Made by a program: the position numbers and the translations under genes. A model generated the notes under the pieces. The model saw only the letters and a list, made by a program, of their open reading frames with translations. It was not told where the DNA came from and ran no database searches. From Candidatus Aenigmatarchaeota archaeon (GTDB taxonomy: Archaea > Aenigmatarchaeota > Aenigmatarchaeia > GW2011-AR5 > JACRAC01), in assembly GCA_016187395.1 (NCBI GenBank), contig JACPJV010000033.1, positions 2,151 through 66,150 of the forward strand: a DNA stretch of 64,000 bases, in the 5' to 3' direction. This document shows positions 1-64,000 of this stretch, piece after piece (the stretch's first letter is position 1; each line of letters opens with the position of its first letter).

Positions 1-110
1 CGAAAGAACTCCAATTAAAACCTCTGACGTTAGTCAGAGGATAAAAATACTGAGTTCTTTCGAGATGCTTTGCTTCAAGACCCAGCAGGCCTTCGGCCTG
101 CGTGGCATAT
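1..110 (+). repeat. S2 structured element, copy A (nested stems plus second hairpin; 5' end may be cut by the window edge)
   Basis: A 10-bp outer stem gaaagaactc(2-11)/gagttctttc(52-61) encloses the hairpin cctctgac-gtta-gtcagagg. The conserved linker gagatgctttgcttcaaga follows, then a second hairpin at about 82-105. The same architecture occurs at 14521-14621(-), 21909-22016 and 43522-43628. Confidence 0.6.
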
Positions 111-224
111 GGAAGCAAATCATTTACGACGAAGCCCCCACTTGACATCTTCCTTTATTGCTTCAGCAACTCTTTTAGCTCTAGAAGTTTTGGATTTCAT
201 GTTATTACAAATATGGCATAAATT

Positions 225-424
225 TATAGTGAAACCACAAATGAAACGGAACATGACATTTGTGCTTTCCCATACAAGGAGGAACGAAGTTCCTCCTGTA
301 CATGATGAACCGAAGGTTCATCAGTACTGGAAAACTTTCAGTTTTCCATGTACAGCAGAAGCTTCGCTTCTGCTTGTATAGCAAACCACCTATGATGTAC
401 CGTTTATTTAGTTGGTTTGCTATA
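225..424 (+). mobile_element. TA-bracketed double-hairpin (MITE-like) element, copy 1, with a nested 104-nt hairpin array at 275-378
   Basis: The termini tatagtgaaacc...ggtttgctata match the copies at 20120-20216(-), 53017-53112 and 61609-61704(-). In this copy the two halves are separated by four consecutive 8-13 bp hairpins. Confidence 0.55.
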
Positions 425-446
425 AAGTAGTAAAAAAGTTTGAAGT

Positions 447-1205
447 TCATTTATTCGCATCTTCAAAATCCCCAGGTGGTATGCACGAGCATTCTACGAC
501 ATCTTTCACAGGGCTTTTCATCTCATACGGCATGATAAGCCTCTGGCACAAATAAATGACAAAATGGTGCATGTCCTGCCTAGCCACCTGGCAATAATCA
601 TCGCACTCATCCCGCCATGTAGCAAGCAGCCTGTCTTTGTCGTCAAACCTAATTTCAACTACCCGCCTGCTTATTATCCTGTTCCTCTTTAGCGCATCCA
701 CCCACTCAAGCTCAAGCTTCCGCCTCTTTTCGTAAGGCAGATGGTCAAGAGCCCTATGCATCCTTTCATGGTCATGGATAAGTTCAGACCTGCCTGATTC
801 AGACATGATAATATGATCGTCTCCTGTAAGAATGCCAGTCAGGCGCTCCGCTGACCCCATCGAATAGTTTTCCAAATAGGTTAATTCCTCAAAAATTCTT
901 CTGCTCCATTCAAAATAATCGCCGTCCCAGACACGAACATCAGGATTATAATAAGCCACTGCGTTTGCAGGGAAATTGGGATTTTTGTGTTTGAAGACCT
1001 CCCTGTAATTCCCTGTGGATATCTCGAAAATTTCGTCAGGAACCACAAAGTCCCTTTCGCCCACCTGCACAAAGCCCTTTTTCTGAACCTCGTTTCTCAA
1101 GTACGCTTCGTATATTGAATGCAGAAACGGCGCCTGCGCATGGGCAGGCATAGAGATGGCAGAAGCAAGAAAGAGCGGCAGAGCAAGCCTGCGAATCCAC
1201 ACCAT
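447..1205 (-). CDS. secreted hypothetical protein
   Basis: 252-aa ORF with an N-terminal signal-like segment (LALPLFLASAISMPAHA). No family recognised. Confidence 0.6.
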   Translation of the reverse strand: MVWIRRLALPLFLASAISMPAHAQAPFLHSIYEAYLRNEVQKKGFVQVGERDFVVPDEIFEISTGNYREVFKHKNPNFPANAVAYYNPDVRVWDGDYFEWSRRIFEELTYLENYSMGSAERLTGILTGDDHIIMSESGRSELIHDHERMHRALDHLPYEKRRKLELEWVDALKRNRIISRRVVEIRFDDKDRLLATWRDECDDYCQVARQDMHHFVIYLCQRLIMPYEMKSPVKDVVECSCIPPGDFEDANK

Positions 1206-1297
1206 GTCATATTATATGAATGCAAGGATAAATTTCTGACAGCAAGAACGCTTCAACACACTTATATTTTTCAGGCGCGAATTAGGGAGGTGGTTTT

Positions 1298-1759
1298 ATG
1301 GGGATTTTCGATGAAGTCGAGTTCAGGAGATACTGCCCAAAATGCGAGGCAGTCACCGCATGGACAGCCCAGTTCAAGTGGGAGCACAACTGCCTTCATA
1401 GATTCAAAGAAGGCGATAGATTGCAGAAGGCATTCAGGCACATGAAGAAAGCCTTCAGGGACAGGTATGGAAGTCTGGGAAGAATGTCATTTGTTTATAA
1501 CAAAGCCCCGGCTTCCTGCACCATTTGCGAAAAGAAATTCCGTGCCGTTATGGAAACTGTGGCAGGGAAATGGCTGAAAGGAAATGAAGACTTGGCAAAG
1601 AGAGTGGATAGCATTGACAGGATAATGGAATCGCTGCACCTTACTCACAAGAACCTTGTGAAGTGGGACGTAGATGTAATCGTGAGAAAAGGCAGGATAA
1701 AGGTCAGTTACAAGGAAATACCAAAATCCTGGCGAAAGAGAATCGAAGGAGCGGAATGA
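1298..1759 (+). CDS. hypothetical protein with two CxxC pairs
   Basis: 153-aa ORF with CPKC and CTIC motifs, which suggest a zinc-binding module. Confidence 0.5.
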   Translation: MGIFDEVEFRRYCPKCEAVTAWTAQFKWEHNCLHRFKEGDRLQKAFRHMKKAFRDRYGSLGRMSFVYNKAPASCTICEKKFRAVMETVAGKWLKGNEDLAKRVDSIDRIMESLHLTHKNLVKWDVDVIVRKGRIKVSYKEIPKSWRKRIEGAE

Positions 1760-1966
1760 GGGAGTGAACAAAGGTTATACATTTAGCTAACCCAGGTTTA
1801 TCATGAAAATACCGCTTGCTTTGAGGCCGAAAACATCCAGGCACAGGGAGATAGCGAAAGCCCAGCTATAGGTTCAGTTCTCTATGTTCTCTTATTTAAA
1901 TAATTAAGAGAACACGCGATTCGAAACCTTTAAAAGCTTTTTGCCACTATTTAGTAGGGATAAAAG

Positions 1967-2377
1967 GTGACATTTGTGAAAGGAATTAAGAGATTGTTGG
2001 CAGCAGCGGCATTGCCGCTGGTTCTGGCTGGATGCGGGAGAGAACCAATGGAAGTAAGAACTTTTACTCAGGGTCCAGGTATATTTGACATTGAAAAGGT
2101 TGAACGTTATGAAGATAGAATAGAGGTAGTAAGAACAGGTCCGGGTTTAACATTCGATGCACAATGCGAAACTCACGATACTCACACTTTTTATCCATGT
2201 GACAGAAGATGGATAGATAAAAAACCCTATGGTTCATTGGATTATTGGAAAACAGAATGTCCGCTTGATTATGGTGCTTATGAGAGGAGTGGACAGGCAG
2301 ATAGCTATATGCAAGGAAAATACGAAGAAGATATAGCTCTTCTAAAGGCACAAGGCTGGAATTTTCCAGGTGAATAA
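1967..2377 (+). CDS. putative lipoprotein (paralog 1)
   Basis: Lipobox-like LPLVLAGC near the N-terminus. The track start is GTG; a GTG at 1976 is an alternative. The protein ends in FPGE. Confidence 0.6.
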   Translation: MTFVKGIKRLLAAAALPLVLAGCGREPMEVRTFTQGPGIFDIEKVERYEDRIEVVRTGPGLTFDAQCETHDTHTFYPCDRRWIDKKPYGSLDYWKTECPLDYGAYERSGQADSYMQGKYEEDIALLKAQGWNFPGE

Positions 2378-2378
2378 T

Positions 2379-2759
2379 ATGAGAAAAATATTAGCGACTT
2401 TGGCATTGCCACTTGTTTTGGCAGGATGCGGAGGAACACAGAAGCAGGATATTGTACGAACTGAATATTTCGGAAATATGGAAGTAACTAGATATTCCGA
2501 CCGCATAGAAATCCGTGCCCCTATTATTGTAAGACCGTTGGGAGGGGAGGAAAGAGTAAGCGGCTACACTATTTTGAGTGATACGCGACCTTTCGGGCGG
2601 TACAACCCTGAAGACAAGGGGTGGTTCGTGTGGACGGAAGGGACTTCCAGAGAAACGGCTAAAGTTGAAGACGAGCTTGACAGCAAAACGGTTGAGGAAG
2701 GTATGGAAAGTACAGTTCGTATCTTAAGGTCAAACGGTTACGACTATCCAGGTGAATAA
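2379..2759 (+). CDS. putative lipoprotein (paralog 2)
   Basis: MRKILATLALPLVLAGCGG carries the same lipobox as the upstream gene, and the protein ends in YPGE. The ATG at 2379 sits just after the upstream stop and is preceded by aggtga. Confidence 0.6.
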   Translation: MRKILATLALPLVLAGCGGTQKQDIVRTEYFGNMEVTRYSDRIEIRAPIIVRPLGGEERVSGYTILSDTRPFGRYNPEDKGWFVWTEGTSRETAKVEDELDSKTVEEGMESTVRILRSNGYDYPGE

Positions 2760-2761
2760 TC

Positions 2762-3886
2762 ATGGCAGAAAGCGAATTCATGTACGGCCTTGTCGGAGGC
2801 TTGATGATTTTAGGACTGCTTCTGCTCGTATTCAACACGACATGGGCGATGTCCTTTGATGGAGATGGTAATGACGCTGGAGAGGCGCAAAAAGGGCTTG
2901 TAGTGGTTATAAACGGCAGACCTGTGCTTATTCCTGCCGGGGATGATCAGCGTGTTGTAGCTGTTGCGCCAGGCGACAATGAAGTAGGCACACGCTTTGA
3001 AGATTCTTCTATATTCTCAATTCTAGGCAGCTTTGACATAAGCTCAGAGCCTGAAATGCTCAGCTTTCCGGGAGGCACGCTGAAGAACGGCTTGCTGTTC
3101 GGTGAGGAAAGCATGCGCTTTGTTGCAGAGAATCCAAGAAAGATTCGCGTCTTTATAACAAACGAGAATGATATAGGAGATTTTATAATGCTTGTAAATG
3201 GCAATGTTTTTGTGAAAGAGCGGCTTGCAGCAGGAATCCATGAATTTTTGCTTTCAGAGAGCGGTGAAACGCAGATAGAGCTGCGTGCAGAGTCAAGCGA
3301 ATGGAAGATATGGGCGCCTACGCTCTACGAAATAGCAAGCGTAGAAATTCAGAACACAAAAAGCGCAGATTATTTCACATTCAGCGCAGACCCGGAAAGA
3401 TTTCACAGAGGCACGCTGGAGTTTGATTTTTCAGAGAACTCGGGCACTATTGACGTAGAGCTGAACGGCCAGGCTGTGTACAGAGGAGCAACAGGCCAGA
3501 GGCTTGTCGTGCCTCTGAACAGTGTACCGGCGCAGAATACCGCGGTGATAAGGGCTCTGGACGGAGAATTCAGGGGCACAGCTTCTGCTTTGGAGATCGA
3601 CAGGGACAAGTTTGTGAAAACCTTCGACATCGAATACAGCGTAGAAGATAAGGCAAGAATGCCGGGATGGATAGCCTTTGATCTTATAGTATTGCAGCCA
3701 GGATCCCTGGTTGTAAGAAATATTCACAAAAACGGAGAATCCCTCATAACAGCAGAAGCCGCAACCAGCGGCTTTCACCTGTTGCAGTTGCGTGGAGAGC
3801 ACGTATCTGAAGGCGTAAACAAGCTTGTTTTCGAAGGCGCTGGGGATGGCTTATTCTTAATCAGAGATCTGCACGTTGTGGATTAG
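2762..3886 (+). CDS. membrane-anchored hypothetical protein
   Basis: 374-aa ORF with one N-terminal hydrophobic helix (LVGGLMILGLLLLVF). Its start is preceded by the same ccaggtgaataat junction found between the two lipoprotein genes. Confidence 0.65.
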   Translation: MAESEFMYGLVGGLMILGLLLLVFNTTWAMSFDGDGNDAGEAQKGLVVVINGRPVLIPAGDDQRVVAVAPGDNEVGTRFEDSSIFSILGSFDISSEPEMLSFPGGTLKNGLLFGEESMRFVAENPRKIRVFITNENDIGDFIMLVNGNVFVKERLAAGIHEFLLSESGETQIELRAESSEWKIWAPTLYEIASVEIQNTKSADYFTFSADPERFHRGTLEFDFSENSGTIDVELNGQAVYRGATGQRLVVPLNSVPAQNTAVIRALDGEFRGTASALEIDRDKFVKTFDIEYSVEDKARMPGWIAFDLIVLQPGSLVVRNIHKNGESLITAEAATSGFHLLQLRGEHVSEGVNKLVFEGAGDGLFLIRDLHVVD

Positions 3887-3963
3887 GTGATTTTACGGAC
3901 ACTTATCAGAACAATTATTGGAAGCTTGTAGAACTGGAAAGAAAAGCAAATTCATCAGACGAA

Positions 3964-4278
3964 GTGCCTAGCGAAACAACGTTGGCATGGCATTGCGGCC
4001 TTGATCAAGAAAGAGCAGAATTAGTGAGAGAACACGTAGAATATTGTGCAAAAAGATTCAGGAGTATCGGAAACGGAGTGATAAATGTTCTTCCAGTGCT
4101 TGGAGCAATTGCAGGGGTGTCCTTTGCAGAAAATCCGGTTGTTGGAGCGCTTTCAGGTTTTGGAATCGGCATTGTGGCTAGATCATTTCTGGGAGCAATT
4201 ATCTACACCTCCTCTACAAGACAAAGCAGAAACAGCACTTTAAACAAAATACCATATGAGATGAAAAGCCTGATTTGA
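3964..4278 (+). CDS. small membrane protein, hypothetical
   Basis: 104-aa ORF with a GTG start and Gly/Ala-rich hydrophobic segments. Confidence 0.4.
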   Translation: MPSETTLAWHCGLDQERAELVREHVEYCAKRFRSIGNGVINVLPVLGAIAGVSFAENPVVGALSGFGIGIVARSFLGAIIYTSSTRQSRNSTLNKIPYEMKSLI

Positions 4279-4286
4279 TACTGATG

Positions 4287-5288
4287 CTATTTCGCAAATC
4301 CCTTCAGAAATTCCCCGAGATTTCCCAGGCCAGGTATTTCTATCCTGTTTAAGTTAGTTCCCTGAGGAATGTATTTCATTCCAAGGAATACTCCCAGCGC
4401 CTGGGCTCTTTGATCCTGAGTAAGCTTGTCGCCAACGCCCTCCAGAAATCTCTCAACGTTTTCTTTTACGCCCTTTGCATCAGCTTCTGCTTTGGTGAAA
4501 GCAGTATATGCATCTGCATCGGCCAGAACCCTCCTGGCAGCAGCCTCCTGCTCAGCCTGGAACCTTCTTGACAGCGCTGCCTCGTCTTCCTCTGCAAGGT
4601 TGATTATTATTCTTGGAGCCTCTATGCGCAGGTTCAATTCTCTTGCCAGTTCTCTGTTCAGCTCAGGGAGTTTCTCTCTCACTTCCCTGGGTAGTTGTTC
4701 CTTCCCGTCCATAACGTCGTAATTCTTCGCCATTGCATTCACATGTTCAATGAACCTGTCTTCAGCAGAAGGAACAGCCTGCGATTCTCCGGTTTCCGTC
4801 TCTCCAAAATCCCTTGTAAAGCCCACCAGGAATCGCTGCAAGTCAGGATCGTCATCAATCACGTCTCTCGGAATGTCAGTAAGATTATAGACCTCTTTTG
4901 CACTGTCCCTCGCATACGCCTGATATCGGGGATTGCCTCTAAGAACTTTTCGCGCATCAAGGCGCAGGAACAGGCTTATGTCCATAGTAGCCCTTCCCAA
5001 TCCCTTGAACTCCACCTCTGCATCCTGCTTCTCTCTCCTTGCAGCCGCAAGATTCACTATGTAACCTGTGTCATTGATTGTTTTTACATAGATAATCTTC
5101 CCTCTGGAAGCTGCCGAGTATCGCTTTGTCCATGAATTATAAGATATAGCCACGTGCGTATCAGGAACCTCTCTGATTCCTACCCACTCTACCATGCCCC
5201 TGGCTTTGCTTCGCTGTCCATTTACTTCATCCAGCCTATATTTAGTAACAATCTGGTCTTCTTTCAGCACACCCAGCCTATGAACCAT
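4287..5288 (-). CDS. hypothetical protein with an Ala/Glu-rich coiled-coil C-terminal half
   Basis: 333-aa ORF. The C-terminal AEQEAAARRVLADADAYTAFTKAEADAKG stretch is faintly reminiscent of SPFH/flotillin tails. The family is not established. Confidence 0.6.
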   Translation of the reverse strand: MVHRLGVLKEDQIVTKYRLDEVNGQRSKARGMVEWVGIREVPDTHVAISYNSWTKRYSAASRGKIIYVKTINDTGYIVNLAAARREKQDAEVEFKGLGRATMDISLFLRLDARKVLRGNPRYQAYARDSAKEVYNLTDIPRDVIDDDPDLQRFLVGFTRDFGETETGESQAVPSAEDRFIEHVNAMAKNYDVMDGKEQLPREVREKLPELNRELARELNLRIEAPRIIINLAEEDEAALSRRFQAEQEAAARRVLADADAYTAFTKAEADAKGVKENVERFLEGVGDKLTQDQRAQALGVFLGMKYIPQGTNLNRIEIPGLGNLGEFLKGFAK

Positions 5289-5784
5289 TGTAACTACCTT
5301 TCAGTATTAACAATAGCAAAGTATTAAAGCCTTTGCATAGCTCACGTTTCTGTCATCCCGGCGGTGTGCCAAAACTAACCTTTCTATATTTTACAAAACA
5401 TTAAGGCGGAAAATCGAAGCCTTCTGCGTGTTTGTCAAATCTTGGTATGCTAACAAACGCATTTGACACCGTTTCTAAATAGGAATAGAAGGCTTTTTAC
5501 ATAGTCTGCTACTGAATGTATCTTTCGAGGTATATCCCGTAATCTAATGATTTCTCTCCAGACCGAATCGAAGCTGTTCATTTTTCCCGAACGTTACGTT
5601 TATGAAAAGTGAACAAGAACAAGCTGGCAAATGCACGGGAAGAGAACATCAGGAACAGAGCGAAGCTGAGAAGAAACGGCATGCTGATTGCAGACCTAAG
5701 TTCATACCCTCGAAAGGGCACCGGCTTTGCTGTGACATAGAAACGTATTAATACATTCTGGAGAAAATAGCAGTAGGTGTTCAG

Positions 5785-6006
5785 ATGCGAATGAATTCAA
5801 GGTTGGATGCAGTTGAAAAGAAAATAGAAGGACTTAAGATAAGCTCGGTGAAAGAAGGAGCAAGAAATAATTTTATCAAGGCTGCCGGAAGCTGGAAGGA
5901 TGTTGACACAGAAAAGCTGAAAAGGGACATTTACGAATCAAGGAAAAAAGCTTTTAATAATGTTGTCCATAATGATGCATATGAAACATGGAAGAAAGTT
6001 GTTTGA
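5785..6006 (+). CDS. small charged protein, possible antitoxin-like
   Basis: 73-aa ORF with an AGSWKDVDTEKLKRDIYESRKK motif resembling small archaeal antitoxin tails. It is convergent with the PIN gene, so it is not an operon partner. Confidence 0.35.
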   Translation: MRMNSRLDAVEKKIEGLKISSVKEGARNNFIKAAGSWKDVDTEKLKRDIYESRKKAFNNVVHNDAYETWKKVV

Positions 6007-6079
6007 CGATCCCGAATTGGACAAGTTAGTGAAAGAAATCAGGCGCAGGCATATAGTGGATAAGGTTAATTACAAGAAA

Positions 6080-6520
6080 CTATAAATCTCCAGGGTGTAT
6101 TATTTTTACCTTGAATTCGTTCTCCAGTCTCACATTTTCGAGCAATTTTTTGTCGAAGGTTACAAACGTATCCCCATTGTCTTGGATGCAGTTCGCAAGA
6201 TGAATCGCATCTGTATCTTCGACTCTGGAATCCGTCTCTTTTATTCCGTCGACTAATCTGATGCTGTCATGCCTTAAGGCGGAAAATCTTATTTTTCTCC
6301 TTTTTATCAGATTGTCCATAAAACTGAAGAGAAGATGCCTTTCTTCAGATTTTTCTACATCCCTAAATGTCACCATGAAGAACTCTCCTATTACTGAAAG
6401 CGGTGCTATACCTCTATACTTATACCCGACTCTGTTCAGGTAATCTGAGCACTGATTCCCCAATCCGGTGTCTTTGTTGGCTTCAAAAAGTATGCCTGTA
6501 TCGATAAAATGCAGCGGCAA
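6080..6520 (-). CDS. PIN-domain protein (VapC-like)
   Basis: TTG start preceded by aggaggt. The acidic positions fit a PIN fold (FIDTGIL, ..E.., DTDAIHLA, TFD). Confidence 0.7.
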   Translation of the reverse strand: MPLHFIDTGILFEANKDTGLGNQCSDYLNRVGYKYRGIAPLSVIGEFFMVTFRDVEKSEERHLLFSFMDNLIKRRKIRFSALRHDSIRLVDGIKETDSRVEDTDAIHLANCIQDNGDTFVTFDKKLLENVRLENEFKVKIIHPGDL

Positions 6521-6658
6521 CCTTTCGAACCTCCTTTATATCTTTTCCATGATTTTTGGTTTCATTGAAATATGTTATTTTATGCGGGTTAAAAAGTAGT
6601 GGACAAACCTTGCATTCTTTTTCTAACCTATTTATTGCGCCTTTCGTCTAATTAATTG

Positions 6659-9600
6659 ATGGCGACAACGGGAGACAAAGATAGAGAGCGCTCTCGACTT
6701 TTGGCTGAATTGCATAAAAAATTCCCTCACCTGAAAGAGGAGATTAACAAGGCAAAAAATGCAATATTCCGCGCCCATGCGCTTGCAAAAAGGCACAGAA
6801 AAAACCCGCACAGGGCGCGGCACGAAATCGGCTACATGGTCCAGTCAGGCCTTCTGCCCGCGCAGATAGCCAGGCATTTTTTAGAGATGTTATTAGAACC
6901 TTGGGAACCTGCCGGCGAGAATATAGATGTAGAACTTCCTTTGAAGGCAACGAGGCAGGCAAGGGAAGGCGGAGGTGGCGGGAGCAGGCTTGGAACATCA
7001 GAACAGGAAATAGAAAATGTATGGAACAGACTCCTTCCGCTCAGAGGCGAAGATATAGTTAAAAAAGAGTTGAGAAGGCTAAAAAGAGACTACCACCCTG
7101 ATGGATACCCGAACCCGGCAGACAAAATTATCGGAGAGATTGTATTCAAGGAAATCGGAAGAATAGAAAGTCTTCTCAAGTCTTTATTATGGGTGCCTAC
7201 AGTTGCGTATTCTAAATATTACAATTTCACAAGAAGTCCGTTTGGCGCAACCGAGCCTTCTCCTGAAGAAGCCGAAGAACCACAGGCTGCTCCTGCAGCC
7301 GCAGCAGCTGGCGCAGGAACTGGTGGTGGCGCAGGCGCCCCGCCACAACCACCGCCAGGCCCAGCCGCTGCCGGCGGAGGGGCAGGCGGCGGACGCAGGA
7401 GATGGAAATGGGGATTTGGAAGGCGGGCTGCGGCAGCCGCCGGTGCTGCCGCCGCAGGCGCTGCTGCCGGCGCTGCAGCAGGCGGCACCGCAGGAGGAGC
7501 AGCAGGAGCAGGCGGCGCAGGCCAGCAGGCGCCACCTCCAGGCAGGTCCAATTTCAGTGGCATTGTCTATGTAAGATCGCCGCGCTGGGCGACCAGAGAG
7601 GCAGGGAAAGGATACCCTGAGCAGGCGCCAGCTGCTCGCACGAGGCGCTTTGCATTCGGAACAAGAAGGCTTCCGGGCGCATCTGTGGAATGCAAGGGAA
7701 GACGCGCAGAGACAAATGTATTGGGACAGTTTGCATTCTATAATCTTCCGCCCGGCGCAGCAGAAGCAAAGATAAAATACGGAGACTACGAGAAAAGTTT
7801 CAGCGTAACCCTGACTCCTGGAGAGAACTTCAGGGAATTTGTTCTGGACATGTCTCCGGAATATGCCGAGGCAGGGCTGAAGATAGAAAGGTCCAGGAAA
7901 TTCATGAAGGCGCGCAGCAAGCTTGCACCGCGAATGCCCATTGCAGTTTTTGCCTCGCGAATAAGAAAGGCATTGTTCGCAGAAGGAAAAAAATTTTATT
8001 TAGACAAGAAAAAAGAGCTTGACAGCCTGATAAAGCAGGAAAAAGACGACAAAGATATGCTCGAAGGAGCCCTTGACGCAATGGATGCAGAGATAGAAGG
8101 CGAAAATAGAGAAAAATTCAGACAAAACAGGGAAAAGATAATGTCAGGGGCAATAGGCGCAGCAGCCGGCGCAGGCGAAGAAGGAGCTGCAGTCGGCAAA
8201 CTTTTAGAGGCTCTTTCCAAGGTGTCGCAGAACAGGGAGAATAGAGCAAAAACCCAAAGGCTTATAAACAACGTAGAATTCTGGCAGAAAACACTTCTTC
8301 AGAGAAGAAAAGGGATAGAAGGAATTGCAGACAAATTCGAGGACCAGGTAGAGAAGCACCTTAATGAATTCATGGAAGGGCTTGTGGGAGAGGTTGCAGG
8401 AGAGTACGGCAGGGAATACAATCCACAGGACGTTGAGAATTTGAAATTATGGATGAAGAAGTATGTCGCACTATACTCAAGGCATTACACAAAGCTTTTC
8501 AAGACAGGCAAGGGAATGCTGCGTTTCAAGGCTTTCGCTGGCCAGGGATTTCTTGGCGCAGGTGCCTACGGCATGGGCGCTCGTGAAATGCTCAATACGA
8601 TCGTCAAGGACTGGTGGGGCGTCTGGTTGTGGCCTCTGCTTAACTTATTCGTCCCTCCGCTTGGCTGGATCGTTCTTATCATATGGGCGATAATGAAGAT
8701 ACCTCTTGCGTCATCAGTGGTAGTGCTGTGGCTGCAGGTCGGCTTCCTTGTCGGCGGCACCATATTGGGATTAGCCTCGCTGCCGGGTTATACAGCAGCA
8801 GCCACGCTGACGCAGCTGCTGATTTTAGGGTTCATAGGAGGCGTGCTCAACTGGATTCTTAACATGCGGACGCAGGTTTCAGTAGGCCCTCTTTTTGAGG
8901 GCACACCATTCGGGACAATACTGCAGCAGTTTAGCCACATCACCGCAGGCGCCATGATATTCATTGGAGTCGGCATCTTCACAATGAGCCTGCAGCTTGG
9001 CCTTCCTGGCGTGGAGGGAATAGCGCTTATGGCAGGTGTTATATTATTATTCGCATTCCTCCTGCCGCCTGAGTATCTCTCTATGCTCATCATCGTTTTC
9101 ATAGTAATGGCAGGATTTTTCCCTGCGCTCGGCGGCGCAGCTACTGCAGTCTATGGAATCTTCGTAATAATGGGCATGACAAACTTCTATCCTGTGAGCG
9201 GTCTCGGCGGCATGAACGTAATTGCGCTTGCGGTTCTTGTTTTTGGTTATTTTGCACTTGGTCCTTACAGCGCCTTTGTGATAGATGCAATGAGCCAGAT
9301 CAAAGCGCCTATAACCTTTGCAGTAAACCAGGCAAAGGTCGCATTTAGTGACGTCTGGCTTTTGCTAACAAATCCTACAGCTTATTATCAGTCCCAGCAG
9401 TTCCGGCAGGTGAGGGCAGAGAGGCCTATCAGCTTTCCAGAAGGCGTGGAGATCACGCGTCTGGACGCAGTGCCGGACGGCACCGTGCCTGCAGGACAAC
9501 CCTTTGTCGTTTTTGCAGTCGTTGAAAACAGGGGAGACCAGGTTGCAGAGAACGTGCGGGTAACCGCGCAGTGCTCGCCAGGAACTCCTGCAAGCGCCAA

Positions 9601-10891
9601 GTGCAGTGTCTTGGACAGGAATGGCAATCCGGTTCTGATAGAAGGAAGAAAACTGGGAAGCCTTGGTCCCCGTGAGGTGAAGAGCATTGAGTTCAGGTTT
9701 GCTGCAAACCACAGGATAGACGATCCAAACCGCATAGCAGAAACCGTCTTCAACAGGGTTAACGTGAGCGTTGCTTATAATTATGATACTTCATCGCGCC
9801 TGCAGGTGGAAGTCGCGACAGAACAGGAAGTGCAAAGAAGGCAGCTGAATAACGAGCCTGTCTTTGTTCCTATTCCGGCAGTAGGCAAGGTAGGGCCTGC
9901 GCAGCTTTCTGTTTACGTGGGTCCTCAGCCGCTTTTGTTTGGTCAGACTGCAGAAGAAGAAACAATCCAGCAGGAAAAGCTGATTGTTGCAGCTATCTCC
10001 AATGCGCGGCCTGACGCAGAGATTGTCGTGTGGAAGGGAATCGAATGGAACATAACACTTTCAGAAGGGCTGGGCACAAACCTGCGCTGTTCAGAAGTAT
10101 CCTGCTCGATAATAGACACAAGAAAAGTCCAGTGCACGTTCAGCAGGGAAGATACGATAGCAAGCCGCAAAGCTGAACAAGAGGAAGAAGCCTTGAGAAG
10201 CGCGAGCAGAAGCGAAATATTCTTTGAAAAGGCCGGAGATGTGGTCGAATATCTGATGTATCTTGGAAACCAGCCTGAGCAGCAGACCGGCGATGTTCAT
10301 GTCATCAGGCCCTATGAATTCAAAGATTATTGGGTGCAGGTCTGTGAATTCACGCCAGATGCTGTTCTTGAAAACTCAAGGACAGGGATAATCACATCCA
10401 CGCTTGAAGACTATATTGTTCACCTGAACAAGGAAAAGAGCGTTGCAGTAGGCCCGCCTCTTGGGATAATCGGCGAGGAAGTCAAGCCAGAAGCGCCGAC
10501 ACTAGACCTGACCGTTGATATTTTGGCAACAGGGGAAAAGATGGTCAAGCTGGAGTGGACAGACAACAGCGACAATGAGAAAGGATTCAGGATATACAGG
10601 CAGAAGGAAGGCGAAGGCTACATACAGCTGCTGGAGATGCAGCCAGGCAACACCAGATTTGTAGACGATTCTTTCGCAAAAAGATTTCTGCAGGTTAAAG
10701 GGCAGCCGTACATACCTGGAACGATTCTTGCCTCGGAGTTTCCGAAAAAATACAAATACCAGGTGCGATCATTCAATTCCGCAGGCGAAGCCTCTTCCAT
10801 AGAGAAGAACATCGAAGTCATTCTTATTACGCAGAGAAATGCGCAGGGAGCGGATATAGTCCAGGATATGGACATAATAATTATTCCATGA
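6659..10891 (+). CDS. giant multidomain membrane protein: J-like domain, A/G/P-rich linker, polytopic membrane core, CARDB-like and FN3-like C-terminal domains
   Basis: ~1410-aa ORF. It contains LRRLKRDYHPDGYP (HPD at 7094-7102), a low-complexity tract at 7270-7545, and about 10 hydrophobic helices at ~8610-9380. It also has a CARDB-like PFVVFAVVENRGDQVAENVRV stretch and an FN3-like stretch (KLEWTDNSDNEKGFRIYRQ...YKYQVRSFNSAGEAS). Confidence 0.85.
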   Translation: MATTGDKDRERSRLLAELHKKFPHLKEEINKAKNAIFRAHALAKRHRKNPHRARHEIGYMVQSGLLPAQIARHFLEMLLEPWEPAGENIDVELPLKATRQAREGGGGGSRLGTSEQEIENVWNRLLPLRGEDIVKKELRRLKRDYHPDGYPNPADKIIGEIVFKEIGRIESLLKSLLWVPTVAYSKYYNFTRSPFGATEPSPEEAEEPQAAPAAAAAGAGTGGGAGAPPQPPPGPAAAGGGAGGGRRRWKWGFGRRAAAAAGAAAAGAAAGAAAGGTAGGAAGAGGAGQQAPPPGRSNFSGIVYVRSPRWATREAGKGYPEQAPAARTRRFAFGTRRLPGASVECKGRRAETNVLGQFAFYNLPPGAAEAKIKYGDYEKSFSVTLTPGENFREFVLDMSPEYAEAGLKIERSRKFMKARSKLAPRMPIAVFASRIRKALFAEGKKFYLDKKKELDSLIKQEKDDKDMLEGALDAMDAEIEGENREKFRQNREKIMSGAIGAAAGAGEEGAAVGKLLEALSKVSQNRENRAKTQRLINNVEFWQKTLLQRRKGIEGIADKFEDQVEKHLNEFMEGLVGEVAGEYGREYNPQDVENLKLWMKKYVALYSRHYTKLFKTGKGMLRFKAFAGQGFLGAGAYGMGAREMLNTIVKDWWGVWLWPLLNLFVPPLGWIVLIIWAIMKIPLASSVVVLWLQVGFLVGGTILGLASLPGYTAAATLTQLLILGFIGGVLNWILNMRTQVSVGPLFEGTPFGTILQQFSHITAGAMIFIGVGIFTMSLQLGLPGVEGIALMAGVILLFAFLLPPEYLSMLIIVFIVMAGFFPALGGAATAVYGIFVIMGMTNFYPVSGLGGMNVIALAVLVFGYFALGPYSAFVIDAMSQIKAPITFAVNQAKVAFSDVWLLLTNPTAYYQSQQFRQVRAERPISFPEGVEITRLDAVPDGTVPAGQPFVVFAVVENRGDQVAENVRVTAQCSPGTPASAKCSVLDRNGNPVLIEGRKLGSLGPREVKSIEFRFAANHRIDDPNRIAETVFNRVNVSVAYNYDTSSRLQVEVATEQEVQRRQLNNEPVFVPIPAVGKVGPAQLSVYVGPQPLLFGQTAEEETIQQEKLIVAAISNARPDAEIVVWKGIEWNITLSEGLGTNLRCSEVSCSIIDTRKVQCTFSREDTIASRKAEQEEEALRSASRSEIFFEKAGDVVEYLMYLGNQPEQQTGDVHVIRPYEFKDYWVQVCEFTPDAVLENSRTGIITSTLEDYIVHLNKEKSVAVGPPLGIIGEEVKPEAPTLDLTVDILATGEKMVKLEWTDNSDNEKGFRIYRQKEGEGYIQLLEMQPGNTRFVDDSFAKRFLQVKGQPYIPGTILASEFPKKYKYQVRSFNSAGEASSIEKNIEVILITQRNAQGADIVQDMDIIIIP
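7270..7545 (+). repeat. GC-rich low-complexity Ala/Gly/Pro-coding tract inside the giant ORF
   Basis: Runs of gcagc/gccgc/ggcgg units are open in several frames on both strands (track ORFs 7203-7574, 7219-7563, 7227-7535, 7402-7620). Confidence 0.8.
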
Positions 10892-10929
10892 CGTGAAAAA
10901 CATCAGCAGCCTTTGCATGCTAAAAACAA

Positions 10930-11067
10930 TCACAGCTTCTCCAGAATCTTCAGCATCTCTTTGTCTTCCTTCAGCAGCTGCCTTATCTGCCTCATCGCCT
11001 CTGCTCTAGGCACCTTCATAGTCTTTATGCCTTCCTCTGTCAGTACTTCTCTTATGATATATTTCAT
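10930..11067 (-). CDS. 45-aa helical ORF translationally coupled to the Doc gene (ATGA overlap)
   Basis: Hand translation gives MKYIIREVLTEEGIKTMKVPRAEAMRQIRQLLKEDKEMLKILEKL. Its ATG (11065-11067) overlaps the Doc TGA (11064-11066). It falls below the track's length cutoff. Confidence 0.4.
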   Translation of the reverse strand: MKYIIREVLTEEGIKTMKVPRAEAMRQIRQLLKEDKEMLKILEKL

Positions 11068-11378
11068 TTTTTCACCTCACGAATCCTTCCGTGTAACCAT
11101 GAAACTACTTCAGGATATTTCATATCCCCGTTTGCTATTTTCAGCGAAATATATATAAGCCCGTTATAGGGCGCTTCTATCTCAACTCCGTTCATTTTCA
11201 GGAAAAGTTTCATGGTTTCGGTCGCCGTTCTTTTGTTGCCGTCAGTGAAAACGTGATTGCGTATGATTTCGCACCAATAGATAGAGGCGATGGATGCAAC
11301 ATCCTTTTTCCTATTGCCCGTAAACCTTTTCGATTCTACTCTGGATATAATAAAATGCAGCTTGCCTTTGTCAGCCAC
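11064..11378 (-). CDS. doc: Doc/Fic-family toxin (death-on-curing)
   Basis: Fic motif HVFTDGNKRTA. The frame stays open upstream to 11474 and encodes Doc-like LLLSEEEIIEINRRQNGG, but there is no ATG/GTG/TTG before the GTG at 11378. Confidence 0.75.
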   Translation of the reverse strand: MADKGKLHFIISRVESKRFTGNRKKDVASIASIYWCEIIRNHVFTDGNKRTATETMKLFLKMNGVEIEAPYNGLIYISLKIANGDMKYPEVVSWLHGRIREVKK

Positions 11379-11486
11379 GCCTCCATTCTGCCTCCTGTTT
11401 ATCTCAATTATTTCCTCTTCTGAAAGAAGAAGTATGCCGTCGATAATATCACCTGAAAATATAGCGACCAGAAGCTAATAAAAAGG

Positions 11487-12326
11487 CTAAACCCCAATCA
11501 CCAGCCTTATGATATTCCTCAGCCCTGGCGCAAAGCCCACTATGAATACAGCAATTTTCAGAAACCCACGCAACTGTTTTTCTTCATCTTTGCGCAATTC
11601 TTTGTCAAGAACCCACAGCACAAGCGGCACGACTATGAGTTTGAGCAAAAACTGGCCTGCAGGGCCAAGAAAGCCGATCAGAAAATTGCTCAGCACGTGC
11701 TGCTCGAAGTAGCCTTGGCTTGCATAGAACTGCAAGGCGGTGAAGGTGGTAGATGCATCAAACATGTGCGTGAAAAGCAGAAGAGAATTTTCCTTTGTCA
11801 TCCACGCCAGCTGCCTTATTTTTTCCCTGTATCTGTATCCTGCGTATATCACAACGCCCCATGCAGCCGTGATGCCAGCTGCAATCAGAAGCGCCCCAGG
11901 ATTCTGGCTGCCTGCAGGAATGAGCAGCACTAGGGCAAAAAGCGCAAAGACCCAGCCAATAATCATCCAAGGCTTCCAGTATCTTTGCGCATCCTTCATC
12001 ACATACCTTGCTATGGCGAGCGCAGCGCCAAGCCCTGCTAATGCAACAAGAAAGATGACAAAATAAATTACAGGCGAGACGAGCAGATAAGTCGTGTAAA
12101 GGTTCGTGTCCTGAAGGACGCGCAGCAGGCTGCCGAAAAGGATGAAGGGGAATATGCCTAAGAAGAATTTTTTATCAATATTAATCTGCAATCTTCTCAA
12201 AAGTCTGTATATGCCAAACACCGCCAATGCAAAGACGATGGCGTATGCTGCGGTATTGACTGCATTATAACCCGTGTTCTCGATTATCGGGCGGATGAAG
12301 TAATCATTGAAGAAGTCCAGAGCCAT
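11487..12326 (-). CDS. polytopic membrane protein (DUF63-like by recollection)
   Basis: 279-aa ORF with 7-8 hydrophobic helices. The N-terminus FIRPIIENTGYNAVNTAAYA resembles the archaeal DUF63 family. Confidence 0.7.
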   Translation of the reverse strand: MALDFFNDYFIRPIIENTGYNAVNTAAYAIVFALAVFGIYRLLRRLQINIDKKFFLGIFPFILFGSLLRVLQDTNLYTTYLLVSPVIYFVIFLVALAGLGAALAIARYVMKDAQRYWKPWMIIGWVFALFALVLLIPAGSQNPGALLIAAGITAAWGVVIYAGYRYREKIRQLAWMTKENSLLLFTHMFDASTTFTALQFYASQGYFEQHVLSNFLIGFLGPAGQFLLKLIVVPLVLWVLDKELRKDEEKQLRGFLKIAVFIVGFAPGLRNIIRLVIGV

Positions 12327-12408
12327 AGCAACATATCTAGGAAAAAGCCTTATAAAAGAAACCTTTTAGACCAGAAATACTTTTAATTCACAGAACCCAA
12401 ACTATATC

Positions 12409-13761
12409 ATGCCCCTGCAGAAAGTGCTTGCAAGAATAAAGCCGTCGCAGAAAGAAATTGATGAAGTCCATAAATTCCTCGGCCGCCTTGAGGACGAAAC
12501 AAGAAAGCTGGGCTGCGAAGGCCTTGCTGCCGGAAGCATCGGCAAGCACACGTGGCTGAAAGGCGACCACGACATAGACTGGTTTTTGATGTTTCCAAAA
12601 GAAACCAGCCGCGAACTTCTTGAAAAAGAAGGTCTGGCTATCGGAAGAAAGCTCGCGAAGGCGTTGCGCGGAAAAATCCAGATAAAATACGCAGAGCATC
12701 CGTATACGAGGATATTGTTCAAAAAATATCACATCGATGTCGTTCCTTGCTACAAGATCGAGAAAGGCGAGCGTATCATAAGCGCCGTTGATAGGTCTCC
12801 TTTGCACCTTGCTTTTATAAATGAAAAAATGCCCGCAAAGGCGCAGGATGACGTGCGCCTTCTAAAACAATTCTTGAAAGGCACGCATGTGTATGGCAGC
12901 GACCTGAGGCGCAGCGGCTTTTCTGGATACATAGCAGAGCTGTTGGTAATTAAATATGGCTCTTTTGCTGATACAATCAAGAATGCGGCAAAATGGAAAC
13001 CCGGTCTTGTCATAAACATGGGAGCATCCAGGATATCGAAGTTGGAGAAAGTGCCTCTTACGATAATAGACCCGGTGGATGAGAAGCGAAATGTGGCTGC
13101 CGCCCTGAACGAAGAGAACTTTCTCCGCTTTGTGTCGGTATGCAACCAGTTTTTGAAGAAACCCTCCTTGGATCATTTCTTCCCGAAGGATCTTGCATTG
13201 AAGGGGGTGGAAATCAAAAATTTGCAGTCACGCGGCACTTACTGGTTTGCGTTTGTTGGAAAAGCGCCGGATGTCATAGATGACATCCTCTGGCCCCAGA
13301 TGCGCCGCGCCTCCGAACGCATCGGAAACCTTCTGAAGAAAAATGATTTTGAAATATACACAAAGGGCGTTTTTGCAGGCAAAAAAATGACCCTATGGTT
13401 TGAGCTGGAGGAAGGGCAGAAGCCGCATGCGGAAAAAATGACAGGCCCTCCTATATACGCGAAAAACAATTTCACGCAGTTCCTGGAAAAATATTCGGAT
13501 TCAGAGTTCGGCATAGCAGTCGAAGAAGACAAGGTAGTGGCGTATAGAAGAAGGCCGATGCAAAAGGCATCAGAAATAAAAACGATATCTAAAAAGCCGC
13601 TCGAATGGATGCAGCAGAACGGAATTCCCGGCAACATAGCGTCTTCGCTCAGGAAAGGAAGATTTACAGAGCAGAAAAAATTCTGGAGATTTGTGAGAAA
13701 AAACAAGGAACTTTCAAGATATATGAGAAGAAAATATTTTGAGACGGCTTTGTCATTATGA
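12409..13761 (+). CDS. cca: CCA-adding enzyme (archaeal class I tRNA nucleotidyltransferase)
   Basis: GSIGKHTWLKGDHDIDWFLMFP nucleotidyltransferase motif, with length and layout typical of archaeal Cca. Confidence 0.9.
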   Translation: MPLQKVLARIKPSQKEIDEVHKFLGRLEDETRKLGCEGLAAGSIGKHTWLKGDHDIDWFLMFPKETSRELLEKEGLAIGRKLAKALRGKIQIKYAEHPYTRILFKKYHIDVVPCYKIEKGERIISAVDRSPLHLAFINEKMPAKAQDDVRLLKQFLKGTHVYGSDLRRSGFSGYIAELLVIKYGSFADTIKNAAKWKPGLVINMGASRISKLEKVPLTIIDPVDEKRNVAAALNEENFLRFVSVCNQFLKKPSLDHFFPKDLALKGVEIKNLQSRGTYWFAFVGKAPDVIDDILWPQMRRASERIGNLLKKNDFEIYTKGVFAGKKMTLWFELEEGQKPHAEKMTGPPIYAKNNFTQFLEKYSDSEFGIAVEEDKVVAYRRRPMQKASEIKTISKKPLEWMQQNGIPGNIASSLRKGRFTEQKKFWRFVRKNKELSRYMRRKYFETALSL

Positions 13762-13765
13762 ATTT

Positions 13766-14125
13766 TTATTCGTCGGCATATTCATCAGACGGATCAAATC
13801 CGGGAATTGTCAGAAGCATAGCTCTGAGGGCACATCCGTCAGGCGGGATAATCTTATGCCTCTTTCTGGGAGGTACGTAAATAAAGCTGCCTTCCTCTAT
13901 TTCGAATTCCCGGCCTTCGAAAACAAATCTTCCACTGTCATAAAACCTGAAGACTTCCGTGGTCTTTTCGTGATGGTGAAGATGCGTTGGTATGGAGAAG
14001 CAGATAGCAACATATGTGACATCAAGCTCCCTCGAAAGTTCATCAGATAGCAATGGACGGATAGAAATTCCCGGAGCTACTTGAGTCATGCCGGAAGGTT
14101 CGAAGACACTCAGGTAACGGCTCAT
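13766..14125 (-). CDS. cupin-domain protein
   Basis: PTHLHHHEKTTEVF...GSFIYVPPRKRHKI matches the two cupin motifs. Confidence 0.7.
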   Translation of the reverse strand: MSRYLSVFEPSGMTQVAPGISIRPLLSDELSRELDVTYVAICFSIPTHLHHHEKTTEVFRFYDSGRFVFEGREFEIEEGSFIYVPPRKRHKIIPPDGCALRAMLLTIPGFDPSDEYADE

Positions 14126-14162
14126 GCTGCCATGAATGCAGAAATCCTTAAAAACTCGAAAC

Positions 14163-14471
14163 TCATCTCATTATTTTCGCAATCGAAGGGCTCACAATAA
14201 TCCAGTCGTCGCCTGCCCCCACGATCTCGCCTCCTATTGCCTCTGTTGTGCGCCTTATTCGCTCTACCGCGCGCTTCAGTTCATTGATGTTCTTGTCCTT
14301 CAATTCCCTCACCTTAACCAGCATGATTGCGCCCTCGCGCACCTTTCTCTGAATCCGGTCACTGTCAGCGTATTCTGAAATCTTATCGACCTGTATAGGT
14401 ATTTTATGCAGCCGCTCGTCCTCTGCCTCGATTTCCATGTATTCCCCTTCTCCAAAGATCTTCATGTGCAT
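14163..14471 (-). CDS. sepF: SepF-like cell-division protein
   Basis: ~100 aa. IQRKVREGAIMLVKVRELKDKNINELKRAVERIRRTTEAIGGEIVGAGDDWIIVSP fits the SepF/DUF552 pattern. The true start may be at 14465. Confidence 0.75.
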   Translation of the reverse strand: MHMKIFGEGEYMEIEAEDERLHKIPIQVDKISEYADSDRIQRKVREGAIMLVKVRELKDKNINELKRAVERIRRTTEAIGGEIVGAGDDWIIVSPSIAKIMR

Positions 14472-14520
14472 ATTAGGAAAACAAAATATAAATAGGCTTG
14501 AGAAATGACATGCTTCTTAT

Positions 14521-14621
14521 ATGAACCGCTGGCTAAAGCCAGTGGTTTCCTGAAGCATGGCATGCCAAAGAACTTCGGTATCTTACTCCTCACTGAAGTG
14601 AGGAGTTTGCGAAGTTCTTTG
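14521..14621 (-). repeat. S2 structured element, copy D (between UPF0147 and sepF, same strand)
   Basis: The minus strand reads, in order: outer stem 5' half aaagaacttcg; caaa; hairpin ctcctcac-ttca-gtgaggag; taagatac; outer stem 3' half cgaagttcttt; linker ggcatgccatgcttcaggaa; hairpin accactggc-ttta-gccagcggt; tcat. Confidence 0.6.
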
Positions 14622-14625
14622 TGCA

Positions 14626-14961
14626 TCATCTTCCATTCTTTATTTTGACTTCGTTGTTTATCGTTTCCAGCATCGACAAAGCATTCCATATCTGCGTCCT
14701 TGAATAAGGCGGCAGATTTATGTCGTTGGCAACCTCGTCGAGAACAGATATAGCGGAATTAACGCGAAATTCCAGCTCAAGCTTTTCATTGGAAAGAAAC
14801 TCCATGGCCTTTACAATAGAGCTCTTTACGTTCTTCGGCACCGACCTGTCGTTGCCAATCTCCTCCAGAACGTTGATTACTAAATTTACTTCCATATGAT
14901 CACCCGTTGCACTTTCAAAATCCATTTGCGTCTGAATCATATCACCCTGCTTGCTTTCCAC
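14626..14961 (-). CDS. UPF0147 family protein
   Basis: GNDRSVPKNVKSS...ANDINLPPYSRTQIWNALSMLE matches the duplicated UPF0147 motif. Confidence 0.8.
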   Translation of the reverse strand: MESKQGDMIQTQMDFESATGDHMEVNLVINVLEEIGNDRSVPKNVKSSIVKAMEFLSNEKLELEFRVNSAISVLDEVANDINLPPYSRTQIWNALSMLETINNEVKIKNGR

Positions 14962-15292
14962 TGCCAGGTTTTATCATATTCTGAAGTTCATCCTGGGATT
15001 CTTTCATCATAGCTTCAAGCCTTTTTTCTTGCTTTTCAAGCCCCTTGATTTTCATGTCTATCTGCATCACGATCTCTTCCAGCTCTTCTTTCAGTTTTTC
15101 TTTCGTGCTTTTTAAGAGAACAGGCCCGACAGACTTGAATATGTCCCCTTTTGCATTAGCCACCTCCTCCAATGCCCTTTCTATTTCAATTTTTTGCATT
15201 GACAAAGACTGCTTCTGCATGACTACATTTTGCAGATGCTGGTTCTGTTCCTGGGCCCTGCCGAGTATTTCCTGAATCTCTTCATTCGCCAT
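14942..15292 (-). CDS. pfdB: prefoldin subunit beta
   Basis: Coiled-coil/beta-hairpin layout (QKQSLSMQKIEIERALEEV...DIFKSVGPVLLKSTKEK...LEKQEKRLE). The start was chosen at MANEEIQ, preceded by gtgaggt. Confidence 0.85.
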   Translation of the reverse strand: MANEEIQEILGRAQEQNQHLQNVVMQKQSLSMQKIEIERALEEVANAKGDIFKSVGPVLLKSTKEKLKEELEEIVMQIDMKIKGLEKQEKRLEAMMKESQDELQNMIKPGSGKQAG

Positions 15293-15469
15293 CGCAATCA
15301 ACCTCACGATTGCTCGCAAGCAATCGTGCATTCACCTTACACCTCTCGTTTCGCCGCGGCGACGGAAGCAAATGACATTTTCTGCAGAAAATGTCCATTC
15401 ACTCGCTGCATTCACTTTCAACCCCACGTTTTCCCGCAGGAAAACGTGCATTCACTTACACACCCGCCG
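15293..15469 (-). repeat. leader-hairpin array L1a (between rpoP and pfdB)
   Basis: Hairpins cacgattgct-cgca-agcaatcgtg (15305-15328), gacattttc-tgca-gaaaatgtc (15374-15395) and cacgttttcc-cgca-ggaaaacgtg (15425-15448) are joined by tgcattcac/cctcac linkers. Confidence 0.75.
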
Positions 15470-15595
15470 CTACACAGCCTTGACGCGCCTTACAACTTCA
15501 GGCCTTGCCTTTACTAATATGCGAAAACCGCAGTAGCTGCAGCGCACCTTGTCTTCTATTTCAACCTCCTTCTTGCACGAAAAACATCTATACAT
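15470..15595 (-). CDS. rpoP: DNA-directed RNA polymerase subunit P (Rpo12)
   Basis: Hand translation gives MYRCFSCKKEVEIEDKVRCSYCGFRILVKARPEVVRRVKAV, a zinc ribbon of typical RpoP size. It lies between rpl37ae and pfdB, as in many archaea. Confidence 0.8.
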   Translation of the reverse strand: MYRCFSCKKEVEIEDKVRCSYCGFRILVKARPEVVRRVKAV

Positions 15596-15690
15596 CGTTG
15601 ACACACCTCACATTTCGCTGCAGCGAAATGTGCATTCACATTCGACCTCACGTTTTCCCGCAGCAAAACGTGCATTCACCTTTCACACTA
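15596..15690 (-). repeat. leader-hairpin array L1b (between rpl37ae and rpoP)
   Basis: Hairpins cacatttcgc-tgca-gcgaaatgtg (15609-15632) and cacgttttcc-cgca-gcaaaacgtg (15649-15672). On the minus strand the array ends in gtgaggtgtgtcaacg directly before the rpoP ATG. Confidence 0.75.
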
Positions 15691-15921
15691 TCAGGCTTTT
15701 GCAACCCTTCCAAAATCGTATGCGCCTGAGGCAAATTTGACGTTGCATTTTGAGCATTTCCATATGCCTGTTGATATGCGCCTTACAGATGTCCGGGAGC
15801 ATGAAGGGCATTTTTTCTCCCCGGCATACCTGCTCTCAGCTGCCAGAACAGCAGCCCTTATGCGCTTTCCATATCTTGCACCGAACCTTGCATTAACCTT
15901 CTTTTTCACCATAAGCAACAC
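15691..15921 (-). CDS. rpl37ae: 50S ribosomal protein L37Ae (eL43)
   Basis: RFGARYGKRIR...CPSC...GIWKCSKCNVKFASGAY zinc-ribbon signature. The start may be at 15912 (MVKKK). Confidence 0.9.
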   Translation of the reverse strand: MLLMVKKKVNARFGARYGKRIRAAVLAAESRYAGEKKCPSCSRTSVRRISTGIWKCSKCNVKFASGAYDFGRVAKA

Positions 15922-16040
15922 AGAATTCTAAATACTTCAACAGAATGTATATAAGGCTTTTGGAGGATTGCATCTTAAGGTATCGGACATAAAGAGCATC
16001 AAAATGGATATAAGAACTTTCCCGTTATGCTATTTTCTTT

Positions 16041-16316
16041 ATGGAACAATTGAGGTCGTATTTATCAAGAGAGGGTTGGATAGAAGACTGGAGAAAAACG
16101 CGCGAAGACGTTCGCGATGAATATCGCAGCGTCAAGAGAACATTCGGAAATGAAAACGGAAGTTGCGGCGTTATTCTTGCCGCTGCCGTTGTTGCCACGC
16201 CAGTATGCGCCTATGCAGGAAGCTATTTTGGAGAAGGGGCAGGATATGTAGTAGGTCAAATTATTGATTTTTTGCCCGGAGTTAACAGGGTAGCCCCGTG
16301 GCTGGCTGAAATCTAG
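16041..16316 (+). CDS. small hypothetical protein with a Gly/Ala-rich hydrophobic segment
   Basis: 91-aa ORF. No family recognised. Confidence 0.45.
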   Translation: MEQLRSYLSREGWIEDWRKTREDVRDEYRSVKRTFGNENGSCGVILAAAVVATPVCAYAGSYFGEGAGYVVGQIIDFLPGVNRVAPWLAEI

Positions 16317-16445
16317 CATTCCGCCAGTCTGTGACTGGTGGTAAGGCGGAATGCGGATGTAAAAAACTCCGATATGATATTTGGAGGCATCTATTTAGAT
16401 ACTTTTATCATAAGATGCCTCCGGTCTGTGACCGGAGGTTTTTCA
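16316..16445 (+). repeat. S4 four-hairpin element, copy 1
   Basis: ~130 nt running gcattccgccagtctgtgactggtggtaaggcggaatgc...ctccggtctgtgaccggaggtttttcac. It is homologous to 31129-31258(-), with compensatory changes between the copies. Confidence 0.6.
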
Positions 16446-16496
16446 CAGATGCGGAGACCTGGGGCAAGGCCTTGACAGGCATGAGTTGAACGTTGA

Positions 16497-16592
16497 ATAT
16501 AGTGCTGCAAGGAATAAATCATGATATAATAATTCCTTGCGCACTATATGTGAACCAAATCCAAGTCGGTGTTATTAATTTGGTTCACTATA
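16497..16592 (+). repeat. S5 double-hairpin element, copy 1
   Basis: tatagtgctgcaaggaat...attccttgcgcactata followed by gtgaaccaaat...atttggttcactata. The second copy is at 56436-56530. Confidence 0.6.
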
Positions 16593-16680
16593 TTACCAAA
16601 CAGCAGGTGCAGTTGGCGGCTTCTGGGGAGGATTGGGGTTTCCTTGGTGGGCTTTAAACAAGCTAGTTCGTTGACCAAAC

Positions 16681-18549
16681 CTATCTCAATCTTACACATT
16701 CAATCAGCTTTGGAGCAGACGTTTCTACCCTCAGTTCGCTGTGAGCCAGCCGTGCAAACGCGCCTGAAACAGAGCTCTCTCCGTGGTTGCATATGATCCT
16801 CTTTGGAGTGGCTTTCAGGTGCCTTATCCAGTCAAGAAGCTGGCTTTTTCCGCTATGGCCGCTGAGGCCCTTTATAGTTCTGATTTCTAATTTTAATTCC
16901 AGCCCCCTGTCATCGCCTTCCATAGGAACAAATTTCCACCCTTTCTGTATCCTTCTGCCTAAGGTCGCTTCAGCCTGGTATCCTACGAACAAGAGCATGT
17001 TTTTAGGGTCGCCGGAAAATTCCTTCGTATACTCTACAATCGGTCCGCCCTGCATCATGCCTGATGTCGCAAGTATGACGGCAGGCCCAGATATATTCAG
17101 AACCTCCCTTCTTTCCTTGCCCGATCCTATCCCTTTGAGACGCGGATCCACGAAAGGATTCTTCCTCTGTTTCAGAATGCGCAATTGCATTTCCTTTGAC
17201 ATGAATTCGGGATAGGCGGTGTGGATGGCAGTAGCGTCCCACAGCATTCCGTCTAAGATTATTGGCACGTCAAGCCCTGCGTCTATGAGCATCACTATTA
17301 CATCCTGCGCACGCCCCACCGCAAACGTCGGTATAAGCACCTTTCCTCCGCGTTCTATAGCCTCCTTTACTGACGCGATGAGGTCATGCTCTCCCTGTAT
17401 GTGTGAAGGGACATCCTCGTCTCCGTAAGTGCTCTCTATTATCAGTCCTTCCACCCTCGCATAGTCTGTGTAAGTAGGGTTGAACATCTTTGTCTTCTCG
17501 TATTTTATATCTCCTGAGTAGAGAAGGTTGTACAGGCCGTTTCCTATGTTAAAATGGCACGTGCTTGCCCCTATGATGTGGCCTGAGTTTTCCAGGGTAA
17601 GCCTTATGTCTGCAGTTATGTCAGTTACCTGGCCATATTCCAGACTCACGCAGTGTTTCACCATCTCTTCTATCCCCTTTGATGAATAGGGAGCCTTCCC
17701 TCCTTCTTTCTGCGCAACTCCTATGTAGTCCAGCTGCAGTAAAATCGAGAGATCGCGCGTAGGTCTTGTGCAGAACAAAGGGCCTCTGAACCCGTATTCA
17801 TACAGGTACGGAATCAGGCCGACGTGGTCCAGGTGTGCATGCGATGCGACTATCGCATCAAGCCTTTGTATGTCAAATTCAGGGACGTCCAGGTAAGGAA
17901 ACTGGCGGCTACCAAATGCGACCCCACAGTCTAAAAGCACGCGTGATTGCGGCGTCTGCAAAAGCAGGGCGCTCCTCCCTACCTCACGGAATGAGCCCAG
18001 CCCGGTCACGCGTATCCATTCCACAGGCTTGCTTTCTCCGTATATCTTCAACCCGAGATTGTGCAAGAATTTTTTTCTATACCCGGCTTCTTTATGCAGC
18101 ATCCTTCTTACCGTTGCGATGATCTCGCTGTCTATGGCAGGCGTACGCTTGATCTCAGGCGTCCAGAACGTGTTTTTCTTTATGTTTTGTAGCGTAAGGC
18201 CAGCCTTGCCTATGGCCATGCCGGGTTTTTCCGCATGTATAATAACCTTTGCAAACTCCGGTTCAAAGTAAATATCCCTGACGCCGGCATCTGCCGATAT
18301 CTTTTCTCTTATCAGTTTTTCCGTTGTCTCCTCGTCTGCAAGTATGCTTGCATGTGCCCTTACCTCAACCCTCTTTTTTACCTCGCTTACTATGCTTTTT
18401 ACAAGAGGCATGGAATTTTGAGCAAATTCCTTGTTGGAAGTGTAGAGAATAATGTCAGGCCCTTCGTAGACTATTTCCTCTATTTCCGCATCCTTCGGTA
18501 TCTTGCCCTTCACCTGTTCAATAATTCCTACATTTCCTGCGTTGCTCAC
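16681..18549 (-). CDS. aCPSF1: aCPSF1/FttA-type beta-CASP ribonuclease with N-terminal KH domains
   Basis: 622 aa with a GTG start after gaggtgat. Metallo-beta-lactamase motif HAHLDHVG, beta-CASP region and an N-terminal KH-like region. Confidence 0.9.
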   Translation of the reverse strand: MSNAGNVGIIEQVKGKIPKDAEIEEIVYEGPDIILYTSNKEFAQNSMPLVKSIVSEVKKRVEVRAHASILADEETTEKLIREKISADAGVRDIYFEPEFAKVIIHAEKPGMAIGKAGLTLQNIKKNTFWTPEIKRTPAIDSEIIATVRRMLHKEAGYRKKFLHNLGLKIYGESKPVEWIRVTGLGSFREVGRSALLLQTPQSRVLLDCGVAFGSRQFPYLDVPEFDIQRLDAIVASHAHLDHVGLIPYLYEYGFRGPLFCTRPTRDLSILLQLDYIGVAQKEGGKAPYSSKGIEEMVKHCVSLEYGQVTDITADIRLTLENSGHIIGASTCHFNIGNGLYNLLYSGDIKYEKTKMFNPTYTDYARVEGLIIESTYGDEDVPSHIQGEHDLIASVKEAIERGGKVLIPTFAVGRAQDVIVMLIDAGLDVPIILDGMLWDATAIHTAYPEFMSKEMQLRILKQRKNPFVDPRLKGIGSGKERREVLNISGPAVILATSGMMQGGPIVEYTKEFSGDPKNMLLFVGYQAEATLGRRIQKGWKFVPMEGDDRGLELKLEIRTIKGLSGHSGKSQLLDWIRHLKATPKRIICNHGESSVSGAFARLAHSELRVETSAPKLIECVRLR

Positions 18550-18668
18550 TATATCACCTCATAGGACTAATAGGGAGAAGAAACCGCCATCAGTTCTCTA
18601 TGCAGACAGCCTCATCTCCCCTTCTGCTTTGTTTATCATTCGTCCAACCTACTCTCCTTGCAGAAAAT

Positions 18669-19313
18669 TTAATTTCCAGACCTTACAGATTTGTATATGT
18701 TATCTATCTCACTGCGCGACAGATGCCCTATGCCGTCCTTTGTTATAATTGCAACCACAATCTCCCCTCCGGATCCTATGTCGCGCTCTCTGGCTGCGTG
18801 CACTGCCTTTATCGCAGCGCGCACAGCATCGTCTCTGCTCATATTCTCCCTGTATTCATTCTCCAGAACGCCGTATGCAAACGGCGATCCGCTTCCTGTC
18901 GAAGAATAGTTGTCAGGTTCAGAGCCGCCAAGCGGGTCCACGGAATAAAGATGAAAACCGCTGCTGTCATGCCCGCCTACGAGAAGCATCGCCATAAGCG
19001 GGTAATATCTGCTCGATTGCAGGATATTGGACAGCAACGCTGCCGCAGCCCTGACGGTAAATTCCGAGCGTCTTGTGGTCTTATACAGCGCGATCTCGGC
19101 CTTCATCATGCGCACTATGCTCTGCGTGTCGCCAACGCCCCCTGCTGTTGTAATTGCGATTTTATCGTCTATCTCGTATATCTTCTGCGCAGTCTTGCTT
19201 GCAACCAGGTAACCCATCGTGCTTTTTGATTCTGTTGCCAGAACAAGGCAGTCCCTGCATACGATACCGAGTGTTGTAGTGCCTGTTTCCTTCATTTCTG
19301 ATCTTGGATACAT
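18669..19313 (-). CDS. psmB: proteasome subunit beta
   Basis: A propeptide is followed by TTTLGIVCRDCLVLATE. Length is typical for this Ntn hydrolase. Confidence 0.9.
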   Translation of the reverse strand: MYPRSEMKETGTTTLGIVCRDCLVLATESKSTMGYLVASKTAQKIYEIDDKIAITTAGGVGDTQSIVRMMKAEIALYKTTRRSEFTVRAAAALLSNILQSSRYYPLMAMLLVGGHDSSGFHLYSVDPLGGSEPDNYSSTGSGSPFAYGVLENEYRENMSRDDAVRAAIKAVHAARERDIGSGGEIVVAIITKDGIGHLSRSEIDNIYKSVRSGN

Positions 19314-19380
19314 CTAGACACACCTCACGTTTTGCGAAGCAAAACGTGCATACACCTTCAACCTCACGATTCATCTTCAC
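19314..19380 (-). repeat. leader-hairpin unit L2 upstream of psmB
   Basis: cacgttttgc-gaa-gcaaaacgtg (19326-19348) flanked by cacctcac and tgcatacacc. The minus strand ends in gtgaggtgtgtctag directly before the ATG. Confidence 0.7.
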
Positions 19381-19500
19381 AGAATTCTGCGTCTATTAAC
19401 AAAGCGAAGTATTTAAATGTTAACGTATGCCGAGGGGTTGTCGGATAATTCGTTCTTCGCCATAGGCGTATCAATTTAAGCCCGGATACGCCGTAAACAT

Positions 19501-19980
19501 ATGGGAATCTTGCCAGGCAGACTCATAGGAAAACCCCAGCATCATATAGATGCTGCTATTGTTATAGGGGTATTCTTCACAAGAGATGAGAAAATAAAAG
19601 ACGCCTGTATAGCTTACTGCAATTCTCTTGGTTACAAATACGCCGGCAACATCTCCCTCGTATCTCTGGGCGAGATAACCAAAAAATTCGGAGCAATCAA
19701 GTATAAATTGGCACGAGAAGAGGCTATGGTATTTTTGGGAGATTTTCTGCGAAAGAAAAGCGTTAAAATATGTTATCTGGAGGAAGCAGACATAGATTTA
19801 ACAAAGGAGCTAAAAAGGATGAACTACAGATGTGACATCCCAGAACTGCTTTCTCTCGCAGTTGCTATTAGATCGAAAGCAACGGTATTTATGACTCTGG
19901 ATGATTGTATGCTTGAAAGCGAGAAGTTCATAGCAGAAATCAGGAATAAATATGGGATATCTGTTCAAAAGCCACGCTAG
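19501..19980 (+). CDS. PIN-like domain protein (paralog of 6080-6520)
   Basis: HIDAAIV, LGYKYAGNISLVSLGE (compare VGYKYRGIAPLSVIGE in the other gene) and FMTLDD. Confidence 0.55.
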   Translation: MGILPGRLIGKPQHHIDAAIVIGVFFTRDEKIKDACIAYCNSLGYKYAGNISLVSLGEITKKFGAIKYKLAREEAMVFLGDFLRKKSVKICYLEEADIDLTKELKRMNYRCDIPELLSLAVAIRSKATVFMTLDDCMLESEKFIAEIRNKYGISVQKPR

Positions 19981-20119
19981 TCCAAATCTATTCGGGTGCC
20001 GCTCTTCTTTATGGATTTCCACGCCCTTTGATAAGCCTCTTCCAGTTCGTGGTCTGCGAATTTGGGCTTTGGTTTCATGCTATCATCTTATGTTATTGGT
20101 TCAACATTCTTTATAAGCT

Positions 20120-20216
20120 TATAGCAAGCCAACTTAATGAAAGGCATACCAAAAGTTGGTTTGCTATATGGGAAAGCACAAATGTCATGTTCCATTTCAT
20201 TTGTGGTTTCACTATA
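20120..20216 (-). mobile_element. TA-bracketed double-hairpin (MITE-like) element, copy 2
   Basis: The reverse complement aligns end to end with 53017-53112, about nine-tenths identical by eye. Confidence 0.6.
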
Positions 20217-20256
20217 TCTTTAGCGGCTATAAATTGTTTTTATCAAGAAATCAGGC

Positions 20257-20691
20257 ATGGAGCACATCGCGATAATGAAGAAATCTTGGGGACTGACAGA
20301 AAAGATACTTACCGGTCAGAAGAAAATAGAGTCAAGATGGTATATGGTGAAACAAGTGCCGTGGAACAGGATACGCGAAGGAGATGTTATTTATTTTAAA
20401 AATTCCGGCGAACCAGTTACAATTAGAGCTGAGGCTGAGAAGATAGTCCAATTTCAAGACCTTAATCCACAAAAGGTTGTGGAGATTCTGGAGGAATATG
20501 GAAGTCTGGATGGATTGGAGAAAGCACAAATTCCGAAATTCTTCAGCCTTTTCAAAGACAAGAAATACTGCACCCTGGTTTTTCTGAAAAATACACGGAG
20601 AACAGAGCCATTTGAAATAGACAAGAGCGGATTTGGTTCGATGTCAGCGTGGATCACCATAGACAGCGTGGAAAAATTAAGGAAGAAATGA
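20257..20691 (+). CDS. ASCH/PUA-like domain protein
   Basis: MKKSWGLTEKILTGQKKIESRW...IREGDVIYFK fits the ASCH pattern (recollection only). Confidence 0.55.
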   Translation: MEHIAIMKKSWGLTEKILTGQKKIESRWYMVKQVPWNRIREGDVIYFKNSGEPVTIRAEAEKIVQFQDLNPQKVVEILEEYGSLDGLEKAQIPKFFSLFKDKKYCTLVFLKNTRRTEPFEIDKSGFGSMSAWITIDSVEKLRKK

Positions 20692-20707
20692 GGTTTTATG
20701 ACATATC

Positions 20708-20872
20708 TCAATCTTCTACAGGATAAGGTCTGCCGTTAATATGAGGATTGAAACCATCGTCAAGAAAATAAAAAGGTCTTGCATCATTCCACTCAGTTCT
20801 TTCAGAACCTCTCCTTAAACCTTCAAGATCAAAGCTGCCTACATAAGGATTTAGCAGTTCATCGTTCATCAT
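20708..20872 (-). CDS. possible 54-aa ORF
   Basis: Hand translation gives MMNDELLNPYVGSFDLEGLRRGSERTEWNDARPFYFLDDGFNPHINGRPYPVED. It fills an otherwise empty spacer. No family recognised. Confidence 0.25.
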   Translation of the reverse strand: MMNDELLNPYVGSFDLEGLRRGSERTEWNDARPFYFLDDGFNPHINGRPYPVED

Positions 20873-20933
20873 GTGAAAAACTAGCGCGAAAACTATTTAA
20901 GCAATTTTTATCTTTTGCGGGATTACTCATTCC

Positions 20934-21617
20934 ATGCACTCCCCGGATTTCTACAATGCCACCGCACAAAGCTATGACTTGAGGCAGCAGAATCCATGGA
21001 CAGAAATACTGAGAGAAAAGGAAAAAGAGCTGATCAAAAAATACGCAAAGGGCAGAATACTCGATGTAGGCTGCGGCACTGGCTTTCACTTGAAGTATCT
21101 GGAGGAAAAGGGATTTTCAGAAATAACGGGCATCGATTCATCAGAAGAAATGCTAAAGCTTGCGCGAAAAAACACAAAGGCAGAATTATTGGTAGCGGAT
21201 GCGGAAAAGCTCCCGTTTGCTGATGAAAGCTTTGTCACGGTTTTGTGCCTTTTCACCGTTCTAAATTTGTGCGATGCAGAAAAAGCGCTGGGCGAAATTA
21301 ACAGGGCTTTGAAGAAAGGCTCTTATGCAATTTTCTCTGTGGCATCGGTATTTGATAATAAAGGAAGGAAAAGGAAGAAAATACATGTTGATGGCAATCC
21401 TGCGGTTTTCCGCCTTTTCTCAAAAGATGAACTGGAATTATTGCTGAAGAAAACAGGCTTTTCCTTGATTCATTTTGATTCCTTATTCCGCTCCCTGCGG
21501 CCAAAGTGGGGGAACTGGTCGCCGCTGACTGCGCGTGAGAAAGAAGCAATCAGAAACGAGGCAAATACCCCTGTGGAGAAGGGCGCAATCTACTTGGCCG
21601 TTGCTGCGAAAACATAA
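20934..21617 (+). CDS. class I SAM-dependent methyltransferase
   Basis: Motif I ILDVGCGTGFH and an acidic loop LVADAEKLPF. Confidence 0.85.
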   Translation: MHSPDFYNATAQSYDLRQQNPWTEILREKEKELIKKYAKGRILDVGCGTGFHLKYLEEKGFSEITGIDSSEEMLKLARKNTKAELLVADAEKLPFADESFVTVLCLFTVLNLCDAEKALGEINRALKKGSYAIFSVASVFDNKGRKRKKIHVDGNPAVFRLFSKDELELLLKKTGFSLIHFDSLFRSLRPKWGNWSPLTAREKEAIRNEANTPVEKGAIYLAVAAKT

Positions 21618-21642
21618 ATATCTTTCGGTAGCATCTATATCA

Positions 21643-21882
21643 ATGGAGGTAAAGTACATAGATGTGCCAGAGCCGACAAGCACGCTCGGAACAAGGTCGC
21701 TCATGCTCGCAGTATACATCATGGAAAGATGCCGAAACGGAAGGAGAACAACGGATCATCTGCTTGCAGCTGCGCAGAATCTGAGGCTCGCAAGAGAAGA
21801 GGGCTTGGATATTTATCCGAAAGATGAAAGATTCTTACGCTTGGCAGAAAGATATCTCAACGGAAACGGAACGCATCAGTGA
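21643..21882 (+). CDS. small hypothetical protein
   Basis: An internal ATG in track ORF 21535-21882 was chosen because the 5' part overlaps the methyltransferase gene. Confidence 0.4.
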   Translation: MEVKYIDVPEPTSTLGTRSLMLAVYIMERCRNGRRTTDHLLAAAQNLRLAREEGLDIYPKDERFLRLAERYLNGNGTHQ

Positions 21883-21908
21883 ACCAGACGAATCTTCTGT
21901 TTTATCTT

Positions 21909-22016
21909 CGGAAGCCTCCTCCTAAAACCTCTGGCTTTAGCCAGAGGATAAGGATACAGGAGGCTTCCGAGATGCTTTGCTTCAAGAAACCGCAGGCTTT
22001 AGCCTGCGGTTCATAG
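21909..22016 (+). repeat. S2 structured element, copy B
   Basis: In order: outer stem 5' half tcggaagcctcc; ..taaaa; hairpin cctctggc-ttta-gccagagg; ataaggatac; outer stem 3' half aggaggcttccga; linker gatgctttgcttcaagaa; hairpin accgcaggc-ttta-gcctgcggt; tcata. Confidence 0.65.
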
Positions 22017-22034
22017 ATGCGCAGTTTCCAAAGG

Positions 22035-22826
22035 CTAGTAAACCCTGAAGTCAATGCGATACTTGAAAATCCTTGGCCCCCATGGAAGCACTTTCTGTAC
22101 CTGCAAAAAATTTATCCTCCTTTTTATTGAATTTCTAATCTTAGCCTTTTCCGCTTTTATTTCGTCCTCCCTGCAGAAACAGTAGTAGTGAATTAGTGCA
22201 TTTTTCTTCGCGCATTTTTCTGCGCTATTTAAAAATTCTTTTGCCTTCTCTGGAAGGGGCATTATTATCCTGTCAAATTCACCCCTGTATTTTGTCGCAA
22301 GCTTTTTCACGTCGCCTCTTTCAATCTCCACCATATCTTCCACCTTATTCAATGTCGCATTTTTCCTGAAATATTTCACAGCTGAAGGATTCAACTCTAT
22401 GCCGGTGACTTTCGCAGGCTTCGCTTTCTTTGCAATCACTATTGCAAATGGTCCTACGCCTGCAAAGAATACAGCAACTTTTTCGCCCGGCTTTACCTTT
22501 TCAGCTATTCTCATCCTTTCAGTAGATTCACGTGGGGAGAAATATGCCTTTCTCACATCCAACAGAAACCTGCACCCGCTTTCTGCATGCACAACCTCTG
22601 TATTCTTGCTTCCTGCTATTATGCGATAAGCACGCTTTCTATATTTACCCTTTCTCGGCCCTGCCTTCATCAGGACGCTTTTCACGTTCTTGTGCCTTGC
22701 CATGATTTCTTTTGCAGCTCCCTTGGCATTCCTCGCTTTTTCCATTATAGCCACGGCGCCCTCGCGGGAACCTATTATTTCAAATGCAGGGAGTTTTGAC
22801 ATTATAAGTCTTTGGGTTTCATACAT
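22035..22826 (-). CDS. Trm5/Taw22-type (Met-10+ like) tRNA methyltransferase
   Basis: FLLDVRKAYFSPRESTER, VAVFFAGVGPFAI and TGIELNP match the TRM5/TYW2 family. Confidence 0.8.
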   Translation of the reverse strand: MYETQRLIMSKLPAFEIIGSREGAVAIMEKARNAKGAAKEIMARHKNVKSVLMKAGPRKGKYRKRAYRIIAGSKNTEVVHAESGCRFLLDVRKAYFSPRESTERMRIAEKVKPGEKVAVFFAGVGPFAIVIAKKAKPAKVTGIELNPSAVKYFRKNATLNKVEDMVEIERGDVKKLATKYRGEFDRIIMPLPEKAKEFLNSAEKCAKKNALIHYYCFCREDEIKAEKAKIRNSIKRRINFLQVQKVLPWGPRIFKYRIDFRVY

Positions 22827-22833
22827 TTTTATC
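22826..22833 (+). promoter_or_regulatory. TATA-like box for tRNA-Pro
   Basis: tttttatc lies 25-32 nt upstream of the predicted tRNA 5' end. Confidence 0.45.
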
Positions 22834-22857
22834 CTGCCTAAGAACTACCTTCATCAG

Positions 22858-22969
22858 GGGCCTGTGGTGTAGCTTGGTTATCATTCGAGCCTTGGGACAG
22901 ACTGACGCTTCGAAGAAGCGTCTTTTTGCATCATAGCTCGCGACGCCAGTTCAAATCTGGCCAGGCCCA
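22858..22969 (+). tRNA. tRNA-Pro (anticodon UGG) with a 38-nt intron at 37/38 (22897-22934)
   Basis: Acceptor GGGCCTG/CAGGCCC, U8, A14, G18G19, anticodon stem CGAGC/GCTCG, loop CTTGGG..A, T-arm GCCAG-TTCAAAT-CTGGC, discriminator A, no encoded CCA. The intron contains the hairpin gacgcttc-gaa-gaagcgtc. Confidence 0.85.
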
Positions 22970-23079
22970 TTATGAGGATGATGCATGCAAAACTATGGAT
23001 AAAGAAATAAGAAAGATTAGCAAGAAAATTCTAGGCTGGCAAAGCCGGGAAGGCAAATGCCTTCAAAATGGAAGCAAAC

Positions 23080-23310
23080 CTACTCTAAGAGGTAACGCCT
23101 CAAAGCTTCGATGTCAGGCAGAACGGCTATCCTGTGCATCGTGTCCGCATCCGCAACAACAACCTGGCCGCAGCCTGCCGTGCACTTCCGCACGAAATAT
23201 GCAACCATTCCTTCATCGCGCATGCCAAACGATACCATAGGCCCTTTGTCTGATGTTCTGAAAGGACTTGCAAGATAGCCAGCCATTCTTTTCAAAAATT
23301 CCATAAACAC
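23080..23310 (-). CDS. hypothetical protein
   Basis: 76-aa ORF. No family recognised. Confidence 0.35.
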   Translation of the reverse strand: MFMEFLKRMAGYLASPFRTSDKGPMVSFGMRDEGMVAYFVRKCTAGCGQVVVADADTMHRIAVLPDIEALRRYLLE

Positions 23311-23355
23311 TTATGCACCGAAATCTTAATATGCGGAAGGAAGGCAAGAAAAAAC

Positions 23356-23679
23356 ATGGGTGGGATGCAAGGGGAAGGAGTAACCATACATGTCGTACTT
23401 GGAGTTTATGACAGGATTAGGCAAACTGTTCAGCCAGAAGGTTATGGAAATTACAGAACACAGAGATATGGAGATTCTTCGGTTCAGATGCCTTTCAAGG
23501 ATGGAGAAAGAGTTGTTGTAATGTCATGGGCAGAATATCACACGCTCATGGGTGACGGTTCCAGATTGCTCGCTCCTCACATGGAAAATCAGTCACGGCA
23601 CGAAGAAATACCACGCCGCGAAGACCCAAAATATCTGGAAGATCTGGAAAAGGAAATGGCACTTGCTGAAGCGCCTTAG
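23356..23679 (+). CDS. hypothetical protein
   Basis: 107-aa ORF. No family recognised. Confidence 0.4.
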   Translation: MGGMQGEGVTIHVVLGVYDRIRQTVQPEGYGNYRTQRYGDSSVQMPFKDGERVVVMSWAEYHTLMGDGSRLLAPHMENQSRHEEIPRREDPKYLEDLEKEMALAEAP

Positions 23680-24248
23680 TCAAATCCCGTCTTCTCGAGA
23701 AGCTTGTCTATCTGCTTATGCAGCTCTTCCAGCGTGCCGTTGTTTGTTACCTTATAGTCCACGAGTTTTAAGGTATCTTTGAAATCAAAAGCCTTTGCCT
23801 CTGCATTTTCCTGCCTCCTGAATTCCCCGAATGTTTTCGGATCTCCAACACGCCCCCTCTTCGACATCCTTTCGAACCTTATTTTAGGGTCTGCATCAAC
23901 CTGGAGAAGAATCATGCTTTTGCCAAAACGCTGCTTGGGCACAGACGCATCAACAGGCCTTCTGATGCCGTTTATGATTACCTTATCAAAACCACCTTTC
24001 TCTATCCGCTTCACAACTTCCTTAGCAAAGTAGTCTATTCCATGCTTTTTCGTGTATTCCCTTTGTATTGCAAGCAGGTTGTCTCTGTTCGGCTCTTTGT
24101 TCATTTTCTTTGCGATTTCCCTTACAATATCGCCAAAATGCACGAGCCTGTAATCGTACTGTTCCATGATATATTCATTGGCTGAATCCTTGCCAGCGCC
24201 TATAAGTCCGATAACTCCTATGACTTTCAAAAAACCCCCTTCACTCAA
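23676..24248 (-). CDS. P-loop nucleotide kinase (UPF0200 / dephospho-CoA-kinase-like)
   Basis: Walker A GLIGAGKDS, NGIRRPVD and RMSKRGRVGDP resemble the archaeal UPF0200 family. Confidence 0.65.
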   Translation of the reverse strand: MSEGGFLKVIGVIGLIGAGKDSANEYIMEQYDYRLVHFGDIVREIAKKMNKEPNRDNLLAIQREYTKKHGIDYFAKEVVKRIEKGGFDKVIINGIRRPVDASVPKQRFGKSMILLQVDADPKIRFERMSKRGRVGDPKTFGEFRRQENAEAKAFDFKDTLKLVDYKVTNNGTLEELHKQIDKLLEKTGFD

Positions 24249-24330
24249 TGAAATGAATTGGAACTATTAAATAGTTGGACATTTTCCATTTTATTCCATT
24301 CAAGATCCCTTTATTAATTTTTCGCCGTCT

Positions 24331-25125
24331 GTGTTTACCATGGCGCAGGAATATCACGAGGCGCATGGCTCTTATCTTGGCATGAACTGGGCATACGTAT
24401 CAGACAGAGGTTCACGGCGCGAAAACAACGAAGACCGCGCTCTCGTCAGGGAGATGCCGGGGAGGTTGTTTGCAGTAGTTGCAGACGGCATGGGAGGGCA
24501 TGCAAACGGCGAGTTCGCATCAGGGGTTGTGACAGAAGCACTCGGAGATTATTTCTCTGCCAACGCGCATGGCACAACCGCCGATTCAGCGGCATATGCA
24601 AACAGGGTTCTCGCAGAAAAAATCGGAAGTATGGAAGGAAGGCCTGGAGCAGTCGCGGTCTGGTGCGTTGCAAGGCGCGAAAGCGGCGTTTATACCGCAG
24701 AATTGGGCAACGTAGGAGATACAAGGGCGTACAGGATAAGCCCCGATTCCATCACACAGCTTACAGAAGACCAGAGCGCTGTCAGAGAGCTTCGAAAGCA
24801 GGGTAAATGGAATCAGATGGGTCCTGCTGAAAGGAAGAGGATGGCACACGTAGTTACTAACGCATTCTGCAATGAGTTCAGGCCTGAAGAGGTTCAGGCC
24901 ATAAGACTGGAGCTCGCGCCAGGAGATTATCTTGCGCTTTTCTCAGACGGCGTGCACGGAGAGGATGAAGGCAGTGATTTCCGCCGCTTCCTCAGCGACG
25001 ACGAAATAGCGGCAGTTGTCCGCTCCCAGGACGACCTTATGCAAAGATGCAGTAGCGTGGTTCATAGTGCCATAGAGCGCGGTTCAAGGGATAACGCCAG
25101 CGGCCTGCTTCTTTATTTTACATGA
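24331..25125 (+). CDS. PP2C-family Ser/Thr phosphatase
   Basis: RRENNEDRALV, VADGMGGHANGEFAS and SRDNAS motifs. Confidence 0.85.
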   Translation: MFTMAQEYHEAHGSYLGMNWAYVSDRGSRRENNEDRALVREMPGRLFAVVADGMGGHANGEFASGVVTEALGDYFSANAHGTTADSAAYANRVLAEKIGSMEGRPGAVAVWCVARRESGVYTAELGNVGDTRAYRISPDSITQLTEDQSAVRELRKQGKWNQMGPAERKRMAHVVTNAFCNEFRPEEVQAIRLELAPGDYLALFSDGVHGEDEGSDFRRFLSDDEIAAVVRSQDDLMQRCSSVVHSAIERGSRDNASGLLLYFT

Positions 25126-25325
25126 TTGGCAAATCCAAGGGTTGTCGAGTAATTCGTTTTTCTTCGCCTTCTGGAGTGAAGCGAAGAAAAACCCATCTGG
25201 TTTCCCAGAAGCAGTTTTTTCTGCCTTCATTTTTAGGGGCTGAAAAAATTGCCTCATACCTATTTATTAGGCAACCCCGCAAATCCACACATACCTTTTT
25301 ATCATTCACAACCAAAAATTGTTCT

Positions 25326-26798
25326 ATGGATGAAAGTCAGGGACAAAAAACCAGGGAAAACAGGAGAGAGCTGGGCATAACAGCCTCCAGGGAGAAGGAT
25401 TTCAGCGAGTGGTATTCGCAGGTCATACTGAAGTCAGAGCTTGCAGATTATACGGCAGTAAGCGGATGCATAGTTTTCAGGCCTTACTCCTATACTATAT
25501 GGGAAATTATCCAAAAGCATCTTGATTCAAGGCTGAAAAAAGCAGGGGTAAAGAATGCATATTTTCCCTTGTTCATACCGGAAAGCCTTCTTGCAAAGGA
25601 GAAGCAGCACGTGCAGGGATTCAACCCAGAGGTTGCCTGGGTCACGCATGCAGGAGAAACCAAGCTCGGAGAAAGGCTTGCAATAAGGCCTACATCCGAG
25701 ACAATCATGTACGATTCCTATGCAAAGTGGATACGCTCTTATAACGACCTGCCTCTTCGCATAAACCAGTGGAACAATTCAGTGAGATGGGAGTTCAAGC
25801 ATCCCGTGCCTTTTCTGCGCACACGCGAGTTCTTGTGGCAGGAAGGACATTCTGTCTTCGCAACGCAAAATGAAGCAGAAAAGGAGGTGCTGCAGATGCT
25901 TGGTTTGTACGCAGAGGTTTATGAAAAATTACTGGCCGTTCCTGTTGTAAAAGGCAGGAAAACCGGGAGGGAGAAGTTTGCAGGCGCAGAATATTCGACA
26001 AGCATCGAGACATTCCTGCCAATAGGCAAGGCCATACAGTGCGCCACATCTCACTTTCTCGGCCAGAACTTTTCAAGGACATTTGAAATAACCTATCTTG
26101 ACAAAAGCGGCAAAAGCTTGCACCCCTGGCAGAACTCGTGGGGTATTTCAACCCGTAGCATCGGAATCGCAATAATAATGCACGGCGATAACAAAGGATT
26201 AGTTCTCCCGCCAAAAGTCGCCCCTATCCAGATCGTGGTAGTACCCATAGTTTTCGAGAAAAACAAAGACCTTGTAATCAAAAAGGCCGGGGAAATCGCG
26301 AAAAAACTGTCAAAATTCAGGGTGCATTTAGACGACAGAGACAATTATACGCCCGGCTGGAAATTCAACGAATGGGAGCTTAAGGGAGTTCCGTTGAGGA
26401 TTGAAATCGGGCCCAAAGACATGGAGAAAAAACAGGTTGTTGTCGTGCGCAGGGATACAGGAGAAAAAATGTCTGTCCCGTTTGAATCTGTTGGCAAAAA
26501 AATCGCTTCGCTGCTCGACGATATCCAGGAAAACCTGTACAGAAGGGCAAAAGACCGCATGGAAAAAAGCACGGTTGAAGCGAAAAGCTGGCAGGAGTTT
26601 CTGAAGAACGCAGATTCCAGGAGATGGGTAAAAGCCCTGCATTGCGGCGATCCAAAATGCGAGGAAGAAATACAGGAGAAGACGCAAGGAGTGAAGGCAA
26701 ATTGCATTCCTTTTGACCAGCCGAAAAAGACCAGGGACAGATGCGTCCACTGCAATAAGCCTGCGAAATATGAGGTTCTCTTTGCGAAGAGCTACTGA
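25326..26798 (+). CDS. proS: prolyl-tRNA synthetase (archaeal type)
   Basis: Class II motifs and FSEWYSQVILKSELADY at the N-terminus. The start was set at MDESQ rather than at the track's upstream extension. Confidence 0.9.
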   Translation: MDESQGQKTRENRRELGITASREKDFSEWYSQVILKSELADYTAVSGCIVFRPYSYTIWEIIQKHLDSRLKKAGVKNAYFPLFIPESLLAKEKQHVQGFNPEVAWVTHAGETKLGERLAIRPTSETIMYDSYAKWIRSYNDLPLRINQWNNSVRWEFKHPVPFLRTREFLWQEGHSVFATQNEAEKEVLQMLGLYAEVYEKLLAVPVVKGRKTGREKFAGAEYSTSIETFLPIGKAIQCATSHFLGQNFSRTFEITYLDKSGKSLHPWQNSWGISTRSIGIAIIMHGDNKGLVLPPKVAPIQIVVVPIVFEKNKDLVIKKAGEIAKKLSKFRVHLDDRDNYTPGWKFNEWELKGVPLRIEIGPKDMEKKQVVVVRRDTGEKMSVPFESVGKKIASLLDDIQENLYRRAKDRMEKSTVEAKSWQEFLKNADSRRWVKALHCGDPKCEEEIQEKTQGVKANCIPFDQPKKTRDRCVHCNKPAKYEVLFAKSY

Positions 26799-27241
26799 AT
26801 CTTCCTGTCCATCCAGATATATTTCTTGCCGGTTTTGAAGCCATGATTGACCAGAAATTTCTGTATCGGGGCGCTATGCGCATTAGCCCATGCGTAGACA
26901 TGGGTAATTCCCAGAGTCTTCAGACGTGCGATACAGGCATCGAAGAGCTTTTTTGCTATGCCCCGCTTCCTGTAACTCGGGATCACAACCAGATAAATTA
27001 TGCAGGCATACCTGTGCCGCAATGGTCTATCTGCATCGTTGCCATCTGCGAGGACATACCCAACAATTTTCCCCTTGTCTTCTGCCAAAAGAAACACGTT
27101 ATGCCTGTCTCTTATCCTTAGCCTGAAGTCATCTTTGTCCATGAAAGGTTCATCGGAACTCACACTCAATTCAGGTGTCTTCAGACCGATTTCGTAAAGC
27201 TCCTCGAAATCGCTGGGAACAGCTTTCCTGATTTTAATCAT
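26792..27241 (-). CDS. GNAT-family N-acetyltransferase
   Basis: VVIPSYRKRGIAKKLF acetyl-CoA motif. The start was set at MIKIRKAVPSDFEE. Confidence 0.8.
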   Translation of the reverse strand: MIKIRKAVPSDFEELYEIGLKTPELSVSSDEPFMDKDDFRLRIRDRHNVFLLAEDKGKIVGYVLADGNDADRPLRHRYACIIYLVVIPSYRKRGIAKKLFDACIARLKTLGITHVYAWANAHSAPIQKFLVNHGFKTGKKYIWMDRKIQ

Positions 27242-27304
27242 AAATAGCCTCTGAAAGGAGTGAATCACGTTACCTTTATATAACTCCAAAAAGATATTCT
27301 TACA

Positions 27305-27625
27305 ATGGCGCAGAAAGGCATTTCCCTGCCTATCGAAATGATAATCGTCATAGCCGTGGCAGTACTAGTTCTCATAGTGATAGCCGCTTTCTTCATCAGC
27401 GGAGGCGGCAGCGGCATAGGCAGGATAACCGATGACGCAGCATTCAGCCAGGGCTGCGTGACCTTGAGATTCACGTACAACTGCGCAAGATCTGCAAACC
27501 AGGTAACAATCCCCGACTATCAGCTGCCGGGCGGCCAGTCAGGCACGCTGCTTGACGCATGCCAGAGAAAGCTTGGCGTCACAATGGACGACACCCAGTG
27601 CAAGATCGCCTGCGGGTGCAGGTAA
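27305..27625 (+). CDS. pilin-like protein with a class III (type IV prepilin-like) signal peptide, Cys-rich
   Basis: MAQKGISLPIEMIIVIAVAVLVLIVIAAFF. The C-terminal part has several Cys residues. Confidence 0.7.
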   Translation: MAQKGISLPIEMIIVIAVAVLVLIVIAAFFISGGGSGIGRITDDAAFSQGCVTLRFTYNCARSANQVTIPDYQLPGGQSGTLLDACQRKLGVTMDDTQCKIACGCR

Positions 27626-27667
27626 GTCTTTAAAGTCTTTATCTTCTGCTCTTTTGAATTAATCCCT

Positions 27668-28015
27668 ATGAAAGGCATTTCTCTTCCCATAGAAATGATT
27701 GTCGTCATTGCAGTTGCAGTCCTCGTCCTGGTAGTCATAGCAGCTGTTTTTCTCGGCCAGAGCAGCAGGAATTATACATACATAGATCATCAGCGCGCCC
27801 TTACGCAGGGATGCAGCCTGCTCTCTTTTAATTATGAATGTGACGCTTCCAGATTAAGCGAAATAAAGGTGCCTGATTATGATCACTCCTGCAACGGCGC
27901 AGAAAAAGGCACTCTGGAAGCAGCCTGTTGCGCCTTGAAATACGAATATTCAGATTTGCAAAATTCAAACCACTGCGCCTATGTTGCGTGCAAGTGCCCC
28001 CAGCCACTGTCGTAG
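27668..28015 (+). CDS. pilin-like protein with a class III signal peptide, Cys-rich (tandem paralog)
   Basis: MKGISLPIEMIVVIAVAVLVLVVIAAVF, nearly identical to the neighbouring gene's N-terminus. Confidence 0.7.
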   Translation: MKGISLPIEMIVVIAVAVLVLVVIAAVFLGQSSRNYTYIDHQRALTQGCSLLSFNYECDASRLSEIKVPDYDHSCNGAEKGTLEAACCALKYEYSDLQNSNHCAYVACKCPQPLS

Positions 28016-28131
28016 CAGGAATTCAGCCTGCCGACAGGGCCTCCAGCACAGCCTGGCTGCAGTCCGTAAGAAATATTTAGAAATGCACCCAAAAATCTCG
28101 GATTTTAATAGATTTTGCATGCATTCGATTT

Positions 28132-28869
28132 ATGGATTACAGGGAGCTTTTGGCAAAGCCGTTTGAGTTTGTGGCTGAGAAGCTGAGTCCTGTAGATGTT
28201 GCGGCAATTTTCTGCGACGCTGACGTTAGTGTGACAGAGGTAAGAAAACCTAACTATGTAGGAATCATCAACTACGACTTTAGAAGAGCAACCCTGGTTT
28301 CAAACAAGCCATTGAAAGGCTACAGGCAGGATAGCGGGGTATTTCTCAAAGAGCCTTCGAGGCACGACCTGCGCAGGCACGCTGACGCCTTGGGTCATTG
28401 GATACGCAGAGGCCCTACTTACCGGCAGTTCAGCGAGAATCATCATGAAGGCTATAAGTTTATGGAAAGGGAACTGCTGGGTCTGGGCGAAGATTACGCC
28501 TTTGTTCCGTCAAACGCCTCGATGAAAGAGGCCAATCCGGATTATCCGTTTCGTTTCATACCGGAAGATTCTATTCTCGTTCATGAGATAACGCACGCAT
28601 GGCTTGACAAAGGAAAAAGGAATCTTCGGGAGATTCACAGGGATCGCGATATCGCTAACGAGGCCGTTTGCATGCTGCTTGAATTGTCCCATCTTTCCGC
28701 AGTTCATCCTGATAAGCTTGAAAGAAGGGTTGGCAGGCTGAAAACACTAAGGAGAACACGGACACCACCCATTTACCTTTATACCCATACCCACGCCTCC
28801 GACCTTGCCCTGGAAATCTGGGAATCCGGAAAGGCAGAGGAAGTTTTTGCACGCCTGAGGCAGCAGTAA
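28132..28869 (+). CDS. hypothetical protein with an HExxH motif (putative metallopeptidase)
   Basis: ILVHEITHAWLD. No other family evidence. Confidence 0.5.
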   Translation: MDYRELLAKPFEFVAEKLSPVDVAAIFCDADVSVTEVRKPNYVGIINYDFRRATLVSNKPLKGYRQDSGVFLKEPSRHDLRRHADALGHWIRRGPTYRQFSENHHEGYKFMERELLGLGEDYAFVPSNASMKEANPDYPFRFIPEDSILVHEITHAWLDKGKRNLREIHRDRDIANEAVCMLLELSHLSAVHPDKLERRVGRLKTLRRTRTPPIYLYTHTHASDLALEIWESGKAEEVFARLRQQ

Positions 28870-29874
28870 TCACGCAAACCGTTTCAGCCCCCCGCTTTCC
28901 TTTTCTTTCAGGCGTTTCAGCGCATTGTTCACGCGCTCCTCTGAGAACTCATGCCTGTCACAAAGGATTTTCCTGATTTTTCCCGCATCCAGTCCGGGAA
29001 ATTCTATCTTGTACTTTCCTTCCGGAGGATTGCGAAAGAAATCCATTATATCCTCAGCTGAATATTCAAACGACCACTCTACTTCCCTGAATATCTCATC
29101 AATTTTTTTCTTCTTCACAAGATCCAGGGCTTTCTTAGGACCTATTCCACGTATGCCTTTGGGATTGTAATCCGTGCCTACAAGCAGCCCTATCACGCGC
29201 AACTGTTCTATGTTGATGTCAAGCTCTTTCAAAACTTTTTGCAGTTCCAACAGCTCAGGATTGACAAGAACAAAATCACCTTTACCATATTTGCGCCTTC
29301 CGCTTATCGATAAATTACGCACAATCCGCGGGCTGCCAAAAAGAAGAGCGTCATAATCCTGGGTGGCTATAGCCCAGGCATCCTTATTTTTAACCATCTG
29401 CGAGCACAAGGCCTCTCCTTCGCTTGGCGCCTGCACAACTGCTATTCCCATCGCCAGAAGCAACTCCTTCGCCCCCTCTATCATCTCTTCATCCAGATGA
29501 ACAGTCCTCATCGCATATTTGCGCATTGCTTTCAGGTCTCCGGCTTCTTTTGCCTTTTCAAATTCCAGGGCAGCTTCCTGCTTGGACCTGCGTCTCCTTT
29601 CCTGTTCCTCTGCCTTGAACTCAGGCGGTTTTCCGTCAAATACGTAGATTAGTTTGATCCCCGCTTCCAGCAGGTTGACCCCCCGGTAGAAAACCCCGGA
29701 CAGGTGCGATGTTATTCGCCCTTTCGAATCCTTTAGAGGTTCACCATCCACCCCGCGAATTATGCTCAGGAATTGGTAAAGCCAGTTAAATGCATCAACA
29801 GCAAGTATTTTTCCAGAAAGTTTCTGCAGCGAAATCTCCTCTGCGCTTATCAGAGGCGCGATCTGTGTCCCCAT
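28870..29874 (-). CDS. fen: flap endonuclease 1
   Basis: The XPG N/I domains are recognisable (AVDAFNWLYQFLS, YVFDGKPPEFK, ATQDYDALLFG, GTDYNP.GIRGIGPKKA). Confidence 0.92.
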   Translation of the reverse strand: MGTQIAPLISAEEISLQKLSGKILAVDAFNWLYQFLSIIRGVDGEPLKDSKGRITSHLSGVFYRGVNLLEAGIKLIYVFDGKPPEFKAEEQERRRRSKQEAALEFEKAKEAGDLKAMRKYAMRTVHLDEEMIEGAKELLLAMGIAVVQAPSEGEALCSQMVKNKDAWAIATQDYDALLFGSPRIVRNLSISGRRKYGKGDFVLVNPELLELQKVLKELDINIEQLRVIGLLVGTDYNPKGIRGIGPKKALDLVKKKKIDEIFREVEWSFEYSAEDIMDFFRNPPEGKYKIEFPGLDAGKIRKILCDRHEFSEERVNNALKRLKEKESGGLKRFA

Positions 29875-29911
29875 GATATCATTTCGTATATGGATTCAGA
29901 TTATTAAAGAA

Positions 29912-30361
29912 TCATTCAACAGAACCTCCATGGTAAAAGAGAATGTAAAGATCCTTTCGCTTGCTCCGGCTTCTGATCTTTTCAGTGCCCCTGAAATCTT
30001 CTATGCTGCCAACCGGCCTATTGGCGTATTCAAGATCGCCTTTTCTGAACATCCTGGGTCCTCTGAAAGGCTTAGCTTCCTCAACTTTCATGAGCGCTTC
30101 TTTCAGAAAATCGTAAATTTCTTCAGGGCTTGCATCAGGAGAAACAACCCAGCCACGGTAATTCATTGCCCATACAACCCTTCCATCATGCCAGACAACC
30201 TCCTCTCCAGAAAACGGGTTAGAGCCGAAATAACGATCTCTATATTTGAATCCATCCTTTTCAAAAACAAGCTCCCTGCTCCCATCCTCTAACCTTTTCT
30301 CTTCTCCGCCGCCTGCATAAGTATTCCTTTTTGCCTTTACAAGAAATCTTGCCAATTCCAT
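29912..30361 (-). CDS. conserved hypothetical protein (DUF5680-like by recollection)
   Basis: FLVKAKRNTYAGGG...DRYFGSNPFSGEEVVW. Confidence 0.5.
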   Translation of the reverse strand: MELARFLVKAKRNTYAGGGEEKRLEDGSRELVFEKDGFKYRDRYFGSNPFSGEEVVWHDGRVVWAMNYRGWVVSPDASPEEIYDFLKEALMKVEEAKPFRGPRMFRKGDLEYANRPVGSIEDFRGTEKIRSRSKRKDLYILFYHGGSVE

Positions 30362-30411
30362 CGTTCAGTTGTCAAGGAAAAGCTTTTAAACAATGGCTGG
30401 ATATTCCAGTC

Positions 30412-30855
30412 ATGGAAAGCGAGATTGAGGAAAAACTGTACGGGGTTTTTTCTTCTGTCGCAACCTCTTTGGGCTATAGCGACGTGCACGGCAGGATAAT
30501 AGCAGCTCTCATATCATCGAAAGAGCCCCTGAGCCTTCAGGAGACAGCAAAAAAGACCGGATACTCGCTGGCAGCTGTTTCCCTATCCCTGGATCTTCTT
30601 GAAATCATAGGAATGATAAAGAAAATAAAGAATCCTAATGACCGCAAGCTCTACGCAAGAATAGAGGGAGATATATTGGAAGGAATGCGCAACGCCTTTC
30701 TTGCCAGAATACATCTCTCCATAAACTCCACATTAAGCGAGCTGGAAAGCTACAAGGGAGGAAAGAACGCCGAAACCATAAGGATACTGGAAAAGGAAAT
30801 AAACCGCCTGAGGAGGTACGTGGAAGAACTGGCAAAAGTGAATGTGCCTAAATGA
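30412..30855 (+). CDS. winged-helix transcriptional regulator (GbsR/MarR-like)
   Basis: GYSDVHGRIIAALISSKEPLSLQETAKKTGYSLAAVSLSLDLLEIIGMIKK. Confidence 0.7.
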   Translation: MESEIEEKLYGVFSSVATSLGYSDVHGRIIAALISSKEPLSLQETAKKTGYSLAAVSLSLDLLEIIGMIKKIKNPNDRKLYARIEGDILEGMRNAFLARIHLSINSTLSELESYKGGKNAETIRILEKEINRLRRYVEELAKVNVPK

Positions 30856-30893
30856 AAAATAAAGGCGTTGCATGACAGCTGGTAAATGCAATT

Positions 30894-31160
30894 TTAATTG
30901 CTTAGTATGTACGCTAAGACATCAAAACCAGGATCAAAGAATTCAATCATCTCATATTCAGATCGTTCAATGAGTCTCAAGTTCTCCGTGTGTTTGGTAA
31001 GATTCTCATTCTTAAATTTTTTATAATTTTTGACCTTAAAATCACCACATCCGACCTGCATTCGATATGGATCTGGTTGTCGAATACGTAAATGTCTGAT
31101 TTCATGGCTGTCTACTTCAATTGGTTCTGTGAAAAACCTCCGGTCACAGACCGGAGGCAT
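30894..31160 (-). CDS. hypothetical ORF (N-terminus lies inside an S4 repeat)
   Basis: 88-aa ORF. The first ~11 codons are repeat sequence, so the start is doubtful. Confidence 0.3.
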   Translation of the reverse strand: MPPVCDRRFFTEPIEVDSHEIRHLRIRQPDPYRMQVGCGDFKVKNYKKFKNENLTKHTENLRLIERSEYEMIEFFDPGFDVLAYILSN

Positions 31161-31258
31161 CTTGATATAAACGAAACAATAAGATGTCTCCGAATAATAT
31201 ACCGGAGTTTTTTACATCCCGCATTCCACCTACCACCAGTCAAAGACTGGTGGAATGC
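31129..31258 (-). repeat. S4 four-hairpin element, copy 2
   Basis: The reverse complement aligns with 16316-16445 and shows compensatory pairs (cattccAcc...ggTggaatg versus cattccGcc...ggCggaatg). Confidence 0.6.
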
Positions 31259-31496
31259 AAGATTTCAAAGCAACACGAACTCCATTATTAGCAGCACTAG
31301 TTTCGCCCATGTCATGCAAAATTTTAATCAGTTTTTCGTATTCATCGCGGTGATGAGAAAAGATAGTTATATACCCTATAGGCAATTTTTCACCGATAAT
31401 TTTATTGCAAAGTTCTGCTATCTGGACGGCAACATATTTCACTGCTTCCATAAGTTCCTCTTTACTTTGAATCGGACTGAAGCGATAGAGTTTCAT
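31230..31496 (-). CDS. hypothetical protein
   Basis: 88-aa ORF. Its last codons run into the S4 repeat. Confidence 0.45.
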   Translation of the reverse strand: MKLYRFSPIQSKEELMEAVKYVAVQIAELCNKIIGEKLPIGYITIFSHHRDEYEKLIKILHDMGETSAANNGVRVALKSCIPPVFDWW

Positions 31497-31556
31497 GCAT
31501 CATCACTGCAAATAGTAGATTGTGAATTCTTTTATATAACGAATCAAAATAATCAT

Positions 31557-32147
31557 ATGGAAGGAGGTTTTGACAAACAGGGAAAAAGCCACACTAAACA
31601 GCTTGTTGTATTCGGAGTTGCGGCGGTGATAGTCGCACTGGCTGCAGCAGTCGTCTTTCAATCCTTAGTGCCCCAGCAGCAGGCAAAATTGGAAGGATTT
31701 TCTGAAAAATACTGCCTTTCCTTGCTGGAAAAACACTATCCTGACGTCGCAGATGTGTCCTTCGCCTCAGCCTCTCCAGGAAATCCCTATAATTCAAAAA
31801 CTTCCTCGCTTTTAGACGCGCCTATAGAGATTACTGTATATGGCACGCAGGACAACCGCGTTGCCGGCTGTAAAGCAGAAGCAAGCATGAAAACTTCTGC
31901 GCCTGTAGAATTTGAAGATGAGTATGATTGCAGCGGAATAACAGTAAGATACAAGGCAGAAGAGAACAGCAGATATTTGTCCATTTTTGTAGAAAATGAA
32001 TTGGCAGAAGAGATTTCCACAGACGATTTCGTTGCAATAGATTCTAAAAATCTTCTTCGCTTCATTCAGACCGCGGAATATTTCAATCCTACCGAATTCA
32101 ATACATGGGAAGATCTTCTTGCAAAATTAAGAAGAAACGAGTGCTGA
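31557..32147 (+). CDS. membrane-anchored hypothetical protein
   Basis: An internal ATG of track ORF 31092-32147 gives MEGGFDKQGKSHTKQLVVFGVAAVIVALAAAVVF (an N-terminal anchor). The upstream part overlaps opposite-strand genes and a repeat. Confidence 0.55.
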   Translation: MEGGFDKQGKSHTKQLVVFGVAAVIVALAAAVVFQSLVPQQQAKLEGFSEKYCLSLLEKHYPDVADVSFASASPGNPYNSKTSSLLDAPIEITVYGTQDNRVAGCKAEASMKTSAPVEFEDEYDCSGITVRYKAEENSRYLSIFVENELAEEISTDDFVAIDSKNLLRFIQTAEYFNPTEFNTWEDLLAKLRRNEC

Positions 32148-32157
32148 TGCGAAAAAA

Positions 32158-32334
32158 TCAATCCTTTCCGCCGCGCGATGTATGACCGACAAATAGCACG
32201 ATAAAAACAAATATCAGCGCTACAACGCCCAGCACTATCAAAAAAGCACCGCCTGAGTTATTTGCGTTAATGAGCAGCCCGATAATTATAGCAAGAATGC
32301 CCAGCAAAGCCAGTACGTTAATCACATTTGCCAT
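32158..32334 (-). CDS. 58-aa two-helix membrane protein
   Basis: Hand translation gives MANVINVLALLGILAIIIGLLINANNSGGAFLIVLGVVALIFVFIVLFVGHTSRGGKD. It falls below the track cutoff. Confidence 0.5.
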   Translation of the reverse strand: MANVINVLALLGILAIIIGLLINANNSGGAFLIVLGVVALIFVFIVLFVGHTSRGGKD

Positions 32335-32366
32335 GTATATTTATGCTCAAAGAAGTTCTAAAAGAA

Positions 32367-34076
32367 TTACTCCCCGGCCGCCCGCAAAAATTCCACGAAC
32401 AGCGGCGCCGGATCCGTGAGCGAGGACTTAAATTCCGGGTGCGCCTGAGTGCCTGCGAAAAACCTCAATTTCGGCAGTTCTATAAATTCCATCAGTTTTT
32501 CCCCGTTTCTTACATGCCACCCTGAGAACACAATGCCTTCTTTGGACAGGGCTTCTGTATACTTCGGATTCACCTCATACCTGTGCCTGTGGCGTTCAAT
32601 AATACAGTCCCCGCTTATATCGCCTATGCGAAAGGCATTTCCGGGATCATTTTTCAGTTTTTCAATAAGCCTCATGTCCCGCTCCATCCGCCCTGTTTTC
32701 TTGTAAGAATGCCATACAAGTGAATTCTTCATGAGGCTCGCGGCATAAGCTCCCAGGCGCATGCTGGCTCCGTATTTTGATTTTTTTATGAGGGCAACCT
32801 GGCTTTTCTGTACGTCAATTACAGGATGCGGTGTTTGAGGATCTATCTCCGTTGAATTCGCGCCCATAAGGCCGCATACGTTCCGCGCATATTCCACGAC
32901 AGCTAATTGCAATCCCAGGCACAATCCAAGGTAAGGGATGTCATTGTCCCTGCAGTATTTTATCGCGGCTATTTTGCCTTCTATGCCGCTGGAGCCAAAA
33001 CCGCCCGGTACGATAACACCATGAAATCCTGACAGCTCTTTTGCAATGTCTGTGCCTATTTTTTCCAGTCGTGTTGAATCAACCCATGTTATCTCTGCCC
33101 CAATGTCAAGGGTCGCAGCTGCATGCTCCAATGCCTGATTAATGCTTATGTAGGAATCAGTCAGCTCGAAATCACCGCTTGTGATGTACTTTCCGATCAT
33201 TGCTATCCGCAGTTTTCTGGAGGGGCTCTTTATTCTTGCAACCATCTGGTTCCATTCCGTCCAGTCCGGCTTTTTTATCTGCTGCAAGCCGAATCTGTGG
33301 AGAATTTTCTCTCCCATTCTTTCATTTTCCAGCTGCAGAGGCACTTCGTATACCGTGTCAACGTCAGGCGCGCTTATGACATTCTCAGATCCTATATTAG
33401 CATATGTTTCAATCTTCTGTTTTCGCACAGAATCTATAGGCATTGAAGCCCTCGCTATCACGAAATCAGGGAATATGCCTGATTCATTCAGCATGCGAAT
33501 AGCCTGTTGCGTCGGCTTTGTCTTCATTTCGCCCAGATGCTCGGGCACAGGCATGTAGCTTACAAGAACGTATACAACGTTATTCCTTCCCAATTCCACT
33601 TCGAAAGATCTCATGGCAAACAAGAAAGGCAGGTTCTCATAATCGCCTACAACACCCCCTATCTCCACTATGACAAAATCATAGCCTGCGCCCGCCTCCG
33701 CGATCCTCCTCTTGATCTCGTTTGGTATATGGGGGATGAACTGCACAGTCTTGCCTAGGTACCTGCCTTTTCTTTCATTCCTTATCACATGCCAGTAGAC
33801 CTGGCCGGTTGTAATATTATTTCCTTTTGGCAGCGATATGCCAAGAAATCTCTCGTAATTGCCAAGATCCTGGTCTATCTCGCCTCCGTCATCCGTAACC
33901 CACACTTCGCCATGCTCTGTAGGCCGCATCGTGCCTGCATCAAAATTTATGTAGGGATCTATTTTCACCGCAGTCACGCTGTAGCCGTATTCCTTCAGGA
34001 TTCTGCCGATAGAAGCAGCAACTATGCCCTTTCCAATGCCGGAAAAAATACCGCCAAGAACCACAATTATGCGCAT
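32367..34076 (-). CDS. pyrG: CTP synthase
   Basis: N-terminal GGIFSGIGKGIVAASIG and the glutaminase domain GLCLGLQ...HRHRYEVN. Confidence 0.93.
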   Translation of the reverse strand: MRIIVVLGGIFSGIGKGIVAASIGRILKEYGYSVTAVKIDPYINFDAGTMRPTEHGEVWVTDDGGEIDQDLGNYERFLGISLPKGNNITTGQVYWHVIRNERKGRYLGKTVQFIPHIPNEIKRRIAEAGAGYDFVIVEIGGVVGDYENLPFLFAMRSFEVELGRNNVVYVLVSYMPVPEHLGEMKTKPTQQAIRMLNESGIFPDFVIARASMPIDSVRKQKIETYANIGSENVISAPDVDTVYEVPLQLENERMGEKILHRFGLQQIKKPDWTEWNQMVARIKSPSRKLRIAMIGKYITSGDFELTDSYISINQALEHAAATLDIGAEITWVDSTRLEKIGTDIAKELSGFHGVIVPGGFGSSGIEGKIAAIKYCRDNDIPYLGLCLGLQLAVVEYARNVCGLMGANSTEIDPQTPHPVIDVQKSQVALIKKSKYGASMRLGAYAASLMKNSLVWHSYKKTGRMERDMRLIEKLKNDPGNAFRIGDISGDCIIERHRHRYEVNPKYTEALSKEGIVFSGWHVRNGEKLMEFIELPKLRFFAGTQAHPEFKSSLTDPAPLFVEFLRAAGE

Positions 34077-34119
34077 ACGTTATTTGGCTTGCAAAAGTAT
34101 AAATTGATTGATGCTTTGC

Positions 34120-34320
34120 TTACCCCTCCACATCCCTCTTCAAAGGCATCAGGTCGTTGTGCGGAATCCTGTAGAAGCACACGGGAGTCCTGCCCCCGTC
34201 CAGTTCTTTGATGCTATAGAGCCATTCCCCGCCTTCACGCTCCCTGTCGGTTATGATGTATTCTCCGCCATGAAAATCAACTTCCATCCCCTTCCTGTAA
34301 GGCTCTGTCATAGAAATCAC
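34120..34320 (-). CDS. small hypothetical protein
   Basis: 66-aa ORF in a co-directional trio of small genes. Confidence 0.4.
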   Translation of the reverse strand: MISMTEPYRKGMEVDFHGGEYIITDREREGGEWLYSIKELDGGRTPVCFYRIPHNDLMPLKRDVEG

Positions 34321-34329
34321 GCGAAAGAA

Positions 34330-34587
34330 TTAAGCGCTTCTCCCTTCCGGAACTCTGTTAAGAGGCGCATACGATCTCACGAATTCATCCAGGGAAACCC
34401 TTCCAGCAACGTCGGTTTTGTTCTGTCTGTAACGGAATTGCACGAAAATGACTCCTCTTTCCTCCACGGTTCCAAAAGCGAAGACACTCCTTCCATTTGC
34501 CCGATTCACGTAAGTTGTTTGCAATCTAACTCTCTCATCAGGCATCATGTCACCTACATCAGAATAATCCTTCCGCAATGGGGGCAC
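34330..34587 (-). CDS. small hypothetical protein
   Basis: 85-aa ORF. Confidence 0.4.
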   Translation of the reverse strand: MPPLRKDYSDVGDMMPDERVRLQTTYVNRANGRSVFAFGTVEERGVIFVQFRYRQNKTDVAGRVSLDEFVRSYAPLNRVPEGRSA

Positions 34588-34609
34588 TTGTATATCATAA
34601 TTTTCACCG

Positions 34610-34741
34610 TTAGTTTATCCTGAGCAGGCTGAGAGAAGTGCAGAGCGGGCATTTGAGTGTCTGATAGTACCAGACAAACTCGCAACTATTACACTTCCAC
34701 GTTTCTATCTGCACAGTGTCGTATTTCGGCTTTCTTGGCAT
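34610..34741 (-). CDS. 43-aa zinc-ribbon protein
   Basis: MPRKPKYDTVQIETWKCNSCEFVWYYQTLKCPLC. The start was set at the internal ATG because the upstream codons are hairpin-repeat sequence. Confidence 0.5.
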   Translation of the reverse strand: MPRKPKYDTVQIETWKCNSCEFVWYYQTLKCPLCTSLSLLRIN

Positions 34742-34850
34742 CGAAATCAAACCCCGCGATTTGCTTCGGCAAATCGCGAATGCACCCGCACACCTCACGT
34801 TTTGCCGAAGCAAAACGTGCATTCACCTTACCAGCCTCACATTCGCCTCT
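34742..34850 (-). repeat. leader-hairpin array L3
   Basis: The array contains cgcgatttgc-ttcg-gcaaatcgcg and cacgttttgc-cgaa-gcaaaacgtg with tgcattcacc/cacctcac linkers. The minus strand ends in ggggtttgatttcg directly before the ATG. Confidence 0.7.
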
Positions 34851-35139
34851 CAGTCGTGCATAGCTTAATTGTTCTTTATCGAAAATTCCAGGGATTCTGC
34901 AAGCTTGTTGTCAACAGGGCATCCTGCTTCCTGCAGGATGTCGTGCAAAGACCTGCGCTTCGGCATTTTTTTCATGACAAAGTGCAATCGTGACTCATCA
35001 ACGTGGATAGCATGTCTTCTGAGAAACAAGCTCAGCTTGCGTACGTGCATTTACTAGCTTTGTCCTTCTGGGAATAAATTCCCAAAGTTAATAGGAATTT
35101 AACCAAACGGTTAAATACTTATGCCCCTTCTAGAATACT

Positions 35140-36699
35140 ATGGAGACAAAGCTCGCTTCTATCATAGACGTTTTTGATGAAAGCAGCGTCAGAGGGCTTA
35201 TTTTACGCACCCTTGCGCAGGAATGGCCGCTTACTGCGCGGAAGCTTCATTCAAAGATTTCCCAAAAAAAGCAGCTCGGATACCACGCAATATACAAGTC
35301 TATTAACCAGATGGTAAAGGAGGGCATCCTGAAAAAAGAGGAAAACGGGTATTTAGTTAATATAGAATGGCTGGAAAAGGTCGATTCTGTATTCAGCCGG
35401 ATGCGGGGGCAGATAGGAACAAAACCCATGTACATACCAAGGCTTTCTGATATAAAGCAGGAGGGAGAAAACCATTCCTTTGTCTTTGAGAATCTCGCAG
35501 AAGCTGACAGGTACAGGAAAAAATTGCAGTCAGAATATCTGGAATCAAAAGAAAGCAAGAAGCCATACGTAGGCTTAAGTTATCATATGAGGAGCCCTCT
35601 TGTTTATGCAGAAAAATCAGCAAAAACAACAGACGTTGTTTCTAAGCAGAGAATACCGGTCTTCCTTCTGATCGAAGGAAACACGCCCGTTGATGAGTGG
35701 TGCGCAGACTACTATAGATTCCTATCGCTGAAAGTTCGCACAGGAATGAAAGGAACTGTTCATAACTGCGAAATAATGGTAGTAGGAGACCACATAGTTC
35801 AGATGTTTCTTCCAAAAAAGACCAACGAATATATAGATTCCTTGTACGGAAGAATGAGTCATGCATCGGAAATATCAATACCGGAGTTCTATTCAAAGGT
35901 CTTTCTGGAAAAATCAGACGTCAAAATAGTTGTAACCAAGAACAGCGCCCTGGCAGAACAGATAAGGCAGAACGCAATAAGCAAATTCGCAACCGACCGC
36001 GTTGCTGTCTTTAGTGTTCTTGGCACCTTTGTAGATTACTCCCTTTACTATGAGATTGCAAAAAACCTCGATGAAAAGGGTCTTTTAAACACGGATGAGG
36101 GAAAAGAACTTCTGAAGCTTGGGGAAAGCTGGAAGAAGGGAAAAATAAAGCAAGACACGTACCTGGAAAGTTATGTTAGTCATTATGCAAATGCCGTTAA
36201 AGGAAGGAGCACCTCTGATATTGAGGAAGCAATAAAATCCGTTGTAGATGATAACATCACAAATATTCTGTTAAAAAATGCCGCAAAACTCATGAGTTTC
36301 GCCTGTTCTTACACGGATACTGCGGCAATAACCAGGATGCCTCTTGAATTTGTCAAGGGACTGGAGCCTTACGTTATATTCAACCACATTATTGCAACTG
36401 CTTTGGAAGCAAAGAAAGGGGTATATACCGGAAAAATTTTGCATAATTTAATTTCTCAGAAAGCAAAGGAAAAAGCATTCTTGCAATGGTCAAAAAACAG
36501 GAACATGAAAGGGTCTCTGGGTTTTGGAAACAGAAGCAGCGATCTGGGATTTCTAAAGCACGTTGAAATTCCTATACTGGTGAATCCAAGCGGAAGGATG
36601 CAATCCTATGCAAAAAAACATAAGTGGAAATCTTATGGGAAAAAAGAGATTGGATATCTGGTAGAATACGTCAAGGAAGAGCTGCGTAGCGATGCGTGA
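35140..36699 (+). CDS. wHTH + central domain + degenerate HAD-IB-like domain protein (paralog 1)
   Basis: An N-terminal winged helix (ILRTLAQEWPLTARKL...GYHAIYKSINQMVKEGIL). The HAD motif I position reads FSVLGTF (no Asp) and motif III reads GFGNRSSD. Confidence 0.8.
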   Translation: METKLASIIDVFDESSVRGLILRTLAQEWPLTARKLHSKISQKKQLGYHAIYKSINQMVKEGILKKEENGYLVNIEWLEKVDSVFSRMRGQIGTKPMYIPRLSDIKQEGENHSFVFENLAEADRYRKKLQSEYLESKESKKPYVGLSYHMRSPLVYAEKSAKTTDVVSKQRIPVFLLIEGNTPVDEWCADYYRFLSLKVRTGMKGTVHNCEIMVVGDHIVQMFLPKKTNEYIDSLYGRMSHASEISIPEFYSKVFLEKSDVKIVVTKNSALAEQIRQNAISKFATDRVAVFSVLGTFVDYSLYYEIAKNLDEKGLLNTDEGKELLKLGESWKKGKIKQDTYLESYVSHYANAVKGRSTSDIEEAIKSVVDDNITNILLKNAAKLMSFACSYTDTAAITRMPLEFVKGLEPYVIFNHIIATALEAKKGVYTGKILHNLISQKAKEKAFLQWSKNRNMKGSLGFGNRSSDLGFLKHVEIPILVNPSGRMQSYAKKHKWKSYGKKEIGYLVEYVKEELRSDA

Positions 36700-36863
36700 G
36701 TGTATGTACATGAGTGAATGGACGTTTCTCTGCAGAGAAACGTCAGTTTGCCTCCGCTGCAGAGAAATGTGAGGTGTGAATGAATGCAGCGAGTGAATGG
36801 ACATTTTCTGCAGAAAATGTCATTTGCTTCCGTCGCCGCGGCGAAACGAGAGGTGTGTTTACG
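36697..36863 (+). repeat. leader-hairpin array L4 (plus-strand orientation)
   Basis: Contains gacgtttctc-tgca-gagaaacgtc and gacattttc-tgca-gaaaatgtc. 36781-36856 is the perfect reverse complement of 15339-15414. The array ends in gagaggtgtgtttacg directly before the ATG. Confidence 0.8.
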
Positions 36864-38387
36864 ATGGCAGAAGAGAATAGCGTAAAGAATATAGTGCTTT
36901 ATGAGCTTGCAAGAAAGTGGCCTGAAAACGTGCATCAGCTTCATGAAAGAGTACTGGCAAAAAGGCCCGGGATAACGTACCATGCTGTTCATAAGGCTGT
37001 CTCGCAATTAACCAGACACGGTGTTCTCAAAAAGGACAGCAATTCATACTACATATCTCCTGACTGGACAGAAGGAGTGTCAGCACTTCTTGAAAACATA
37101 AAAAACAGCTATATCTATACAAAACCCGCATTCCTCCCGGGATTGAAAGATTTCGTACAGGAGGGAGAAACAAAAGCCTTGATTTTTGACAATCTGGAAA
37201 AAGCAGATGACTATAAAAAGCGTCTCCAGTGGGAGTATCTGATAGCAACAGGAGAAAGAAAACCTTATTGCTCTATGATGCAACACCTGCGTTCTCCGAT
37301 TATAGCCAGTGAAAAGGCGCTTAACATACTGACAATGGCACAGCAGGCAAAGTCAGAGGCATTTGTTTTGGTAGCAGGAAATACTCCATTAGACGGCTGG
37401 TGCGCAGATTACTATAGAAACGAGTTTGTTAAGGTGCAGACTGACATCAAGTGTGCAGAAACATGCGAAACTGCGGTTTTGGGCGACATAGTTATACAGG
37501 TGTATATACCAGATGACCTGCAAAAGGCTCTTGATGCGGTATACAGCCGCTCCCAGCACGTCGCTGACATTAGCATGCCTGAATTCTACAGCATTTACAG
37601 AAGATCTGCCAACATCAAGTTTGCAGTAATGAAAAATGCGGAGATTGCGCAGCAGCTGCGAAACCAGATACTCGAAAACTTTAAGCGCAGCAGGATAGCC
37701 GCCTTTGATATAAACGGAACACTGGTGGAGGGTTTTCTGGTAAAAAGATTTTTGATGTATCTGACAGCGCTCGGAGTTGTGGAAGACAAATATCTGGAAA
37801 AGGCAAACCTGTTGAAGGAAATGGAGTCTGCAGGAAACATTATGCATAAAAAACATATAGAAAAAACAATGGAACTGTATGCCAGGGCACTTAAGGGAAA
37901 GAAGAGGGAAGAAATAGAGATATTGGCAGATAAGTTTATTGCAGAAGGAATGCACAGCCTGTATGAGCTTTTTCCCTTCGCAACAAGATTCTTTTTCCGC
38001 GCCAATTCCTATTTCCGGACATTAGCGATAACAAAAACAACCTCGGAAATAATGAACGCCTTTTTGCATATATTGCCTTTCGACTTTGCGATCACCTCAG
38101 AGTTAGAAGTGAAAAACGGCGTATACACAGGAAGATACACCAGAAATATGGCAGGCTACAATGCCAAGAAAAGAGCCCTCAAACAGTGGCTGGAAAAAAA
38201 CGGGGAGAGAAATATCTACATAGGTTTTGGAAACAGGCCTGAAGATCTGGCATTTTTGGAAAAATCCTCTAGAATAGTCATTGTAAAATCCGAAGAAAGC
38301 GGTTTTTGGGACAAGAAGAAGATGAAAAAGGTAATCCTGATAGACCCAAAGGAATACAGCAAGGACATCCTTGATGCGATAAAGTAA
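36864..38387 (+). CDS. wHTH + central domain + HAD-IB-like domain protein (paralog 2)
   Basis: Same layout as 35140-36699. Motif I is FDINGTL (second Asp replaced by Asn) and motif III is GFGNRPED. Confidence 0.8.
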   Translation: MAEENSVKNIVLYELARKWPENVHQLHERVLAKRPGITYHAVHKAVSQLTRHGVLKKDSNSYYISPDWTEGVSALLENIKNSYIYTKPAFLPGLKDFVQEGETKALIFDNLEKADDYKKRLQWEYLIATGERKPYCSMMQHLRSPIIASEKALNILTMAQQAKSEAFVLVAGNTPLDGWCADYYRNEFVKVQTDIKCAETCETAVLGDIVIQVYIPDDLQKALDAVYSRSQHVADISMPEFYSIYRRSANIKFAVMKNAEIAQQLRNQILENFKRSRIAAFDINGTLVEGFLVKRFLMYLTALGVVEDKYLEKANLLKEMESAGNIMHKKHIEKTMELYARALKGKKREEIEILADKFIAEGMHSLYELFPFATRFFFRANSYFRTLAITKTTSEIMNAFLHILPFDFAITSELEVKNGVYTGRYTRNMAGYNAKKRALKQWLEKNGERNIYIGFGNRPEDLAFLEKSSRIVIVKSEESGFWDKKKMKKVILIDPKEYSKDILDAIK

Positions 38388-38504
38388 GCTTAAGAATTTA
38401 ACCCATCTATTAGTAGTCCCTTTTGTGCCAACTAAAATTGTCCTGAAAGGCAAAGGGTAGACTTAAAAAGTGTATTAAAAACAATAAAAAGGGGTGTGCG
38501 TTGG

Positions 38505-39809
38505 ATGAGCGAGGCTGCTGTTTTAGCGAAAGGTTTGGACGGAGGAGAGCACTCCAGGGAAGGTATTAGCAATGTCGGATTCGCAGACGTAGACAGGACC
38601 CTCGCCAGAGGGCGGACTTTAAGGATTGGCAGGGAGCCTGGCATAGCTGGTCTTTTAAGAGGAACGAGATTGGAAGAAGGTTATATACTTCCATCATGGA
38701 CAGAGTACCTTGCTGAAAGAAAACGAGAAATCAGGGAACACGCTGATAGAATGAGAAGGGTGGAAGAAGATATACACAAAGGCGCATTCTCTTTTTTGGA
38801 GGGAGCATCCAAAATTTTTGACATATATCTGGCAGCCGTTCATGGAATGAGCTTTGATGAGGCTGTTCAATATGCCGAAGAGTTTGCAGATCAAGTAGAG
38901 ACGTATCCGCACACAAAAGAGCTATTTGGAACAATGAGCGAACATGAATTCAGAATGTACTCGTTGACTGCAAACCCTGAAGAACTTATGCGCGGAATCG
39001 CAAGACGCTGGGAAAGGGAAGGAATAAACCTTAGCATAGGAATAACTACGAAAATCCGGCGGGACGCGCAGGGAAGATTCAACGGCAAGATATTGTGGAG
39101 ACCCCTGACCGGACTTGAAAAAAGATTTATGCTAAGCAAATTTGCACGTGATAACGGAATAGACTTGTCACGCTCAATTTGTTTTGGAGACTCCCCGTTC
39201 AGCGACGGTGCTTCCCTTGCCCTGGTTGGGAAAGGATATCTGGTTTCAGCAAATGGAGAGAGTGAACCGGACAAATTATGGGGGATAGAGCCTTACGGCA
39301 GAGAGGCATTAATTTCACACCTGGAAAGAAAAGAAGAAACAACTCAGGATAGAGTTAGGGATGAACCAAGAATACGAAGGGTAAAGACCGGAGACGTAAG
39401 AAGATTTGCACAGAGGTACGTGGATGCAACAGATTTGGTGAGCCTTCTGCAGATTGCTGCACAAGCACCCTTTAGTGAGGATGTGAGAGAAAAACTTCTG
39501 GCAGAGGCCAATGACATGGCAGATGCCCTTCTCGAAAGGGGCGATTACAGAAAAAAGGGCCTTAGGGACAGAGTATCCTATATGGCTTCAAGATTCCAGG
39601 AAGCGCTTAGAGGATTGCCACCAGATGTCTATATGAAAGAGATGAGAACAGGATCTTCAGGTATTACGCACAGGGGGACACCGCTTTCATCAGTCGTAGG
39701 CAGAATGTATCCCTTCCCCTATAGATCAGGAGGGCTATACAATTTCGTTGATAGAGCGGTGAATAATTTCCATCCAAACAGAGGCAGAACAGAAAGGAGA
39801 ATATCTTAA
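38505..39809 (+). CDS. HAD-IB family hydrolase-like protein with a C-terminal extension
   Basis: Intact motifs FADVDRTL, SLTANP and CFGDSPFSD. There is no wHTH. The track start is the GTG at 38496. Confidence 0.75.
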   Translation: MSEAAVLAKGLDGGEHSREGISNVGFADVDRTLARGRTLRIGREPGIAGLLRGTRLEEGYILPSWTEYLAERKREIREHADRMRRVEEDIHKGAFSFLEGASKIFDIYLAAVHGMSFDEAVQYAEEFADQVETYPHTKELFGTMSEHEFRMYSLTANPEELMRGIARRWEREGINLSIGITTKIRRDAQGRFNGKILWRPLTGLEKRFMLSKFARDNGIDLSRSICFGDSPFSDGASLALVGKGYLVSANGESEPDKLWGIEPYGREALISHLERKEETTQDRVRDEPRIRRVKTGDVRRFAQRYVDATDLVSLLQIAAQAPFSEDVREKLLAEANDMADALLERGDYRKKGLRDRVSYMASRFQEALRGLPPDVYMKEMRTGSSGITHRGTPLSSVVGRMYPFPYRSGGLYNFVDRAVNNFHPNRGRTERRIS

Positions 39810-39843
39810 TTCAAATTAATACTTTCCAACCTTCATCTTTTCT

Positions 39844-40488
39844 ATGCAGGAACAAAAAATCAAAAAAATGATATCGCTTCTCTCAAAAGGTCAGGGCAAA
39901 ACCATGCTTGGCTCTATTGGAGAAAAGAAAAACGCATTCAAAGTTCTCATATCCACAGTCCTAAGCGCGCGCACAAAAGATTCCACGACCATTCCTATAG
40001 CGCAAAAGCTGTTCAGGAAATATAAAAATCCAGAAGACTTTTTGAAAGCGCCATTGAAGCAGCTGGAAAAAGAAATCTATGGCATCGGCTTCTACCGCGT
40101 GAAAGCAAGCCGGTTGAAACAATTATGCAAGATACTTATTGAAAAATATCATGGAATTGTTCCGCAAACAATGGAACAGCTTTTAGAGCTGCCAGGCGTT
40201 GGAAGAAAAACAGCTAATTGTGTTTTAGTCTATGCCTTCCGCAAGCCGGCTATACCAGTAGATGTGCACGTGCATCGCATCAGCAACCGCCTTGGCCTGG
40301 TGAAAACAGAAAAGCCAGAAGAAACAGAAATGCGGCTAATGGAAATTGTGCCAAGAAAATACTGGATTGATGTTAACGAACTTCTAGTAAGGCACGGCCA
40401 GACTATATGCCTTCCGCAGTCGCCGTTCTGCAGCAGGTGCCCTGTTTTTGACCTGTGCGATAGAAATGGCGTTACAAGAAGCAGATGA
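39844..40488 (+). CDS. nth: endonuclease III
   Basis: HhH-GPD motif LPGVGRKTANCVL, a catalytic Asp region and the C-terminal 4Fe-4S cluster CLPQSPFCSRCPVFDLC. Confidence 0.9.
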   Translation: MQEQKIKKMISLLSKGQGKTMLGSIGEKKNAFKVLISTVLSARTKDSTTIPIAQKLFRKYKNPEDFLKAPLKQLEKEIYGIGFYRVKASRLKQLCKILIEKYHGIVPQTMEQLLELPGVGRKTANCVLVYAFRKPAIPVDVHVHRISNRLGLVKTEKPEETEMRLMEIVPRKYWIDVNELLVRHGQTICLPQSPFCSRCPVFDLCDRNGVTRSR

Positions 40489-40500
40489 ACAACTTGGGAT

Positions 40501-41100
40501 TCAACCAAAGGATTTGGCGAGTTTTCGCTTCTCTAGTTTATTTCTAGAATAGGCATGCCTCTTTTCCACAATGTATTGAAGAACTATTGAAGCAGAAGAG
40601 CTAAGGTTCATGCTTTCAATAATACCATACATAGGTATTTGGATACAGAAATCGCAGGCGTCTAAGGCTTCTTGTGATAAACCACGGGTTTCATTCCCGA
40701 ACCATACGGCCAGATGATGCTGGATATACTTCCCTTCCGAAAGAGGAACGTTCTTTTTCCCTATCGGATGCGAAGATGTTCCTACATTGATAAAATTTTT
40801 TTTAGCCAAGTACTGTAAGCATTCAGCTGTAGAAGAAAATTTCTTCACATATAGCCATTTAATTCCAGAAGCGCTTAAGTTAAGCAATTTAGGATCCTCA
40901 CGCATATTCTGCCAATCTTTCGGAAGTTTCAACCTGCCATCATCAATTATGTATACTTTACCAACGCTCAACGCTTCCGCTGTTCTGATTATTCCCGTCA
41001 AATTGTTGATGTATTTGGGATTTTCGACAACACAAACCAACGTTCTGGACCTGAAGACCGAAGCCCTGTCGGCCTTTTCTCGCAGAGATGCTCGCGACAT
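40501..41100 (-). CDS. SpoU/TrmH-family RNA 2'-O-methyltransferase
   Basis: VWFGNETRGLS and IPMYGIIESMNLSSSASIVL motifs. Confidence 0.8.
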   Translation of the reverse strand: MSRASLREKADRASVFRSRTLVCVVENPKYINNLTGIIRTAEALSVGKVYIIDDGRLKLPKDWQNMREDPKLLNLSASGIKWLYVKKFSSTAECLQYLAKKNFINVGTSSHPIGKKNVPLSEGKYIQHHLAVWFGNETRGLSQEALDACDFCIQIPMYGIIESMNLSSSASIVLQYIVEKRHAYSRNKLEKRKLAKSFG

Positions 41101-41196
41101 TCTCGACCCCCCAAATCATTCAAATTTCCTGACCCCTTCCATATCATCACTTCTTCTTCCCGACCTCCCGGAAGAATCCTTCCATAAATAATCCCG

Positions 41197-42240
41197 CTAT
41201 TCATATTCCGGCTCTCCTGTTTCTTCGTTCCAGAAATACACATCCTTTTTCTCCTTTCTTTCATCCTTATCTTTGCCTTTTGGCTTAGGATTCCTCTCTT
41301 TTGTTTCTTCCTTGGACTTCCTTTCACCGTGATTTTTCTCTGCCTTCGGAACTTCTTTCCTCCCTGCTTCCTTATCTTTTCCCACCATCTTCTTTTCATG
41401 TTTGGCCATATGCCTTTTGCCCTTAGCCCAGGTCAACCTGTTGGTTCTTCCTTTCTTCTTCTTCTCCACGATCCCCTTTTCAGCAAGCTTTTGCACTATG
41501 CGGGTCATCTTAGCCCTCGAAAAATGGAACTCTTTCTCGATGTTGTTTTGATAAGCAATTTTATTTTTCTTCACGAATTCTATTACCTTTGCTTCGTCCT
41601 CGCTAAAGCCCTGGAGGAACTCCTTGTACGATCTTTTCCTATAATAAAAAATCCCTAGCAACGCAACAACAACAGCTATAAATCCTATAAGTATAGGAAA
41701 CATACTGAGCTCCTCTGCCTTTCTGAATCTCACAGATATCAAGGCAGATCTGGGGTTTTCAAAATCCCATGTCAGAATAATTCTGCTGCCATCGGATATT
41801 ATTTCAGCTCCTCTAGGAAAGTGGGAGTCAGTTATATAGCCTACCGGCAGTTTCACCACTATCTGCATCTGCTTCACTGAAAATTCCAAGGAAAGGTCAG
41901 CCAAAAACTGCTTTATATCGCCGCTTGTGAATATGAATTTCTCTGATGAGAATTCCAGGAAAAATTTTGCATCTCTCAGGAAAACCTGGGTTATAGTACT
42001 ATCAGAAGTTTCGTTTATCTTGTACTCGAGAGGTCCCTTGCTGTCATAAACCCGGAATCCTAAGAGCTCGTCTGTTCTGAAGTTCATGGATTTTATCCCA
42101 GAATCCCCAACATCTATCTCCAAGAGCACATGAGCTTCGTTCTCGCTCAGTGTAAAACTCATTTTATAACTCTCAACTTCTTGAGCAAAAGCTATGCCAG
42201 ATATAATTGTTATGAACAGCAAGACCAGTGATATTTTCAT
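41197..42240 (-). CDS. membrane-anchored winged-helix protein with a Lys/Glu-rich tail
   Basis: Signal peptide, ectodomain, one TM helix (FPILIGFIAVVVALLGIFYY), then the wHTH VIEFVKKNKIAYQNNIEKEFHFSRAKMTRIVQKLAEKGIV. Confidence 0.7.
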   Translation of the reverse strand: MKISLVLLFITIISGIAFAQEVESYKMSFTLSENEAHVLLEIDVGDSGIKSMNFRTDELLGFRVYDSKGPLEYKINETSDSTITQVFLRDAKFFLEFSSEKFIFTSGDIKQFLADLSLEFSVKQMQIVVKLPVGYITDSHFPRGAEIISDGSRIILTWDFENPRSALISVRFRKAEELSMFPILIGFIAVVVALLGIFYYRKRSYKEFLQGFSEDEAKVIEFVKKNKIAYQNNIEKEFHFSRAKMTRIVQKLAEKGIVEKKKKGRTNRLTWAKGKRHMAKHEKKMVGKDKEAGRKEVPKAEKNHGERKSKEETKERNPKPKGKDKDERKEKKDVYFWNEETGEPEYE

Positions 42241-42409
42241 AGATCTATTCTTACAGAAACGATTTTAAAGGATATTTTTGATGGAAGAATGCAAAAGTTC
42301 AACTGTTTCATATTGTTTCACGGCAATCTTATGTTTCTGAAACATACATATATAGCAATAGGAATGGTGCGACCGCGAAAGCGGGTTTCATCATCTTAGA
42401 GGTGTATGT

Positions 42410-43387
42410 ATGAAAGCAATTGCGGTTGCCATATTATTGGCGCTTGCATCGATTATGCCAGCATTGGCGCAGACAACAACCATAGAAACAAACGTAGACT
42501 TTGACTCGCCTGTTGTGACAGATGCTCAGATACAGTCTGTAGAAACAGAATTTTCAACAGCCACGGTACCAGGAGATTTCAGCTATCCTTTCAAACGCTT
42601 CGGCGAATGGGTACGTGATGTATTTACATTTGACAGGAAAGCTAAGGCAGAGCTGAAGGTTGAGTTTGCAAGGGAAAGGCTTGCAGAAGCCCGTCTTCTT
42701 GCAGAAGAAGGAGAGAGTGATCAGGCAGAAGACCTTGCTTTAGAATCCGAGGGTCAGGCTGAAGATGCACAGGAACTCATTTCAGAGGAGTCAGAAGAAA
42801 ACGGATTGGGTGAAGATGTAAGAGAAATAGCCCGAACAGCCGAAGATGTACTTCAAAAGAGCATCTTGGTGCTGCAGCTTGTAAGAGAAAAAGTTCCAGA
42901 GCAGGCACAGGAAAGGATAGACGCAGTAATAGGCAGAATGATAGGGCATAGAGCAGAAATCCGTGCCAGAATAGAAGCAAGACACAATGAGACAGAATCA
43001 GAAATGGAGGACCTGGTTGAGGAAAGACGCGAGGAAATAAGGATTAGGGTTGAGCAGAGATTCGAAAGTCTCTCAGAAAAACTTTTGCAGAGAACAGAAG
43101 AGAAAGTGGACGAACTAGAGGAGGAACTTGCAGAAGCCCAAGCTGAAGGAGACGAAGATAAATCAGCAGAGATAGCTGAAAAAATAGAATCCTTGCAGTC
43201 AAGAATCGAAAACCTCCAAGAAACCAGAGCTGAAATAGATCAGAGACCCGGAACAGGCATAGAGGTCGAGATAGAGGAAGAAACGGAGATCGAATCAGAA
43301 ACTGAGATGGAAGATGATAGCGATTCAGGCAATAGTGGAACAGGGTCTGCGAGTGCTGGAATGGGAATGCAAGAGTCTATGCAATAA
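42410..43387 (+). CDS. secreted Glu-rich coiled-coil protein (DUF5667-like N-terminus by recollection)
   Basis: Signal peptide, FKRFGEWVRDVFTF and long acidic helical repeats. Confidence 0.65.
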   Translation: MKAIAVAILLALASIMPALAQTTTIETNVDFDSPVVTDAQIQSVETEFSTATVPGDFSYPFKRFGEWVRDVFTFDRKAKAELKVEFARERLAEARLLAEEGESDQAEDLALESEGQAEDAQELISEESEENGLGEDVREIARTAEDVLQKSILVLQLVREKVPEQAQERIDAVIGRMIGHRAEIRARIEARHNETESEMEDLVEERREEIRIRVEQRFESLSEKLLQRTEEKVDELEEELAEAQAEGDEDKSAEIAEKIESLQSRIENLQETRAEIDQRPGTGIEVEIEEETEIESETEMEDDSDSGNSGTGSASAGMGMQESMQ

Positions 43388-43417
43388 GTAAGAGGATTTT
43401 TTGTTACCATATCATGA

Positions 43418-43517
43418 TCGCCTTAGTGCGTTGCGGCTTTTAATCGGCACCACACCCGATTAACAAGGCGAGCAGCGCGCCACAGCGGGCGATATGCTGC
43501 GTGGCGCGCCTTTTTTT
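43418..43517 (+). ncRNA. GC-rich double-hairpin segment ending in T7 (small RNA or terminator-like 3' structure)
   Basis: tcgcctt...aaggcga encloses ttaatcgg-caccacac-ccgattaa. It is followed by gcgcgccac...gtggcgcgc and ttttttt. The segment looks clearly more GC-rich than its flanks by eye. Confidence 0.35.
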
Positions 43518-43521
43518 ATCT

Positions 43522-43628
43522 TCGGAAGCCTCCTCTTAAAACCTCCACCTTCAGGTGGAGGATAAGATACGGAAGGCTTCCGAGATGCTTTGCTCTAGGA
43601 AACCCACACCTTTAGGTGTGGGAGTATA
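43522..43628 (+). repeat. S2 structured element, copy C
   Basis: In order: outer stem 5' half tcggaagcctcc; tcttaaaa; hairpin cctccacc-ttca-ggtggagg; ataagatac; outer stem 3' half ggaaggcttccga; linker gatgctttgctctaggaa; hairpin acccacacc-ttta-ggtgtggg. Confidence 0.65.
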
Positions 43629-43721
43629 CAGAGCAAATTATTCTTTGTTTTTCTTCATCTGACAGGAGCGCTGAAATAAATCTCCGGATTTCAGGATCCC
43701 TGATATCCTCTATTTCAGGGG

Positions 43722-43949
43722 TTACTGAAGCAGTCCGGCTCCTTTCTTTTCACTGATTGCGCCTGCATTTACCAGAGCTTTATAATGAACATCAAAAACA
43801 TCTCCTGAATCCCGGAGGCCAGCGTTTTTTCTGAAGTATTCCCATGGTATATCAACTCCGCCCCTGAATCTCAGTTTTTTGACATAATTCCCAATCATAA
43901 GATATTTCATCTTCAAGCCGCCGAAAACCTCTGCTCTGCGATCCAGCAT
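43722..43949 (-). CDS. hypothetical protein
   Basis: 75-aa ORF. No family recognised. Confidence 0.35.
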   Translation of the reverse strand: MLDRRAEVFGGLKMKYLMIGNYVKKLRFRGGVDIPWEYFRKNAGLRDSGDVFDVHYKALVNAGAISEKKGAGLLQ

Positions 43950-44005
43950 CTTTTCAATAAAGCATCCAAAATTCCCTATTAAAAATTTCGCTGCGCTCCT
44001 TTGGC

Positions 44006-45193
44006 ATGGAGAAATTTACATTCGCCCACATGAGCGATGTGCATCTTGGCGTATGGCATGCGCACCCCGAGCTGCGAAGCCTTGCGCTGCGCGCCTTCGA
44101 GCAGGTCATAGGCACGATAATAAACCAGCGCTGTTCTTTTGCGATAATAAGCGGGGATTTCTTTGACACATCCATGCCCGGCATAGATATCGTCAAGTTT
44201 GCAATAGAGCAGTTGTTGAAACTGCAGGACGCAGGCATTCCGGTCTACGCAATAGCAGGCTCGCATGATTATTCTCCCACAGGAAAAACCACACTTTCTG
44301 TTCTTGAAAGCGCGCGCCTCCTTACTAATGTCCATAACCGTCTTGTGGATGATTCAAGAACAGGAGCGCAGATCTTCGGCGTAGAAGGCCTGCGAGGTGG
44401 CTTGGATAAGCATTTTTTCGAATCCCTCGTAGTTGAGGCAACTGCAAAGACAGGATTCAAAATCTTCATGCTGCACGCAGCTATCCGTGAATTCGCAATA
44501 CCCCAGATGCGCGAGACGTCTGTTCCGATAGAGAACCTCCCAAAGGATTTCGATTATTACGCCAGCGGCCATATACATGAGCGGCGCGTGGAATTTTATG
44601 AAAAATCCCCGTTGGTATTTCCGGGCCCCGTCTTCCCCTGCGATTTTACAGAGCTTGAGAACCTCGGGCATGGAAGCTTTTCCATCGTGACCGTGAAAGA
44701 TTCAAAGCCGTCCGTGCATTCCGTGCACATAAACCTGGCAGAGACGGAGATTGTAGAGATAAGCGCAGACGGGAAAAGACCGGAGCAGGTGGAGCAGGAG
44801 TTTGGGAAGGCTCTGGACAAAAACGACCTGAAAGGCAAAATTCTCCTCCTGAAGTCAAAAGGAGTGCTGGTGTCAGGGAAAGGCTCTGATATAAACTGGA
44901 AGGGAATCGGGGATCTGGCTGTTTCAAGGGGCGCTCTTGCAGTCAAGAGTTCGCTGCATATAACCGCCAGGGAAATGGAAGGCGCGCCTGTCCAGACAGG
45001 CGCGACCATCCCTGAGATAGAAAGAGCGATAGTAGAGAGTCATTCAGGCAGAGGCACGATGAAAAAGGACGTTGAAGCAGGCATCGTGGAAAAGCTCATG
45101 CACTCCCTTTCCATTGACAGGGGAGAGGAGAACAGGACTGCCTTTGAGAACAAAATAAAATCCGAGGCTAAGAAGATACTCGATATCGCCTAA
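44006..45193 (+). CDS. mre11: DNA double-strand break repair nuclease Mre11
   Basis: Phosphoesterase motifs DVHLG, GDFFD, GSHD and GHIHE. Confidence 0.9.
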   Translation: MEKFTFAHMSDVHLGVWHAHPELRSLALRAFEQVIGTIINQRCSFAIISGDFFDTSMPGIDIVKFAIEQLLKLQDAGIPVYAIAGSHDYSPTGKTTLSVLESARLLTNVHNRLVDDSRTGAQIFGVEGLRGGLDKHFFESLVVEATAKTGFKIFMLHAAIREFAIPQMRETSVPIENLPKDFDYYASGHIHERRVEFYEKSPLVFPGPVFPCDFTELENLGHGSFSIVTVKDSKPSVHSVHINLAETEIVEISADGKRPEQVEQEFGKALDKNDLKGKILLLKSKGVLVSGKGSDINWKGIGDLAVSRGALAVKSSLHITAREMEGAPVQTGATIPEIERAIVESHSGRGTMKKDVEAGIVEKLMHSLSIDRGEENRTAFENKIKSEAKKILDIA

Positions 45194-45202
45194 GGTGAAA
45201 AT

Positions 45203-47227
45203 ATGTTGCTGCAATATCTTGAGATGGAGAACGTCCGGAGCTACGTGAAACAGAAGGTGGAGTTCCCTGGCGGAACCACGCTTCTGGCAGGTGACATAGG
45301 CGCGGGAAAATCCTCGGTTCTGCTGGCAATAGAATTCGCGCTTTTCGGCATACAGCGCGGCGAGCTTTCCGGTTCTGATATCCTGCGCCACGGAAAAGAC
45401 CATGGATACGTGGAGCTCGGCTTTGACATGAACGGAAAAAGCGTGTCCATTCGCCGCGCTCTCAGGAGAAACAAGAAAGGCGTGGAGCAGGAGGAAGGAT
45501 GGATTTTTACTGGAGGCAGAAAGCTCCACAAAACCCCCCAGGAGATGCGCGCCCTTGTGCTTGAGATGATCGGCTATCCGCAGGAATACGTGACAAAGAA
45601 CCCGATACTTTACCGTTACACGGTTTACACTCCCCAGGACCAGATGAAATCCATCGTGTTCGAAAAGCCCGAGGAGCGAATAGTCATTTTGCGAAAGCTC
45701 TTCGGCATAGACAAGTACGGCACGATAAGAAGCAATGCATTAATTGCGCTTGTAGAATTGCGCGCCCTGAAGAGGGAGAAAGAAGCTTACGCGAAAGATC
45801 TGGAAGAGAAGATAAGTGAGAGGAGCGAGAAACAGTTGGAATTCAATGAAGCGAAAAAAGAACTCCAAAGCGCCAGTAAAAAACTCCTCGAAAATGAAAA
45901 AAATGCAAGGGAAAGGGAGGTGAAGCTGCAGGCAGCAGCCGAGGAGCTCAAGGCGCTCTCGCATATGGAGAAGACAATCAGCATACTCGAAGACCAGGCA
46001 TCGCAATTGGCAGCGAGAAAAGAGGCGCGCCTGAAGGAACTGCACCAGCTTGCACAGAGGGAGTTGCAGCTGAAAAAAGAAACTGTCCTGCCCCAGCGCC
46101 CGACAGAATCGACAGAAGAGGAGCTGGTGAAGAGAAGCGAAGTGCTGAAGCAAAAGAGCAGAGAAGTCCTCTCCAGGAAGTCGGTGATAGAAAGCGAAAT
46201 CAGGCGGATAACAGGGATAATGGAGAGGGGAATGTGCGAATTCTGCGGCCAGATAGTCAAGGATAAGAATCATTTCCAGCAGGAAATGGATGCAAGAAAA
46301 GCCATGGCAGAAAACATTGCCGCAGATGCAGAACTTCTTGAAAAGGAAGCAAGGGACGCAGAGCTGTTGATCAGCAGCATGAAAGACTACAGGTATGCGC
46401 TTTTGAACTACCAGAAAACCCAGCAGGACCTGCGCGACGTTTGGTCAAGGAGGCAGGCTGCGGAAAAGGAAGCCCGCGAATCGGATATAGCACTCGCTAA
46501 TGCACGCTTTCAGTCAGACCAGCTCCGCACAGAGGCGCAAAAGCTCCCTGAGATAAGGGAAAAGGAAGGCAGGGCAAGGAAGGAGTTTGCAGAGGCGCAA
46601 GCGGCGCATTTAGAAGCAGCGAAATCCTATTCCCGTCTTGATGCATCCGCAAAAGCAATGGAGATGCAAATAGAACTCTACGAAAAAGATATCGCAGGCA
46701 AGGAGCGGGCGCGAAGCGAGTCGAAGAAAACAGGGGAAGTAATTTCCTGGGTTGAAACATTTTTCCTGCCGCTCATGGAAAAAATAGAGCAGGCTATCAT
46801 GCACACGCTCCAGCAGGAGTTTTGCAATTATTTTCAGGAATGGTTTTCAATATTGATGCAAAGCGAGAACATGAATGTTTCTGTAGACCGTGATTTTACT
46901 CCGCTGATAGAGCAGCAGGGATATTCAACAGAATACCAGAACCTCTCGGGCGGCGAGAAAACCTCTGTCGCGCTGGCATACCGTCTTGCCCTCAACAAGG
47001 TGATAAATTCATTAGTGGAAAGCATAATGACCAAGGATCTTATCATACTTGACGAGCCTACAGACGGCTTCAGCGCAGAGCAGATAGACCGCATCCGCGA
47101 CGTGCTCCTGAAACTGAATCTGCGCCAGATGATTGTAGTAAGCCACGAGCCGAAGATAGACACGTTTGTCGATCACGTAATAAGATTCTACAAGGAAGGG
47201 CACGTCTCAAGGGCAGTCGCTGGATAA
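45203..47227 (+). CDS. rad50: DNA repair ATPase Rad50 (short form)
   Basis: Walker A GDIGAGKSS, a coiled coil with the CEFCGQ zinc hook, the signature LSGGEKTSVALA and Walker B LIILDEPTDG. Confidence 0.9.
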   Translation: MLLQYLEMENVRSYVKQKVEFPGGTTLLAGDIGAGKSSVLLAIEFALFGIQRGELSGSDILRHGKDHGYVELGFDMNGKSVSIRRALRRNKKGVEQEEGWIFTGGRKLHKTPQEMRALVLEMIGYPQEYVTKNPILYRYTVYTPQDQMKSIVFEKPEERIVILRKLFGIDKYGTIRSNALIALVELRALKREKEAYAKDLEEKISERSEKQLEFNEAKKELQSASKKLLENEKNAREREVKLQAAAEELKALSHMEKTISILEDQASQLAARKEARLKELHQLAQRELQLKKETVLPQRPTESTEEELVKRSEVLKQKSREVLSRKSVIESEIRRITGIMERGMCEFCGQIVKDKNHFQQEMDARKAMAENIAADAELLEKEARDAELLISSMKDYRYALLNYQKTQQDLRDVWSRRQAAEKEARESDIALANARFQSDQLRTEAQKLPEIREKEGRARKEFAEAQAAHLEAAKSYSRLDASAKAMEMQIELYEKDIAGKERARSESKKTGEVISWVETFFLPLMEKIEQAIMHTLQQEFCNYFQEWFSILMQSENMNVSVDRDFTPLIEQQGYSTEYQNLSGGEKTSVALAYRLALNKVINSLVESIMTKDLIILDEPTDGFSAEQIDRIRDVLLKLNLRQMIVVSHEPKIDTFVDHVIRFYKEGHVSRAVAG

Positions 47228-47239
47228 GTAAGTGATAGA

Positions 47240-47449
47240 ATGAAAATATACATTAGCTACATAGGTCAGAGGTGGAGGGTAAATAGTGTCGAGCCTGCTA
47301 TAGGCGCATGTTTCAAGGAATACGAAGTTCCGAGGGATAGATTCACAGCGGCATTACTTACAGCCCGAGAAATAGCATCAGACTATAACGCACGCAGACA
47401 TCGGCTACCTAGAGATGTCGAGAGCGATCTGCCTGACAAGCTAGTCTAG
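47240..47449 (+). CDS. small hypothetical protein
   Basis: 69-aa ORF directly downstream of rad50. Confidence 0.4.
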   Translation: MKIYISYIGQRWRVNSVEPAIGACFKEYEVPRDRFTAALLTAREIASDYNARRHRLPRDVESDLPDKLV

Positions 47450-47814
47450 TTCTTATTCCTTTCATTTGATTTCATGGAATTTTCAGATCTCTTGTAAATT
47501 CTTTTATCAACTATGGCCTCTTTTGCCAGAAATTCCCTTTCTATGTCTATTCCTAATTTAATGCCGACGGCAAAAACCATATTAATCACATCCGTAATTT
47601 CTTCGCCGATTTTATTGTTAATTTCGCGGTTTTGATCCACGTTCATTCCCGTCACCTTTCTGCATGCATTTACTAATTCCCCGACTTCCTCTGTAAGCAA
47701 TAAAAGTCTCTCATGCACCGTTTCGTCTGCAAAACCCCTCTGGTCTATTTTGTGAGTTATATATTCTTGAATGTGTCTGAGTGTTCCTTCTCTAAGTTTA
47801 ATGTCGTTCTGCAT
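47446..47814 (-). CDS. MazG-like nucleotide pyrophosphohydrolase
   Basis: LTEEVGELVNA and GEEITDVINMVF (the EExxE...ExxD pattern). Confidence 0.7.
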   Translation of the reverse strand: MQNDIKLREGTLRHIQEYITHKIDQRGFADETVHERLLLLTEEVGELVNACRKVTGMNVDQNREINNKIGEEITDVINMVFAVGIKLGIDIEREFLAKEAIVDKRIYKRSENSMKSNERNKN

Positions 47815-47865
47815 AACCGTTATTTGCTAACAAACCTTTTAAGTTCTAGACACTCTTGCATATAC

Positions 47866-48261
47866 ATGCAAGTATTCTCAATCAATTCAGTGGATGACTT
47901 AGATAAACTAAGCCACAAGGTCAAATGGCAGTTTTTTGAGAAGCTTGTGGCTTTTGTCTTCGAGCAGAACGGTTTTGCAGTCAGGCAGAACGTTGTTTTG
48001 CAGTTAGGAGGGACAAAAAGACAGTTCGACGTTCTGGCAGAGCGCTTCGGCATTTTATTCGCCATCGAGTGCAAGAAACAGAAGAAGCTTGCTGTAAGCT
48101 CTGCCATTGATAAGCATTTAGAAAGATGCGAGATGCTTGCTGAAAATTTCGGAAAAGAGGCCATGCCCCTGATCGTAACGCTTCACGATGAAATGACTGG
48201 TTCTGGCATTCCCATCGTCCCTCTCCTGAAGCTCAACGCCTTTATAAATGAAATTCTGTAA
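47866..48261 (+). CDS. PD-(D/E)xK restriction-endonuclease-like protein (Mrr-cat-like)
   Basis: FEKLVAFVFEQNGF...QFDVLAE...FAIECKKQ. The start was set at the internal ATG MQVFSINS. Confidence 0.6.
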   Translation: MQVFSINSVDDLDKLSHKVKWQFFEKLVAFVFEQNGFAVRQNVVLQLGGTKRQFDVLAERFGILFAIECKKQKKLAVSSAIDKHLERCEMLAENFGKEAMPLIVTLHDEMTGSGIPIVPLLKLNAFINEIL

Positions 48262-48269
48262 TTCTTTCC

Positions 48270-49508
48270 ATGAACATCCTCGAGAAAGCCTGCCTCATAT
48301 TGCAAAAGCCCGTTTGTGATCACTGCCTGGGCAGGCAGTTCGGCCAGCTGCTCAGCGGCACGAACAACGAAGAAAGAGGTACGCTATTAAGAAATGCAGC
48401 AGCTATGAGCATAGACAAGGAGAAATTAAATGAGGAGGATAAGCGGCTGGATTTGTCGAATTTTTCCGGGATTAGATTTCATTATCTGAAGGAAAAGATG
48501 CAGCAAAAGCCGTGCAGCGTATGCAGCGGCATCTTTAATGAGATTGAAAAATACGCAGGCAAGATTGCGGAAAAAACCAAAGGCATTGATTTTTCCACCT
48601 TTCTCATAGGCACAAAGCTTTCTGCACAACTTTTAGAGAACGAGGAGCAGCTCTGGGAACGCATAGGAATAGACTGGGCAGAGCAGCTTAAGGCAGAGCT
48701 GAACAGGGAAATAGGCAGAACGATTGAGAAAGCGCTGAGGAAAAAATTCAATCCAAAGAATCCGGACATCGCTTTTTTGGTTGATATCTCAAAGGGAGCA
48801 GTTTCTATCAGTATTAACCCGTTGTTTATTTATGGAGAATACCAGAAGCTTGCGAGAGGCATACCGCAGACAAAATGGCCTTCCGGAAAATACAAGACGA
48901 GCGTGGAACAGATTATCGCAAAGCCGTTTATGAGAAGAACGAGAGGAAAAGCGCACTCATTTCATGGAATGGGCAGAGAGGATATAGATGCCCGCTGCCT
49001 TGCCTGGAGGCCGTTTGTTCTTGAGATAAAGGAGCCGCAAATAAGGCATATGGACCTGAAAAAAACAGAGAAAGAAGTGAAAAAGGACAGAAGGGTGAAG
49101 GTGAGAAAGATGCGCTGCTCCGATATGAATGAAGTCCGCATGATAAAGGAGACGAGAGCAGACAAGACATACCTTGCAATTATAGAATGCAGGAAAAAAA
49201 TAGACAAGCTTCTAATCCGAAAACTGCCTTCTCTGAAGACAGAGATAAGGCAGCGCACGCCTGAAAGGGTCTTGCACAGGCGCGCAAACCTGCTGAGAAG
49301 ACGGAATGTGAAGATGATAACAGCCAGGCTTCTAAGCGCGAAAAAAATGCAGCTTAAGGTGAAGACAGACGCAGGCCTTTACGTCAAAGAGCTTGTAAGC
49401 GGCGATGGAGGCCGTACAAAACCAAGCCTTTCAGAATTGCTTCAAAATGAATGCGTATGCAAGGAGTTGGATGTGATAAAGATCGAGATTCCGAAGAGGA
49501 AAAAATAA
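48270..49508 (+). CDS. pus10: tRNA pseudouridine synthase Pus10
   Basis: N-terminal CDHCLGRQFG zinc motif, GREDIDARCLAWRPFVLE and C-terminal RTPERVLHRR...GLYVKELVSGDGGRTKPS. Confidence 0.9.
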   Translation: MNILEKACLILQKPVCDHCLGRQFGQLLSGTNNEERGTLLRNAAAMSIDKEKLNEEDKRLDLSNFSGIRFHYLKEKMQQKPCSVCSGIFNEIEKYAGKIAEKTKGIDFSTFLIGTKLSAQLLENEEQLWERIGIDWAEQLKAELNREIGRTIEKALRKKFNPKNPDIAFLVDISKGAVSISINPLFIYGEYQKLARGIPQTKWPSGKYKTSVEQIIAKPFMRRTRGKAHSFHGMGREDIDARCLAWRPFVLEIKEPQIRHMDLKKTEKEVKKDRRVKVRKMRCSDMNEVRMIKETRADKTYLAIIECRKKIDKLLIRKLPSLKTEIRQRTPERVLHRRANLLRRRNVKMITARLLSAKKMQLKVKTDAGLYVKELVSGDGGRTKPSLSELLQNECVCKELDVIKIEIPKRKK

Positions 49509-49758
49509 TTCCCGGATTGCAGCACCATAATCTTCAATATTCATTAGGCAGACACATCGAAAATCAGGTTGCCTGAAGGGTGGCTGTTTCCAGTGATGAA
49601 TCAAATTCTTGAGATGAAACAATCTGTCCCTAAGCCTCACTGATTGGTAGGGCTTCCTACTGAAATATCTTGTATGCGATGTCTGAAAATGTTAGAAGAT
49701 AGCAATATTCACAGAATTACCAATAAGAATAAATACTTATTGGACTTGAAGTTCTAGT

Positions 49759-50529
49759 ATGAGGTTTCCAAGCTATACATTATATGTAACTGTGGTGATA
49801 GTGGTTCTTGCAGCTGCAGCAGGGATTTTTGCACTTTCAATTCCTGGAGGAATGACAGGAACAGGAGGAGTGGCTTCAAATACAGCAGAAGAAGCATCTG
49901 CAAGCAGTCCAGAACCAACTGCTATCGAAGAACAGGCAGAAACGCAAGAGAATACACCAGTCCAGGAAACAGAAACGCCTGAAGAAGAGTCGCAAATGGA
50001 TTCCTTATTCGTCCCTGTAAGCGATCAGCCTGATCTGGCTGTTCTGAGCATAGAATATAAACCCCAGCTTCCTAAAACAACCGAACAGGTTACATTCACT
50101 GCTTTGATTCAAAACATCGGAGGAAAGGCTGCGCAGGTAAGAAGGTACAAGCTTCTGCCGCTTGTTGAAACAGCATCTGAGATAAGCTCAGCAACAGTCG
50201 GAAAAGACATATTGCAGCCAGGAGAAACAACCGAAATAAAATCGATATGGGATATTGATGTCACAGGAATCATAACAGTTGTAGCATCTATAGATGTATT
50301 CGACGAGGTGGCAGAATTCGACGAGACTAATAACGAATTAAGGATAAAATTCAGAATGCAGCCTGCGAACGGCTTTGTAGGATGCAGCAGCTTGAAAACA
50401 AATGTATGCGATTCTGTTTTGGAAGTGGAGCCTGCTTATTTCGAAAATAATCCTCAGTGTGCGCAGATAACCTGCGACAACGGCCCTACAGTAATGTGCG
50501 ATTCTGCCTGCCCGCACCCGAGGGAATAG
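49759..50529 (+). CDS. secreted protein with a CARDB-like domain and a Cys-rich tail
   Basis: N-terminal anchor/signal sequence, an acidic linker and DLAVLSIEYKPQLPKTTEQVTFTALIQNIGG. Confidence 0.7.
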   Translation: MRFPSYTLYVTVVIVVLAAAAGIFALSIPGGMTGTGGVASNTAEEASASSPEPTAIEEQAETQENTPVQETETPEEESQMDSLFVPVSDQPDLAVLSIEYKPQLPKTTEQVTFTALIQNIGGKAAQVRRYKLLPLVETASEISSATVGKDILQPGETTEIKSIWDIDVTGIITVVASIDVFDEVAEFDETNNELRIKFRMQPANGFVGCSSLKTNVCDSVLEVEPAYFENNPQCAQITCDNGPTVMCDSACPHPRE

Positions 50530-50595
50530 TGAAAATCTTTCTATATCATCATTATGGAAAACAATCTTATAAGCAGGCAAAATGCTCATAGTCAT

Positions 50596-51295
50596 ATGAC
50601 ACGAATTTTAGGGATCGATGAAGCCGGCAGAAGGCGTTAGCTATGACTAATGCTTGCCGTTAGGCGCAATCATCGGCCCTCTTGTTTTGTGCGGCTTTCT
50701 GGTTGAGGAAGAGGAATCAGACCTCCTCAAAAAAATTGGCGTGAAGGACTCTAAACAACTAAGCCCGCGCAGGCGTTCTTTTCTCTACCAGAAGCTGAAG
50801 AAAACAGGGCATGCAAAGATTATCAAGCTTTCTGCCTCTGACATCGACAGGCTTCGCACAGAGCAGAATCTGAATAAAATAGAAATAAGCCATATGCAGC
50901 AGATTGTGAACGCACTAAAGCCGGACATTGTTTTTGTAGATTCCGTCGAATCCAACACGGAGAAATTCTGCCATAAGCTGCTTGCAAAAATTGATGATAA
51001 AGAAAAATACGAGTACGGCAATAATTTCATCTGCGAGAACAGGGCAGACGTAAATTATCCGGTAGTAGGTGCGGCTTCAATAATTGCAAAAGTCGTGCGT
51101 GACGCAGAAGTGAGCAAGCTGCATAAATACGGCTACTTTGGCAGCGGCTATCCAAGCGACCCGCGGACGATGGAATTTTTAAAAAAATGGCTGTCTGAGA
51201 AAGGATCCATGCCGTCGTTTGCAAGAAGCTCATGGATACCTGCAAAGCAGCTGAAGAAAGATCATGAGCAGAAAAGGCTCGGAGAGTTTGCCTGA
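50596..51295 (+). CDS. rnhB: ribonuclease HII, reading frame interrupted (segments 50596-50631 and 50663-51295)
   Basis: The first segment reads MTRILGIDEAGR. The second reads GAIIGPLVLCGFLVEE...DSKQLSP...VDS...AASIIAKV. Joined, they give the canonical RNase HII N-terminus. Confidence 0.8.
50632..50662 (+). other. 31-nt insert in rnhB with stops in all three frames and a BHB-like fold
   Basis: The insert is aggcgttagctatgactaatgcttgccgtta. It is bounded by aggcg direct repeats and has an internal 8-bp hairpin (50633-40/50647-54). Confidence 0.7.
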
Positions 51296-51326
51296 TTATT
51301 TATACTTTGCTTTTGAAAGATAGCCT

Positions 51327-51593
51327 ATGGAACTTAGGCAGAGAAGGATCAACACAGCCATATTTGCAATTATAGGAGCCGTGGTGGGATACTTGTCATT
51401 TCTGATAAACTCCCCCCCTCTTTCATTGCTTCTGGCGATTGCAGTGATGGTAATCTCGGTCTTTGCTGTCAAAAAGATCTTCTCAATAAGCGAGAAGAAG
51501 TGGTGGTCGAGCCCTGTTGTTCTCTACATAACAACGTGGATAGTCGTATGGGCTATATTCTTCAACATCTATATAGTGCAAGCCCCTGTTTAG
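51327..51593 (+). CDS. small three-helix membrane protein
   Basis: 88-aa hydrophobic ORF. Confidence 0.55.
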   Translation: MELRQRRINTAIFAIIGAVVGYLSFLINSPPLSLLLAIAVMVISVFAVKKIFSISEKKWWSSPVVLYITTWIVVWAIFFNIYIVQAPV

Positions 51594-51657
51594 AATTGAC
51601 CGGGGTTTTCTTGTAATACTTTAATATGTTTCAATTCAATATTCTCAAGGTTATACC

Positions 51658-52965
51658 ATGCGCACGCATATGGCTTCTGACATGGCAAAAGAGAAGGACG
51701 GATCCAAAGTCATATTAGGAGGCTGGGTAGATTCTGTGAGGGAGCACGGGAGCCTTGCTTTTTTGATTATCCGCGACAGCAGTGGAACTGCCCAGATAAC
51801 CGCAAAGAAAGGCGCTGTTGACGGGCTAATTTTGAAAACAATAAAGAGCCTTGTGAAGGAGTCTGTTGTTCTCGTGGAGGGCGTCGTGCACAGAACAGAA
51901 AGGACAGAGCGCGGCGTGGAGATTGTACCGAAGAGGATAGAGATTTTAAGCGTCTCCGAGAAGATTCTGCCTTTGGACCCGAACGTCGAATCTGAGTTGG
52001 ATACAAGGCTTGATTGGCGGCCTATTGATTTAAGGAAACCACAAAATTTAGCTATTTTCAAAATTCAGGCAAAAATTCTGGAAGGTTTCGAAGGATACTT
52101 AAGAAAAGAAGGATTCATCCAGATTTTCACCCCCTGTATATTAGGTGGCGCTTCTGAAGGCGGTGCCGAGATTTTCAAATTGAAATATTACAAGACTAAA
52201 GCCTTTTTAAGACAAGATCCGCAACTTCATAGACAGCTCACATTAATAGGTGGTTATGATAAAATCTTTGATATAGGACCAAGTTGGCGTGCTGAAGAAT
52301 CCAGAACTCCGCGCCATTTATCTGAACATAGAGGAGTTGCACCGGAAATTTCTTTCATTAAGGATGAAACTGATATAATGAGACTTGAGGAACAAATGAT
52401 CGTGAATGCAATGAAAAAGGTGAAAGAAGAATGCGAAAATGAATTGAAAATACTTGGTAAAGAAGTCAAATTGCCAAAACCGCCTTTTCCAGAACTGCGA
52501 TTTCCAAAAATCTATGAAATTCTAGAAAATTTAGGAAAAAAAATCCCTTTTGGAGAAGATTATGACAGGGAGTCTGAAAAACTCTTATACGATTATGTAA
52601 AGGAAAAATACAAAAGTGAATTCTTTTTTGTTAATAGATTTCCATTCGCAGCTAAACCATTCTATGTAATGAAGGTAGACGGAGAACCCCAATGGGCAAG
52701 AAGTGTTGATTTGATTTTTAAAGGTATAGAACAAAGTTCCGGAGGGCAACGGGAGCACAGGCATGAAAAACTGTTAGGGAATATTAAAGACAAGAAAATG
52801 AAAATGTCAGATATAGAATGGTTTGTTAAGCACTTCAAATACGGCGTACCACCGCACGGCGGTTTTTGCATAGGCATAGAAAGATTTACTATGCAGCTTT
52901 TAGATATAGAAAATATTAAGGAAGCGGTTTTATTTGCGAGGACCCCGGATAGACTCATACCTTAA
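51658..52965 (+). CDS. aspS: aspartyl-tRNA synthetase (archaeal type)
   Basis: N-terminal OB fold (GWVDSVREHGSLAFLIIRDSSG) and class II motifs (FRAEESRTPRHLSEH, GGFCIGIERF). Confidence 0.92.
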   Translation: MRTHMASDMAKEKDGSKVILGGWVDSVREHGSLAFLIIRDSSGTAQITAKKGAVDGLILKTIKSLVKESVVLVEGVVHRTERTERGVEIVPKRIEILSVSEKILPLDPNVESELDTRLDWRPIDLRKPQNLAIFKIQAKILEGFEGYLRKEGFIQIFTPCILGGASEGGAEIFKLKYYKTKAFLRQDPQLHRQLTLIGGYDKIFDIGPSWRAEESRTPRHLSEHRGVAPEISFIKDETDIMRLEEQMIVNAMKKVKEECENELKILGKEVKLPKPPFPELRFPKIYEILENLGKKIPFGEDYDRESEKLLYDYVKEKYKSEFFFVNRFPFAAKPFYVMKVDGEPQWARSVDLIFKGIEQSSGGQREHRHEKLLGNIKDKKMKMSDIEWFVKHFKYGVPPHGGFCIGIERFTMQLLDIENIKEAVLFARTPDRLIP

Positions 52966-53016
52966 AGTTTATAAAATACAAATTACATAAAACTCTGAAA
53001 GAAAAAATAATGGAGT

Positions 53017-53112
53017 TATAGTGAAACCACAAATGAAACGGAACATGACATTTGTGCTTTCCCATATAGCAAACCAACTTTGCTATGCGGTTTATTAAGT
53101 TGGTTTGCTATA
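53017..53112 (+). mobile_element. TA-bracketed double-hairpin (MITE-like) element, copy 3 (compact reference copy)
   Basis: tatagtgaaac-cacaaatg-aaacggaacatga-catttgtg-ctttcccata followed by tagcaaaccaactt-...-aagttggtttgctata. Confidence 0.65.
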
Positions 53113-53121
53113 ACGCCACAT

Positions 53122-53235
53122 ATGGTCAATCTAAGAAACGAAGGCTACTCATATGGCTATATCTCTGAAAAATTAGATTTGCCAATAGCTACAGTTTGGA
53201 GAAATTTGAATAAGGATCATGTCAAACAAAAATAA
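53122..53235 (+). CDS. possible 37-aa helix-turn-helix peptide
   Basis: Hand translation gives MVNLRNEGYSYGYISEKLDLPIATVWRNLNKDHVKQK, which looks like a resolvase/transposase-type HTH. It starts 10 nt after the MITE-like copy. Confidence 0.3.
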   Translation: MVNLRNEGYSYGYISEKLDLPIATVWRNLNKDHVKQK

Positions 53236-53282
53236 CAAAAATAAGTCGCAATGTTTCCGAGAGACAGAAGCAGGCTAGAGCC

Positions 53283-53660
53283 TTATCTTTTTCCAAGATA
53301 TTTCTCTCTTATCGAATAAGATATGCACATTCTGATTATTTCTGCGGTTTCAGCTTCATCGTTATCAGGGTCTCTTGTCTCTAATTCACCCTGATCGTAA
53401 TCTTTTTCTTCCATCACACCTCTGAGATATACAGAAATATCACCTTCAGGATTCATGTCTCCTGTCCTGCTGTCATAGAACACCCTTGCATCCATGACAT
53501 AAACCTTCCCACCAACACCGACACAGATTTGTTTCACCTCTTCTGTCGTTGCTTTTACTCCGGCAAACTCACCAAACCTGCCTTCATTCATCACTTTGCA
53601 TCCGTATCCCTCAAGTTTATGCCTTATCATTCTAGAATCCAAATAGCGCATATCATTCAA
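53283..53660 (-). CDS. hypothetical protein
   Basis: 125-aa ORF. No family recognised. Confidence 0.5.
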   Translation of the reverse strand: MNDMRYLDSRMIRHKLEGYGCKVMNEGRFGEFAGVKATTEEVKQICVGVGGKVYVMDARVFYDSRTGDMNPEGDISVYLRGVMEEKDYDQGELETRDPDNDEAETAEIIRMCISYSIREKYLGKR

Positions 53661-53679
53661 ATGAAGAAAATGTTTTAAT

Positions 53680-54288
53680 CTACATCCTTGTCAGCTCGAG
53701 ATCCTCACTGTCAGCTTCAGGAACAGGCTCTGGATATATGCCATAAACCAGCCTCAACGTTACAATATCCCTGTATTCAGCCGGATAAGCCATTCTGTTA
53801 ACAACCCCTCTTAATACAACCTCCTCCAGGGGATAAGGGTGTATAACATCTCCATCAGGAAATGTCTCAAAGGTAATAGGAACTACCCCTTCTTTTCTCC
53901 TTAGGAGGGTTTTTTCTATCGTTCTGTTTACCAATTCTTTATGCGTTTCACCGTCATCAGGGAAAGTTTTGTGATGATCCTCGAGAAAGTATCTGGGCAC
54001 GATTAAAGTCCTGTCCTTTGTGGTAATTCTCATAGTTTTTGCAGCCCGTATATGCGCATGATACCCTGATATGCCTTGTCTTCTTAATTCCCTGCGAAGG
54101 GCAATGTCACCAGGCCCCACATCGGTTCCTACCTTGACTACAGATCCCTCTGTTGTAGGAAGCCTTATCCTGCGTATAGGATTCCCGCCTCTTTCAGCCG
54201 GAAACCCTGCATTGCAGCATTCCGCATCTACTTCTACGTATCCCAGGGCGTTGACGCCTGGCGGCAGTTCAGGAGCTTTATATTGCAT
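53680..54288 (-). CDS. hypothetical protein
   Basis: 202-aa ORF. No family recognised. Confidence 0.55.
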   Translation of the reverse strand: MQYKAPELPPGVNALGYVEVDAECCNAGFPAERGGNPIRRIRLPTTEGSVVKVGTDVGPGDIALRRELRRQGISGYHAHIRAAKTMRITTKDRTLIVPRYFLEDHHKTFPDDGETHKELVNRTIEKTLLRRKEGVVPITFETFPDGDVIHPYPLEEVVLRGVVNRMAYPAEYRDIVTLRLVYGIYPEPVPEADSEDLELTRM

Positions 54289-54330
54289 GCGATCACATAA
54301 CTACTCAAGAGTAAACATATTTAAGCTTTG

Positions 54331-54915
54331 TTAAGCGCCTCCCCTGCTTTCGCCGGAAAGCCCGCCGGCAATAAGGTGCGCAACCCTCAGAGGCTCGGGT
54401 ATAAAGGATCTTGTGCTTGTCAGTGAAAGAAGCCTTTCGCAGAACTCTTTTGTGCACCCGGCCTTTTGGTAGTATATAGTCCCTTTCTGGCCTCTGAATT
54501 CAATAACCCTGCCGGTCTTTTCAACGATTCGCAGGCGTCTTCTATGATCTGCAAATATTTTCTTAATCGCATTTTTGAATTCACGCATGTTCGGTTTTCT
54601 TCTCTGCACAGCTATCACAGGTTTTTGCGTTATTTTACTGAGCGCATTAATATCCACTATGTTGAATCCGCCAAAGGTTATGCCGTCGGTCATGATGACG
54701 CTAAGCTGGTCGTAGTGCCTGGATTTTATAATTGCAGAAGCAATTGTTTCCGTGGAATCCACGCCGTCCACCTTTACTTTAGTTGTAAGCACGCCGTCCA
54801 CCCACTGCCCTCCCCGCATTATAACTCCTACCAGTTGCACGCTCTTTTGGTTTTTTGTATGTCTGGAGTCGTCCCAGCCTATGACGCGGATCTCGGGCTT
54901 TATGAATAGTGGCAT
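54331..54915 (-). CDS. UPF0215/DUF99 family protein (endonuclease V-like fold)
   Basis: IRVIGWDDS...LVGVIMRGGQWVDGVL...VDGVDSTE...MTDGITFGGFNIVDI...PVIAV. Confidence 0.75.
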   Translation of the reverse strand: MPLFIKPEIRVIGWDDSRHTKNQKSVQLVGVIMRGGQWVDGVLTTKVKVDGVDSTETIASAIIKSRHYDQLSVIMTDGITFGGFNIVDINALSKITQKPVIAVQRRKPNMREFKNAIKKIFADHRRRLRIVEKTGRVIEFRGQKGTIYYQKAGCTKEFCERLLSLTSTRSFIPEPLRVAHLIAGGLSGESRGGA

Positions 54916-55016
54916 GAGAGAAAAATATGAATCTATCTTAAAAAGGCGAGTGAAAAAGCGAAAAACATACTGCCTATTTAAATTTATATCGGAAAAACCA
55001 TCTACTGTTGATAATT

Positions 55017-55862
55017 ATGCTTGTAGAAACCCACGTGCACACGCGCTATTCAAAAGGCGAAAGAGTGCTGTTTGACGCCATAGACTCGCCGTCATCAATG
55101 GTAGAGGCGGCAATAAGGAACGGCATAGACGTTCTTAGCATAAGCGACCATGATACGACAAGGGGAGTCGCAGAAGCAAAGAAAGCAGCTGCAGGAAAGG
55201 ATATCATGATAGTGCAGGGCGAAGAGATTAGCAGCAGCGATGGCCATGTGCTTGCCTTCGGCATAAGCGAAAGAATTGCAGAAGGAAAAAGCGCAGAAGA
55301 GACCATCGACGCGATAAGAGAGCAGGCAGGCCTTGCAATAGCCCCCCATCCGTTCGACATCTACAAAAAGGGGGTCAAGTCAAAAGCACAGCTGTGCGAC
55401 GCTGTTGAAGTTTTTAATCCACTGAACATCGACAGGCTTTCCAACAGGAGAAGCCGGAAGTGGGTTAAAGATAAGAAGCTCGTAGCAGTCGCAGGAAGCG
55501 ATGCCCATTGCAAGGAAATGCTGGGTTTTGGATCGCTCATCCTGCCCGAGAGATACGACAGCATAGATTCGGTAATAAAGGCAATTAAGAACGGCAAAAG
55601 CACGCACAGGACGCAGTACAATCCATTGTCAACAACGCTCCGCTGGAATGTGCAGAGGATGCAGCTTTCCTACGACCAGGTTCTTGATCACATCATGAAG
55701 AACTACACAGGCCCGAAGAAGCACCTGAGCAAATGGCTTTTGAAGAGTACGAAACACAGCCCCGGGAAAATCGATTATTTCTACAAGCTTTTGGCATATA
55801 TAGGCATCAGCTCCTCCGTCATCTACAGCGCCACGAAGGGAAGAAGAATCATGGAGATGTAG
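55017..55862 (+). CDS. PHP-domain phosphoesterase
   Basis: ETHVHTRYS, ISDHD, HPFD and GSDAH metal-binding motifs. The track start is the TTG at 55008. Confidence 0.8.
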   Translation: MLVETHVHTRYSKGERVLFDAIDSPSSMVEAAIRNGIDVLSISDHDTTRGVAEAKKAAAGKDIMIVQGEEISSSDGHVLAFGISERIAEGKSAEETIDAIREQAGLAIAPHPFDIYKKGVKSKAQLCDAVEVFNPLNIDRLSNRRSRKWVKDKKLVAVAGSDAHCKEMLGFGSLILPERYDSIDSVIKAIKNGKSTHRTQYNPLSTTLRWNVQRMQLSYDQVLDHIMKNYTGPKKHLSKWLLKSTKHSPGKIDYFYKLLAYIGISSSVIYSATKGRRIMEM

Positions 55863-56094
55863 CATATCTTCTTGTGAATAGATTTGGCATTGCAGAAATA
55901 ACCCTGCCGGTTGTATATGAAATAATGCCAATAGCAGGCATCTCCCTCGTCCGCCTTCTGAACTCTTCCCTCCCAAAACGTTGGCTGTAGAATGAAGCCT
56001 GACGAAGGTTATCCAAAGCTATCGCAGCATCACCAAGCAAATACGACACTCCCAGAAGCGTCAGCGCAAGTTTGTTCACGCTGTCCATAATCAC
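55849..56094 (-). CDS. small hypothetical protein ending YATSP
   Basis: 81-aa ORF. Its C-terminal region resembles that of 56162-56410. Confidence 0.4.
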   Translation of the reverse strand: MIMDSVNKLALTLLGVSYLLGDAAIALDNLRQASFYSQRFGREEFRRRTREMPAIGIISYTTGRVISAMPNLFTRRYATSP

Positions 56095-56161
56095 TTATTG
56101 CTCATTAATATATTAATAAGTTTTCAGTCCTGCCCTAATTTTTATCCACCAGCAGAAGGAG

Positions 56162-56410
56162 TCATGGCGATGTAGGATATGATTTTCTTCCACACCATAG
56201 TCCTGCAGTTGCTATAAGCAATCCTTTACTTGCAAATGAAATAGGACCGAATGACTCATGATTCCTAATCATTTTTACTCTACATTGTTCTTTAGTCAGA
56301 CCATGGTGTCTGTAAAGAACGGCTAAATGAATTTGTTCAGCAGCAGTCATCAAATCTACAAATCCAATACCACCCAATAATACATAACTAGCAACTTCCT
56401 CTGGATACAT
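56162..56410 (-). CDS. small hypothetical protein ending YPTSP
   Basis: 82-aa ORF, a paralog-like neighbour of 55849-56094. Confidence 0.4.
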   Translation of the reverse strand: MYPEEVASYVLLGGIGFVDLMTAAEQIHLAVLYRHHGLTKEQCRVKMIRNHESFGPISFASKGLLIATAGLWCGRKSYPTSP

Positions 56411-56435
56411 AATTTTCTTTCTTATTCAAATCTTT

Positions 56436-56530
56436 TATAGTGCTACAAGGAATAAATCGGGATATAATAATTCCTTGTGCACTATACTGTGAAACAAGGA
56501 CATGTCGGTATTATTCCTTGTTTCACATTA
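56436..56530 (+). repeat. S5 double-hairpin element, copy 2
   Basis: tatagtgctacaaggaat...attccttgtgcactata followed by gtgaaacaagga...tccttgtttcac. The changes relative to copy 1 are compensatory. Confidence 0.6.
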
Positions 56531-56533
56531 AAG

Positions 56534-57076
56534 CTACCACGGCACCGTCTTCAGCTTTGCGTTGTAAGCGACAAAATTCGCTGCCCTGTGGATCACGTAA
56601 GTGATTGCAATCATGTACACAGCCATCGCAGGCGTTATCTGGATAAATGGATATGCAAAAATCATCGCAAATATTATGAAACCCAGCCTGTCAAGAAGAG
56701 GCTCCTTTCCTCCGCGTTCAATTCCCATCCGCCTCTTGAAAAAACTGCCGAGAATATCACCGCACATTGTGCCTGCGGCAATCGCCAGGGCTAGAGGCAG
56801 CGTTATCTGCGGCAATAGAACATTATATTGCGCTGCGTATCCCTGCAAAGCAGGCATCACGTAGTATTCCAGTGCACCAACAAGAAATCCTGCTGCTATG
56901 CCCAAAGCAGTGCCTTCTATAGTCTTGCCATCGCCTAATATACGGTTTTTTCCCAGGCCTTTTCCAAAATCCAGAGGCCTTTTGCCTCCGACCAGGACTG
57001 GAACGGCATTGGCCGCATACGCGGGAAACAAGATAAACCACACAAGTACAAAATCCACCCAGAGTTGGAGCGGCAT
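56534..57076 (-). CDS. carS: CDP-archaeol synthase
   Basis: ANAVPVLVGG..PLDFGK, ILGDGKTIEG, GDILGSFFKRRMGIERG and C-terminal KLKTVPW match CarS (DUF46). Confidence 0.88.
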   Translation of the reverse strand: MPLQLWVDFVLVWFILFPAYAANAVPVLVGGKRPLDFGKGLGKNRILGDGKTIEGTALGIAAGFLVGALEYYVMPALQGYAAQYNVLLPQITLPLALAIAAGTMCGDILGSFFKRRMGIERGGKEPLLDRLGFIIFAMIFAYPFIQITPAMAVYMIAITYVIHRAANFVAYNAKLKTVPW

Positions 57077-57127
57077 ATCTTTTATTGTGAATTACTAATT
57101 TAAAAAGCGTCGATGGAAATTAGCTGC

Positions 57128-58213
57128 ATGAAAATAGCCTTTTTCACAGATACGTACAAGCCGCAGGTGAACGGGGTTGTAACTTCTATAGAGCTTTTTT
57201 CGAGACAGCTGCAAAAAGAGGGGCACGAAGTGCATATATTTGCCCCTACCGGTTATGGCAAAAAGGTTCATAAAATGCCATCCTTTGGTTTCAGCCCGTA
57301 CCCAGGCTACAGGATAGGCATTCCACTGTCTGAAAAGCTCTTGTGGAAATTCAAAGAATTCAACTTCGACATAATCCACGTGCATACTCCAATATCCTTG
57401 GGAGCAGTGGGCATAGGAATGGCAAAGCACCTCGACATCCCTGTTGTCGGCACCTTTCACACAATGCTTCCTGAGTACATGCATTACCTGGGAAAGCTGA
57501 TGGGAATCAAGGGCATAAAAAGCGTTGCAAAGAAGGGAGCGTGGAAGTACTGCGCATGGTTTCATAACAGGCTCAATGCAGTCATGGCACCGTCAGAGCA
57601 GACAGCGCGCGTGCTGAAAAGGCACGGCGTAAAGAAGCCTGTTATTGTGGTCCCGACAGGAATCGACATGAGAAGAATAGGCAATGCAAAGAAAAAAAGA
57701 GAAAAGAGCATTCTCCACGTTGGAAGGATAACCAGGGAGAAGAGCATAGAAACAATCATAGACGCTCTGGCTGAGCTTCCCGAAGAAGTCACCCTTCGCA
57801 TCGCCTCAAGCGGCCCTCACGCCGCCGAGCTCAGGAAATATGTCATTGAGAAGGGCCTTAAAAAAAGGGTGAAATTCCTCGGGTATCTCTCCAATGAGGA
57901 GCTCGACAGGGAATACAAAAGCGCAGGTGTTTTCGTGATAGCCTCAAAAACAGAAACACAGGCACTGGTTCTTTTAGAAGCAGCGCTCAGAGGGCTCCCT
58001 GTTGTTGCGCTGGAGGCGCCGGTCACCGGTGATTTTGTCCGTGAAAATCAGATTGGAATAGTATCGAAAAAAGACGAACTGCCCAGGAATATAACGCAAA
58101 TCCTGCACAGAGGAAGCAAAAACTCATCGGATTTGCAGAGGCTCATGAGAAAATATGACATCAAAAACTGCACAAAAATGCTTCTGGAAGTCTACGAAAG
58201 TGTGATTAGTTGA
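57128..58213 (+). CDS. GT4-family glycosyltransferase
   Basis: MKIAFFTDTYKPQVNGV at the N-terminus and the E..G....EA motif (ETQALVLLEAALRGLPVV). Confidence 0.85.
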   Translation: MKIAFFTDTYKPQVNGVVTSIELFSRQLQKEGHEVHIFAPTGYGKKVHKMPSFGFSPYPGYRIGIPLSEKLLWKFKEFNFDIIHVHTPISLGAVGIGMAKHLDIPVVGTFHTMLPEYMHYLGKLMGIKGIKSVAKKGAWKYCAWFHNRLNAVMAPSEQTARVLKRHGVKKPVIVVPTGIDMRRIGNAKKKREKSILHVGRITREKSIETIIDALAELPEEVTLRIASSGPHAAELRKYVIEKGLKKRVKFLGYLSNEELDREYKSAGVFVIASKTETQALVLLEAALRGLPVVALEAPVTGDFVRENQIGIVSKKDELPRNITQILHRGSKNSSDLQRLMRKYDIKNCTKMLLEVYESVIS

Positions 58214-58245
58214 CATTAATAAACATAAGTCACGAAAAATAGAAT

Positions 58246-58698
58246 ATGACTCATTCTGTAAATGGAAATATAATTGTTCCCGGGAGATTCTCTGAATACG
58301 ACAGAAGATTAACTAATGGAATTGTTGAGGATTTCACAAGAAAATCTGGCAGGTATGCTGCAAGGTACGATCCAGACCATGGAATAACAACATATTCTAG
58401 GGATGGAGAAGTACAGCCATTCATTTCTGTGTTTGACAAACCAGCAGAATTATCTGAGTGGAAGCCGCATCTGGAGCCTTCCTTCAGAAGGGCACTGTAT
58501 CTTTTTGTCTGCGTTGAAAGTGGCAGCCACGTAGGTGTTCAGGATGCTGAATATGCAAAAGAGATTTATGATACTACGCTGAAACTTCGACGCTTGCTGA
58601 GGAGAGTATGTGAAAGCAAAATAGAGATTCTATTTGATGATGAGAAGAAGCTTTATCTGCCTTCTGATTTTAGAGATCTCATCAAGCAAGCCGCTTGA
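58246..58698 (+). CDS. hypothetical protein
   Basis: 150-aa ORF. No family recognised. Confidence 0.5.
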   Translation: MTHSVNGNIIVPGRFSEYDRRLTNGIVEDFTRKSGRYAARYDPDHGITTYSRDGEVQPFISVFDKPAELSEWKPHLEPSFRRALYLFVCVESGSHVGVQDAEYAKEIYDTTLKLRRLLRRVCESKIEILFDDEKKLYLPSDFRDLIKQAA

Positions 58699-58705
58699 AC
58701 ATTCT

Positions 58706-59404
58706 TTACTTATCCCAATACCACCTGAGCGTGCCCTTTCCAAAGAAGAACAACAAAGTGGATGCCAGATATACCATAGTACTCTTGAATAAGCCCCACT
58801 TTCTTACCCTGCGCATCGAAACTTCCACGGTGGCTCCTTCAAGAAAGACAAATCTCGCAATTTTATGCGCACGCACCGCCAGGTCGTGATCCTCGTTAGT
58901 CACCATGCTTTCATCAAAGCCGCCGGTTCTTTCAAAAACATTCTTCCTGTAAACAAAGCACGACCCTATGGTAAGCGGATGTCCAAGTGAAATGAAAAAG
59001 CGCGCCACAGAAACTGCTATATTATATGTGATAAAACCCTCCGAGCTTTCTGCATCATATGGTTTCAAGCTGAATATTCCGCCGCCTACCTTCCCGTCAA
59101 GATTTTTATCCAGTGTTGAAAAGAAATTTTTCGGAAGTCTTGAGTCTGCATCAAGAAAAACAAATACAGATCCCTTCGCCTTTTTTGCCCCAATGTTTCT
59201 CGCAGGCCCGGGTCCTCTTGGGCTCTGCCAGTAAACTCTTGCGCCCATCCTTTTCGCTATTTTCATAGTCCTGTCAGTTCCGCTGTCCACGACAATTATT
59301 TCCACATCGCGCCTTCCCTGCTTTTTGACAGAAGCTATGCATTTTCCTACATATGCAAGCTCATCCTTCGAAGGTATGACAACAGAATATTTTATTTTTT
59401 TCAT
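58706..59404 (-). CDS. GT2-family glycosyltransferase
   Basis: YSVVIPSKDE, IIVVDSGTDRT and FLDADS motifs. Confidence 0.85.
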   Translation of the reverse strand: MKKIKYSVVIPSKDELAYVGKCIASVKKQGRRDVEIIVVDSGTDRTMKIAKRMGARVYWQSPRGPGPARNIGAKKAKGSVFVFLDADSRLPKNFFSTLDKNLDGKVGGGIFSLKPYDAESSEGFITYNIAVSVARFFISLGHPLTIGSCFVYRKNVFERTGGFDESMVTNEDHDLAVRAHKIARFVFLEGATVEVSMRRVRKWGLFKSTMVYLASTLLFFFGKGTLRWYWDK

Positions 59405-59405
59405 T

Positions 59406-59795
59406 TTACCCCCTTTTTACAACGTTTACTGCAGACAAAATCAATGTCCCGGCAAAAATCATGACCATCGCCGCTATCTGAGGGGTTGTTATTGGTTCAC
59501 TCAGCAGATAGAAAGCCAGAAAGTTTGAGAATATAACCACTATGCCTGTAACCAATGGCACAACAGCACTTATATGCCACGTTCTGAATGCAAACTGCAT
59601 CGACAAGAATCCTGCAATTGCAAGTAATCCTGCGGCGAGTGCAAGCGGCGATATTAGAATTTCAAGTGATAATTTATCTAAAATCAGTCCCCTGGCTACA
59701 AGCGCTGCCAAGGCAATCAAAAATCCTGATAGCAGCGAAAATGCTATAGAGAGTACAGGATTATTCCTGCGCTTATCGATGCTACTGAAAGCCAT
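59406..59795 (-). CDS. small EamA/DMT-like 4-helix membrane protein
   Basis: 129-aa hydrophobic ORF. The start is uncertain because it overlaps the upstream gene by 52 nt. Confidence 0.55.
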   Translation of the reverse strand: MAFSSIDKRRNNPVLSIAFSLLSGFLIALAALVARGLILDKLSLEILISPLALAAGLLAIAGFLSMQFAFRTWHISAVVPLVTGIVVIFSNFLAFYLLSEPITTPQIAAMVMIFAGTLILSAVNVVKRG

Positions 59796-60082
59796 TCAAT
59801 CACCGACATTTTTTCCCTGAAAAAAAGAAAACCTGCAAGTATAGGAATTACAATAGTGGCTGAAAGAGATGTTTGTACGAATGAGAATGTTCCATACCGC
59901 AGGGCACCAAGATAGGCAATCGTGCCTAAAAGGCCAACAGCAAAAGAGAAGAGCCAGGTTTTATTCTTTAACAAAAGCTGTAAGGAAAATCTCCTCATCT
60001 TATTTATGGAATATTTCTGCAGGGTCGTGGCTGTGCCATACAGTATCACAGTAATTATCATCAGAAATATTTCTAAAGACAT
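59744..60082 (-). CDS. small EamA/DMT-like 4-helix membrane protein
   Basis: 112 aa. Paired half-size transporter genes next to a GT2 gene resemble ArnE/ArnF-type flippase pairs (inference). Confidence 0.6.
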   Translation of the reverse strand: MSLEIFLMIITVILYGTATTLQKYSINKMRRFSLQLLLKNKTWLFSFAVGLLGTIAYLGALRYGTFSFVQTSLSATIVIPILAGFLFFREKMSVIEWLSVASISAGIILYSL

Positions 60083-60132
60083 TAATAGAAGGAATCAAAC
60101 AGATTTAATAAAGCTTGTTTTGAGATAACAAC

Positions 60133-60360
60133 ATGGTTTCAGGCGCTCTTGACCAGGTAATGCTAATCCTGATAGGAATAGGTCACCCTGTAATTGCTGC
60201 GGCATCTATAGGATTAGGAATTTTAGTTCTGATTTTAGTGGGCCACAGTCTGGTTTTCAGAAGACACCGTTTCGAAGAAAAGACACTCATGATAGTTATC
60301 ATTGCTGCACTCTTGTTAATATTGATAGGCATATCAGGCTTTTATTTCTATGGGGTTTAA
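60133..60360 (+). CDS. small two-helix membrane protein
   Basis: 75-aa hydrophobic ORF. Confidence 0.45.
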   Translation: MVSGALDQVMLILIGIGHPVIAAASIGLGILVLILVGHSLVFRRHRFEEKTLMIVIIAALLLILIGISGFYFYGV

Positions 60361-60372
60361 TGGAAATTTGAT

Positions 60373-60702
60373 CTAGGCAATCCGTGCGCCTCCCAGGATC
60401 TCTGGCAGCTTCTTCGTGAACTCCGATTTTGACAAAACAAAAAAGCACCCCTCCCTTTTGGCTGCTTCCCTGAGCTCAACGTCAGCGTGAGACAGGTATC
60501 CGACTATTTTTGCTTCGGGATTTTTCTCTCTCAATCTGAATACAGCTTCAGAACCAAACTTATTCAAATCAAGCAGAATCAAGTCTGCGTCCTTGATCCC
60601 GAAAATATTGTTGAAAAACTGCACGTCCTTGCCAGTTTGTCTGGCTATTTCAGCTATCCTGCCTTTGAAAAATAAGTCAGATACGAGCGCGGCTGTCCTC
60701 AT
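60373..60702 (-). CDS. receiver-like (CheY-fold-like) small protein
   Basis: DLILLDLNK and KIVGYLSH resemble a response-regulator receiver domain, but the N-terminal acidic pair is not evident. Confidence 0.45.
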   Translation of the reverse strand: MRTAALVSDLFFKGRIAEIARQTGKDVQFFNNIFGIKDADLILLDLNKFGSEAVFRLREKNPEAKIVGYLSHADVELREAAKREGCFFVLSKSEFTKKLPEILGGARIA

Positions 60703-60731
60703 GAATATTTTTGTATCTAAAAAGATTAAAA

Positions 60732-61003
60732 TGCCCCCGCCGAGAGTTTCGCCAATCCCATTTCATATTACCGGAGCGAAGCTCCGAAAGTTCTTTTGGG
60801 GTTCTCCAAGACCTTTTCTTTCAAGAAAAGGGATTGGATTCGAACTCGGGTTTCAAGGTATCTGCAATTCAAATACCGCAACCTTGTGTCCTATTTGCTT
60901 CCAAGCGAAGTCTTCCGCGCGCAGCTGGTTCGCTGCGGTCGGCGTGTATTATTTCTCCCTTGCTCACGCACGCTGCGCTTGGACCAGGCTAGACTACGAG
61001 GGC
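60732..61003 (-). tRNA. tRNA-Arg (anticodon GCG) with three introns: 60895-60983 (D-loop), 60860-60875 (37/38), 60746-60838 (59/60)
   Basis: Acceptor GCCCTCG/CGGGGGC, U8, A14, G18G19, D-stem GTCT/GGAC, anticodon arm CAAGG-TTGCGG.A-CCTTG, T-arm CCGAG-TTCGAAT-CTCGG, discriminator A. Each intron sits in a helix-bulge-helix-bulge-helix fold. The spliced product is 74 nt. Confidence 0.85.
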
Positions 61004-61026
61004 TTTGTAGAAATATGGGAGCAATC

Positions 61027-61034
61027 ATTTAAAG
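61027..61034 (-). promoter_or_regulatory. TATA-like box for tRNA-Arg
   Basis: The minus strand reads tttaaat about 25-31 nt upstream of the tRNA 5' end. Confidence 0.45.
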
Positions 61035-61085
61035 TAATGCGAGAAAAGCATACGTTTTTAAGCTCTCGCCCCAAAACTAAGAGCC

Positions 61086-61241
61086 ATGAGATGCTCATCT
61101 TGCAATCTTGAATTAGAAACAGAGGAAAGGTGGACCCGGTTCAAGTGCCCTGCCTGCGGAGAAAATGAAATAAAACGCTGCGACACCTGCAGGAAGCGAG
61201 GCATCCTTTACAGGTGCGAGTGCGGCTTTGAAGGGCCGTAA
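61086..61241 (+). CDS. 51-aa double zinc-ribbon protein (the type often found next to EF-1beta)
   Basis: Hand translation gives MRCSSCNLELETEERWTRFKCPACGENEIKRCDTCRKRGILYRCECGFEGP. Confidence 0.7.
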   Translation: MRCSSCNLELETEERWTRFKCPACGENEIKRCDTCRKRGILYRCECGFEGP

Positions 61242-61301
61242 AAAATCCCGCTCTTTAGCGGAGTTTTTTCACAAAGTTAGAAAGGTCTTAGTGTATCCAC
61301 T

Positions 61302-61354
61302 GAAAAGTTCTTTTGGGGTTCACCAAGACCTTTTCTTTCAAGAAAAGGGATTGG
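61302..61354 (+). repeat. copy of the tRNA-Arg T-loop-intron segment, forming the EF-1beta leader
   Basis: gaaaagttcttttggggttcaccaagaccttttctttcaagaaaagggattgg compared with 60786-60837 shows one indel and one substitution. It contains the 9-bp palindrome ccttttctt-tca-agaaaagg. Confidence 0.8.
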
Positions 61355-61355
61355 T

Positions 61356-61601
61356 ATGGGAAAAGTTGCCATTACTTTCAAGGTAATGCCCGAATCTGCT
61401 GATGTGGATATAGAGGAAATAAAGGGTAAGATAGAACAGTTAGGTGCGAAGCAGATTCACACAGAAGAAATAGCCTTCGGGCTAAAAGCCCTGAAAGTCC
61501 TGTTTGTTGTCGAAGACAAGGAAGGACAGGATATGGAAGGCAGGCTCTCTTCAATAAGTGGAGTAGGGTCAATAGAAACAGAGGCAATAACCAGATTGTG
61601 A
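61356..61601 (+). CDS. translation elongation factor aEF-1 beta
   Basis: MGKVAITFKVMPESADVDIEEIKGKI...IAFGLKALKVLFVVEDKEG has typical aEF-1beta size and sequence. Confidence 0.9.
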   Translation: MGKVAITFKVMPESADVDIEEIKGKIEQLGAKQIHTEEIAFGLKALKVLFVVEDKEGQDMEGRLSSISGVGSIETEAITRL

Positions 61602-61608
61602 ATTTCAT

Positions 61609-61704
61609 TATAGCAAACCAACTTAATAAACGGCATGGCAAAGTTGGTTTGCTATGTGGGAAAGCACAAATGACATGTTCCGTTTCATTTGTGGTTTCAC
61701 TATA
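61609..61704 (-). mobile_element. TA-bracketed double-hairpin (MITE-like) element, copy 4
   Basis: The reverse complement is nearly identical to 53017-53112. It starts 8 nt after the EF-1beta stop. Confidence 0.65.
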
Positions 61705-61757
61705 AATAATGCCCCATTCGAAAAAACAATAATATACCCTGAATTACAAGTTCTAGT

Positions 61758-64000
61758 ATGCTCAGACTGCATCATGCACTTCTAGCCATATCTATAGTCG
61801 TCCTTGCATCTTCACTGGCAAGCGCCCAGGGCATTGAGGATATAGAGGATCTTAAATTTCAGGGCATAAACTGCTTTATCGATGGAAAACAGCTCGATCC
61901 TGTTCAGGACAAAAGCCTGTTCCAGGAGCTTGACAAGCTATGGAATCCTGTTCAGGAAGCGCAGCAGCTGCCTTCCAGGGGACCGAGGATAAAATTTGAA
62001 TGGGATTCAGAAGGATCAAAAAGCCTGTTCTCATGCGAGTTTGTCTTTGAAAGCATACAGCCGTGGCGTGCTGCCGCGATAGAATCGAAACGCGATATCG
62101 AAAGGATTGCCTTTAGAATTGAGGAAGAGAGCGGTCGCGTACATACGTATTTGCTTGACAACGTCCAGAAACTGCGCAACAGAAGGATAACATCGCCTGA
62201 TTACATAGGGGCAAAAAAGATTTCCATAGAAATGGTTGTTCCATGCGAAAACCAGACTGAAAGGCAAATCTGCAAACTGGACGTGGAGGAAATAACTCCA
62301 TTTGCACGCGTCCCTGAAATTACGTATGGAGCGAAGGACAGGGCCGTGCCGTTTGGAATTCTCCCCGCTTTTCTTCCAGGAGAGTCTGTTCTTCTTGCAG
62401 GCAATGTGGATCTTCGTTCTTTTGTGTGCCTGGGCAACCGCTATTATTGCTCATGGTCTGCATCTGCTGACTGCGCCTGCACAAAAAAAGTTCTTGGAGC
62501 CTGCGTAGACAAGGACTGCAAATATGACAGATGCCCCTCAACAGGAGAGTATTTTGAGAACAAGCTTTTCTACGACGTTCAGCGCTTTGATTCCGGAAGG
62601 TGCTCTGCCTTTCTGGAAAAATACTTTCCCCAGATCATAGGAATAGGCCTTACAATCTGGGCCATCGCACTTACAGCAGGCGCAGCGGCGCCATTAGTGG
62701 GTGCCCTGGAAGTCACAGCCATAGGAGCTGCAACAGCTGCAGGCACGGCAGCTATAGCCTCAACATTATACGTGGTAGGAGCAGTGTTCATGGCATATAA
62801 TCCGCAGATATCGTTTTCTGACCAGTGGTTTAACATAGCACTTGCAGCTGCGACCGCAGCAACAGCAGGCACTCCCCAATTCGACAGCTTTTCCCAGGCA
62901 ATTTTATGGGTCGGGGTGACAACAGCAGCCGGCTATGCTGCCAATTGGATCGTGGAAGAACTGGATTTGCAATTTTCCGGAATTATAGGATCCATAATAG
63001 GGTCGGCAATACAATCAGCCATAACAACAGCTGTTCAGCGTGCGGCACTTGCAGGAGTTGCGCACAGCTTTGACATAGACAGCGGGCCTTTTGCAGAGAT
63101 CAGGGAGATGAGTGTTGGAGAATTTGTGCGGTTAGGAACAGGGGATATGACTGAAATATGGCGCGAAATAGTCCGCGCCTCGATAACTTCTGCTGTTACA
63201 AATCTGGCTGCACGCGAGATATGCGATAGTTTCGAAGGCGCAGAGCAGAGCGTCTGCCAGATAGCCGCAGCCCGCGCCTCTTCATTCCTTACAAACTGGC
63301 TTGAACCTCATCTGACAGGCGCTTTGAACAATGAGATGCAGACAGAAATACGTACAGTAGGCGAGCTCACGCGGGAGCAAATAGAAGGATTGAAAGTGGC
63401 TTCAGAGCTGTATGCAGAAAAGGGGCAAGCAATGTCCTTTGGCGAGTTTCTAAGGCAGGACGAGACAGAAATTATAATAGATGAAACGCTTGGCGGAGAA
63501 TTTATTCCCCTGACATCAGACCAGATAACCAGGATAGAAGGCATATACGGAAGCAGCCCTCCAAACTTTCTCAACCGCATCGAGGCTCTGAGTGCCTCCC
63601 ACCAGATTCTTCAGTTAGAGCGCTCGACATCATCCCTTTTATTCTCAGTTCAGAGAGCAGTTTCCACAGCTATGCAGGGTGAGGAGACAGCTGAAGAGCT
63701 TGCAAGACAGCTGGAAATGAGCCTGAAACTCGCCAGATGCGCATGTTACGGCCAGGTAAGCCTTCGCATGGATCCGCAGTTTTTGAATGAGCCTGTAGAA
63801 TGCGAAAGCTTCAGCTATGCAAACAAGAACACAATCAGCGTCAAAGTCCCTGAGATAGGGCCCAGTGGTGTTCCGGAAAGCGGGTTTGGATGGTGTCGCG
63901 CCCCCATCGAATTCTATTCAAGGAAACAGGAAGGAGGCATCGTAACGGGGATTCTTCTGAAAGACGGATCTGTAAACGGCATGGCTGAAGGGCCGATAGA
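61758..64000 (+). CDS. large secreted/membrane protein, 3' end beyond the window
   Basis: A hand-checked frame stays open from the ATG at 61758 to the window end (more than 740 codons). It is absent from the track because no stop is reached. It has a signal peptide (LAISIVVLASSLASAQG), a Cys-rich region and Ala/Gly/Thr-rich hydrophobic segments. Confidence 0.75.
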   Translation, partial: MLRLHHALLAISIVVLASSLASAQGIEDIEDLKFQGINCFIDGKQLDPVQDKSLFQELDKLWNPVQEAQQLPSRGPRIKFEWDSEGSKSLFSCEFVFESIQPWRAAAIESKRDIERIAFRIEEESGRVHTYLLDNVQKLRNRRITSPDYIGAKKISIEMVVPCENQTERQICKLDVEEITPFARVPEITYGAKDRAVPFGILPAFLPGESVLLAGNVDLRSFVCLGNRYYCSWSASADCACTKKVLGACVDKDCKYDRCPSTGEYFENKLFYDVQRFDSGRCSAFLEKYFPQIIGIGLTIWAIALTAGAAAPLVGALEVTAIGAATAAGTAAIASTLYVVGAVFMAYNPQISFSDQWFNIALAAATAATAGTPQFDSFSQAILWVGVTTAAGYAANWIVEELDLQFSGIIGSIIGSAIQSAITTAVQRAALAGVAHSFDIDSGPFAEIREMSVGEFVRLGTGDMTEIWREIVRASITSAVTNLAAREICDSFEGAEQSVCQIAAARASSFLTNWLEPHLTGALNNEMQTEIRTVGELTREQIEGLKVASELYAEKGQAMSFGEFLRQDETEIIIDETLGGEFIPLTSDQITRIEGIYGSSPPNFLNRIEALSASHQILQLERSTSSLLFSVQRAVSTAMQGEETAEELARQLEMSLKLARCACYGQVSLRMDPQFLNEPVECESFSYANKNTISVKVPEIGPSGVPESGFGWCRAPIEFYSRKQEGGIVTGILLKDGSVNGMAEGPI

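Follow-up and report, generated by a model that had tools for sequence, protein, structure and literature searches.

The rpl37ae, rpoP and pfdB genes lie on the minus strand of the window, a 64-kb stretch of a metagenome-assembled genome (MAG) of an Aenigmarchaeota (DPANN) archaeon whose aCPSF1 is NCBI MBI2583982.1. On the same strand, positions 15293-15690 hold five intact hairpin units and one truncated 5' flank. Each unit is about 40 nt long and is laid out as (A/G)GTGAATG-CAC-[7 nt arm]-loop-[arm']-GTG-AGGT, with the consensus AGGTGAATGCACGTTTTGCTGCGGCAAAACGTGAGGT, and the anatomy given in a preliminary description of this DNA was borne out by the units found there. The 40-nt period corresponds to the hairpin plus a 16-nt linker that is conserved as GAGGT-N5-GTGAATG, and the period measured within arrays is 40-41 nt. 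Read along the gene strand, the repeated order is GAGGT, approximately 9 nt, ATG, a 10-bp perfect hairpin and GTG.

A covariance model was built from eight units and run with filters off on the 64-kb window, where it matches exactly 10 full units; around five truncated or decayed units accompany them. The earlier estimate of about 12 units is therefore replaced by 10 intact ones, and the proposed presence of the module at three further loci (before psmB, a 43-aa Zn-ribbon ORF and a wHTH/HAD gene) held. The units form five arrays at four loci, with two to four units per array, and are arranged head-to-tail, filling 5' leaders and intercistronic spacers. The units and remnants are as follows.

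15645..15680, minus strand: U1, type I, GGTGAATG-CACGTTTTGC-tgcg-GGAAAACGTG-AGGT, 43.5 bits
15605..15639, minus strand: U2, type I, GTGAATG-CACATTTCGC-tgca-GCGAAATGTG-AGGT, 62.7 bits
15421..15456, minus strand: U3, type I, 3' flank GTGGGGT, 63.1 bits
15404..15415, minus strand: truncated 5' flank GTGAATGCAGCG, hairpin absent
15341..15403, minus strand: U5, type II composite, AGTGAATG-GACATTTTC-tgca-GAAAATGTC-ATTTGCT, second small hairpin (tcgccgcggcga), GAGAGGT, 30 bits
15301..15337, minus strand: U6, type I, AGGTGAATG-CACGATTGCT-tgcg-AGCAATCGTG-AGGT, 61.2 bits
19322..19356, minus strand: U7, psmB leader, GGTGTATG-CACGTTTTGC-ttc-GCAAAACGTG-AGGT, 59.8 bits
19361..19380, minus strand: hairpin-less remnant GTGAAGATGAATCGTGAGGT, read from sequence
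34792..34828, minus strand: U8, type I, C(UUCG)G loop, 63.1 bits
34751..34785, minus strand: U9, variant, 41.6 bits
34834..34861, minus strand: decayed unit ATGCAC-gactgagaggcgaat-GTGAGGC, flanks retained and palindrome gone, read from sequence
36712..36775, plus strand: U10, type II composite, GAGTGAATG-GACGTTTCTC-tgca-GAGAAACGTC-AGTTTGCC..., half-hairpin ctgcagagaaat, GTGAGGT, 53.5 bits
36780..36791, plus strand: truncated 5' flank ATGAATGCAGCG, corresponding to the piece at 15404-15415
36792..36854, plus strand: U11, type II composite, identical to U5, 30 bits

Three units are the first to follow a stop codon: U1 after that of rpl37ae (15691-15693), U3 after that of rpoP (15470-15472) and U10 after that of the gene at 35140-36699. 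Type I units measure 35-40 nt with a 10-bp stem each, and all 10 units lie outside ORFs. U5 is a longer GGAC...GTCA variant, identical in sequence to 36792-36854 (U11), in which the 5' flank GUGAAUG pairs with CAUUUGC, two G.U pairs included. U9 has its 5' flank in reverse complement (GTGCATTC), a stem closed by CGC/GCG, a flipped loop (cgaa) and GCGGGGT as its 3' flank.

Pairing is retained in 79 of 80 stem cells (98.8%), and the single mismatch, a G.G, is in U1. Changes on both sides of a pair were seen at seven of the 10 stem pairs and one-sided (G-U) changes at none, values for pairing and compensation that were reached by 0 of 500 shuffles. Identity to the consensus is 91-92% across the flanks and outer 3 bp (91% for the flanks themselves), 81% in the inner stem and 75% in the loop. 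The stems had been described as differing between units while staying palindromic; they do remain palindromic through compensated changes, but they are not unrelated sequences, being variants of an arm consensus GTTTTGC to which they show 81% identity. The loop TGCA, shared by four of the 10 units, among which there are three different sequences, is self-complementary, and units that carry it are therefore perfect DNA palindromes. The motif GTGAATGCAC, allowing at most one mismatch, occurs 17 times versus 3.7 expected, a count that none of 100 shuffles attained, and GCAC-N14-26-GTGAGGT occurs five times versus 0.17 expected. These counts confirm that the palindromic repeat family in this Aenigmarchaeota window is real and above chance.

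All 10 model matches point the same way as the gene that follows (sense), and the 64 kb contain no match elsewhere. The distance from the end of the GAGGT motif to the start codon is 8 or 9 nt at the following five genes.

ATG at 15595, minus strand: rpoP (PF03604), 9 nt from the GAGGT end of U2
ATG at 15292, minus strand: pfdB (PF01920 homologues), 8 nt from the GAGGT end of U6
ATG at 19313, minus strand: psmB, 8 nt from U7, which separates the start from the conserved TATA box TTAAATACTTC
ATG at 34741, minus strand: 43-aa Zn-ribbon-like ORF, 9 nt from U9
ATG at 36864, plus strand: wHTH/HAD gene (PF12710), 9 nt from the GAGAGGT end of U11

The 3' end of archaeal 16S rRNA carries the anti-Shine-Dalgarno (anti-SD) sequence, to which the purine tract is complementary. 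GAGGT(G) precedes all five starts at 8-9 nt, with the anti-SD assumed to be the general archaeal one (the window holds no 16S gene). Other SD-led genes in the window have GGAGGTGA-type motifs 5-9 nt upstream, and promoter-proximal genes look leaderless; the 3' flank thus sits, as had been suggested, at Shine-Dalgarno distance and within the range of these other genes. The terminal GAGGT is placed to act as the predicted Shine-Dalgarno sequence of the next gene. Within arrays, a unit's own ATG falls exactly 9 nt past the preceding GAGGT, and the repeat can therefore be read as a reiterated translation-initiation region (SD-spacer-ATG-hairpin). This ATG of the 5' flank had been overlooked in the preliminary description, as had the collinear arrays and the other intergenic hairpin families described below. 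In three of the five arrays the upstream ATG is in frame with the downstream gene, and because of such ATGs gene callers predict ORFs that are too long at the N terminus (14942-15331, 34610-34822 and 36780-38387).

This family is one of several sets of hairpin repeats that occupy the intergenic DNA of the genome. Perfect hairpins of at least 8 bp number 32 in the window versus 5.0 +/- 1.6 in shuffles, 24 of them in the approximately 20% of the DNA that is non-coding, and the present family accounts for about a quarter of the excess. Other hairpin families noted were GTAC-linked arrays, an AACC...GGTT family and, in relative L041, a CACCCAGC family; hairpins followed by T-runs are found elsewhere in the window, at 16418 and 31137. 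In near-perfect intergenic hairpins, wobbles scored by a G-U versus A-C strand test divided equally, four sense versus four antisense. Folding of whole spacers gave modest z-scores (-2.1 to -2.7), and two spacers have centroid folds that leave the terminal SD and AUG largely unpaired, fully so in one and, in the other, except for a 3-bp extension of the last hairpin.

Several known classes of element were set aside. A bulge-helix-bulge was ruled out by inspection, and for a K-turn or box C/D structure, the two UGA motifs as tandem G.A pairs are incompatible with the covarying 10-bp stem. AGGT and no T-run directly follows the stems, unlike an intrinsic terminator, and a CRISPR array is contradicted by the lack of unique spacers and by only two to four units per array. 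REP-induced ribosome stalling at stop codons was rejected as well, the first stem beginning 18 nt past the rpl37ae stop. ARAGORN detected no tRNA in the window.

We compared the spacers with those of the nearest relatives found by homologue search, which share 67-69% aCPSF1 identity. The covariance model detected no unit at the syntenic loci of these genomes. The rpoP-pfdB spacer measures 177 nt, versus 7 nt in L038, 4 nt in L041 and approximately 45 nt in L039. In the psmB leader, the distance from TATA box to ATG is approximately 103 nt versus 59-62 nt in relatives with the same TATA box, a difference of one unit (~40 nt). The rpl37ae-rpoP spacer is 95 nt, and those of relatives are approximately 80-131 nt. 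The idea that the module has expanded the spacers therefore stands for rpoP-pfdB and the psmB leader, but not for rpl37ae-rpoP, which is no longer than in relatives. One relative carries four tandem hairpins of unrelated sequence in its rpl37ae-rpoP spacer (z = -6.9), and significant structure is absent from the same spacer in two of four lineages, so hairpins there are not a conserved requirement of the operon. L038 and L039 have one copy each of the 7-mer GTGAATG in their spacers, which is too sparse to tell from chance.

Searches of public collections gave no further members. An exact-pattern scan of GTDB representative genomes, JGI metagenomes and IMG/VR yielded no match with arm complementarity (3-7 mismatches of 7), and the pattern matches in genomes and metagenomes were mostly near-identical stretches from soil bacteria, apparently one conserved sequence. 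The GTDB and JGI sets scanned do not contain the present genome itself. Rfam returned no match on the modules at either the gathering threshold or E <= 1, in agreement with the earlier remark that it was not recognized as a described archaeal element, and a limited literature search found no report of dispersed palindromic repeats in DPANN lineages. Judged by these comparisons, the module is apparently lineage-specific to this Aenigmarchaeota genome among the genomes and collections scanned.

Copying is visible within the window itself. The rpoP-pfdB spacer and the spacer at 36.7 kb, 21 kb apart, are collinear over approximately 130 nt and include an identical block of approximately 75 nt. The extra psmB unit is bracketed by CGTGAGGT, an 8-nt direct repeat shared by the remnant at 19361..19380 and the 3' end of U7; since CGTGAGGT is also part of every unit, any target-site duplication at psmB is ambiguous. 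U1 looks chimeric between two arm types, and decayed and truncated units are present beside intact ones. As far as such sequence comparison reaches, the DNA of units and of whole arrays has evidently been copied from one locus to another. The covarying stems had been taken to argue for selection on structure. The compensation is real, but compensated stems alone do not show selection on RNA structure, and they fit DNA-level maintenance, through template switching between arms or a requirement of the copying itself, at least as well. The absence of any G-U pair in 80 stem cells, together with the self-complementary loops of four of the 10 units, favors maintenance of the palindrome at the DNA level over selection at the RNA level.

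The analogy to bacterial REP/BIME elements drawn previously is reasonable, as these are short extragenic palindromic units between unidirectional genes. Similar to REP/BIME elements of E. coli, Pseudomonas and Stenotrophomonas, the units are palindromes of approximately 35-40 nt that are repeated in extragenic DNA, are clustered with conserved linker motifs mainly between unidirectional, probably co-transcribed genes, and are lineage-specific in sequence. REP copy number usually exceeds 100 per genome; for this family, 10 units were counted in the 64 kb covered. REPs within BIMEs alternate in orientation, whereas the units here run head-to-tail, with linkers conserved in both, and REP stems are imperfect whereas those described here are perfect. 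REP palindromes have one end marked by a conserved tetranucleotide, GTAG or CGTC (PMC3733652), and this tag is absent from the consensus of this family. They also lie mostly downstream of coding regions (PMC3733652), whereas the present units adjoin the start codon of the next gene and contain its predicted SD. REPs have been proposed or shown to stabilize upstream mRNA segments (PMC3733652, PMC2817692). RAYT subclasses are reported only from bacteria, with archaea having only IS200-type Y1 proteins (PMC6006769). REPs typically flank the gene of a cognate RAYT, a Y1 HuH transposase. No RAYT lies nearby within the window, where a Pfam scan of approximately 60 ORFs detected no Y1_Tnp or other transposase and no IS was found.

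MITEs and mosaic repeats such as Correia/CREE, ERIC, BOX and RUP are likewise non-autonomous, dispersed, capable of forming hairpins and located in leaders and intercistronic regions. Both may contribute signals for expression and, depending on orientation, alter the stability of the mRNA (PMC3184786). MITEs have terminal inverted repeats and a target-site duplication and derive from a resident IS. The bacterial repeats are longer, at approximately 100-300 nt rather than 40 nt; here the hairpin arms are the only inverted repeat, and no parent IS is seen in the window. A further parallel, by analogy, would be with STAB-SD of Bacillus cryIIIA and ribosome standby sites, in which an untranslated leader similarly has SD-like purine tracts adjoining a hairpin. 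In those systems the tracts could bind 30S subunits and block 5'-to-3' exonucleases. They are single gene-specific elements, whereas the present units form a dispersed repeat family, and to our knowledge no equivalent has been shown in archaea. In archaea, the RepRanger survey lists putative REP-like palindromic elements across genomes which, like the units here, are intergenic stem-loop repeats other than intrinsic terminators (PMC12306157). The operational definition of that survey, however, is very broad and covers any non-terminator intergenic palindrome; in its accessible passages no SD-phased 40-nt unit, arrays or orientation rule is described (PMC12306157), and a term search of it did not return DPANN.

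We tentatively prefer, at somewhat less than an even chance, to regard the units as lineage-specific dispersed palindromic repeats of approximately 40 nt, REP/BIME-like, whose 3' flank is the predicted SD. We infer an RNA-level role for the hairpin, which would operate as follows. The spacers have no TATA-like box, and the units are therefore probably co-transcribed with the flanking genes. Copying would use the SD-like GTGAGGT as shared homology, and this would fix both orientation and distance to the start codon. In the mRNA, the stable local hairpins would punctuate the operon and shield two ends from exonucleases, the 3' end of the cistron before them and the 5' end of the cistron after them. 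They would also prevent the purine-rich SD and the AUG from being drawn into pairing. Each unit has two extra SD-like motifs, GGUGA and GAGGU, and these could retain 30S subunits, acting as standby or stabilizer sites, for which REP-mediated segmental mRNA stabilization in E. coli and STAB-SD in Bacillus are models. A possible cost is that ribosomes could be drawn by upstream copies of SD plus ATG into ORFs that are short or extended at the N terminus.

The units could instead be selfish or neutral DNA repeats devoid of RNA function, which we regard as possible though on balance unlikely. Such repeats would spread by illegitimate or template-switch copying at the SD microhomology (GTGAGGT), form arrays by 40-nt duplication and survive only where an SD is regenerated at the right distance, the palindrome being kept by arm-to-arm switching or because an ssDNA hairpin is required for copying. 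The shared ~75-nt block and collinear arrays, the one-unit psmB insertion within its 8-nt direct repeat, the decayed and truncated units and the chimeric look of U1 all speak for this, as do the lack of one-sided changes, the TGCA loops as perfect DNA palindromes, and the flipped loop and inverted flank of U9, which are typical of palindrome-driven rearrangements. The absence of the module from relatives, where other hairpin families occur instead, points the same way. Set against these are the lack of any transposase, Y1/RAYT or integrase among the ~60 ORFs of the window, the G.U pairs of the type II extension, which form on the sense strand only, and the fact that all 10 units remain scorable by the model, with 79 of 80 pairs kept at 9-19% divergence, which needs an active maintaining force. 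A related and more doubtful proposal, in which the unit would be a self-propagating 'portable ribosome-binding site', has it target the junction of SD and start codon through SD homology and bring a replacement SD at the right spacing, so that insertion would be harmless, while arm-to-arm templating perfects the hairpin.

The strictly sense orientation and the fall in conservation from outside to inside with all changes compensated, the usual signature of protein-bound RNA hairpins, would also suit recognition by a dedicated RNA-binding protein or endoribonuclease that reads the single-stranded flanks (GUGAAUG, AGGU) and closing CAC/GUG pairs on an arbitrary stem, processing or regulating polycistronic mRNAs as a post-transcriptional regulon. 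We judge this improbable: no candidate protein was found, rpoP, pfdB, psmB, the Zn-ribbon ORF and the HAD paralogue have no obvious common function, relatives with the same operon are missing the module, no K-turn, C/D-box or Rfam match was obtained, and the conserved flanks are simply SD-like, for which the ribosome is a sufficient 'reader'. It is very improbable that the 24-bp palindromes CAC-GTTTTGC-N4-GCAAAAC-GTG are DNA operators bound by a dimeric transcription factor or chromatin protein. Their perfection and a unit spacing of 40 nt, close to four helical turns, would be in keeping with operators, but the half-sites vary and are yet always mirrored, which is not a requirement of a dimer that reads a specific sequence; most arrays are found between genes that are probably co-transcribed and not at promoters, and the asymmetric flanks and strict sense orientation would be superfluous. 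Hardly credible, finally, is translation of short leader peptides or N-terminal extensions (MHVLLRENV...) from the SD and ATG of the unit, despite an ATG 9 nt past GAGGT in each unit and an in-frame upstream ATG in three of five arrays. The reading frame shifts from one unit to the next, since 40 is not divisible by three, and in the psmB unit only eight codons can be read. Compensatory palindromic changes are the reverse of what coding constraint would produce, 5.8 billion protein clusters gave no match at E <= 1 to module peptides, sense or antisense, and pfdB proteins of relatives begin at the annotated Met.

Dispersed palindromic repeats are well studied in bacteria and scarcely characterized in archaea. 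By analogy, the family described here likely represents an archaeal equivalent of the REP/BIME-type repeats of bacteria, unusual in its connection with translation starts. A repeat that is phased with translation starts and supplies the predicted SD of five genes would be a repeat family that builds initiation regions or hitch-hikes on them. Were the portable ribosome-binding site reading true, it would represent a new mode by which a small element spreads and remodels operon spacers in a reduced DPANN genome, and other hairpin families of the clade possibly spread alongside. The share of this family in the excess of hairpins, together with the other families in the spacers of relatives, suggests that hairpin repeats may be tolerated in Aenigmarchaeota or serve there to punctuate operons, which would be surprising for a streamlined genome.

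The minus strand at 15293-15690 reads as had been described in the preliminary description, with two hairpin units in the 95-nt rpl37ae-rpoP spacer and three units plus one truncated flank in the 177-nt rpoP-pfdB spacer. The common form (type I) is laid out as (A/G)GTGAATG-CAC-(7-nt T-rich arm)-(TGCG, TGCA, TTCG or TTC)-(A-rich arm')-GTG-AGGT. The unit motif is matched 17 times in the window (3.7 expected) and a second pattern five times (0.17 expected). A covariance model built from eight units and run across the whole window with filters off returned exactly ten full units and no other match above noise, and all ten are in sense orientation to the downstream gene. The analysis draws on these ten units, from 64 kb of a single Candidatus Aenigmarchaeota (DPANN) MAG. 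Five lie at the further loci for which the module had been claimed, and two degenerate copies accompany them:

19322-19356, one unit ahead of psmB (covariance model)
19361-19380, remnant without hairpin
34792-34828 and 34751-34785, units ahead of a 43-aa Zn-ribbon-like ORF (covariance model)
34834-34861, decayed unit with both flanks kept and the palindrome lost
36712-36775 and 36792-36854, units ahead of the wHTH/HAD gene (covariance model)

The last array sits between 35140-36699 and 36864-38387 (+), which are tandem paralogues because DNA repeats at 1700-nt spacing align them. The former has a weak winged-helix-type match only; HAD domains occur in the latter and in the next gene, 38496-39809(+).

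In the eight-unit alignment, 79 of 80 cells of the 10-bp helix are paired, the sole mismatch being in U1 (rpl37ae-rpoP spacer); double-sided changes occur in seven of the ten stem pairs, and one-sided (wobble) changes in none. This pairing was not approached in 500 shuffles or at any slid register, and the claim that palindromy is kept while stems vary stands. The stems are, however, variants of one consensus, CACGTTTTGC, and not unrelated sequences. Identity to the consensus is 91% in the flanks, 92% in the outer three pairs, 81% in the inner seven, 75% in the loop and ∼50% in the remaining linker; therefore, the proposed contrast of variable stems and conserved linkers is true only in degree (81% versus 91%). 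The real signal of the stems is the mirroring of every change. When near-perfect hairpins were tested for strand asymmetry, the count was 4 versus 4 and told nothing either way.

In all five arrays, 8 or 9 nt separate the end of the final GAGGT from the start codon, within the 8-16 nt first given. Other leadered genes in the window carry GGAGGTGA-type motifs 5-9 nt upstream; a TATA-like box ∼25-35 nt ahead of the ATG is present at many promoter-proximal genes, which look leaderless. Given the similar spacing to that of the other leadered genes, the 3' flank of the unit is well placed as a working SD. The preliminary description missed an ATG in the conserved 5' flank (GTGA-ATG-CAC), which in every internal linker lies exactly 9 nt past the GAGGT of the preceding unit, so that the 40-41-nt period can be re-phased as GAGGT-N9-ATG-hairpin. 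Read this way, the unit is a reiterated translation-initiation region, and in the final repeat the gene's own ATG stands where the unit ATG would be. ORFs starting at the upstream ATGs are either short or in frame. A coding role is very unlikely, as the 40-nt period breaks the reading frame between units and the encoded peptides have no match among 5.8 billion protein clusters. In three arrays a unit ATG shares the reading frame of the downstream gene (ORFs 14942-15331, 34610-34822 and 36780-38387), and longest-ORF gene calling therefore yields spurious N-terminal extensions of 13, 27 and 28 residues.

Three longer composite units (type II) have GAC...GTC closing pairs, a compensated C-G to G-C flip. 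Their continuation, (C)ATTTGC(T), pairs with the conserved GUGAAUG flank via two G.U pairs to give a ∼17-bp stem, which points to a longer palindrome as the ancestral element; in type I, SD-bearing sequence would then have taken the place of the 3' half of its outer stem.

The rpl37ae-rpoP-pfdB arrays are housed in a minus-strand cluster (psmB, aCPSF1, rpl37ae, rpoP, pfdB, UPF0147, SepF) whose gene order is common to three relatives, represented by syntenic loci L038, L039/L040 and L041. The product of the aCPSF1 gene, 16681-18549(-), matches NCBI protein MBI2583982.1 at 100% identity, with the next-closest proteins at only 67-69%, and the best prefoldin-beta homologue is 67% identical. The 177-nt rpoP-pfdB gap compares with 7 nt in L038, 4 nt in L041 and ∼45 nt in L039, whereas the rpl37ae-rpoP gap is no longer than that of the relatives; expansion of the spacers by the module therefore holds for the first and not for the second. 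Separately, the aCPSF1-rpl37ae spacer (15913-16680) is 768 nt long versus 34-53 nt in L038, L039 and L041. Within it are an opposite-strand ORF of 91 aa (16041-16316), a hairpin with a trailing T-run, CCTCCGGTC-tgt-GACCGGAGG-ttttt (16418-16438; second copy 31137-31157), and a 51-nt palindrome described below.

Several features give evidence of copying at the DNA level. The rpoP-pfdB and 36700-36863 spacers, on opposite genome strands and 21 kb apart, are collinear end to end: a type I or II unit, the truncated flank GAATGCAGCG, a type II unit, a small second hairpin and GAGAGGT. A ∼75-nt block is 100% identical, and they differ in that one spacer has gained an extra unit (U6) and the other a 26-nt half-hairpin. 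At psmB the TATA box TTAAATACTTC is kept in the window, L038 and L041, and the TATA-to-ATG distance is ∼103 nt versus 59-62 nt in relatives, a difference of one unit, which is bordered on both sides by the 8-nt direct repeat CGTGAGGT. In U9 (34751-34785(-)) the loop is flipped (cgaa versus ttcg) and an 8-nt flank is swapped for its reverse complement; U1 combines a 5' arm from one stem type with a 3' arm from another. Such rearrangements are as would be expected of palindromic DNA.

A covariance-model scan of the relatives' syntenic loci found no unit, Rfam gave no match on the modules at either threshold, and when 185,579 GTDB representative genomes, JGI metagenomes and IMG/VR were scanned with exact patterns, every match lacked arm complementarity. 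As far as these tools see, the family is confined to the window's lineage. The relatives have hairpins of their own. The rpl37ae-rpoP spacer of L041 (5437-5567) holds four tandem hairpins, unrelated in sequence (z = -6.9), one of which (CACCCAGC...GCTGGG) recurs at L041 3302-3323; the same spacer in L038 and L039 has no significant structure. L039 has an array with two hairpins linked by GTAC, and a motif, GGTGNGAAT-(TCCGC-tatt-GCGG), also given as GGTGNGAAT-N-GTCCGCTATTGCGG, ahead of rpl37ae, rpoP and UPF0147:

L039 11881-11904, motif copy
L039 12180-12203, motif copy
L039 12746-12769, motif copy

The window itself has 32 perfect hairpins 8 bp or longer (dinucleotide shuffles give 5.0 ± 1.6), 24 of them in the ∼20% of its DNA that is non-coding, and several further repeat families. 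A ∼98-nt MITE-like element, TTATAGTGAAACCACAAATG...GTTGGTTTGCTATAA, with two imperfect palindromes and TATAG-type ends, has four copies, all intergenic:

224-276 and 375-425 (+), interrupted copy
53016-53113 (+), uninterrupted copy
20120-20215 (-), copy
61610-61703 (-), copy

The interruption at 277-374(+) consists of four perfect 9-bp hairpins in array, their stems unrelated, with GAA or TTC triloops and (T)GTAC(A) linkers, and appears to be an insertion because the 53016-53113 copy runs through that point (CCCATA|TAGCAAACC); a GTAC-linked hairpin pair also occurs in L039 (7381-7426). The related 51-nt palindrome TATAGTGC...GCACTATA lies at 16498-16548 and 56436-56486. A ∼125-nt repeat with two structured domains (1-125, 21900-22030 and 43514-43645 (+); partial copy 14500-14560) contains AACC-(variable stem)-TTTA-(stem')-GGTT hairpins; RNAalifold predicts 34 pairs, 14 kept through double-sided changes. 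Its core TCCGAGATGCT also occurs in L041 (3272-3323). Rfam does not match the repeat, which may be an ncRNA or a further mobile repeat. A 51-nt direct repeat in a short-ORF region (60787-60837 and 61304-61354 (+); 98% identical, 517 nt apart) carries the hairpin CCTTTTCT-ttca-AGAAAAGG. A tRNA gene with a ∼40-nt intron, 22858-22969(+), was found in Rfam E-value mode only (46.9 bits, gathering score 29) and missed by Rfam gathering mode and ARAGORN; a perfect hairpin (22904-22922) lies inside it. The 1411-aa ORF 6656-10891(+) and eight neighbouring ORFs (447-5288) form a block of uncharacterised genes with no Pfam match at E <= 0.001.

The likeness to REP/BIME elements suggested in the preliminary description extends to the descriptive definition of a REP: the units are short extragenic palindromes that are repeated, cluster with linker motifs and lie for the most part between unidirectional genes. 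However, of the defining features, the GTAG or CGTC tag is absent, the alternating orientation of BIMEs was not found, and there is no RAYT among the ∼60 window ORFs scanned. RAYT subclasses are reported from bacteria only, archaea having only IS200-type Y1 proteins (PMC6006769). Bacterial REPs sit mainly downstream of coding regions (PMC3733652) and, unlike the window units, do not abut the next start codon. A 2025 survey (PMC12306157), which applies a very broad definition, reports REP-like palindromes from archaeal genomes; a term search of it turned up no mention of DPANN, RAYT or orientation. By analogy, we file the units as working like a REP/BIME or small MITE yet as a member of neither, REP/BIME membership being set aside because tag and alternation are missing, no RAYT lies among the scanned window ORFs and placement next to the start codon differs.

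Most likely, the family is a lineage-specific, REP/BIME-like dispersed palindromic repeat whose units are copied as DNA among leaders that contain an SD and sites between cistrons. If the SD-like GTGAGGT is the homology for copying, this alone would explain the strict sense orientation and fixed start distance. As the main rival reading, the units would be neutral or selfish, with nothing but the retained SD being of consequence. The lack of G-U intermediates in the stems, the self-complementary TGCA loops (four of ten units) and the decayed copies all fit DNA-level templating between arms at least as well as RNA-level selection. On the main reading, the units would supply the SD of the downstream gene, and they are probably co-transcribed because no TATA-like box is present in the spacers. 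For two spacers, centroid folds leave the terminal SD and AUG largely single-stranded, beyond strong local hairpins. The hairpins may punctuate the mRNA, shielding the upstream cistron at its 3' end and the downstream cistron at its 5' end and insulating the initiation region, and further SD-like tracts might serve 30S subunits as standby or stabiliser sites.

Follow-up and report, generated by a model that had tools for sequence, protein, structure and literature searches.

REP and BIME elements of the proteobacteria are short, dispersed, non-coding hairpin repeats that lie after stop codons or between convergent genes and form clusters with other palindromic motifs. In E. coli, REPs are transcribed together with the gene before them and, as structures at the 3' end, stabilise its mRNA. 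To our knowledge, the non-coding elements of the DPANN archaea, whose genomes are tiny and streamlined, are almost unexplored. MITEs are small, multi-copy, strongly folding non-coding intergenic elements; they are reported to be specific to particular taxa and, among archaea, to be densest in the DPANN genomes (PMC11602168). PATEs, which are derived from IS200/IS605 elements and occur in haloarchaea, have neither terminal inverted repeats nor target-site duplications and carry near each end a hairpin whose covarying stems keep the structure. ERIC (IRU) sequences of the enterobacteria are imperfect palindromes of about 125 nt in transcribed intergenic regions and fold as RNA, while in the hairpin ribozyme two domains, each of the order helix-internal loop-helix, stand side by side and carry conserved loops rich in purines.

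The element considered here, S2, occurs in four copies (c1 to c4) in a 64-kb stretch of DNA from an Aenigmarchaeota genome (hereafter, the window) and, as far as can be seen, is restricted to the Aenigmarchaeota lineage of its host. The safest statement is that S2 constitutes a family of dispersed, structured, intergenic, non-coding double-hairpin repeats of about 120 nt, nearest in kind to the REP/BIME elements. With these it shares the dispersal of short hairpin repeats after stop codons and between convergent genes as well as the company of other palindromic motifs, c1 lying beside the elements D2/D17, whereas a REP/BIME element is a single palindrome of 20-40 bp and S2 is made up of two compound hairpins. 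PMC3733652 describes the RAYT-associated REP as a 20-40-bp palindrome, one end of which bears the tetranucleotide GTAG or CGTC; S2, at about 120 nt and with neither tetranucleotide conserved at either end, was rejected as a member of that class, from which it also differs in its archaeal host, in its far more diverged copies and in having no RAYT gene within 64 kb.

The general properties of MITEs listed above apply equally to S2, including the presence of multiple dispersed non-coding copies that are missing from the same sites in relatives. It was rejected as a MITE for want of terminal inverted repeats and target-site duplications, and its side-by-side hairpins and copies of 57-72% identity further set it apart from the near-identical copies of MITEs. 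The PATEs, together with IS200/IS605 ends in general, are like S2 in their ends, in their covarying stems and in being strand-specific elements; S2, however, is much shorter, with no tnpA or tnpB gene in the 64 kb and no conserved tetranucleotide in the three usable left flanks, and none of the IS605-related RNA motifs in Rfam matched it. ERIC sequences, although of similar length, form one long hairpin round a central inverted repeat, are confined to bacteria and have no sequence similarity to S2. The likeness to the hairpin ribozyme is one of architecture only, and the proximal helices of S2 are 12 bp long against about 4 bp in the ribozyme.

Architecture of the S2 double hairpin

S2 consists of two directly abutting compound hairpins, each with the order helix-internal loop-helix. 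In hairpin 1, a 12-bp helix (P1a) is followed by an internal loop (5' YUAAAA, 3' AUAARRAUAC) and an 8-bp helix with a tetraloop (P1b); in hairpin 2, an 11-bp helix with one mismatch (P2a) is followed by an internal loop (5' ARGAA, 3' YCAUAU) and a 9-bp helix closed by a UUUA loop (P2b). The outer stem, the internal loops, the 8-bp inner hairpin and the second hairpin, which the initial annotation had proposed for an element of about 105 nt, are borne out by the folding of each copy, and the stem sequences listed there are correct for the inner hairpins (cctctgac/gtcagagg, cctctggc/gccagagg, cctccacc/ggtggagg and ctcctcac/gtgaggag) as well as for the outer stem (gaaagaactc/gagttctttc versus ggaagcctcc/ggaggcttcc). 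The conserved linker gagatgctttgcttcaagaa, on the other hand, had been regarded as single-stranded, a view contradicted by the predicted folds: the GAG ahead of its ATG lengthens the outer stem, and the remainder, ATGCTTTGCTTC, pairs in all four minimum free energy (MFE) folds with the 3' tail beyond the CATAT motif, enclosing the second hairpin. As this tail lies outside the coordinates first reported, S2 is to be described as two adjacent compound hairpins of about 120 nt; the copies themselves are real, while their 3' limits had been placed too short by about 11-13 nt.

The tails that follow directly after the cata/tata motif are GAAGCAAATCAT in c1, GAAGCATGTCAT in c2, AGAGCAAATTAT in c4 and the degenerate GATGCGCAGTTT in c3. 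The P2a helix is thus formed by ATGCTTTGCTTC/GAAGCAAATCAT in c1 (within 1..123, forward strand), by ATGCCATGCTTC/GAAGCATGTCAT in c2 (within 14505..14621, reverse strand) and by ATGCTTTGCTCT/AGAGCAAATTAT in c4 (within 43523..43641, forward strand), with a C.T mismatch kept at one same position in all three. Over the four copies, 93% of the P2a cells are paired and four pairs are changed on both sides, the compensatory changes being TTTGCTTC/GAAGCAAA in c1, CATGCTTC/GAAGCATG in c2 and TTTGCTCT/AGAGCAAA in c4.

Copy c3 extends over 21909..22027 of the forward strand. Its hairpin 1 (21909..21969) has a 12-bp P1a of CGGAAGCCTCCT/AGGAGGCTTCCG, an internal loop of CCTAAAA on the 5' side and ATAAGGATAC on the 3' side, and an 8-bp P1b of CCTCTGGC/GCCAGAGG with a TTTA loop; the outer stem can be extended by TTC/GAG to 21906. 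The 5' strand of P2a, ATGCTTTGCTTC, occupies 21972..21983 in what had been taken for the linker, the P2b hairpin ACCGCAGGC-TTTA-GCCTGCGGT occupies 21989..22010, and the 3' strand of P2a, GATGCGCAGTTT, lies at 22016..22027, beyond the limits first reported. The P2a helix of this copy has decayed, with 8 of the 11 positions able to pair, two of them as G-U, in addition to a C-G pair where the other copies have C.T.

The predicted RNA folds of the S2 copies range from -58 to -70 kcal/mol. Over the spans first reported, z-scores against dinucleotide shuffles were -6.7 to -8.2, no shuffle equalling any copy, and when the copies were lengthened by about 15 nt the fold changed and the z-scores improved to as low as -9.7. 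For the whole elements, the MFE and z-score are -59.3 and -9.74 for c1 (1..123, forward strand), -57.8 and -7.56 for c2 (14505..14621, reverse strand), -70 kcal/mol and -8.25 for c3, and -65.3 and -8.99 for c4 (43523..43641, forward strand).

Comparison with known RNA families agreed with the initial annotation, in which S2 could not be matched to C/D, H/ACA, SRP, RNase P or known ribozyme cores. None of the S2 copies matched Rfam 15 at the gathering thresholds; relaxed to E<=0.05, the search of the window gave a single tRNA, away from S2; and at E<=10 on c3 only sub-threshold hairpin look-alikes of the miRNA/sRNA type appeared, the best at 22 bits against a threshold of 60 bits, with no ribozyme family among them. 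ARAGORN reported nothing. C/D and H/ACA guide RNAs were rejected, as the RUGAUGA/CUGA and ACA boxes are missing and the internal loops are conserved instead of forming a variable guide. A K-turn was rejected for lack of a tandem G.A, which is not possible in c1, where L2 (AUAAAAAUAC) has no G at all, and loop-E, BHB, group II intron domain V/VI and bridge-RNA readings of the loops were rejected on inspection of the aligned copies. Integron attC sites were likewise discarded, the RYYYAAC/GTTRRRY core sites, which bound a single imperfect hairpin in attC, being absent from all the copies, and the copies standing 7-22 kb apart, whereas attC arrays are spaced by about one cassette. A small protein encoded by S2 was also rejected: a reading frame stays open through c1 and c2 but is shifted in c4 and interrupted by a stop in c3.

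The strong fold, the conserved loops and the lack of an Rfam match would suit a new class of small RNA with a gene of its own, or a self-cleaving two-domain ribozyme of the hairpin-ribozyme kind, present as several paralogues. The ARGAA and AUAxxAUAC strands in two adjacent helix-loop-helix domains loosely resemble the hairpin ribozyme's loops A and B. By inspection, however, the strand with the AGAA-like loop has the reverse of the polarity seen in the ribozyme and there is no conserved N-GUC strand, nor was a ribozyme family matched by c3 even at the relaxed E-value. No promoter or BRE/TATA element shared by the copies was found at a workable distance: c2 abuts a stop codon, and in c3 and c4 a TTTTATC motif stands just about 5 nt from the stem, too near to start a transcript holding the outer stem. 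A gene or ribozyme of this kind is therefore considered highly improbable, and S2 has more the look of a palindromic repeat of the REP/MITE type, dispersed within one lineage, than of an RNA gene standing by itself.

Covariation and strand symmetry of the stems

The four copies were aligned by hand onto the structure, with N padding, and the columns were retained by MAFFT. The structural alignment contains 40 pairs, in which 95.6% of the 160 cells are standard pairs and 25 of the 40 pairs are changed on both sides. None of 500 column shuffles attained any of the five measures used, and sliding the 3' partners by 1-3 columns as a control reduced pairing to 35-45%. All four helices add to the covariation signal. 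Sequence identity is higher in the unpaired columns (76.6%, with L2 at 92%) than in the paired columns (60.2%) and drops to the background level of 33% in the flanks, in agreement with the earlier claim that the stems differ yet stay paired while the loops are conserved. There is thus strong evidence that the S2 fold has been kept through many compensatory changes, in a signal that comes from four paralogues and from an alignment fitted to the structure. As the paralogues belong to one genome, the covariation demonstrates maintenance of the hairpins at the level of the family, not a discrete RNA of about 105 nt, and it is expected equally for a DNA hairpin element.

The stems are shared among the copies in a mosaic fashion: P1a of c3 is common with c4 and its P1b and P2b with c1, while P1a of c2 is common with c1. 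The changes therefore do not represent four independent lineages, and these relationships suggest an exchange among the copies, such as gene conversion in a repeat family would yield. The combination of 57-72% identity with near-perfect pairing is unlike a recent transposition burst and calls for selection on each resident copy or for long-diverged, constrained masters. The safest statement is that selection acts on the S2 family as a whole, or on each resident copy, to preserve both compound hairpins together with particular loop sequences.

Watson-Crick pairs make up the stems almost entirely: of about 175 pairs, 4 are G-U when the forward strand is read and 5 when the reverse is. Folding is as good for the reverse complement as for the forward strand, and DNA parameters likewise give good folds for both. 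The comparison of G-U and A-C counts as a test of strand ended in a draw, there being hardly any wobble pairs on either strand: c2 has one A.C mismatch, equivalent to a G-U on the opposite strand, and the two G-U pairs in the decayed P2a of c3 favour the forward strand. So few wobble pairs are unusual where a constraint acts on RNA alone, and they agree with a DNA hairpin or with a requirement for both strands to fold. Since pairing is almost purely Watson-Crick and both strands fold equally, a constraint at the DNA level or on both strands is at least as likely as one on RNA only. The initial annotation had offered 'a functional RNA or structured DNA', a caution that remains justified. The RNA-only reading is weakened by the folding of both strands, by the missing shared promoter, by the absence of S2 from the corresponding spacers of the nearest relatives and by the company of other dispersed palindromes in the window, so that support for a 'functional RNA' is no more than partial.

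Symmetric palindromes resulting from Watson-Crick-only stems, the equivalence of the two strands in folding and the roughly regular spacing of the copies would also agree with a double-stranded or cruciform DNA site for a chromosomal protein involved in organisation, segregation or recombination, having neither an RNA role nor mobility. Its conserved loops are, however, asymmetric (5 versus 10 nt), unlike the site of a dimeric protein binding double-stranded DNA, the element is missing from relatives with the same gene order and no candidate partner gene was identified, so that we give this reading very little weight.

The conservation of loops over stems (L2 being the extreme) and the extensive compensation at 57-72% identity argue in another direction, for a structured RNA module in the 3'-UTR selected by the host, with each copy under purifying selection; such a module may give rise to a stable sRNA or RNP scaffold cut from the 3'-UTR, and its loops would bind a specific protein or dock mutually. 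The equal length of the two arms, with the P1a and P2a internal loops both about 12 bp from the junction, and the retention of pairing in the decayed P2a of c3 through two G-U pairs available on the forward strand only are in keeping with it. Against it stand the near absence of G-U pairs, the A.C mismatch of c2, which would pair as G-U if the opposite strand were folded, and the loops, which by inspection contain no known protein-binding motif, having neither the tandem G.A of a K-turn nor a loop-E consensus. On balance this reading appears unlikely, and some further points for and against it come from the genomic setting.

Genomic setting of the copies and comparison with relatives

All four copies claimed earlier were found in their places, the sequence pattern and the covariance model agreeing on them. 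The loop and linker pattern GAGG-N5-6-ATAC-N14-ATGCNNTGCTNNANGA matches exactly the four S2 sites in the window and none in 100 shuffles, and a 20-mer of the linker with up to three mismatches gives three sites in the window against 0.02 expected. The covariance model made from the four copies scores them at 98-135 bits (98.5, 105.7, 134.9 and 120.4 bits for c1 to c4, respectively) with E-values of 1e-18 to 1e-25. Run unfiltered, it returned no fifth copy in the 64 kb and just weak reverse-strand echoes of the known palindromes. The copy number in the window is thus four, a density of 1 per 16 kb, with a roughly regular spacing of 7-22 kb amid housekeeping genes.

Searches of about 35 ORFs with Pfam and NCBIfam indicate an ordinary archaeal chromosome segment, which encodes aCPSF1/FttA, CCA-adding enzyme, ProRS, CTP synthase, Pus10, Mre11/Rad50, FEN1, prefoldin, UPF0147 and SepF. 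The S2 copies occupy narrow, non-essential slots after stop codons, mostly between convergent genes. Copy c1 starts at base 1 of the window in a convergent spacer, adjoined by the palindromic repeats D2/D17. Copy c2 lies between UPF0147 and sepF, as had been noted earlier and as Pfam assignments of the neighbours bear out; it begins 4 nt past the stop codon of UPF0147 (14626-14628) and runs to just short of the TATA box of sepF, the ATG of which is at 14471. Copy c3 begins 27 nt past the stop of a small ORF, and about 8 nt beyond its end comes the stop of TYW2/Trm5, a convergent gene. Copy c4 follows the DUF5667 gene and a GC-rich hairpin with a T7 run (43417-43517) and is itself followed by a T5 run. 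The proposal that every copy lies 3' of a co-oriented gene is accordingly true for c2, c3 and c4, the upstream side of c1 falling beyond the start of the window. The only strand-informative copy is c2, which is co-oriented with its operon, a point in favour of the 3'-UTR module; the others stand in convergent or ambiguous spacers, and the T7 run ahead of c4 counts against such a module. In the source sample, a 986-bp Logan contig from this organism breaks off within c3, which together with the start of the window at c1 is consistent with assemblies breaking at the repeat.

The host, shown by protein searches to be a Candidatus Aenigmarchaeota MAG, has no close relative in the databases, the nearest ones showing 60-69% amino acid identity (67-69% for aCPSF1). 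Gene order is conserved in contigs of four relatives (L064, L066, L067/L068 and L061-63), from which S2 is absent. The 3' spacer of TYW2, 417 nt long in the host, measures 28 nt in L061, and the genes overlap in L064; the UPF0147-SepF spacer is 66 nt in L064 and has unrelated sequence in L066 and L067. The covariance model found no S2 in about 75 kb of unique DNA from the relatives, where the density in the window predicts 4-5 copies, and no dispersed repeat families were found at their corresponding loci. That nothing is conserved at the syntenic sites is a further point against the 3'-UTR module. Wider searches were equally negative: the S2 pattern gave 21 hits in 596 Gb of GTDB species genomes, the three archaeal ones proving on direct reading to be chance matches, 33 hits in JGI metagenomes and 5 in IMG/VR, all by chance, and blastn of c3 against plasmid and phage collections gave nothing real. 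The joined six-frame translations of the four copies, compared with 5.8 billion predicted proteins to catch ORFs miscalled over further copies, likewise gave no hits.

Other repeats were observed in the same window. A MITE-like element of 98 nt, with TATAG...CTATA terminal inverted repeats and two hairpins, is present in four copies of ~95-100% identity at gene 3' ends, and one of its copies is broken by a block of four perfect hairpins. A repeat scan of the whole window revealed two further palindromic pairs. In the L37ae-RpoP-prefoldin operon, arrays of GTGAATGCAC-stem-loop-stem-GTGAGGT hairpins with covarying stems stand directly upstream of start codons, at sites where the spacers of the relatives measure 8-14 nt. 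The window thus holds several hairpin families, none of them at the corresponding loci of the nearest relatives, and S2 is one of several lineage-specific hairpin families.

Proposed dispersal and retention of S2 in the host lineage

No transposase, integrase, HUH/Y1, TnpA, RAYT or TnpB was detected among the about 35 ORFs of the 64 kb with Pfam and NCBIfam. The 5' end of S2 (CGGAAGCC... or CGAAAGAAC...) does not match the reverse complement of its 3' end (AAATGATTTGCTTC); the two ends belong to separate hairpins and do not pair together. The 45-nt flanks share direct words of 4-6 nt at most, none abutting the ends, and among the three usable left flanks, those of c2, c3 and c4, there is no common target word (GATGATGCA vs TTTTATCTT). 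The missing transposase, terminal inverted repeats, target-site duplication and common target are evidence against a dispersed-repeat model.

The same observations bear on the possibility that S2 is a purely selfish, non-autonomous single-stranded-DNA hairpin transposon, of the IS200/IS605 palindrome type or a RAYT-mobilised REP, with no host function. The hairpins would then be left and right ends read on one strand by a Y1/HUH transposase encoded elsewhere. Two subterminal hairpins without terminal inverted repeats or target-site duplication would be in order for such an element, as would Watson-Crick stems able to fold as single-stranded DNA on either strand. HUH enzymes read conserved loop and mismatch features of hairpins, and S2 has conserved loop and mismatch positions, including the C.T of P2a in three copies; the tops of the inner hairpins in c3 and c4 are alike (GGC-TTTA-GCC twice, CACC-TTYA-GGTG twice), as if one protein reads both. 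The absence of S2 from relatives and the other mobile-looking palindromes in the window point the same way. The 64 kb, however, contain no TnpA, RAYT or TnpB gene, the three usable left flanks show no common tetra- or pentanucleotide of the kind that IS200/IS605 insertion requires, the copies are too diverged for recent activity, and S2 is far bigger than a REP and without the GTAG/CGTC tag. A selfish transposon, including its assignment to a transposase elsewhere, is therefore regarded as a possible but rather improbable explanation.

The explanation that we prefer, with about even chances of being correct, is dispersal of S2 as DNA within the host lineage combined with its retention at gene 3' ends as a stable mRNA 3' structure. 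The family would have arisen and spread in the lineage by copy-and-insert or recombinational dispersal of hairpin-forming DNA, and the persisting copies would be those that came to lie in narrow non-essential slots at gene 3' ends. The upstream transcription unit may read through S2, so that the mRNA would end in the very stable fold; this would protect it from 3'-to-5' decay and shield adjacent or convergent units from one another, like the REPs of the enterobacteria. The conserved loops UAAAA, AUAARRAUAC, ARGAA and CAUAU may be contact sites for a recognising protein, acting either in dispersal or on the RNA. S2 is probably co-transcribed as a 3'-end structure; the T7 run and hairpin before c4 should already stop archaeal transcription and hence make the co-transcription of that copy doubtful. 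Both the dispersal and any 3'-end function are inferred from four copies on one contig. The variable-stem hairpin arrays upstream of the Shine-Dalgarno-like GAGGT and start codons make the use of hairpins at the RNA level look general in this genome, which would also favour the host-selected 3'-UTR module.

The conservation of loops over stems at a copy identity of about 60-70% leaves a small but real chance of something mechanistically new. We tentatively consider, without rating it highly, that S2 represents an undescribed class of structured nucleic acid of a deep DPANN lineage, acting as RNA or as mobile DNA. As RNA, it could be a two-domain molecule from mRNA 3' ends, whose loops bind a protein or dock mutually; as DNA, it could serve in cis for a new kind of mobile DNA that is guided by hairpins and can do without terminal inverted repeats and target duplication. 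In either form the stems could be free to vary, with the loops carrying the specificity.

The window is rich in hairpin repeats, with S2 behind genes, a MITE-like double hairpin and arrays at start codons, all missing from the same loci of the nearest relatives. Repeats like S2 break the assemblies of these MAGs, the window start and the Logan contig end both being located at copies. S2 further provides a clean test case for deciding whether 'covariation' in an intragenomic repeat signifies RNA function or the maintenance of DNA hairpins. If S2 acts as RNA, it would represent a lineage-specific build of mRNA 3' ends in an archaeon, a setting in which little is known of how transcripts end; a role as DNA would point to an unrecognised mobilisation system in the Aenigmarchaeota.

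The c3 spacer and its surroundings

The repeat S2, a double-hairpin intergenic element of about 120 nt, lies in its copy c3 (21909-22027, +) within a spacer between a UbiE-like methyltransferase gene and the TYW2 gene that measures 417 nt in the window, as against 28 nt or a gene overlap in the relatives. The part of the spacer 5' of c3 (21618-21904, +) contains a possible 79-codon ORF (ATG at 21644, stop at 21880-21882), for which no match was found in Pfam or NCBIfam. Just upstream of the start of the TYW2/Trm5 gene lies a tRNA gene (22858-22969, +) whose anticodon loop is interrupted by an insertion (intron) of 41 nt. It was recovered solely when Rfam was searched at relaxed E-values (46.9 bits, E 7e-7), and neither by ARAGORN nor by the Rfam run at gathering mode.

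Only one other public contig carries the TYW2 gene of this organism, the 986-bp Logan contig SRR12113424_42130 from the source sample. It ends within c3 (contig positions 955-986), at the boundary between the outer (P2a) and inner (P2b) helices of the second hairpin, a position that fits a break in k-mer assembly at a repeat with an inner hairpin that varies among copies.

Hairpins at other gene boundaries

On L067, a contig of a relative with conserved gene order, a gene is followed by two perfect hairpins side by side, CGAAAAGC..GCTTTTCG and ATGCCGAAGACC-TCA-GGTCTTCGGGCAT (9148-9204, between the ProRS and proteasome genes). The covariance model built from the four S2 copies matches them only weakly (13.7 bits, E 0.64). 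They belong to a different family from S2 and hint that 3' hairpins may be common across the phylum.

A GC-rich stretch of about 95 nt (43417-43517, +; GC about 65%), with no match in Rfam and only a modest fold z-score of -2.7, lies 3' of the DUF5667 gene and 5' of S2 copy c4 (43523-43641, +). It could represent a small RNA or a terminator; its 3' end is formed by a 13-bp GC hairpin, GGCGCGCCAC...GTGGCGCGCC, followed by a T7 run.

Hairpin arrays in which the stems covary and the flanks are conserved, following the pattern GTGAATGCAC-N6-7-TGCR-N6-7-GTGAGGT, occur at 15287-15690 (-) and also at 19330-19358, 34737-34829, 36721-36744 and 36800-36821. The same gene spacers in the relatives span only 8-14 nt (contigs L064 and L066), and the arrays may constitute a family of 5'-UTR or intercistronic RNA elements. 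They are positioned directly 5' of the start codons of prefoldin beta and of a 41-codon CxxC ORF that occupies the place of RpoP, and their GAGGT is Shine-Dalgarno-like.

Palindromic and MITE-like repeats

Two further palindromic repeat pairs were identified, at 16498-16548 with 56436-56486 and at 60787-60837 with 61304-61354; the pair TATAGTGCTGCAAGGAAT...ATTCCTTGCGCACTATA has 92% identity and AAGACCTTTTCTT-TC-AAGAAAAGGGATTGG 98%.

Besides S2, the window carries another double-hairpin repeat, which is about 98 nt long and has the terminal inverted repeats TATAG(Y)(R)AAACCA. Its four copies, at 223-274 plus 376-425 (split in two parts), 53015-53113, 20107-20216 (inverted) and 61596-61704 (inverted), share about 95-100% identity and all lie at gene 3' ends.

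The split copy is interrupted between its two hairpins by the insertion of a 100-nt block (275-376) in which four perfect hairpins follow one another, AGGAGGAAC-GAA-GTTCCTCCT, TGATGAACC-GAA-GGTTCATCA, TGGAAAAC-TTTC-AGTTTTCCA and GCAGAAGC-TTC-GCTTCTGC, separated by GTAC/TGTACA, and positions 257-394 as a whole form a palindrome with 73-nt arms. The ORF called over this region (205-450, -) is probably spurious. The 98-nt repeat looks like a recently active MITE and shows past mobility of short palindromic elements in this genome.

Follow-up and report, generated by a model that had tools for sequence, protein, structure and literature searches.

A recently copied hairpin leader with a Shine-Dalgarno sequence belongs to a lineage-private repeat family in an Aenigmarchaeota genome

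Introduction

The genome of an Aenigmarchaeota archaeon carries the same 76-nt block twice in inverted orientation, once in the spacer between rpoP and pfdB and once directly upstream of a wHTH/HAD gene. How did one block come to occupy two operons, and what might it do there? We addressed these questions in a window of 64,000 nt of contig JACPJV010000033.1, together with the rest of the assembly and the genomes of relatives. The best explanation, which we hold with moderate confidence, is that the block is a type-2 leader of a lineage-private mosaic family, that it was recently copied between arrays by linker-mediated recombination or conversion, and that it acts as a leader.

Two perfect copies of a 76-nt block

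According to the initial annotation, 36781-36856 (plus strand) matches 15339-15414 exactly when the latter is read as its reverse complement; a count of copies across the full assembly had also been proposed. A repeat search recovered the two arms as 76 nt with 100% complementarity, and an exact-string search agreed, finding the block only twice in the 982-kb assembly, once on each strand. A perfect match of this length cannot have a chance origin. As had also been noted, both copies have the same orientation relative to the gene downstream: each is sense, as pfdB, which follows copy A, is encoded on the minus strand and the wHTH/HAD gene, which follows copy B, on the plus strand. The observation that the flanks diverge immediately holds in that identity is lost at once, but the flanks are still related: three of the four sides carry a further family unit or linker next to the block. 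The two arrays had further been thought to share their ending before the ATG. This is true only of the HAD array, which closes with GAGGTGTGT, 5 nt and the ATG, whereas GAGGTTGATTGCG-ATG closes the pfdB array. In the latter, the GAGGTGT of the block lies inside the array, followed by AAGGTGAATG and one further hairpin unit (Table 1).

As the source is a metagenome-assembled genome, one of the copies might be an assembly artefact, in the form of a chimeric join or a segment wrongly inverted at the repeat. We consider this extremely improbable. First, many contig ends overlap exactly over 141 nt, pointing to a de Bruijn assembler run at k=141, for which single k-mers would span the 76-nt repeat. 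Second, a 76-kb contig encloses both copies, neither of them at an end. Third, nine relatives from the same taxonomic order keep rpl37ae, rpoP and pfdB, the last two of which enclose copy A here, in this succession, and tandem HAD paralogues lie on either side of copy B. The assembled arrangement is the ancestral one. An inversion between copies A and B is nonetheless mechanistically sound as a possible exchange, and it would keep both operons co-directional because each copy is sense to its own operon.

The block is a complete type-2 leader

The block is one complete type-2 leader, a class of module 72-76 nt long. It combines a 13-nt stub with a long hairpin, a half-palindrome and the Shine-Dalgarno (SD) sequence GAGGTG. 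Two more type-2 leaders, at C10:7503 and C17:14850, start with the same stub. The long hairpin, or type-2 head, combines a wobble-rich outer helix (GAGUGAAU/AUUUGCUU) with an inner stem of 9 bp formed by the perfect palindrome GACATTTTC-TGCA-GAAAATGTC at 36800-36821, and the second palindrome plus the SD has 28 nt in common with the uS19 leader at C17:15758. Both borders of the block fall inside conserved linkers of the family, TGAATG and GAGGTGT, and at each site, taking out the block together with 3-4 nt re-creates a canonical junction. The empty-site alleles expected upon such removal are ...GTGGGGTTGAAAG/TGAATGCACGATTGC... and ...ATGTGAGGTGT/GTTTACGATG... (the slash marks the junction).

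Upstream of copy B, the HAD spacer contains a first type-2 leader with the stub GTGTATGTACATGAG, the palindrome GACGTTTCTC-TGCA-GAGAAACGTC and the SD GAGGTGT. An in-frame ATG at 36780, ahead of the HAD start, opens a spurious 535-aa ORF that runs through the block. Protein look-ups found no exact HAD or PfdB matches on other contigs, the nearest HAD homologue being 50% identical.

Table 1. Features of the two loci, in coordinates of the window
Feature	Position	Strand	Evidence
Copy B, complete type-2 leader, last unit before the wHTH/HAD gene	36781..36856	+	Repeat and exact-string searches, leader comparison
Copy A, inside the rpoP-pfdB spacer array, with a type-1 hairpin unit on each side	15339..15414	-	Sequence, repeat and exact-string searches
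Stub or 'pre-repeat' TGAATGCAGCGAG, truncated 5' part of a type-1 unit	36781..36793	+	Sequence comparison
Type-2 head, long hairpin	36791..36829	+	RNA folds; pair counts, 20 heads; covariance-model (CM R2) hit
Second small palindrome TCGC-CGCG-GCGA + AACGAG, 3' half of a type-1 hairpin allele	36833..36850	+	Sequence comparison
Shine-Dalgarno GAGGTG, 8 nt upstream of the ATG at 36864	36850..36855	+	16S 3' end; sequence
First type-2 leader of the HAD spacer plus GAA linker, 62% identical to the block	36700..36780	+	Sequence; leader comparison
wHTH/HAD-IB paralogue 2, 507 aa, gene served by copy B	36864..38387	+	ORF and protein analysis
Terminal type-1 unit of the pfdB array, GTGAATG-CACGATTGCT-TGCG-AGCAATCGTG-AGGTTGATTGCG, directly 5' of the pfdB ATG (15292-15290)	15293..15338	-	Sequence, type-1 model
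Entire stretch between the rpoP stop codon and the block: GGGTGTGTAA linker, type-1 unit CACGTTTTCC-TGCG-GGAAAACGTG	15415..15469	-	Sequence, type-1 model
pfdB (prefoldin beta, 116 aa), downstream of copy A	14942..15292	-	ORF and protein analysis

A mosaic family of hairpin modules across the genome

A model of the type-1 unit gave ~27 full-length sense hits in 0.98 Mb, ~21 of them simple type-1 units and the remainder type-2 hairpins; a model of the type-2 head gave 33 hits in the assembly. The heads that lie outside leaders look unbiased in orientation, as judged on a noisy greedy ORF map. All type-1 units bear an SD, are sense to the downstream gene and lie 11-13 nt upstream of its start codon or of the next unit; correspondingly, an ATG-initiated ORF begins 11-13 nt beyond the end of 16 of 16 type-1 arrays. 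The units begin with GAATG-CAC or GAATG-GAC and follow each other in tandem, head to tail, with a period of 40-43 nt. We rejected a coding reading of the units: they are stop-free and in frame in 9 of 16 cases, but their 40-43 nt spacing in tandem is not a multiple of three. A K-turn or box C/D reading of GUGAAUG was likewise dropped, as the motif has no tandem G·A geometry.

The stems are perfect palindromes with conserved flanks, and identical hairpin alleles recur at unlinked loci, with seven occurrences of CACGTTTTCC and three of CACATTTCGC. Covariation in the stems is strict, with 27 double changes and no single ones in the pair counts from 20 heads. The inner stems contain no G·U among 478 base pairs and their loops are mostly palindromic; G·U pairs in the outer helix are present on the sense strand only.

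We identified 11 type-2 leaders, uniformly 72-75 nt in length except for two outliers of 59 and 88 nt. Pairs other than A/B are 44-89% identical (median 63%) against 100% for A/B, making A/B the youngest copy in the family and bearing out the earlier proposal of recent copying. That proposal had spoken of a multi-hairpin block; what was recently copied is a single standard module from a mosaic family spread across the genome, and its borders lie in the family linkers. The mosaic nature of the family is evident from the separate recurrence of parts of the block, the stub plus GAA at C10 and the 3' 28 nt at C17.

A lineage-private family in derived spacers

The repeat family is private to this Aenigmarchaeota lineage. 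No member was found among 60 relatives searched with the type-1 model or 38 searched with the type-2 model, and pattern scans of metagenome, GTDB and IMG/VR contigs returned only hairpin-less chance hits of 13-22 bits, as against ~60 bits for true units. Against Rfam 15 the window gave no match; the highest-scoring hit below threshold reached 19 bits, where the cutoff was 95. Our literature search retrieved generic surveys of archaeal REPs and nothing on SD-bearing palindromic leaders.

In the relatives, rpl37ae-rpoP-pfdB is kept with a spacer of merely 13-25 nt ('AGGTGAnnnnATG'), and the HAD homologues are free of arrays. Thus, the arrays are derived insertions. The family has colonised spacers between co-transcribed housekeeping genes that were formerly very short.

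How the block was copied

The two placements would stem from a recent DNA-level copying event between two family arrays. The most likely routes are short-homology recombination, gene conversion or template switching, with the conserved linkers TGAATG... and ...GAGGTGT as the probable junctions. Alternatively, the block might be a non-autonomous MITE- or REP-like mobile element, recently moved by a trans-acting enzyme that recognises the hairpin and inserts it beside the SD and start codon. The recurrence of identical alleles at unlinked loci would agree with this, as would the status of the arrays as lineage-specific insertions, the occurrence of the same hairpin core within rRNA introns, and the strictly perfect palindromic stems with conserved flanks, which are expected of a protein-recognised DNA hairpin. 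Nevertheless, we regard it as unlikely, given that the units show no element-specific termini, are mosaic and arrayed in head-to-tail tandem rather than as REPIN-type inverted doublets, and, in the case of type-1 units, are all sense to the downstream gene. Moreover, searches of the ~80% complete assembly for two transposase families, Y1 (PF01797; RAYT/IS200) and TnpB, gave no hit, with positive PF01797 controls; a mobilising enzyme could sit in the missing ~20% of the genome.

The block borders bear on the same issue. The initial annotation had suggested a search for target-site duplications, and the only border repeats turned out to be family linkers, GAGGTGT at copy B and GTGAATGCA at copy A; transposition into a linker would also give such 7-9 nt direct repeats. 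No locus-specific target duplications were seen flanking singleton units. Of the three routes originally offered, transposition, gene conversion and recombination, transposition is therefore the least supported: the borders lie in family linkers, deletion yields canonical junctions, and the Y1/TnpB searches were empty, all of which favours recombination or conversion and makes a dedicated transposase less likely. Overall, the earlier interpretation is partly supported.

The rRNA genes raise a further alternative, namely that the modules are, or derive from, BHB introns copied through RNA by a splicing-related process or reverse transcription, the block being an intron-like leader insert. An insert in the 16S gene (C29:7847-7953) holds the same hairpin head and is a canonical BHB intron, as defined by two 3-nt bulges, a 4-bp helix between them, flanking helices and splicing that restores the functional sequence. 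It splices to GGGATTAGAT/ACCCCAGTAGTCC, and its BHB, checked by hand, has one mismatch in the outer helix; a similar element of ~100 nt is present in the 23S gene. However, the BHB of the 16S intron is formed by the intron ends and not by the hairpin head, and a BHB scan around the block and the units of both arrays found nothing convincing, with only weak low-stringency hits. The best of these (h=6, h'=5, between two adjacent type-1 units) was rejected, as it competes with perfect hairpins of 10 bp. An intron origin of the modules is thus very improbable, and we retain DNA-level copying between arrays.

A candidate translation-initiation module

The 16S 3' end reads ...GGAUCACCUC (gene end ...GGATCACCTC), and its CACCUC is complementary to GAGGTG. 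The distance from GAGGTG to the ATG is 8 nt for copy B and 7-8 nt for the type-1 units, which by sequence makes these SD-led initiation regions. The hairpins are expected to fold in the mRNA. At copy B, folding would leave the SD single-stranded 8 nt before the HAD start codon, and the module would constitute a translation-initiation region, while at copy A it would be an internal spacer unit; the module probably also serves as a stabilising or insulating intercistronic hairpin. For the SDs of type-2 leaders, the predicted accessibility amounts to only 0.4-0.76. Upstream of the gene that opens the HAD operon, the sequence is AT-rich and lacks an SD, which fits the use of SDs at internal cistrons. 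The absence of G·U from the inner stems and the palindromic loops point to a constraint or process at the DNA level rather than to simple selection at the RNA level, and for this reason we put forward the RNA role as an inference.

A more specific function would be that selection keeps the copies identical as a cis-regulatory RNA or protein-binding site co-regulating pfdB and the HAD gene. Both copies are indeed sense to, and upstream of, a gene, the type-2 leaders are uniform in architecture, and the outer-helix G·U pairs exist on the sense strand only. Yet the nine other type-2 leaders have the same architecture and differ by 11-55%, indicating that identity is not required for function. Further, copy A does not adjoin a start codon, no functional link between pfdB and the HAD gene is evident, Rfam yields no match, and all relatives examined lack the family. 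We accordingly deem co-regulation improbable and return to recent copying as the source of the identity.

Implications

The duplicate in itself is ordinary repeat biology. It does reveal recent activity of lineage-private, SD-bearing hairpin modules in a reduced (~1.2 Mb) DPANN genome. Streamlining is the usual picture of such genomes. In this one, the operons of highest conservation, those for ribosomal proteins, RNA polymerase subunits, exosome, prefoldin and proteasome, have seen their spacers grow from ~15 to up to ~180 nt, and the expanding modules now supply candidate ribosome-binding sites in them. If functional, the modules would be a compact natural example of portable archaeal translation-initiation regions; if selfish, they would be repeats that persist in tight operons by carrying the signals they displace. 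In addition, identical sense-oriented copies in separate operons are plausible substrates for operon reshuffling.

A bolder synthesis, which we offer as speculation and think doubtful, is that the family comprises portable initiation cassettes (hairpin, SD, spacer and ATG) still being copied between operons of this DPANN archaeon, where they have taken the place of the ancestral 13-25 nt SD junctions of core information-processing operons. The palindromic core would then be a hairpin mobile as DNA, lodged in rRNA BHB introns as well, kept perfectly Watson-Crick at the DNA level and moved by a non-HUH route, and sense copies could swap operon halves with polarity intact.

Comparison with known systems

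Transposition has been proposed for archaeal BHB introns (PMC4090602), and ultrasmall archaea have a broad-specificity endonuclease (PMC3239211). The hairpin head common to the leaders and the 16S intron, and near-identical short inserts at several sites, recall intron transposition, but the leader units do not have BHB geometry and occur in mRNA spacers rather than in tRNA or rRNA. The Correia elements of Neisseria have defined terminal inverted repeats and a TA target duplication, and occur in both orientations. Like such MITEs with expression signals (MITE survey, PMC11602168), the modules are small non-coding hairpin repeats beside genes that may supply expression signals. They differ in their strict sense orientation; the direct repeats seen at the block borders are family linkers, and neither a parent IS nor an autonomous transposase partner was found among Y1 and TnpB.

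The BOX elements of Streptococcus pneumoniae are modular intergenic repeats of the form boxA-boxB(n)-boxC. They parallel the present family in having few module types in variable number and order and predicted stable RNA hairpins, and can affect the expression of neighbours. Their sequences are unrelated and their host belongs to another domain, and the archaeal modules, whose function is predicted, end in an SD and are anchored to start codons.

Parallels also exist with the proteobacterial REP/BIME repeats, short (~25-40 nt) intergenic palindromes present in many copies and in mosaic clusters with conserved linkers, which lie in transcribed operon spacers, have several stem 'alleles' per genome and are proposed to stabilise mRNA (PMC3333891, PMC3116915, PMC3733652). 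Short multi-copy palindromes, mosaic arrays, conserved linkers, operon spacers and stem alleles are common to both, and the family is comparably repetitive (~27 type-1-model and 33 type-2-head hits in 0.98 Mb). REP/BIME stems are imperfect and bear a GTAG/CGTC tag at the stem end, whereas those described here are perfect and untagged. The cognate Y1 enzyme of REPs (RAYT or IS200-605 TnpA) has no PF01797 counterpart in this ~80% complete assembly, and REPINs are pairs of inverted REPs, in contrast to head-to-tail tandems with a 40-43 nt period. The archaeal (DPANN) units are further set apart by their SD, sense orientation and placement 11-13 nt from a start codon or the next unit. The family thus resembles REP/BIME/BOX-like repeats, as a modest variation on them.

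The repeat block is a module of a genome-wide family

A repeat search of the window showed the arms at 15339-15414 and 36781-36856 to be 100% complementary over 76 nt, and an exact-string search of the assembly (981,745 bp, 42 contigs) found no copy besides these two, which lie on opposite strands. The window occupies C35:2151-66150 of the assembly (contig:position). Both searches bear out the initial annotation, which had described the second arm as the exact reverse complement of the first and had called for a copy count across the full assembly. Each copy lies in sense orientation to its downstream gene, in agreement with the annotation, which had noted that the two have the same orientation relative to the gene they precede. 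Its claim that both arrays terminate in GAGGTGTGT followed by 4-6 nt and ATG holds at site B, the spacer before the second wHTH/HAD paralogue, and fails at site A, the rpoP-pfdB spacer.

Organization of the two arrays (gene-sense) and of the block at copy B (window coordinates)
Feature	Location	Content
Site A, first part	minus strand, rpoP-pfdB	rpoP-TAG, CGGCGGGTGTGTAA, type-1 unit CACGTTTTCC-TGCG-GGAAAACGTG, GGGTTGAAAG, block
Site A, after block	minus strand	AAG, type-1 unit CACGATTGCT-TGCG-AGCAATCGTG, AGGTTGATTGCG, ATG of pfdB
Site B	plus strand, spacer of the two wHTH/HAD paralogues	TGA, type-2 leader no. 1, GAA, block, GTTTACG, ATG of HAD no. 2
Block stub	36781-36793	
Block type-2 head	about 36791-36829	
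Block inner palindrome	36800-36821	
Block half-palindrome	36833-36850	TCGC-CGCG-GCGA
Block Shine-Dalgarno (SD)	36850-36855	GAGGTG
ATG after copy B	36864	

The block as a unique sequence was rejected: it is a complete module of a repeat family that occurs throughout the genome in two main types of unit. The type-1 unit has the form (R)GTGAATG, a 10-bp perfect stem (CAC...GTG) with a 4-nt loop, AGGTG(TGTTnCG) and ATG. Its covariance model (A1/R1), made from 17 copies, gave about 27 full-length sense matches genome-wide, about 21 being simple type-1 units and the remainder type-2 hairpins. The type-2 head is a long hairpin, GYGAAU-G-[GAC...GUC]-A-GUUUGC, with 33 matches in the genome (model R2); its inner stem is a perfect palindrome, and its conserved flanks pair via G·U wobbles. 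Type-2 leaders (n = 11) join a stub (GTGAATGCAC/G...GAG), the head, a linker (TTCCGC TGCA), the 3' half of a type-1 stem and GAGGTG, with a length of 72-75 nt in nine and of 59 and 88 nt in the remaining two. The 76-nt block exactly matches this architecture. In all 16 type-1 arrays the ATG of a real ORF lies 11-13 nt past the array end. Tandem 25-27-nt sub-repeats (TGCA + arm + AGTTTGC + nTCCGC) occur at C6:106413 and C31:67510, where one 5' arm could have a choice of several 3' arms to pair with.

Borders, age and mosaicism of the block

The identity between copies A and B spans TGAATG at the start to GAGGTGT at the end, both of which are universal unit linkers of the family. If the block and GAA are subtracted from site B, what remains is ATGTGAGGTGT|GTTTACGATG, which is how a lone type-2 leader canonically ends (as at C13:18530 and C18:24283). 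Subtracting the block and AAGG from site A gives GGGGTTGAAAG|TGAATGCACG, the canonical type-1/type-1 junction, as seen also in C25 and in the rpl37ae-rpoP spacer. Each site has in the block one module more, set between 7-9 nt direct repeats, the only candidates seen for the target-site duplications sought at its borders. Because these repeats are simply the linkers, an element-specific target duplication is not recognisable and the donor not identifiable. A linker-bracketed extra module of this kind is the expected outcome of short-homology recombination between arrays, or of gene conversion or template switching between them.

In pairwise comparison, the remaining type-2 leaders share 63% identity at the median and 89% at most, against 100% for A and B, which are therefore the youngest copy pair of the family, in keeping with the recent copying proposed initially. 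Pieces of the block are also found separately, indicating that modules are reshuffled: GAA+TGAATGCAGCGAGTG begins the type-2 leader at C10:7503, and the 28-nt TCGCCGCGGCGAAACGAGAGGTGTGTTT, comprising the 3' 21 nt of the block and the next 7 nt at site B, is identical in the uS19 leader of C17. Unlinked loci also share identical hairpin alleles (CACGTTTTCC seven times, CACATTTCGC three times). The genome is repeat-rich, with 375 segments bearing exact repeats of at least 28 nt, many above 76 nt, so that a perfect 76-mer is unexceptional here. The block pair is genuine and represents recent copying, within the genome, of a standard module of the family. As judged from sequence, it is a plausible inversion substrate; an exchange between A and B would leave both operons co-directional.

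Derived origin of the arrays and soundness of the assembly

The rpl37ae-rpoP-pfdB order is kept in nine same-order relatives. Their rpoP-pfdB spacer measures 13-25 nt in seven, including all five of the same family (e.g., AGGTGATTTTATG, AGGTGAATAAATG), and about 300-340 nt in two more distant ones (L024 and L026); in this genome it is 178 nt with four units. No such arrays were found at the HAD homologues of same-family genomes. Model R1 matched none of 60 relatives and R2 none of 38, plus one marginal match in an rRNA contig; in metagenome, GTDB and IMG/VR contigs, exact-pattern scans picked up only chance matches without hairpins. The arrays are derived. Two same-family genomes (L019, L022; G005, G002) have rpl37ae-rpoP spacers of about 100 nt filled with short hairpins and repeats of their own, unrelated to this family, in which 'aatagctatt' recurs; lineage-specific spacer repeats may be common in this archaeal family.

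That one copy stems from a chimera or mis-oriented segment is argued against by the conserved synteny across copy A and by a suggested k-mer length exceeding the 76-nt repeat: many contigs overlap exactly by 141 nt at their ends (e.g., the C21 end with C29:24564-24704, the C11 end with the C29 start), suggesting a k=141 de Bruijn assembly. These overlaps are graph links usable for scaffolding the MAG.

rRNA introns carrying the hairpin

The SSU and LSU rRNA genes, on C29 (L009), are heavily interrupted: the former (L009:446-3417) takes up 2,972 nt against 1,478 positions in the model, with one insert of about 820 nt, and the latter (L009:10398-17770) 7,373 nt against 2,987. Outside the window, a 107-nt 16S insert (C29:7847-7953; L009:1348-1454) lies inside the universal GGATTAGATACCC site. 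It forms a canonical bulge-helix-bulge (BHB), with a 4-bp helix UUAG/CUAA, 3-nt bulges AUA and ACA and then a 12-bp inner helix, and its predicted splice product is GGGATTAGAT|ACCCCAGTAGTCC. Its interior carries the same type-2 head as the mRNA leaders, with the stem GACGTTTTCC-TGCA-GGAAAACGTC, identical to the commonest type-1 stem except at the outermost pair. The 23S gene has a similar element of about 100 nt (C29:20473-20569). The hairpin core lodges in introns too, another place where an insert is harmless. The leaders themselves as introns were rejected, no convincing BHB being found in leader units.

A recurring element of about 100 nt, a type-2 head plus the motif AAAGAAAGGTCTTGGAG, occurs at C31:12610, C25:29205, C37:8110 and C37:20177, and is possibly identical to the element in the rRNA introns. 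The motif part also has two minus-strand copies in the window (60787-60837, 61304-61354).

Predicted role in mRNA

The 16S gene ends in GGATCACCTC, making GAGGTG a 6-nt SD sequence, which at copy B lies 8 nt upstream of the ATG. The region upstream of the first HAD paralogue (35050-35140; ATG at 35140) is AT-rich and TATA-like, without an SD. In archaea, first cistrons are commonly leaderless and internal cistrons SD-led; the region fits this pattern, and its sequence suggests that the first wHTH/HAD paralogue is a leaderless first cistron and the second is SD-led via repeat modules. Family leaders precede S28e, uS19, uL22, RpoH, RpoP, RpoA'', Rrp4, RNase PH, DnaG/Toprim, fibrillarin, prefoldin beta and proteasome beta, genes of conserved information-processing operons. 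The modules would be transcribed as part of operon mRNAs, where their hairpins are predicted to fold and the last unit of an array would provide the ribosome-binding site; by analogy with the proposal for REP/BIME, the hairpins would probably serve between cistrons as structures that stabilise or insulate.

Leader units are stop-free, with often exactly 39 nt from an internal ATG to the gene ATG, and in frame in 9 of 16, so that ORF finders extend genes through them: the HAD ORF (36780-38387) has 535 aa as extended against a real 507, and the pfdB ORF (14942-15331) 129 against 116.

Perfect palindromes and comparison with known repeats

Across 53 hairpins, the inner stems contain no G·U pairs and two mismatches in 478 base pairs, and of 35 4-nt loops, 20 are palindromes too (19 TGCA, one CGCG). 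The inner stem of the type-2 head displays 27 double changes and no single-sided ones; its outer helix is rich in wobble pairs, which exist on the sense strand only. Ordinary RNA-level compensatory evolution would hardly yield stems so diverse in sequence that are all the same perfect Watson-Crick palindromes. Such palindromes suggest either DNA-level recognition or correction, through template switching at quasi-palindromes or an unknown enzyme that binds hairpins, or else that wobble pairs are very strongly selected against. Y1 and TnpB genes were absent from the assembly, which is about 80% complete.

The family has functional and architectural parallels in the REP/BIME and BOX-type mosaic repeats. 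It lacks the GTAG/CGTC tag, a RAYT and REPIN doublets, and hence does not classify as REP. Unlike REP/BIME and BOX, it is start-codon-anchored, SD-bearing, strictly sense-oriented and archaeal.
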